NCBI GenBank assembly: GCA_045863855.1
Contig: BTVV01000114.1
Coordinates: 1 to 20,163, forward strand
Length of the DNA stretch: 20,163 bases
Direction of reading: 5' to 3'
Source: Planctomycetota bacterium
GTDB lineage: Bacteria > Planctomycetota > SZUA-567 > H5-PLA8
Part shown: piece after piece, positions 1-20,163 of the stretch
Position numbering within the stretch: the first letter of the stretch is position 1
How the letters are laid out: every line of letters begins with the position of its first letter
Notes under the pieces: model-generated
Told to the model about the DNA's origin: nothing
Databases searched by the model: none
The model's input: the letters and a program-made list of their open reading frames with translations, nothing else
Position numbers and translations under genes: made by a program

Positions 1-1
1 T

Positions 2-1063
2 ATACAGATCGCTGCGGCGGTCGGAAGCGGCGCGCGCGTTATCGTGTTCGATGAGCCCACGAGCAGCCTTTCGCGGCACGAAACCGAGAAGCTATTGGAA
101 TTAATCCTCCGATTGCGTGGGCGCGGGGTGACCTCGGTTTACGTCTCGCATCGCATGGATGAAATTTTTGAAGTCTGCGATTCAGTTTCCGTGCTTCGTG
201 ATGGAAAGCACGTGGCAACCCATCCGGTAAATGAACTCGTCCAGGACGACATTGTGCGGCTCATGATCGGTCGGCAGGTACCGGCGCAAACGCCTCGCCA
301 TCTGCTTTCAGCACCCGGACAGGAGTCTCTGCGCGTTGAGCGGCTGTCGAGTCCCGGGAAGTTCTCTGAGGTGAGCTTTGCCTTGCGTGCAGGCGAGGTA
401 TTGGGCGTGGCGGGATTGATCGGTGCCGGACGCAGCGAAGTAGCCGAAGCTCTTTTCGGCCTCGACCCGCGCGCGACCGGAAAAGTATCGGTGCATGGCG
501 CCGAGGTTTGCATTCGTAGCCCCGACCATGCGATGCGACTGGGGATTGGCTTCGTTCCCGAGGACCGCAAGCGTCAAGGACTCGTGCTCGCGCTGTCTTC
601 CGCTGCGAACGTTACGCTGCCGCTGCTGCGTACCCTTGCTCGCGCGGGTTGGATTCGCTTGCTCGAGGAAAGGAGCCTGGTCAAGCGGTATTTCGAACGG
701 CTTCGTGTACGCGCACCCAGCCCGGATTTTCCAACGGCAGGTCTGAGCGGTGGAAACCAGCAGAAGCTGGTACTCGCTAAATGGCTGGCTACGGGCTGCA
801 GGATTCTGATTTTGGACGAGCCCACGCGCGGCGTGGATGTGGGCGCCAAGGCCGAGATTCATGCGCTTATCGACTCGCTGACCTGCGAAGGCTTCGCCGT
901 GCTATTGATCTCCAGTGAGCTGCCCGAGATCATGAGTTTGTCCACGCGGATTCTGGTACTGCGCGAAGGCCGTATCGTGGCCGAGATTCCCCGCGCAGAG
1001 GCGAGTCAGGAAATTTTGCTGCGTCACATGACCGGCGTGTTTGGTGACAAAGCCGTAAGCTGA
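2..1063 (+). CDS. Sugar ABC transporter ATP-binding protein (RbsA/MglA type, tandem ATPase), 5'-truncated by the window edge
   Basis: The frame is open from position 2 (IQIAAAVGSGARVIVFDEPTSSL). It has first-domain Walker B 'FDEPT' and H-loop 'VSHRM', a degenerate second Walker A 'GLIGAGRSE', 'VPEDRK', signature 'LSGGNQQK', 'ILDEPTRGVDVGAK' and 'ISSELPE'. Confidence 0.95.
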   Translation: MQIAAAVGSGARVIVFDEPTSSLSRHETEKLLELILRLRGRGVTSVYVSHRMDEIFEVCDSVSVLRDGKHVATHPVNELVQDDIVRLMIGRQVPAQTPRHLLSAPGQESLRVERLSSPGKFSEVSFALRAGEVLGVAGLIGAGRSEVAEALFGLDPRATGKVSVHGAEVCIRSPDHAMRLGIGFVPEDRKRQGLVLALSSAANVTLPLLRTLARAGWIRLLEERSLVKRYFERLRVRAPSPDFPTAGLSGGNQQKLVLAKWLATGCRILILDEPTRGVDVGAKAEIHALIDSLTCEGFAVLLISSELPEIMSLSTRILVLREGRIVAEIPRAEASQEILLRHMTGVFGDKAVS

Positions 1064-1074
1064 AAGGGACGAGC

Positions 1075-1482
1075 ATGGCTTCATGGCTTCTAAAGACCGA
1101 GCCGGGTACATTCAGCTATTCTGACTTGGTGCGCGACAAACACGCCGTCTGGGATGGCGTTAAGAACAATACGGCCCTGATTCACATACGTGCGATACGA
1201 AAAGGCGATCGCATATGGATCTATCATACCGGCGGAGAAAAGCGGATCGTGGGTTTGGCTAAGGCCACCAGCAATTCGTATCCGGATCCCAAGGCCAGCG
1301 ACCCCAAGTTTGTGGTCTTCGACCTCGTACCGGATCGGCATCTCGCGAAGCCCATCGCACTGGAGCAGATCAAGGCCGACAAGCGTTTTAAGGAGTTTGC
1401 GCTGTTGAAGATTTCTCGGCTCAGCGTGATGCCGGTTCCTCCAGAAATGGAACGGATCCTGCTGGAATGGGCCGGCGGGTGA
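1075..1482 (+). CDS. EVE domain (PUA-like) protein
   Basis: 'WLLKTEP..FS..DL', 'WDGVKN..A', 'GDRIWIYHTG' and C-terminal 'SRLSVMPV' are typical EVE motifs; the gene starts 11 bp after the ABC gene. Confidence 0.93.
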   Translation: MASWLLKTEPGTFSYSDLVRDKHAVWDGVKNNTALIHIRAIRKGDRIWIYHTGGEKRIVGLAKATSNSYPDPKASDPKFVVFDLVPDRHLAKPIALEQIKADKRFKEFALLKISRLSVMPVPPEMERILLEWAGG

Positions 1483-1490
1483 GGCGTTGC

Positions 1491-1518
1491 TTTCCACAGA
1501 GCCTTATGGCGTTAGAAT
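1491..1518 (+). promoter_or_regulatory. Possible sigma70-type promoter for the 1556-3750 gene pair
   Basis: TAGAAT (-10-like) at 1513-1518 and a weak -35 TTTCCA at 1491-1496 with a 16 bp spacer, in the intergenic gap. Confidence 0.3.
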
Positions 1519-1555
1519 GACATTCGAAAGCTTTTGAGAATCCGAGGACGCGTTC

Positions 1556-2530
1556 ATGCATCGGCAGTTGAGTTGGACAGTTGGGTGGATGTTCTGCTTG
1601 GCGGCAGGGACGATTTCGACCCAAGAGGCGCCACGCGAACCGGAAGATGCGGCCGTAAAGCCACTGGAGCTTGGCGATGCCGCTCCCTCGTGGCATGCAT
1701 CCGCTTGGTTGAACGGAGATGCCCCTTCGGTCGAGGGAACGCGTGTTCGTCCGGTGCGCGTGCTGGTTTTCTTGATGACCGGATTTTCTCCGTCGTTGGA
1801 GACCGTGCCGGTTTTGACGAAGTTGCAGCAGCAACATGCGCAGGCAGGGTTGGAAGTGCTGGGATTCAGCGCCGAAGACGCCGAAAAGCTTCGGGCTTTT
1901 GTGGCCGCACAAGGCGATAAGCTGGGATTTCGGATGGCTCACGACGAAGGGAGCCGCACGCGCCGCGCGTATATGCTTGCCTTCGGAGAACGGAGCATTC
2001 CGCAAGCATTTGTGGTCGATTCCAAAAATCGTATCGTGTGGCACGGCCACCCTTTGGACGGGCTGGACGAAACCGTCGCGCAGGTGTTGGCTGGAACCTA
2101 CGATCTCGATACCGCCAAGAAAGTGAGGCAGGCGATCAAACAGGTTCCCGCCTATTTCGATGCCGCGTATGCCGGCGATAACGAGAAAGCAGCCAAACTG
2201 GGGACTCGGCTCATGGAAGGGTTGGCAAAAAACCCCAAACAGCTCGCGCGGTTTGCCTACGGCATCTTGATCGACCCGAAGTTGAAATCTCGCGATCTGG
2301 ATTTGGCTTCGAAGGCGGCGCAGCAGGCTTACGACGCAACGGGTGGGAAACTGCTCGCCGCGCAGATTAGCCAAGCTCGCGCACTTTTCGCCTTAGGCCG
2401 ATTTGCAGATGCCGTAGAGGTGCAAACGGCCGCCGTCGCGAACGCGCCAGAAGGTCGAGTTCGGGAACAGATGGAACAGATCCTGGCCGATTATCGTAAG
2501 GCGGCTACGCAGCCGGAGGCGGGAAAGTGA
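1556..2530 (+). CDS. Exported TlpA/redoxin-fold protein with C-terminal helical (TPR-like) region; CxxC absent
   Basis: Signal-peptide-like N-terminus, 'LGDAAP', 'GLEVLGFS', cis-Pro loop 'SIPQAFVVD..RIVWHGHP', then an Ala-rich helical tail 'ARALFALGRFADAVEVQ'. The active-site position reads FLMTGFSPS instead of FWATWCxxC. Confidence 0.75.
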   Translation: MHRQLSWTVGWMFCLAAGTISTQEAPREPEDAAVKPLELGDAAPSWHASAWLNGDAPSVEGTRVRPVRVLVFLMTGFSPSLETVPVLTKLQQQHAQAGLEVLGFSAEDAEKLRAFVAAQGDKLGFRMAHDEGSRTRRAYMLAFGERSIPQAFVVDSKNRIVWHGHPLDGLDETVAQVLAGTYDLDTAKKVRQAIKQVPAYFDAAYAGDNEKAAKLGTRLMEGLAKNPKQLARFAYGILIDPKLKSRDLDLASKAAQQAYDATGGKLLAAQISQARALFALGRFADAVEVQTAAVANAPEGRVREQMEQILADYRKAATQPEAGK

Positions 2531-3750
2531 AACTCGACGCGGCTACGCGCGCCGGATTGCGAGAGCGTTTCGAAGCTTGCTTTGGCAAGAATCGCGTTCG
2601 TCTGCGTGTGGCCTTGGCGCCTGGACGAGTGAATCTTTTGGGCGAACATACCGATTATAATGCCGGATTCGTGTTGCCGATGGCTCTCGATCGGCACGTG
2701 GCCGTGGTTTACCGCACGCGTTCCGACGCGCAAATTCGAGTACATGCCGCGAATCGAAATCCCAGGCACTACGATGCAGTCGACTCGTTCGCGGCCGATG
2801 CCCGGCGTCTCAGTCCAGTGCGCAACGCGCGGAAAAAGTGGTCGAATTACGTGCGCGGGGTCGCGGCCGTATTGAGCGAGCGCGGGGTGCGGTTACGAGG
2901 GGTGGACTTGCTGATCTGGGCCGACCTTCCGGAAGGCGCGGGACTCTCCAGCTCGGCCGCCCTTGAAGTAGCCGTGGCTCATGCGCTTTTGGATGCGGCC
3001 GGGGAAAAATGCGACGCACAGGAAATGGCATTTGCCTGCCAGCAGGCAGAGCACCGATTTGCGGGCGTGAAGTGCGGCATCATGGATCAGACCGTAGTTA
3101 CGCGCGCACAAGTTGGGTGCGCTTTATTGCTTGATTGCCGTTCCATCGAAATTCGCCACGTTCCAGTCAAGCTGGGAGGCTGGAGTTTTGCGCTCTTCGA
3201 TACGGGCGTGAGGCACAAGCTGGCCTCCAGCGCGTACAACAACCGCCGCATGGAGTGCGAGGACGCCGCGCGCAAACTGCGCGTAGCCGCGTTACGCGAT
3301 GTAGGACTCGAAGAACTCCGGACCCGTGGCTCGAAGCTCAACGTAACGGAACAGCGCCGGGTGCGGCACGTTGTCACCGAAAACCTTCGTACCATTCAGT
3401 TTTCCCATGCGCTTGCTCGAGGCGATATCGACGAGATGGGCCATCTCTTGAATTTAAGCCACGAGAGTTTGCGCAAGGACTATGAAGTGAGTTGCCGCGA
3501 GCTGGATGTCCTGAGCAGTGTGATTCGGATCGCCGACGAGCTGGATAAAAACGGCGCTGGGCTCGCCGGGGTTGGTGCGCGAATGGTGGGAGGCGGATTT
3601 GGCGGATGTGTACTGGCTTTGGTCCGACCAGATCGATTCGAGGCACTCGTGGCTTTGGTACGGGAGCGCTACCGTCGTCTAAGCGGGCTCCAACTGGCAT
3701 TGGCGATGCTCCTCCAACCCGGAGACGGTGCACGCGTATCCGTCCTTTGA
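2527..3750 (+). CDS. galK: Galactokinase (GHMP kinase)
   Basis: 'APGRVNLLGEHTDYN', 'GAGLSSSAA', 'CGIMDQ', 'SHESLRKDYEVS' and 'GARMVGGGFGG'; the GTG start overlaps the upstream stop (GTGA). Confidence 0.93.
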   Translation: MKLDAATRAGLRERFEACFGKNRVRLRVALAPGRVNLLGEHTDYNAGFVLPMALDRHVAVVYRTRSDAQIRVHAANRNPRHYDAVDSFAADARRLSPVRNARKKWSNYVRGVAAVLSERGVRLRGVDLLIWADLPEGAGLSSSAALEVAVAHALLDAAGEKCDAQEMAFACQQAEHRFAGVKCGIMDQTVVTRAQVGCALLLDCRSIEIRHVPVKLGGWSFALFDTGVRHKLASSAYNNRRMECEDAARKLRVAALRDVGLEELRTRGSKLNVTEQRRVRHVVTENLRTIQFSHALARGDIDEMGHLLNLSHESLRKDYEVSCRELDVLSSVIRIADELDKNGAGLAGVGARMVGGGFGGCVLALVRPDRFEALVALVRERYRRLSGLQLALAMLLQPGDGARVSVL

Positions 3751-3752
3751 GA

Positions 3753-6518
3753 CTACTTTCGATGCACTTGGAATGTGAACGGAAGGCGTGACAGGGCACC
3801 CGCCGGCTTGACCTTTACTTTCAGTCCGCGCGGTACGGACGCTTCCAGCACCAATCCGCCTGCTTCAAGCCGCCAAGAGACTTCAATGAGCCCTCGTCTA
3901 TGCGGTACGGCGCCTCGCACCCATGTCAGCGTCGCGGAATCCGGTGCGAGCAAAATTTCGTCCAGCTTTCCGGGAATGTTTTGCCTCACACCCAGGGCTC
4001 GAGTGGCGAAGCAATGCGCCGGTGCGCCGCTCCATGCATGGCACAGGCTTGAGCGATCATGGAAGAATTCCCAAAGCGTCCAAGCTCCGCCAGCCCGCAT
4101 CAGGCCGTAGTTTCGCCGGATGAGTCGTTCTGCCAAATCGGACCGCCCATGGTCGTACAGCGCGTTCAGTACATAAAAGGCGAAGTAACTTCCGAATGAT
4201 CCCGGTGCACGCTTGGGATTCTCTTCCACGCACCGCTCTACATACGTCAGCATGCTCTGAGCTTGCTTAGGGCGCGCCAGCCCAAAGGCCAGCATTAGGG
4301 CGTTTACGTGCAGGGCGCCTTCGCGTAAGAGCGCGCCGTCTTTTCGCGTGGCGGCAAAGCGGCCTTCGTCGGAAAGCCAGAGCGTATGGTTTATAGATTT
4401 TAGGACGCGCGCTGCCTCGCGGCGATAATGCTTGGATTCTTTGGGACGCTTCAGCACATCGGCCAATTCGGATGCTGCTCGCAAGGCCTGAATGCGGAAG
4501 ACATTCAATGCGCCGTTTTCGCCCTGCTTCGCGTCCTTCATGGCCATGGCGTCGAGATACACGTGCAAACCGTCGGCATTCCAGAGCCCCGAAGGCTCTT
4601 CACGCCACACCGGACTTGCGAATATCTTTTCGACGCAAGGCCAAAGGGCCTCGACCAGCTTGCGGTCGCCCGTCAGCGCCCAAAAGTCGCGCAGCACCAA
4701 CAGCCAGATCAGGGTGTAATCGGGCAAGTCGGTTTCACGCCAAGCCGGAACGACATCGAACATTTGCCCGGAGGGCTTTTGAGTATCCGCCCACAACTTC
4801 AGACAGCGCCGCACCAGTCTGGGGTCCTCATTGTACGCCCGCTGAACGAGGTACTGAACCCAAGCATCGCCCACGTAAACGCCGCGCTCACGCCAGGGGC
4901 AGTCGATGTAGCCGTCTTCCATGCAGGCTCTCAGGGTTGCGAATGCGGTCTGGTGGACCCAGTTAAAGAGTGGGTCGCCGCAAGCGAAGCTGCCCTTTTC
5001 GGAAAGCGGATACACGGTTTCGCGCAACGCGATGCGTTTCAATCGCACCGGTCGATCCGAATTTCGGACGGTCACTTGAAGGTATCTACCGCCGCGTGGA
5101 TGGAAGCCCTCGATGCGCTCTCCGCCGCCCCGAGCGACAAAGCGATCGGCTGCGTTTACCATGAAGTGGCTTTTAAAGAGCGCCACGCAGCCGTCTTCGC
5201 GCAGGCGTTCGTCGAGCGCCACATCCACAATAGCGCCTTTAGGCGCGTCGATTTCCAGAATCGTATGGCCCAGTACTTCGCGGCCGAAGTCGAAGACGGC
5301 CGTCATCGGGCAGCCCGGAGCGCACGAGAGGTCCAGCCCGCCGACTTGATACGGATCAAGCGCCACACTTTCGCCGGGTCGGTCCCAAGCCATCTCTCGA
5401 GCAGGTAAGGGCGGTTCGGCCCCGCGCGGAACGCGTACCCATGGACGCGAAAACTCCGGAAGTTCCTCGATGGTTTTCGGTATCGCCGCTCGAACGGCTG
5501 CGAGTTCTTCCGTAGGCACGGGACCCGCATGCAACAGGACTGCTCCACTCGTTCGAGAGGGATTGGCGTCGGTGGAGGCCACGAGGCCCGACGAATGGGG
5601 CCAACCAAGCAGGAATCCCCAGCCCTCGGTGAGCATTTCCGGCTCGCCGTAAAGGAAGTTTGCGCCTGCGGCCAATTCGACATCCGCCTCTTGCCGATTG
5701 CCGCCTAAAGCGGCATAAGTCCCTTTAAACTCGACGCCGTTCAAGTAATGCGGACCCCAGAACAGCGCCAGCTTGACCTTTTGAGCGACCGGAGAGTGCA
5801 AGTAAGTGGCGTAGCATGTGCGCGGTCGCGGGGAGCCGGATTTGCCGATCGGACCGGGCTCTTGGTAGCCGATGCGAACCTCATCTTGCAAGAGGGGCGC
5901 GGCGAGATGCACCTTTTCGGGGAGGCACTCGTCCATCCCGAGCATGGGAATCGAGCGCGGCGACCACTCGCCCCAATGATCTTGCGCTTCGATCGCGATG
6001 GGCTCTTGCCAACCACGCTCGTCGAGTTTGGGCCCGTACCATTCCATGGGCAAGCGGCGTAAATCGACGATTTCCGTCGGCCCCTGAGCAAAGCTGAAGG
6101 ACGGCGCCCAGTCGAACCATGCATCAGCGCGGCGGCACTTCCAGGCGCCCGGCGTTGTCAGGTCGATGGCCCCCGAGCCGCTACCGACGCTACCTGCAGC
6201 CGCGAATCCGCCGATGCTGGGTTGTGCTTCGAATGAACTGGCGCCTTTGCTGTTCACTTCGACGAGGATCGCGTTGCGTCCGGCTTTCAAGAATGGCACC
6301 AGATCGATACTGTCGAATTCCGGCGCTCGAAGCGCGAATCGAGCCGGGCCGTACGCCGCCACACGCCCATTGACCCACAAGCGGTAACGCGTGTCCGCGA
6401 AAAGCCGAAGCTCCGCGCGCCGAGGAACCGAGGCTAGGGCGAATGAGCGACGGAAGAGGACGAAAACGTTTCGTCCGCGGCCGTGAGGGTCGGACCAAAC
6501 GAAGGTCGGTCGGGGCAT
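3753..6518 (-). CDS. GH78 family alpha-L-rhamnosidase-like glycoside hydrolase
   Basis: N-terminal 'FRRSF...ADTRYRLWVNG', 'VFDFGREVLG', catalytic-region 'IDCPWRER...GD', 'TLWE' and 'SLCHAWS', and a C-terminal 'GLIEVSW' domain. The start is set at ATG 6518 (MPRPTFVW); the ORF is open to 6644. Confidence 0.88.
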   Translation of the reverse strand: MPRPTFVWSDPHGRGRNVFVLFRRSFALASVPRRAELRLFADTRYRLWVNGRVAAYGPARFALRAPEFDSIDLVPFLKAGRNAILVEVNSKGASSFEAQPSIGGFAAAGSVGSGSGAIDLTTPGAWKCRRADAWFDWAPSFSFAQGPTEIVDLRRLPMEWYGPKLDERGWQEPIAIEAQDHWGEWSPRSIPMLGMDECLPEKVHLAAPLLQDEVRIGYQEPGPIGKSGSPRPRTCYATYLHSPVAQKVKLALFWGPHYLNGVEFKGTYAALGGNRQEADVELAAGANFLYGEPEMLTEGWGFLLGWPHSSGLVASTDANPSRTSGAVLLHAGPVPTEELAAVRAAIPKTIEELPEFSRPWVRVPRGAEPPLPAREMAWDRPGESVALDPYQVGGLDLSCAPGCPMTAVFDFGREVLGHTILEIDAPKGAIVDVALDERLREDGCVALFKSHFMVNAADRFVARGGGERIEGFHPRGGRYLQVTVRNSDRPVRLKRIALRETVYPLSEKGSFACGDPLFNWVHQTAFATLRACMEDGYIDCPWRERGVYVGDAWVQYLVQRAYNEDPRLVRRCLKLWADTQKPSGQMFDVVPAWRETDLPDYTLIWLLVLRDFWALTGDRKLVEALWPCVEKIFASPVWREEPSGLWNADGLHVYLDAMAMKDAKQGENGALNVFRIQALRAASELADVLKRPKESKHYRREAARVLKSINHTLWLSDEGRFAATRKDGALLREGALHVNALMLAFGLARPKQAQSMLTYVERCVEENPKRAPGSFGSYFAFYVLNALYDHGRSDLAERLIRRNYGLMRAGGAWTLWEFFHDRSSLCHAWSGAPAHCFATRALGVRQNIPGKLDEILLAPDSATLTWVRGAVPHRRGLIEVSWRLEAGGLVLEASVPRGLKVKVKPAGALSRLPFTFQVHRK

Positions 6519-6645
6519 GGGGCTGATCTCCGCTGAAGCGGCGTACATACCAAAGTCGGGCGGGAGTTCCAGCGCGCTGCGCACTACTCCATGCGATCTT
6601 CGTCGGTAACACGCATACCAGTTGGCGCTTTCCGGTGCTTTCAAA

Positions 6646-7050
6646 TTACAGATTCAGCAGGCCCATCAAGCCGACGAGCCACAAGCCGAATCCCACCAGC
6701 GCGCTGTAGATATACCCTCGCGCGCGCCGGTATTGGCTGCGAAGCAAACAGTAAGACGCAAAAGCCAAGCCGCCGACAGGCAGGCACCAGGACCAAGGAG
6801 TAAGCAGCGTTAATCCTGGCCAGCTTATTGCAAGCAGCACCCATGCCACACGGTCGCTGGCAGGAGGAAGCGATTCGGCGGGCGGGATCGGCGCAAGGCG
6901 CGCGGTACGTTCCAGTTCGGCCACTTGCGATTGGCCTTCCGGAGTGAGTGGAAAGCCGCAGTACATGCACACGACGGTTCCATCAGGCGACGATTCGCCG
7001 CAAAGCGGACACAGGGCAGGCGAAGTGGTGGGAGTGGCGGTCGGTTCCAC
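6646..7050 (-). CDS. Small membrane protein with N-terminal zinc ribbon
   Basis: CPLC...CMYC pair, a Pro-rich linker and 2-3 hydrophobic segments; GTG start. Confidence 0.7.
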   Translation of the reverse strand: MEPTATPTTSPALCPLCGESSPDGTVVCMYCGFPLTPEGQSQVAELERTARLAPIPPAESLPPASDRVAWVLLAISWPGLTLLTPWSWCLPVGGLAFASYCLLRSQYRRARGYIYSALVGFGLWLVGLMGLLNL

Positions 7051-7156
7051 GGTTCCTGGGCACCAAGCGATTTGCGCCCTTTTCTTTTAAGCGACAAATG
7101 GATATCCTGATAGTGGTATCTGAAGGATAGGCCGCCAGTCGCGGGAGTTCACATCT

Positions 7157-7573
7157 TTGATTACTGTCACCGGCGAGTACGCCCTACGTGCGATGGCCTA
7201 TTTGGCCGATCGACCGGAAGGCGAGTATGCACTAGCCCGCGATGTTGGCAAGACGCTCGATATCCCTCCCAACTACCTGAGCAAAGTTTTGCAGTCGCTC
7301 GCGCGTGCGGGCCTGTTGGACTCCCAGCGCGGCCGCAATGGTGGTTTCCGCATGGCTCGCAGTCCCAAGCAGGTTTGTCTGTATGATATACTGGCTGCCG
7401 TTGAGCCGATGAGCCGCTACGAGACGTGCGTTTTGGGCCGGAAAGAATGCCGGGATGAAGATGCTTGCCCAATTCATTTTGCCTGGAAAGAAGCGCGCGG
7501 CAAGGTTTTGACCCTATTTCAAAAAACGCCGCTAACCAAACTCGTTGAGCATCAGCACGCCATCAAGAAGTAG
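7157..7573 (+). CDS. Rrf2 family transcriptional regulator, probably Fe-S binding
   Basis: 'EYALRAM', wHTH 'IPPNYLSKVLQSL..AGLLDSQRGRNGGF' and C-terminal C-x6-C-x5-C-x2-H (CVLGRKECRDEDACPIH); TTG start with upstream GGGAG. Confidence 0.92.
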   Translation: MITVTGEYALRAMAYLADRPEGEYALARDVGKTLDIPPNYLSKVLQSLARAGLLDSQRGRNGGFRMARSPKQVCLYDILAAVEPMSRYETCVLGRKECRDEDACPIHFAWKEARGKVLTLFQKTPLTKLVEHQHAIKK

Positions 7574-8606
7574 CTGCTTCCAGGCTCGCCACGCCCAATC
7601 CGTAAAACGTGTATTCGCAATCGGGGTCCGCCTCGAGCGCGAAGCCGACGTATCCGCCTTCAGAAAGTTCCAGTGTACGCGCATAGGAGCCTCCTCGAGC
7701 CAACGAGCGATCGTCCAGCGCGGCGATATTTTTAAGCGTAAAGAGCGCCGTGTAGGTGCTCAGGAGATCCGCGAACGGCGCATTTGGCGTGGCTTGAAAG
7801 CCGCCCTCGTCGTTCTGCAACTCCATCAAAAACGTTCCGTGCGTGCGCAAGTCTCGTGAGGCCCAACCGCTCAGTGCATCCCGAAGCGCGTCCCAACCCG
7901 CCAATAGGCCCGGCAAACCGCTGGACTTGAGTAGTAAGGTTAGCGCGACGCCGGCGGCGGTTGCATTCGTGCCGGGTCGCTTGCTGTAGGCATTCTCGCG
8001 GAATCCCCCGGACGCTTCGATCAAGCCTGCCAAAAACGGCGACAAGCGTTCGGCTTCGGGAACCGTCCCACCCATGCGCCGAAAGGTCAAAGCCGCCAGA
8101 AACGTGTGGTACAAGCTTCCGTTTCCTTCTTGCGGATGCTTCGCCCAGCCGCCGTCCTTTCGGCGCAAAGCGGCAAGCCCCAAACGTGTCCGCTCGCGGG
8201 CTTCGTCTCCTGCTACCACAGTTAGGGCCGCGCCGGCCTCTTCGCAGAGTTTGGCCGCATCCCACCACGAAACTGCGTGGACGGCATCTCGAAACGGAGG
8301 TCGCGTCGCCCGGGTTTCGGTGATCAGGAATTCCAACGCCCGTGCAGCCATGGCGGGTGTGAGGGCGTCCAGGCACGAAAGCGCGCGTAATCCGAAGGTG
8401 GTGTAGTAGAGATCGGGCAGACCGCGCCGGTTCGCGAAGCCGCCTCCTTCGAGCTGTTGGGCCGCAAGCCACGCCGCGTGGCGGGAGCGGTACGAGGCTG
8501 GAGTGCTGCGCAATCCGCCGCGCAACTCGTTATGCAAGAGCTGAAGGAAGTCCATCAAATCATCCACGCCAGATTTGCGGGTCAAGCGTTCGGTTGCTGT
8601 ACTCAA
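7563..8606 (-). CDS. Prenyltransferase/squalene-oxidase-repeat protein (alpha/alpha barrel, geranylgeranyltransferase-beta-like)
   Basis: Five repeats of the x-x-x-x-GG(F/W/Y)...(Y/H/A/S)T type (QLEGGGF..DLYYT, RRKDGGW..SLYHT, IEASGGF..TNAT, QNDEGGF..DLLST, ELSEGGY..DCEYT). No DxDD motif. The start is uncertain (TTG 8606 or ATG 8555). Confidence 0.8.
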   Translation of the reverse strand: MSTATERLTRKSGVDDLMDFLQLLHNELRGGLRSTPASYRSRHAAWLAAQQLEGGGFANRRGLPDLYYTTFGLRALSCLDALTPAMAARALEFLITETRATRPPFRDAVHAVSWWDAAKLCEEAGAALTVVAGDEARERTRLGLAALRRKDGGWAKHPQEGNGSLYHTFLAALTFRRMGGTVPEAERLSPFLAGLIEASGGFRENAYSKRPGTNATAAGVALTLLLKSSGLPGLLAGWDALRDALSGWASRDLRTHGTFLMELQNDEGGFQATPNAPFADLLSTYTALFTLKNIAALDDRSLARGGSYARTLELSEGGYVGFALEADPDCEYTFYGLGVASLEAATS

Positions 8607-8694
8607 TGCGGTTAGTCAACCGCAACGGAACCCATCCATCGATTGGGCTTGCGAGGGCCAGCCCATGCTAAGTACAGTCATCGTATTGTGTGGG

Positions 8695-10539
8695 TTACTC
8701 CAGCAACGTGGCCGTAAGAAATGTGAAGAGCGCTTGCATGCCGCCGTGATCGATGCCTGCGACGGCTTGCATGGCGCGCTCGCGCTGCTTCTCAGCGAGT
8801 AACTCCGCGGTTACGGCCACTTCGTGCTTATAATAAATATCGCGCAGTTCGGCGAGCCGAGCTTGGAGGGCTTCGGGTTCGAGCGATTCGGGTTCTTCAC
8901 GCGCGGATAGAAGCAGCAGCTCGGACTGAATGTCGTCTGCACGTTCAAGCGCCAGCGCGAATAAAATGGTTGGCCTTCCGTGCAAGATATCGCCGCAGGC
9001 TTTAACCTTATTGCCCGGATCGGGCTGAAGATCTTTAAGGTCGTTCTGAATCTGGTATGCGACGCCCAGATGCTTGCAGAAGCGTTCGATTTCCTCGTCC
9101 CATATTCCCGCCGCTCCGCCCAGCACCACGCCGGCATACAAGGCTATGTCGAAGGCCGGCGCGGTCTTCAATCCATACAGCCGCAGAACGTCCAACGGCG
9201 CGATCTGCTTATCTCGGCTCTTGCGCCAGAGCAACTCGGCGCCTTGCCCTTCGGCCAGTTTCACGTGTGCTTCACTCAGCTTGCCCATGATCTTGGCCAC
9301 GGCATCCGCGCCAATCTCGCCCAACTGCTCGGCGACGATCCGATAGCCGCGTCCCAACAAGTAGTCGCCGATATTCAACGCCACGGGTACGCTATGGCTC
9401 TTATGCAACGTCTCGGTTCCGTAACGGAAGTCGTCGTCGTCCTCGATGTCGTCGTGGATTAGCGATGCTTTGTGGAAGAACTCCATCGCCGCCGCCACGC
9501 GCTTGACCGAATCCGGAACTTCATCCCGGTCGCTTAGCGCTTGCCAGGCCGCTTGGGTCAGGAACGGCCGGAACCGCTTTCCGCCTTTGCGCATCCAGGC
9601 TACCGAAATGCGCTCGGTCTCGGCCACGCGATCTCCACGCGGAAGTTCCGCACGATCGGCGGGAACCAGCGCCTCCAGCGGCTTGGGGTCGAAATCGTGA
9701 ACCACATCGCGTAGCAGCGGTACGAAGCTTCGGGTGCGCTGCGCGCCAACTCGCTGAATGCCCAGCGCCTGCATGACCCAATCTTCGTCCACCTCGGTGT
9801 TGTGGCAGGTGTCGCGCAGGAGCGGAATCGCGATGGCCGGAATGCCGAGTTGAAGCACGCGGTCGAAGGCCTTTTCGAGCACGTTCAGGCACGCCACGCC
9901 CAGGATGCCTTCGACTTCGCCGCTGGCAATCAGGCGCAGCACCACCGGAGTGCCTTCGGCGATCAAGACGTTGTATCCCAGCCGCTTTCCGATTTGATCG
10001 AAGTCGGCCAGCGAACAGAGTCCGCAATTGTTGCAGTGGAGCTGGACTTCGTCGAGCTTCGCCGTGCAGTTTTCAGCCTGCTTAAGGCAATGCGGCATGC
10101 TGAACAGGCGCTTTTCGAAAGGCACCGTAGCGAACTGGTCGCGCCAGTATTCGTTATTCAGCATCACCATCGCGAAGCCAAGGTAGGTGTCGTCGTAGCC
10201 CAACGGACCCAGCAGGTCACGGCCCAATTCGGCCAAGCGTTGCTTGGTGGGCGGACGGTCCCGCGGAATCAAGTGTGCCGAACGTGCGGCCGCCTGCCGC
10301 AAAGACTCACGATCTTCCTTGCGCTCGGGAATGCTCTTGAAAAGTTCGCCGGCCGGGCGCCATTCGTCATGCCGATAAGCCTGCGGAGCGCGCGCCTTGA
10401 CGGTGCGCTCGGCGCCGTTGCGCTCAAGTTCCTCGGTCTGGCCGCGCGCCTCTTGCCGCGGCCAGACGGGTGCCGGATACGGAGCGCCCACCAGAGGTTC
10501 GGCGCGCGGTTCGTAATCGTCGTTCGTATGTGCGGCCAT
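8695..10539 (-). CDS. Fusion protein: Cys-rich DUF116-like domain + trans-polyprenyl diphosphate synthase
   Basis: The C-terminal part has 'GGKRFRP', FARM DDIED (9439-9453) followed by 'FRYG', 'EGQ', 'KTA' and SARM variant 'YQIQNDLKD' (NDLKD at 9031-9045). The N-terminal part has 'PHCL....C...CNNCGLC...GILGVAC...LL.DTC.NT', typical of DUF116. Start ATG 10539 (alternative TTG 10548). Confidence 0.88.
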   Translation of the reverse strand: MAAHTNDDYEPRAEPLVGAPYPAPVWPRQEARGQTEELERNGAERTVKARAPQAYRHDEWRPAGELFKSIPERKEDRESLRQAAARSAHLIPRDRPPTKQRLAELGRDLLGPLGYDDTYLGFAMVMLNNEYWRDQFATVPFEKRLFSMPHCLKQAENCTAKLDEVQLHCNNCGLCSLADFDQIGKRLGYNVLIAEGTPVVLRLIASGEVEGILGVACLNVLEKAFDRVLQLGIPAIAIPLLRDTCHNTEVDEDWVMQALGIQRVGAQRTRSFVPLLRDVVHDFDPKPLEALVPADRAELPRGDRVAETERISVAWMRKGGKRFRPFLTQAAWQALSDRDEVPDSVKRVAAAMEFFHKASLIHDDIEDDDDFRYGTETLHKSHSVPVALNIGDYLLGRGYRIVAEQLGEIGADAVAKIMGKLSEAHVKLAEGQGAELLWRKSRDKQIAPLDVLRLYGLKTAPAFDIALYAGVVLGGAAGIWDEEIERFCKHLGVAYQIQNDLKDLQPDPGNKVKACGDILHGRPTILFALALERADDIQSELLLLSAREEPESLEPEALQARLAELRDIYYKHEVAVTAELLAEKQRERAMQAVAGIDHGGMQALFTFLTATLLE

Positions 10540-10567
10540 ATGAAACAAGACTCTCTAAGGCTTGGGT

Positions 10568-12370
10568 TTACTGCCCATTCGAAGCGATCATTTCATGTTG
10601 CCGCGCGGAAGCAAGCCCGCCTGCCTTATTCGTCGCCAATCCGCCTAGCGCGAAGCAGAGCGGGTACAACTCTTCGTAGTACCAAAGCACCGCGAAGTAA
10701 AATCCAATGGGGGAGGGTTCCCAGGACCCGTCTTCCCGCTGGTGCTCGATCAGCCACCGAGCCGCTCGGGCGCAGGCCGGATCGGCACGCCCGTTCTGGT
10801 GTGCAGCTAAGGCACGCAGCGCCAAGCCGGTTTCTTCGGCACTGCCAGGCGCGTCTGAAGTTCCGCCAAAAGCTCCATCTTCATGCTGAATGGAGCGCAG
10901 CCAAGCCAGCGCGCGGTCGCGCAAAGGCATCGGAGCCATTTCGTGCGCACACGCCAAGAGAACCTGGGCGGTTCCGTAGGTAGCGTTTAATTCATCGGAG
11001 GCCGCTTCGCAGCCGAACCAGAGCGGCGAGAACGAGCCGTCCGGCCGCTGCACACATTCTAAGTATCTCCACGCCTTGGCGTAAGCAGGGTACGCCGTGG
11101 CCCCTAATGCCTGCATCGCGCGCAACGCATGGGCGGTGAGATCCGGAGCGCTTTGGTCAAACGGGAGCCTCTGCCAGCCCCGGCAAAAGGTGGGGATTCC
11201 ACCGTCACGGTTTTGAAGCGTGAGCAGCCAGCGTAAGCCAGCTTGAAGCTGAGGTGCTTGGGCAGGAACGCCTAGCGCACGTAGCGCCAGCACTGCACCG
11301 GCCGTATCGTCGGCGTCGGGCACCGCACCGTCGAGGTCGTTCCAACCCCAGCCGCCGGGCGCGGTGCCGGTATACGGATGGTGGGACTTCGTCTGGCAGG
11401 CGAGCAGCCAGTCGCGCGTCTTCGCGCGCTCGGAAGAGTCCAGTGCTTCCTCCAGCAGGCCGGCGCCGTGGAGTGCATCGATCGCACGCGTGGTGTTCCA
11501 GGTGGCGAGGTGCACTTCCACCGGCCATCCGCCATCGGCGCGTTGGGTGGCCGCCAGAAAGCGTGCTGCGTTCCGTGCGACCTGATGCTCAGATTGACCT
11601 GCCGCATGCAAACCCAGCAAACAGAATGCGGTGATGGGGATTGCCTCAAGGAAGCCACCGCTTTTCGGCTGCATCGAAGCCGTAAGCCTCAGCGCTCGTG
11701 CGGCACTCCAGGCTCGAAGCGCGCGCACATGCGGCCAAGCGCTCGGCGCCTGGGCATGCCGTGACAAGCCAACGCAGACAAGCGCGGGGAGCGCGTAACT
11801 TACGACCGGAAGCCCGATCGCCCCCATGACGCCCCGCGGCACCAAGGCCAACTCGAACGGAAGCGGATCGACCTCGCGCCAGTCAAGTAAGCCCGCCGCC
11901 GCCGCCGCCATGCGGATCGGCACCTGGAAGGTCAGATCGCGGCCGTAGACGCGCGCCAAGCCTTGGCGAAGTCCGCCAAGGTTATCGACGAAACGCTCAG
12001 CGCGCTCGCGGGCAACTTCAGTGAGCAAGGCAGCTGGGCGTTGCAGGGCAACCGAGGACGCCTCACGAGCCCAAAGCTGTTCCCGCTGAAGCGCGTCGGT
12101 GCTTAACACGAGCAGCGTCGCGGCCAAGTTGGACTTCGAGCGATCCGTATCGCCCCAGCCGCCATCGGGATTCTGGGTACGCCGCAGGTACTCGGCCGCG
12201 GCAGAGCGGTCGAGAAGGACCGCGGGCTCGTGCGCCAAAGCGGCGAGCGCCACGGCGGTGGCGAGTGGCGAAGTCGCCAAGCGGCCTTCCCAATACCCAT
12301 CGGGATGGCGTTGCGCGCGAAGCGCCTTCAGCGCCCGGGAACGGCTTTGTTCCAAGGAATCTAGGCCCAA
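10568..12370 (-). CDS. Squalene-hopene cyclase-like class II terpene cyclase (divergent)
   Basis: Catalytic DxDDTA motif (DADDTA, 11300-11317) and multiple QW repeats (QNPDGGW, QRADGGW, QNRDGG, QRPDGSF, QHEDGAF, QREDGSW); 600 aa; TTG start with upstream AGGCGG. Confidence 0.88.
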   Translation of the reverse strand: MGLDSLEQSRSRALKALRAQRHPDGYWEGRLATSPLATAVALAALAHEPAVLLDRSAAAEYLRRTQNPDGGWGDTDRSKSNLAATLLVLSTDALQREQLWAREASSVALQRPAALLTEVARERAERFVDNLGGLRQGLARVYGRDLTFQVPIRMAAAAAGLLDWREVDPLPFELALVPRGVMGAIGLPVVSYALPALVCVGLSRHAQAPSAWPHVRALRAWSAARALRLTASMQPKSGGFLEAIPITAFCLLGLHAAGQSEHQVARNAARFLAATQRADGGWPVEVHLATWNTTRAIDALHGAGLLEEALDSSERAKTRDWLLACQTKSHHPYTGTAPGGWGWNDLDGAVPDADDTAGAVLALRALGVPAQAPQLQAGLRWLLTLQNRDGGIPTFCRGWQRLPFDQSAPDLTAHALRAMQALGATAYPAYAKAWRYLECVQRPDGSFSPLWFGCEAASDELNATYGTAQVLLACAHEMAPMPLRDRALAWLRSIQHEDGAFGGTSDAPGSAEETGLALRALAAHQNGRADPACARAARWLIEHQREDGSWEPSPIGFYFAVLWYYEELYPLCFALGGLATNKAGGLASARQHEMIASNGQ

Positions 12371-12397
12371 GCATGCACCGCCTAAAATTGAGTGTAC

Positions 12398-12856
12398 TCA
12401 GTCCTGCTTTAACGTGTCGGCTTCAATCCAGCAGGGTACCGACGTCAGGCATGTGAAGCCGATCTTTTTGTAGAAGGTCAGTGCGGTGTCGCGGCTGTCG
12501 AGGTAGATCCGCGTCTGCCCGTGTGCTTTGGCGTAGGTCGCCAGCCAGCGCAGCAATGCCTGCCCGTAGCCCTTGCCTCGTACGCTCGAAGCGGTAACCA
12601 AATCATCCACGAACATATGCGGCCCACGCGCCAGCGTGCACGAAAATCGAATGCCGGCCAGTACCACCAACTCCGGAGCGAATCCGCCAATCAAGACATA
12701 GCCTTCGGCTTCCTGCCGCCGGACTTGGGCGAGGAACTGCTCGCGCTTCAAATGCGTGCGCAATTCCTGCGTCAGCGCGAACGCACTTTCGATCTCGGCA
12801 TCGGTCCGAAGTTCACGAGCCGCAAGAGGGGGAATGGATTTATCGGATAGGCTCAC
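12398..12856 (-). CDS. GNAT family N-acetyltransferase
   Basis: Motif A 'VDDLVTASSVRGKGYGQALL' and motif B 'ALTFYKKIGF'; the GTG start overlaps the radical SAM stop (GTGA). Confidence 0.9.
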   Translation of the reverse strand: MSLSDKSIPPLAARELRTDAEIESAFALTQELRTHLKREQFLAQVRRQEAEGYVLIGGFAPELVVLAGIRFSCTLARGPHMFVDDLVTASSVRGKGYGQALLRWLATYAKAHGQTRIYLDSRDTALTFYKKIGFTCLTSVPCWIEADTLKQD

Positions 12857-14151
12857 GAAATCGCACCCATGCCGAAAAAGACCTGGCTCTTCAGCAACCT
12901 GTAAAACCAGAAATCCTCGGGTATCTCCTCGCCGGGCAAATGCTGGCTGTGCCGTGGCGTAATCGAGTTCAATTCCTGATAGGCCGTGCCTCGGCCGCTG
13001 AAGTCCCGTGCGTCGGTGCTTTTCAGAAAGTCATGCAGTTCCTGCGGGTGCTCCAGGATCACGCAACCTTTGGTCCGCTCTTTCACGAACTTCTGGAAGC
13101 CGCGCAACATAGGGCTTTCGTTGATGACTGGATAAAGGTCCGCGCCGTCGCGCACGGTTTCGCGCGCGAAGGAGAGCGCCGGGCAGATCTCGATGCTGCC
13201 TTGCGGGCCGATGTGGAATCCCAGGCCCGTGGCCGCCGGACAGAAGGCTTCGCCCGTGGCCGTCCAGTAGGTGTCGATCACCAGGATCGGCTGCGTGCGC
13301 CGAAGTTCGAGCAGTCTCTTGCGGAACCAGAGCAACTGGTCTTTGCTAACGCAGTACTCCGGATGCGGTTGCGGGCTCATCGGGCGGTACACGTAGTACC
13401 AGATGTACTGCGCGCCGGAGTCTATGAAGTGCTTCACGTATGCATCGCTCATCACGTCGGCCATGTTCTTGCCGGTTGCCGTGGTGGCGATACCAAACAT
13501 GATCTTCGCCGTCTTCAGTCGTACCAAGCCTTTGGCGGCGGCCTCGAATACGCCTGATCCGCGGCGCAGGTCGTTCTGATCGGCATATCCGTCGAGGCTG
13601 ATGAGCGGCGTGACGTTGCCCAATTCGGCCAGCTTCGCGACCGTCTGCTCGTTGAAAAACATCCCGTTGGTGATGACCTGGAAGTAACAGTCTGGATGCC
13701 TCGCGAAAATTTCCAGCAACCCCTTGTACATGAAGGGTTCGCCGCCCAGGAGCGTGTAGTAGTACGCGTTGCGCTTCTTGCCGCTCACGATAATCCGGTC
13801 GATTTCCTCGGGCGTGAGGTAGAAGGCGGTTCCTTCCTTTTCGACCCAGCATCCGTGACAGCGCAAATTGCAGGTGTTGGTGAGCGCGATAAACATGAAC
13901 GGCGGGTACAGTTCGCCTCGATCGAGCCGGCCTTTATAGGCGCGGATGGCCTTGAAGCCCTTCCATCCATACAGGTAGGCGGCTTTCCAAAGCGCGCGAA
14001 TGGAAAGGTCGCGCGCGGCGCGCCAGCCCATATGGGCAAGATTCAGATGCTCACGCACGAACGAGCGTCGCGTATCCAACGGCGGAAGAACCGCCGACGC
14101 CGCCAGTGGCGTGCTGGGGGTGGAGGCCGGTGTTGCGGTTGTTTGAGTCAT
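12853..14151 (-). CDS. Radical SAM enzyme with C-terminal SPASM/twitch-like Cys residues
   Basis: CNLRCHGC (13849-13872), 'LGGEPF', 'ITNG', 'ISLDG', 'RRGSGVF' and C-terminal 'CPA...HIGPQGSIEICP...GC'; the ATG overlaps the upstream TGA (TGATG). Confidence 0.93.
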   Translation of the reverse strand: MTQTTATPASTPSTPLAASAVLPPLDTRRSFVREHLNLAHMGWRAARDLSIRALWKAAYLYGWKGFKAIRAYKGRLDRGELYPPFMFIALTNTCNLRCHGCWVEKEGTAFYLTPEEIDRIIVSGKKRNAYYYTLLGGEPFMYKGLLEIFARHPDCYFQVITNGMFFNEQTVAKLAELGNVTPLISLDGYADQNDLRRGSGVFEAAAKGLVRLKTAKIMFGIATTATGKNMADVMSDAYVKHFIDSGAQYIWYYVYRPMSPQPHPEYCVSKDQLLWFRKRLLELRRTQPILVIDTYWTATGEAFCPAATGLGFHIGPQGSIEICPALSFARETVRDGADLYPVINESPMLRGFQKFVKERTKGCVILEHPQELHDFLKSTDARDFSGRGTAYQELNSITPRHSQHLPGEEIPEDFWFYRLLKSQVFFGMGAIS

Positions 14152-15059
14152 CAAAGATCCACTTGGTCGAAAGCGTCGGTGAGCTTCTCGACTTCATCGG
14201 CGCTGGGTGGCTTACGGCCGGCCTTGAGCAATTCGCGGTCGCGTTCGAGCGCCGCTTGGTGGCGCGCTTTGGGCTTCCCGAAGATTTTTGAGAGATCGAG
14301 TTTCAAACTGCCACGGTCCCCGTCGTCCTGGCCGCCGGCAATGGCCGCATTGGTCGCGTACTTGGGGAACACAATGGCGCCCACCGGACAGACGCGCGCA
14401 CAGGCCGGACAATCGCTGCGGCATTCGTCCTGATTTGTCACGCGAAGCGTTCCGTCCGCATCCACGCCGTAGACGCCGAAGAGGCAAAAATCGAGGCACT
14501 CCATGCAGTTGGTGCAGGCGTCGTAGTCGACCACCGGGTACCAGCGAGCGGAGAGCTTCGCGTTCTCGGGATTCGGCAGTGCCTGTTCCGCCAAGTCGCC
14601 TCGTTGCCGCGGCGTAAGCCCATCGGAGGGGGGATCGGTTTTGGGTGGAGCGGTTACTACGGCGCTGGCGCTACCGGCGAGAATCTTCTTCACGCGTTCG
14701 GCCAGCACCGCAGGCTCCTCCTCGCGCGCATCCAGGCAATGCAGCGCGCGCGTGCGCCCGTTTACGTCGATTCCATGGCGCGCAAGAATCCATTTCAGGG
14801 CGCGCGGGTAATGCCATCCGATGAAGATCAGATCGCCTGGAGCCTCTCGCAGAAGGCGGGTGTCGTCGTCTTCCTCATAGCGGTCGTAAATCGATTCGAC
14901 TTCCAGAAACCCGACGCCTTTGGCGCGCAACGCGGCCGCGAGGTTTTCGAATTCCTGTTGGAGTTGCCCCCGCTCCTCTTGCGGTACGCGAGAATAGACC
15001 ACCGTTGCGGTCCGCACGGGTAACGCGGTTCCAGCCAAGGCGCTAGCCATAAAGTTCAT
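14151..15059 (-). CDS. 4Fe-4S dicluster (ferredoxin) domain protein with ~170-aa N-terminal domain
   Basis: CTNCMECLDFC and CRSDCPACARVCP motifs. ATG 15059 overlaps the upstream stop (ATGA) and follows a GGAGG RBS. Confidence 0.88.
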   Translation of the reverse strand: MNFMASALAGTALPVRTATVVYSRVPQEERGQLQQEFENLAAALRAKGVGFLEVESIYDRYEEDDDTRLLREAPGDLIFIGWHYPRALKWILARHGIDVNGRTRALHCLDAREEEPAVLAERVKKILAGSASAVVTAPPKTDPPSDGLTPRQRGDLAEQALPNPENAKLSARWYPVVDYDACTNCMECLDFCLFGVYGVDADGTLRVTNQDECRSDCPACARVCPVGAIVFPKYATNAAIAGGQDDGDRGSLKLDLSKIFGKPKARHQAALERDRELLKAGRKPPSADEVEKLTDAFDQVDL

Positions 15060-16246
15060 GGCCGGCCTCCCTTGTTTGGCCCGCGCTTGGGTTTGAATAC
15101 ATCGCGCAAAATCTGGCACGGATTCTCGGCGCCGACCGTGCACGCTTCCGGCAGCGGCAGGCGATGCTGCGGAACCGGCCGGCCCGGGCTGAAACATTCC
15201 AAGCGTTCGGTCGCGACGCTCAGGCCCGAGGTCGAGGCGAGCGTCAGCGCGTCTCGAACCGCACGTTCCAGTTCTGCGGGAGCCATGTGCACTCGGGCAT
15301 TCAGAATCAACAGGGCTTTCCGCGACGGTTCTTCCGAAGTGCCCTGAACCAGCAGGAATGGCGTTCCGCGATTGCTGGTCAAATTACCGATTAATGCGTG
15401 TCCAGGGGCGGTGAGCGACAGCTTCACGTGCGCAACTTCGGCCCCGCTTGAGGCAAAAGCGTCTTTCAATGCGCGGAGTAGATCGAGGCATACGGGCTTC
15501 CACGCCCGATCTTCGGTCGCGTGGAGCCGAACGGCCGCGTTCAGCCAGCCTAGCTCGGCCTCGCCTTCGGCATACACATCGTAGTCCACATGAATCGCCT
15601 GCCGCGCGGAGGGGCGCTCGGAAAGCATTTCGTCCAACCAGTCGTCCAGCCCGTCGCCGTTCAACGCCGAGAACGCTCGAACCTGCGCACGCGGGAAAAG
15701 CTGGCCAAGCCGCTCGTGAAGCGCTGATCGTTCCGGCGCCGGCAACGCATCGGACTTGTTCAGCGCGATCGTGTCGGCCTCTTCCAATTGCTTCGAGAAG
15801 ATGTAGCGCACCTTCTCCGAAAAGGGATTGTGCGGACCGGGCTCCAGCAAGCCGGTCAGCCGTTCGGGATCGACCAGCACCGTATACGGAGCGATCGTAT
15901 AGCGGTCCTTGAGGAACTGCGCCAGCGGACGCAGCACCGTGGCCGCCAAGTCGGTACAACTTCCCACCGGCTCGCAAAGCAGCACATCGGGTGCGTGGCG
16001 TTCAAGCAGCCGCGCGCCGGCATCGGCCAAATCGCGAAACCGGCAGCAGAAGCATCCGCCGCTGACCTCTTCAACGCCAAAGCCTTCGCGACGCAGGGTT
16101 TCGGTGTCCACCAAGTCGGCGGCTTGGTCGTTGGTGACCATCGCTACCTTGAGCCCGCGCGACGTGAGACGACGCCCGGCTTGCCGGAGCAAGGTCGTCT
16201 TGCCCGCGCCCAGGAATCCGCCCACCAAGATCACGCGGACCGCCAT
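15056..16246 (-). CDS. CobW/COG0523-family (G3E) P-loop GTPase metallochaperone
   Basis: Walker A 'GGFLGAGKTT', 'TNDQ', CxCC motif 'GGCFCC', Walker B 'CEPVG' and 'NKSD'; ATG 16246 follows GGAGG. Confidence 0.92.
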   Translation of the reverse strand: MAVRVILVGGFLGAGKTTLLRQAGRRLTSRGLKVAMVTNDQAADLVDTETLRREGFGVEEVSGGCFCCRFRDLADAGARLLERHAPDVLLCEPVGSCTDLAATVLRPLAQFLKDRYTIAPYTVLVDPERLTGLLEPGPHNPFSEKVRYIFSKQLEEADTIALNKSDALPAPERSALHERLGQLFPRAQVRAFSALNGDGLDDWLDEMLSERPSARQAIHVDYDVYAEGEAELGWLNAAVRLHATEDRAWKPVCLDLLRALKDAFASSGAEVAHVKLSLTAPGHALIGNLTSNRGTPFLLVQGTSEEPSRKALLILNARVHMAPAELERAVRDALTLASTSGLSVATERLECFSPGRPVPQHRLPLPEACTVGAENPCQILRDVFKPKRGPNKGGRP

Positions 16247-16262
16247 GCCCTGCCTCCAACCG

Positions 16263-16727
16263 CTACGCTTGCCCTTTGAGCAGCCGCTGAGTCTCCTCCC
16301 ACGTCGCGGCGAGATAATCCCGGTACCCGGCGGCATCCAACGTCTGCTCGGGCCGCCCTTCGAACTCCAGCAGCCACTCGGCATACGGATCCACCGTCAG
16401 CCGCCTGGGGCTCGCCACCACTTCGCGATTGATCGCCACCAGTCGCCCGGTCATGGGTGCGTACAGTTCCGAACTGGCCTTGGTGCTTTCAATCTCGCCC
16501 AGTGGATCGGCCTCGCGTACCTCCTGGCCCTCGGCTACCTTCCAGTCTAGTCTGAAGACGTCATCCAGGAGCCGCATCGCGTAACTGGTCAAACCGCACC
16601 GCGTTCCCTGCTCCTTAACATCGAACCAAAAGTGAATCTCCGAGTATCGCAGCCGCACTGGCAGCACCGCTGGGAAGAGTCCCATGTCGAATACGAGCGC
16701 TTCGTCGTCCACAGAGACTCCGGCCAT
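16263..16727 (-). CDS. Glycine cleavage H-like (lipoyl-carrier fold) protein
   Basis: 'RYSEIHFW', 'GLTSYA', 'GEIESTKASSELYAPMTG' (Lys83, codon 16479-16481) and 'DPYAEWL'; N-terminal extension 'LVFDMGLFPAVLP'. Confidence 0.88.
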   Translation of the reverse strand: MAGVSVDDEALVFDMGLFPAVLPVRLRYSEIHFWFDVKEQGTRCGLTSYAMRLLDDVFRLDWKVAEGQEVREADPLGEIESTKASSELYAPMTGRLVAINREVVASPRRLTVDPYAEWLLEFEGRPEQTLDAAGYRDYLAATWEETQRLLKGQA

Positions 16728-16840
16728 TCGCGCGACGTAACCCTAAACTGTACCTGATCGGTCCGGTTTATCCAGCGTGCACAGCATTACGGACTTAGGC
16801 TGTATACGCCAGATGTCATGCACCACTGGAAATGTTTCGC

Positions 16841-16846
16841 TAGAAT
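16841..16846 (+). promoter_or_regulatory. Possible -10 element for trpD
   Basis: TAGAAT about 30 bp upstream of the trpD ATG in the divergent intergenic region; no convincing -35. Confidence 0.3.
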
Positions 16847-16875
16847 GAACCCATACGACCTGAGGTGTATGCAAA

Positions 16876-17925
16876 ATGAGCAGCCATGCGCAGGACCCCC
16901 TAGTCATTAAACCCTACTTGGAATCGTTGCTTAGTGGCGTTGATCTGGACGAAGTCGCTGCCGCCGCGGTAATGGCGGCTGTAGTGGAGGGCCGGCTCCC
17001 GGCTCCCAGCATGGCTGCGTTTCTCACGGCACTTCGTGCCAAGGGCGAAACGGAGCACGAACTGGCGGCTTTTGCCGCGGTACTGCGAGCGCATGCCCGC
17101 CGAGTTCAGGCGCCGGAAGGCACGGTGGATACGTGCGGAACCGGTGGGGACTCAAGTGGGACGTTTAACATATCTACGGCTGCGGCCCTGGTTGCGGCCG
17201 GTATGGGCATTCCAGTGGCCAAGCACGGAAATCGTTCGGTTTCCAGCGCCAGCGGTTCGGCGGATGTCCTCAAGGCGTTGGGCGTAAACATCGACGCACC
17301 GCTCTTGATCGTCGAGAAGTGTCTGCGCGAGGCAGGCATCGCGTTTCTGTTCGCCCCCGCACTCCATCCAGGCATGAAGCATGCGGCTCCGGTGCGGCGC
17401 GAGTTGGGCATTCGAACCGTTTTTAACCTGCTAGGTCCTCTCTCGAATCCGGCCTTTGCCAAACGCCAAGTCCTGGGCGTCTACGAACCGCGGCTTTGCG
17501 CGCTTTTTGCCCGAGTGCTCGCCCAATTGGGCAGCACCGATGCGCTGGTGGTTTGCGGCGCGGGAGCAGGGGGAACCGGGCACCTGGATGAAATATCCAC
17601 TTTCGGGCCTAGCCTGATCGCCCGCTTGCGCAACGGGGAAGTTCTGGAAGAAGAGTTCATTCCGGCTTCTTTGGGCCTCGCGACCCCGGGTGCCGCGGCG
17701 CTTGCCGTCGACGGACCGGAAAAAAGCGCGGCGACCATTCGAGCGGTACTGGCCGGTCAGGCCGGACCGGCCCGGGATGTGGTGGTCTTGAACGCTGCCG
17801 CCGCCGCTCAAGTGGCGGGTCTGGCCAGCGATTGGAAGTCCGGGATGGACTTGGCCGCGGCCAGTATAGACAGCGGAAAAGCCCTTCGTGCTCTGGAGCG
17901 CCTCGCGACGCTCAGCGCGGCTTGA
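16876..17925 (+). CDS. trpD: Anthranilate phosphoribosyltransferase
   Basis: 'LRAKGET', 'DTCGTGGD..TFNIST', 'KHGNRSVSS.SGSAD', 'RTVFNLLGPLSNP' and 'LDEIS'; RBS GAGGTG. Confidence 0.96.
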   Translation: MSSHAQDPLVIKPYLESLLSGVDLDEVAAAAVMAAVVEGRLPAPSMAAFLTALRAKGETEHELAAFAAVLRAHARRVQAPEGTVDTCGTGGDSSGTFNISTAAALVAAGMGIPVAKHGNRSVSSASGSADVLKALGVNIDAPLLIVEKCLREAGIAFLFAPALHPGMKHAAPVRRELGIRTVFNLLGPLSNPAFAKRQVLGVYEPRLCALFARVLAQLGSTDALVVCGAGAGGTGHLDEISTFGPSLIARLRNGEVLEEEFIPASLGLATPGAAALAVDGPEKSAATIRAVLAGQAGPARDVVVLNAAAAAQVAGLASDWKSGMDLAAASIDSGKALRALERLATLSAA

Positions 17926-17991
17926 CCCTGCCTGGACAAGAGGCTAGGTTCGAGGGAGCGCGTATCGGCGCAACGGACCGGTGGCTCCCCC

Positions 17992-18393
17992 ATGCTCGTC
18001 GAGGTTGAACTCTACCAGGTCGTAATCACCGAAGGTTCCAATGTTCAGAGTATCGTTCTGAAAGAGAAGCACACGGAACGCGTCTTCGTGATCTCCATCG
18101 GCTACAACGAAGCCATGGCGATCGACCGGAAGATTAAGGAGTTCCAGGTTCCGCGCCCCCTGACCCACGATTTGCTCCAGAACCTGATCGACGCACTGGG
18201 CGGCAAACTCCGGCAGGTTGTGCTCAATGCTTTTAAGGAAGGCACCTATTATGCGCTGCTGGTTATCGAGCAGGGTGGCAATAAGGTGGAGGTCGACGCG
18301 CGACCCAGCGACGCCATCGCGCTGGCCGTTCGCATTGGCTGCCCGATCTTCGCCGAAGAAGATGTGATCCGTAAGGCCAGCGAAGGCGAGTAA
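17992..18393 (+). CDS. Bifunctional nuclease (DUF151) family protein
   Basis: 'IGYNEAMAI', 'PRPLTHDL' and 'VDARPSDAIALAVR..CPI'. Confidence 0.92.
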   Translation: MLVEVELYQVVITEGSNVQSIVLKEKHTERVFVISIGYNEAMAIDRKIKEFQVPRPLTHDLLQNLIDALGGKLRQVVLNAFKEGTYYALLVIEQGGNKVEVDARPSDAIALAVRIGCPIFAEEDVIRKASEGE

Positions 18394-18402
18394 GCGCCGA
18401 AT

Positions 18403-19893
18403 CTACTTGAACAGCATAACGATTTCGGGCTTCGTCAATTTCCCCATCGCGTTGCGTGGAAGGTCCGCCGACAGCAAGAGGCGGGAAGGGACCTTGTAAG
18501 CGGCAAGGCGCTCTTTGGCCCACCCGCGCAAAGCATCGAGTTCCAGAACCGCGCCTGCGCGCAAAACGACCGCTGCGCCGACACGCTCACCCCATTCCGG
18601 ATCGGGCACGCCCACGACGGCACACTCGGCAATGGCCGGATGTTGGAGCAACACGCTTTCGATCTCTAGCGCCGAAACCTTATAGCCGCCGGTTTTGATG
18701 ATATCGACGCTGTTGCGGCCGAGAATGCGAAAACTGCCGCGATCGCGGACGGCGATGTCGCCCGTCTTGAACCAGCCATCTGCGAAAGCGCCGCGTGTCG
18801 CTTCGGCATTTTCCCAATACTCCTTGAACAGATTCGGGCCGCGCACTCGGATCTCACCCGGCTTCTCGTCCTCGTCGATGGGCTGGTTCTGCTCGTCGAC
18901 CAACCGAACTTCGACGCGCGGCATGGGTGCGCCGACGTGGCCCGGCCGCCGCTCGCCGTGGAGAGGATTCGATAAGGCCATCCCGATCTCGGTCATGCCG
19001 TAGCGCTCGAGCAGAGTATGTCCAGTCAGTTCGCGCCAGCGTTCGAGCACCGGTTCGGGTAACGCGGCGGAACCCGAGACCATCAGGCGCAGTTTTTGGG
19101 CGCCTGCCGACCATGCCGCGCGCCGATCCGGCAGCACTTCTTCCCACGCCTTGATCAGACGCGCGTAAATCGTCGGGACGGCCATGAATACCGTGACTTC
19201 GCCGCTGGCAAGTCGGTCCCAAAGCTTGCTTGCATCGAATTTGGGCAGCATTTCGCAGGTCGCGCCGCTCCAAAGCGCGCAGCTCAGCACGTTAATCAGC
19301 CCGTGCGTATGATGCAGCGGCAGCACGTGAACGATGCGGTCGTCGGCGCTCCAGCCCCAGGCGTCGATCATCGTCTCGATCTGAGCCGCTACACTGCGAT
19401 GCGTATGCACCACACCTTTGGGTTTTCCGGTCGTGCCACTGGTAAACAGAATCATGGCGGGATCGCCAGGACCGGAGGTGGTTTGAGTGACCGGGCGCCC
19501 GGAAAGGGCTTGGTCGGTACTCAAGAACGACGCTCCGATCTCCTGAGCGACCTCGCGTAAGACTGCTTCGGTTGCCGGATGCGAAATCACGATCGATGCA
19601 CGAACCAACCCAGCGGCATAAAGCCATTCGGGCTTGGGGTGCTGCTCGCACAACGGAACCGCTACGCCGCCTGCCCAAGCGATGCCCCATTGAATTGCAA
19701 CGTGCTTGAAACCCGAGGGCACAAGATAAGCAACTCGCGCACCGCGCAGGTCTCCGCTCCCACCTCGCAGCGCTCCGGCCACCCGAACCGCCGCGTCCAG
19801 CAGGTCTCGATACGTAAAGGTGCCTTCAGATGCGACCAAGGCAGTCCGGCCGGCGTGACCTTCGGCGCGCCGAATCAGTTCGAGGCTGGGCAT
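18403..19893 (-). CDS. Acyl-CoA synthetase, malonyl-CoA synthetase (MatB/ACSF3)-like
   Basis: AMP-binding 'FTSGTTGKPKG', 'LPLHHTHG', 'SGSAAL', 'ERYGMTE' (characteristic of the MatB/ACSF3 group), 'GWFKTGD' and 'LPRNAMGK'. Confidence 0.88.
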   Translation of the reverse strand: MPSLELIRRAEGHAGRTALVASEGTFTYRDLLDAAVRVAGALRGGSGDLRGARVAYLVPSGFKHVAIQWGIAWAGGVAVPLCEQHPKPEWLYAAGLVRASIVISHPATEAVLREVAQEIGASFLSTDQALSGRPVTQTTSGPGDPAMILFTSGTTGKPKGVVHTHRSVAAQIETMIDAWGWSADDRIVHVLPLHHTHGLINVLSCALWSGATCEMLPKFDASKLWDRLASGEVTVFMAVPTIYARLIKAWEEVLPDRRAAWSAGAQKLRLMVSGSAALPEPVLERWRELTGHTLLERYGMTEIGMALSNPLHGERRPGHVGAPMPRVEVRLVDEQNQPIDEDEKPGEIRVRGPNLFKEYWENAEATRGAFADGWFKTGDIAVRDRGSFRILGRNSVDIIKTGGYKVSALEIESVLLQHPAIAECAVVGVPDPEWGERVGAAVVLRAGAVLELDALRGWAKERLAAYKVPSRLLLSADLPRNAMGKLTKPEIVMLFK

Positions 19894-20163
19894 GTTCGAG
19901 TTCTCGATGGTTTGAATAATTCAACTTACGAGCTTGTCGGCACGCGCTCAACTTGGATTTTTGCAGATCGCGCGGCAAGTGTGCCGCGGCTTGCCTGAAA
20001 GGTCGTGGTTACGATCGCAACAGTGCGAGGAAGGTCGATTCCATCAACGAACTCAAAAGAATGCCACTTTAGAGGACAGCAAGGGGATGCATGGGCCGGC
20101 GACTTAGCGTTTCCATGACGTCCCGCTGCGTATCAAGCGAACCGTTTGCCGGCCGCCCACCCC

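Follow-up and report, generated by a model that had tools for sequence, protein, structure and literature searches.

The DNA analysed here, referred to as the window, is a stretch of 20,163 nucleotides from a Planctomycetota bacterium (contig BTVV01000114.1). It carries a predicted operon of eight minus-strand open reading frames whose place and order, taken from the list of frames and their translations, are as first described in an earlier note on this DNA. The top Pfam family of each gene exceeds its curated cut-off. In gene order, the eight are as follows.

16263..16727, minus strand: GcvH-like lipoyl-type carrier protein, 154 aa (GCV_H 1.7e-17; Lys83 in ESTKASSE)
15056..16246, minus strand: COG0523/CobW-family GTPase metallochaperone, 396 aa (cobW 1.4e-27; GCFCC motif)
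14151..15059, minus strand: two-domain protein with a 2x[4Fe-4S] ferredoxin domain (Fer4), 302 aa (Fer4 dicluster Pfams)
12853..14151, minus strand: radical SAM enzyme, 432 aa (Radical_SAM 1.5e-17; CxxxCxxC and three further conserved Cys)
12398..12856, minus strand: GNAT acetyltransferase, 152 aa, a passenger gene (Acetyltransf_1 3.2e-12)
10568..12370, minus strand: class II two-barrel terpene cyclase, 600 aa (SQHop_cyclase_C 1.7e-39 and SQHop_cyclase_N 3.6e-23; D352-A-D354-D355)
8695..10539, minus strand: DUF116-trans-isoprenyl diphosphate synthase fusion, 614 aa (DUF116 2.4e-35 and polyprenyl_synt 2.2e-44)
7563..8558, minus strand: single alpha/alpha-toroid 'prenyltransferase-beta-like' (single-barrel) protein, 331 aa, or 347 aa from TTG 8606 (Prenyltrans 9.5e-11)

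Recomputed in gene order, the first four junctions are a 16 bp gap and the overlaps ATGA (-4), TGATG (-1) and GTGA (-4). The last three are gaps of 27 bp, 28 bp and 136 bp, the final one measured from ATG 8558 and falling to 88 bp if TTG 8606 is the start. The gene order, gene identities and all seven junctions given in the earlier note are correct, and the recomputed gaps and overlaps bear out its operon-like packing. A promoter scan of the operon returned 0 promoters, none scoring above shuffles, and a terminator scan found 8 against 10.0 in shuffles. Metatranscriptome contigs of relatives (four runs, two studies) cover 24–30 of 30 bins, as strandless contigs with no silent control. Some of them span gene junctions, and they carry neither strand nor transcript information.

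Judged by its sequence, the cyclase is a member of the published 'SHC-like/unknown function' clade and not a hopanoid cyclase. Its six motif blocks match the planctomycete SHC-like row of fig. S10 in PMC7306690 (Santana-Molina et al. 2020), and it shares with the clade, as described there and in PMC12324236 (McShea et al.), a size of 550–700 aa, PVC/Acidobacteriota hosts and a polyprenyl synthase neighbour. It scores 112.7 bits on TIGR01507, below the hopene-cyclase cut-off of 431.1; the genome's own canonical shc, on contig C6, scores 709.6 bits, and the two proteins are 26% identical. DxDDT is present in 62/62 cyclase homologues, and the aromatic residues of SHC are kept along with DxDD. The best folds for the predicted model (pLDDT 92) are SHC (TM 0.75) and drimenyl-PP synthase (0.65). 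Our cyclase tree comprises clade members and one canonical SHC only, and complex prediction for the cyclase with the single-barrel protein scored 0.00 in two runs, returning no answer. Both papers had already flagged the clade with its polyprenyl-synthase neighbour, so the pathway is not the wholly undescribed one that the earlier note supposed. PMC7306690 proposes a non-squalene precursor for the clade, and both papers state that its function has yet to be demonstrated. Their text and supplement text, as far as accessible, do not name the single-barrel, DUF116, Fer4, radical SAM, CobW or GcvH-like proteins, or an aromatic/glycosyl block.

The fusion protein combines a DUF116 domain with seven conserved Cys and a synthase domain whose fold matches 6kd7 (Z 34.2, rmsd 2.2 over 320 residues); in both fold searches the matches were taken up by the synthase domain. 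The first Asp-rich motif (FARM), DDIEDDD, is intact and present in 80/80 rows. Altered motifs RYG and NDxxD occur in 80/80 near homologues, and the second Asp-rich motif is DDxxD in 5/5 more distant members. Ala at -5 and Phe at -8 precede the first motif, and under the chain-length rule that we assume for these positions the predicted product is C20–C25 or slightly longer. The single-barrel protein is nearest by profile to GGTase-II beta (5.7e-15). The beta subunits of FTase and GGTase bind Zn through Asp-x-Cys and His. Among 19 aligned single-barrel proteins the invariant acids include D264 and D313, and there is no invariant Cys or His, so the Zn ligands of a protein prenyltransferase beta subunit are not conserved.

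The eight Cys of the 2x[4Fe-4S] protein are invariant (24/24), as are C65, C67, C68 and C97 of the CobW GTPase (9/9). The radical SAM enzyme keeps C94, C98, C101, C304 and C323 in 20/20 homologues and C363 in 19/20, and no NCBIfam cut-off is reached among the best 25 of its 48 matches. A Pfam search finds no DUF3463 in it, the domain that we take to be the marker of HpnH, and its similarity to a gene next to shc that does encode DUF3463 amounts to 26% identity across 167 aa. With neither DUF3463 nor full-length similarity, identity as the adenosylhopane synthase HpnH was rejected. A B12-type radical SAM enzyme replaces it in other lineages (swap in 8 loci).

The GcvH-like protein is, on sequence comparison, a paralogue of the genome's true GcvH. 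It scores 67.5 bits on the gcvH equivalog TIGR00527, below the cut-off of 115.85, and is 33% identical to the canonical GcvH encoded in gcvH-gcvPA-gcvPB-lplA on contig C70. The predicted lipoyl-accepting Lys is kept in 26/26 homologues (16 by regex, 10 by eye); Lys83, the putative lipoylation site, is invariant in 22/22 aligned. With canonical shc on C6 and the glycine-cleavage genes on C70, the window is neither a hopanoid nor a glycine-cleavage locus, as the earlier note had it.

Conservation was assessed in GTDB loci around DUF116-synthase homologues, taking the best 80 of 564 relatives, and in 121 Planctomycetota genomes. Partners recur in the best 80 loci, bearing out the predicted cross-genome conservation: cyclase in 65, Fer4 in 31, GcvH-like in 26, single-barrel in 23, radical SAM in 20, CobW in 8 and GNAT in 1. 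These loci span only 2.5–22 kb, so some misses are locus ends. A GNAT homologue occurs in 0/40 related metagenome loci. GNAT is a passenger outside the conserved set, and the acylating step once proposed for it is not supported; the other seven of the eight genes are a real, widely shared gene set. Among the 121 genomes, 28 (about a quarter) carry the cyclase, exactly the same 28 carry the single-barrel protein, and the fusion is found in these and in G089. Within this sample cyclase, single-barrel protein and DUF116-synthase form an obligate trio. Fer4 occurs in 23 genomes, all cyclase-positive, the radical SAM orthologue in 22, all within the 28, and CobW in 23, of which 21 are cyclase-positive. 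G040 and G060 also show Fer4, and a further five genomes carry the B12-type radical SAM. Only 15/28 cyclase genomes carry canonical shc and 13/28 lack it; the core is therefore independent of hopanoids. Orthologue cut-offs were chosen after score gaps were visible and left out 13/35 genomes for radical SAM (which had weaker paralogues only, E 1e-44 to 1e-56), 5/29 EhpF-like rows (E 1e-33 to 1e-38), 57/77 GcvH profile rows (E above 1e-34, canonical-type, with a narrow gap to 1.4e-31) and 21/50 DUF116 rows (no long fused frame).

A second block lies on contig C75 of the same genome. It encodes an EhpF-like adenylase, aldehyde and alcohol dehydrogenases, a HemN-like radical SAM protein, a chorismate-lyase fold protein, a halogenase-like flavoprotein, a GT4 glycosyltransferase, a thioesterase, a PaaK-like ligase and a MacB/FtsX-type ABC exporter. 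The EhpF-like adenylase (EhpF, 6.5e-48) is directly followed by the aldehyde-dehydrogenase-family gene. The chorismate pyruvate-lyase fold is indicated by TM 0.84–0.93 to Atlas clusters, 11–19% of whose members have a chorismate-lyase Pfam; a PDB search with the single sequence found nothing, and a PDB profile search gave a weak match to 2nwi (E 0.015). WxWxIP is present in 10/10 halogenase-like flavoproteins. A crude motif scan of three second-block loci found no ACP-like small ORF.

C75-type families are interleaved with operon genes in 54 of the best 80 GTDB loci (of 564 relatives). Of these 80, 48 have the chorismate-lyase-like gene immediately after the synthase, 10 have HemN-like immediately before GcvH-like, 7 have the thioesterase immediately before the single-barrel gene, and 5 have GT4 placed between the synthase and single-barrel genes. 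In G027, G058 and G112 the two arms are united in a single supercluster. Contrary to the earlier proposal, the operon is thus likely not self-contained, and it is likely only half of the pathway. GT4 is found in 26/28 cyclase genomes against 6/93 others, and EhpF-like in 20/28 against 4/93. Within 60 kb of the cyclase, EhpF-like lies in only 3/20 genomes and GT4 in 6/26, many assemblies being fragmented. EhpF-like and GcvH-like are both absent from 8/28 cyclase genomes and the chorismate-lyase-like gene from 14/28, which means that the core does not require the aromatic arm. EhpF-like and GT4 occur without the cyclase in four genomes (G010, G089, G096 and G104), and the second arm can therefore stand alone.

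The GcvH-like orthologue is found in exactly the 20 genomes that hold both cyclase and EhpF-like, within 3 kb of Fer4 in 19/20, a match resting on few events, since the negative genomes placed on the cyclase tree (6/8) represent about three lineages. In Acidobacteriota, EhpF-like and GT4 accompany the operon in 3/3 genomes where it includes GcvH-like. Verrucomicrobiota are the exception: their operon includes GcvH-like, but searches of genomes of unstated completeness did not find EhpF-like (2/2 genomes) or the aldehyde dehydrogenase (5/5). Among 15 metagenome loci of at least 11 kb with a different cyclase subtype, GcvH-like occurs in 4 and GT4 in 1.

We propose, tentatively and with just short of even confidence, that the operon minus GNAT is the terpenoid arm and C75 the second arm of a pathway to a cyclic non-hopanoid isoprenoid envelope lipid that bears a sugar and a head group derived from an aromatic acid. 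The more general claim, that the product is some non-hopanoid cyclic isoprenoid, is highly probable. Genes, motifs, folds and co-occurrence are observed; activities and product are predicted. The DUF116-fused synthase, whose fold and motifs are intact, would make an all-trans prenyl diphosphate, on which the DxDD cyclase would begin cyclisation by protonation, without squalene. In the weakest step, the single-barrel protein may attach the prenyl unit, or its cyclised form, to an acceptor; alternatively, it may perform a second cyclisation. No UbiA-type aromatic prenyltransferase occurs among the annotated genes of either block, which counts against such coupling; five UbiA genes lie elsewhere in the genome. 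The radical SAM enzyme would then modify the skeleton, fed by the 2x[4Fe-4S] protein, with the CobW GTPase loading metal. By homology, the C75 block would make 4-hydroxybenzoate or import an acid, activate it through the PaaK-like and EhpF-like proteins and reduce it with the aldehyde dehydrogenase-like protein and an Fe-type alcohol dehydrogenase. The HemN-like and halogenase-like proteins could tailor the product, GT4 glycosylate it and the MacB/FtsX-type ABC transporter export it. The gene pattern suggests that the GcvH-like protein, lipoylated on Lys83, may pass an acyl unit or electrons between the arms.

A rival account, which we regard as less probable, has the core (synthase, cyclase, single-barrel protein, Fer4 and radical SAM) producing a cyclic lipid that is isoprenoid throughout and that GT4 may glycosylate. 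The EhpF/chorismate-lyase/halogenase block would then be a separate pathway, frequently found in the same neighbourhood, and the GcvH-like protein would serve only to give Fer4 electrons. The falling occurrence of core (28/28), EhpF-like (20/28) and chorismate-lyase-like genes (14/28) fits this, as do the four genomes with the block and no cyclase and the Verrucomicrobiota with GcvH and no EhpF; bioRxiv 10.64898/2026.10.01.755906 describes a GcvH-like protein as the probable electron donor to OsmC. Against it stand the interleaved operons among the best 80 loci (48 synthase to chorismate-lyase-like, 10 HemN to GcvH and 7 thioesterase to single-barrel junctions) and the occurrence of GcvH-like in 0/8 cyclase genomes without EhpF-like. 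It is quite improbable that the DUF116-synthase instead catalyses reductive head-to-head coupling, so that Fe-S chemistry would supply squalene, or a chain resembling it, for the cyclase to fold into a new polycyclic triterpenoid. The synthase domain has an ordinary chain-elongation fold, its NDxxD reverts to DDxxD in 5/5 more distant members, and the genome already holds two SQS_PSY genes. The seven DUF116 Cys and the altered RYG and NDxxD motifs speak for coupling, as do G071 (99% complete), which has fusion and cyclase and no SQS_PSY, and bioRxiv 10.1101/2025.11.21.689855, which lists DUF116 in a terpenoid cluster with SHC. Family f28 points both ways: 6/6 of its genomes have stand-alone DUF116 and canonical shc, and 0/3 of those tested have an SQS_PSY enzyme, but in two loci DUF116 is co-oriented with fmt and def (also rsmB in one), with shc on the opposite strand at distances of about 3 and 7 kb.

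A cysteine desulfurase in the clusters of G058, G071, G112 and G111, and in 5/15 long metagenome loci (4 of these with GcvH-like), raises the possibility that the GcvH-like protein is a scaffold for radical sulfur insertion by radical SAM, Fer4 and desulfurase, the product being an isoprenoid that contains sulfur or a cofactor resembling lipoate. We think this very unlikely: the desulfurase is absent from the window and from the recurring families of the best 80 GTDB loci, ordinary LipA and ligases are encoded elsewhere in the genome, and the radical SAM type swaps irrespective of GcvH. That the cyclase is a spare squalene-hopene cyclase among unrelated neighbours is hardly credible given its 112.7 bits against 431.1, its 26% identity to the genome's own SHC, the 13/28 carriers without canonical shc and its strict co-occurrence with the other operon genes, even though the enzyme retains DxDD and the aromatic residues, matches SHC best in structure and is encoded in a genome with squalene synthesis genes.

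The two-arm pathway that we favour resembles several known systems in part. With the hopanoid pathway (HpnCDE/Sqs, SHC, HpnH) the operon has in common a two-barrel DxDD cyclase and a radical SAM neighbour; it differs in its sub-cut-off cyclase, non-HpnH radical SAM and own prenyl synthase, and canonical shc and SQS_PSY genes are located elsewhere in the genome. The accessible part of a hopanoid survey (10.1101/2025.07.29.667474) has nothing on this type of cluster. In the merosterol pathway, MstE (PMC12324236; structures 6sbb–6sbg) carries out class II cyclisation of a prenyl chain, in a pathway that involves a hydroxybenzoate unit. Both systems have a single-barrel toroid protein, but in the window DxDD is in the two-barrel enzyme and the single barrel lacks it, no UbiA gene is among the annotated genes of either block, and the gene set also includes Fe-S, radical SAM and lipoyl-type proteins. 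The EhpF/EhpG phenazine-tailoring pair reduces an aromatic acid. Its gene order (PMC11278526; PDB 3l2k, 3hgu), adenylase then aldehyde-dehydrogenase-family gene, is that of the C75 block, although no phenazine core genes are among the block's annotated genes; PhzA/B matches occur in 0/5 genomes, with control genomes likewise lacking a match. Compared by description only, a chorismate-lyase-like gene adjoins a flavin halogenase-like gene, as on C75, in baaAB for 3,5-dibromo-p-anisic acid of planctomycete strain 10988 (bioRxiv 10.1101/723874; BaaB about 44% similar to Bmp5), in an account whose accessible part does not mention terpenoid genes. Two natural products were also set aside. Thallusin is assigned to ebo genes, with 0 occurrences of radical SAM, chorismate or glycine cleavage in the accessible preprint text, and alichondrichlorin, as described in the accessible source a 4-hydroxybenzoate ester of a long chain, is not terpenoid and could at best be a product of the second block by itself. 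A literature search, with subscription papers mostly outside its coverage, found no characterised product or cluster, in keeping with the earlier note.

The defined gene list now comprises the obligate trio, an Fe-S pair whose radical enzyme can be exchanged for another type, a GT4 that is close to core, and, as an accessory, the aromatic-acid arm associated with the GcvH paralogue. An unlikely but more specific version is a widespread PVC/Acidobacteriota pathway to a new class of glycosylated meroterpenoid envelope lipids in which a lipoylated GcvH paralogue replaces ACP and passes the activated aromatic acid to a UbiA-independent toroid coupler and the SHC-like cyclase. If true, it would give lipoate a new role in natural-product assembly and reveal the substrate of an uncharacterised triterpenoid-cyclase clade. 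PMC12324236 treats that substrate as the missing datum on which type of triterpenoid-cyclase substrate, alkenyl or epoxide, is the older, and according to PMC7306690 the clade should yield new polycyclic lipids and perhaps new geological biomarkers. Expression of the window operon alone in E. coli would probably miss the mature product, and expression of the cyclase by itself may not yield it either.

The eight genes form a run on the minus strand between positions 7563 and 16727, and ORF reading with family profiles returned the order and families that the earlier note had claimed: a GcvH-like protein, a COG0523 GTPase (CobW), a 2x[4Fe-4S] protein (Fer4), a radical SAM enzyme, a GNAT protein, the cyclase, the DUF116-synthase and a single alpha/alpha-toroid prenyltransferase-beta-like protein (the single barrel). 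Its junctions were reproduced on recomputation at 16, -4 (ATGA), -1 (TGATG), -4 (GTGA), 27, 28 and 136 bp, the last being 88 bp when counted from an upstream TTG start. The run is flanked by a divergent trpD on one side and a convergent Rrf2 regulator on the other, and its packing suggests that the eight genes are co-transcribed.

Conservation was assessed in the best 80 of 564 GTDB loci centred on the DUF116-synthase, whose hosts are mainly Planctomycetota with some Verrucomicrobiota and Acidobacteriota. The operon partners recur around the synthase across these 80 loci: the cyclase in 65, Fer4 in 31, the GcvH-like gene in 26, the single barrel in 23, the radical SAM gene in 20 and CobW in 8. 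The GNAT gene, counted as a pathway member in the earlier note, occurs in one of the 80 (a 96%-identical relative) and in none of 40 metagenome loci, and is therefore a passenger. Since genes of this sort are often dispersed in Planctomycetota, we also profiled 121 Planctomycetota genomes that are at least 90% complete, using orthologue cut-offs set in score gaps after the gaps were viewed; related genomes in these counts are not independent. The cyclase is present in 28/121 genomes and the single barrel in exactly the same 28, while fused DUF116 is found in these and in one further genome (G089). Fer4 (23/121) and the radical SAM gene (22/121) fall entirely within the 28 cyclase genomes, as do 21 of the 23 CobW genomes. 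Reading the loci revealed Fer4 in two further genomes, and a B12-type radical SAM gene in five of the six genomes without the first type. Canonical shc occurs in 40/121 genomes and in just 15 of the 28 with the cyclase.

The cyclase retains DxDDT in all 62 homologues, and its structure model (pLDDT 92) is nearest in fold to SHC (TM 0.75) and drimenyl diphosphate synthase (TM 0.65). It scores 112.7 against a curated SHC profile with a cut-off of 431.1, and shares 26% identity with the source genome's own SHC on contig C6. All six of its motif blocks agree with the row for planctomycete 'SHC-like' proteins in the PMC7306690 supplement. The synthase domain has an ordinary trans-prenyl synthase fold (Z 34.2). 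Its first Asp-rich motif is intact, with Ala at -5 and Phe at -8; RYG and NDxxD are present in 80/80 rows, and DDxxD in five more distant members. The single barrel is nearest in profile to GGTase-II beta, and its aligned homologues contain no invariant Cys or His. The core product is very likely some non-hopanoid cyclic isoprenoid, and it is most improbable that the cyclase is a spare hopene cyclase.

Clustering all ORFs of the best 80 of 564 loci yielded further recurring co-oriented families. The commonest is a 185 aa chorismate pyruvate-lyase-fold protein (48/80), followed by GT4 (18), MFS (12), HemN-like radical SAM (11), a halogenase-like flavoprotein (10), a thioesterase (9), a PQQ-type propeller (8) and the B12-type radical SAM (8). 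Most of these, the MFS and B12-type radical SAM genes excepted, are grouped in a second block of the source genome.

Second block of the source genome (G000)
G000:C75:1-16343 (locus L089): at least 13 co-oriented genes, EhpF-like to ABC permease; complete form on G052:C3 (L101, L102)
Genes: EhpF-like adenylase, ALDH-like, Fe-ADH, propeller, HemN-like, chorismate-lyase-like, flavoprotein (WxWxIP)
Genes, continued: GT4, thioesterase, small membrane protein, PaaK-like ligase, ABC ATPase, ABC permease

The EhpF-like adenylase is truncated by the start of C75; its complete G052 homologue matches EhpF at 6.5e-48. Ahead of these genes G052 also carries a symporter, DUF3311, two further propellers and MarR. 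The GT4 protein (L089:8032-9336) has an N-terminal CxxC, unusual for the GT4 family, in 18/18 homologues of the GTDB loci.

In other genomes the two blocks are interleaved. At least one C75-type family occurs in 54 of the best 80 of 564 loci. The synthase is followed by chorismate-lyase-like in 48 of the 80, HemN-like by GcvH-like in 10 and thioesterase by single barrel in 7; GT4 is flanked by synthase and single barrel in 5. Both blocks lie within one stretch in three genomes (G027, G058 and G112). GT4 is found in 26/28 cyclase genomes vs 6/93 others, EhpF-like in 20/28 vs 4/93, and chorismate-lyase-like in 14/28 vs 3/93. The self-contained pathway of the earlier note is not supported: a second block lies on C75, and its families are interleaved with operon genes elsewhere.

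The GcvH-like protein, whose Lys is kept in homologues, shares 33% identity with true GcvH, which is encoded on C70 with gcvPA, gcvPB and a ligase; LipA is on C23. According to bioRxiv 10.64898/2026.10.01.755906, the E. coli ligase may fail to modify acceptors that are non-canonical. An orthologue of the GcvH-like protein occurs in 20/121 genomes. These are precisely the genomes in which cyclase and EhpF-like genes are both present; the orthologue is missing from all 8 cyclase-only and all 4 EhpF-only genomes. In 19 of the 20 its gene is no more than 3 kb away from Fer4. Nominal Fisher values overstate this co-occurrence, since the 6/8 cyclase-only genomes placed on a cyclase tree belong to about three lineages. 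The pattern holds in three of three Acidobacteriota genomes. Verrucomicrobiota loci run counter to it, having the GcvH-like gene in genomes where EhpF-like (0/2) and ALDH (0/5) were not found.

From homology and gene pattern we tentatively propose a pathway with two arms whose product would be a cyclic isoprenoid of the cell envelope, glycosylated and aryl-decorated; this is possible rather than probable, and the identity of the core product as some non-hopanoid cyclic isoprenoid is much safer. The synthase would build a chain that the cyclase folds without using squalene, the single barrel may couple or re-cyclise it, and the Fe-S set would perform a radical step. The C75 block would make, reduce, tailor, glycosylate and export a head group, and a putatively lipoylated GcvH-like protein would connect the arms by carrying an acyl unit or electrons. 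In G010 and G104, where it was read, and in G089 and G096, where only EhpF-like and GT4 were checked, the second block is found with no terpenoid arm, so it may have its own product. That the aromatic block is independent and the product purely isoprenoid strikes us as rather unlikely. It is improbable that the DUF116-synthase is an Fe-S squalene-type coupling enzyme: the lack of SQS_PSY in 3/3 tested f28 genomes with shc favours this, but DUF116 in that genome family sits with fmt/def genes. Less probable still is sulfur insertion on the carrier, for which a desulfurase in a subset speaks. Relative to these alternatives, the two-arm pathway is the reading we prefer.

The SHC-like clade and its synthase neighbour are already published as an open problem: PMC7306690 notes the polyprenyl synthase neighbour and proposes a non-squalene precursor, and PMC12324236 enters the clade as of unknown function. 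The latter paper also describes Gemmata obscuriglobus as a genetically tractable planctomycete with an SHC-like gene. The literature searched, covering few subscription papers, yielded no product or gene-for-gene match. We regard the cluster as a class II terpenoid or meroterpenoid cluster; the published question becomes testable, with a corrected gene list for the test.

PMC5898192 notes the DUF116 fusion in Pirellula staleyi, with electron transfer as the only predicted role. Stand-alone DUF116 occurs within a def-fmt(-rsmB) run at L118:5897-9332 and L119:11320-13375. Canonical shc and an HpnH-like gene lie at distances of about 3 and 7 kb, and an SQS_PSY enzyme was found in 0/3 tested genomes of this type with shc. 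Besides the DUF116-synthase (L120:7621-9471, on G089:C14), which it keeps with a weakened DUF116 score (3.5e-15), G089 (99% complete) has genes for EhpF-like, GT4 and chorismate-lyase-like proteins. Orthologues of the cyclase, single barrel, Fer4, GcvH-like, CobW and radical SAM genes were looked for there and not found, which looks like natural loss of the terpenoid arm.

One subgroup of GcvH-like proteins shares a conserved C-terminal helix of the WEETQRLLKGQ type, three distant members have a different one, and Fer4 alignments to distant members end near residue 263; the two tails, at window positions 16263-16300 (-) and 14151-14300 (-), may co-vary. The Rrf2-family regulator (7157-7573 (+)) shares 11 bp with the final gene of the operon, has three Cys and one His near its C-terminus, and adjoins the operon in just 2 of the best 80 of 564 loci. 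Ordinary neighbours in the window, a rhamnosidase-like glycoside hydrolase (3753-6644 (-)), a galactokinase-like kinase (2527-3750 (+)) and an acyl-CoA ligase (18403-19893 (-)), showed no recurrence with the cluster. The source genome has a second halogenase-like flavoprotein gene and a second HemN-like radical SAM gene, at G000:C77:1337-2590 and C84:1335-2675 (40-46% identity). In nine loci (L028, L029, L030, L036, L037, L053, L060, L069 and L084), an inserted ThuA-domain gene on the opposite strand separates the cyclase and synthase genes.
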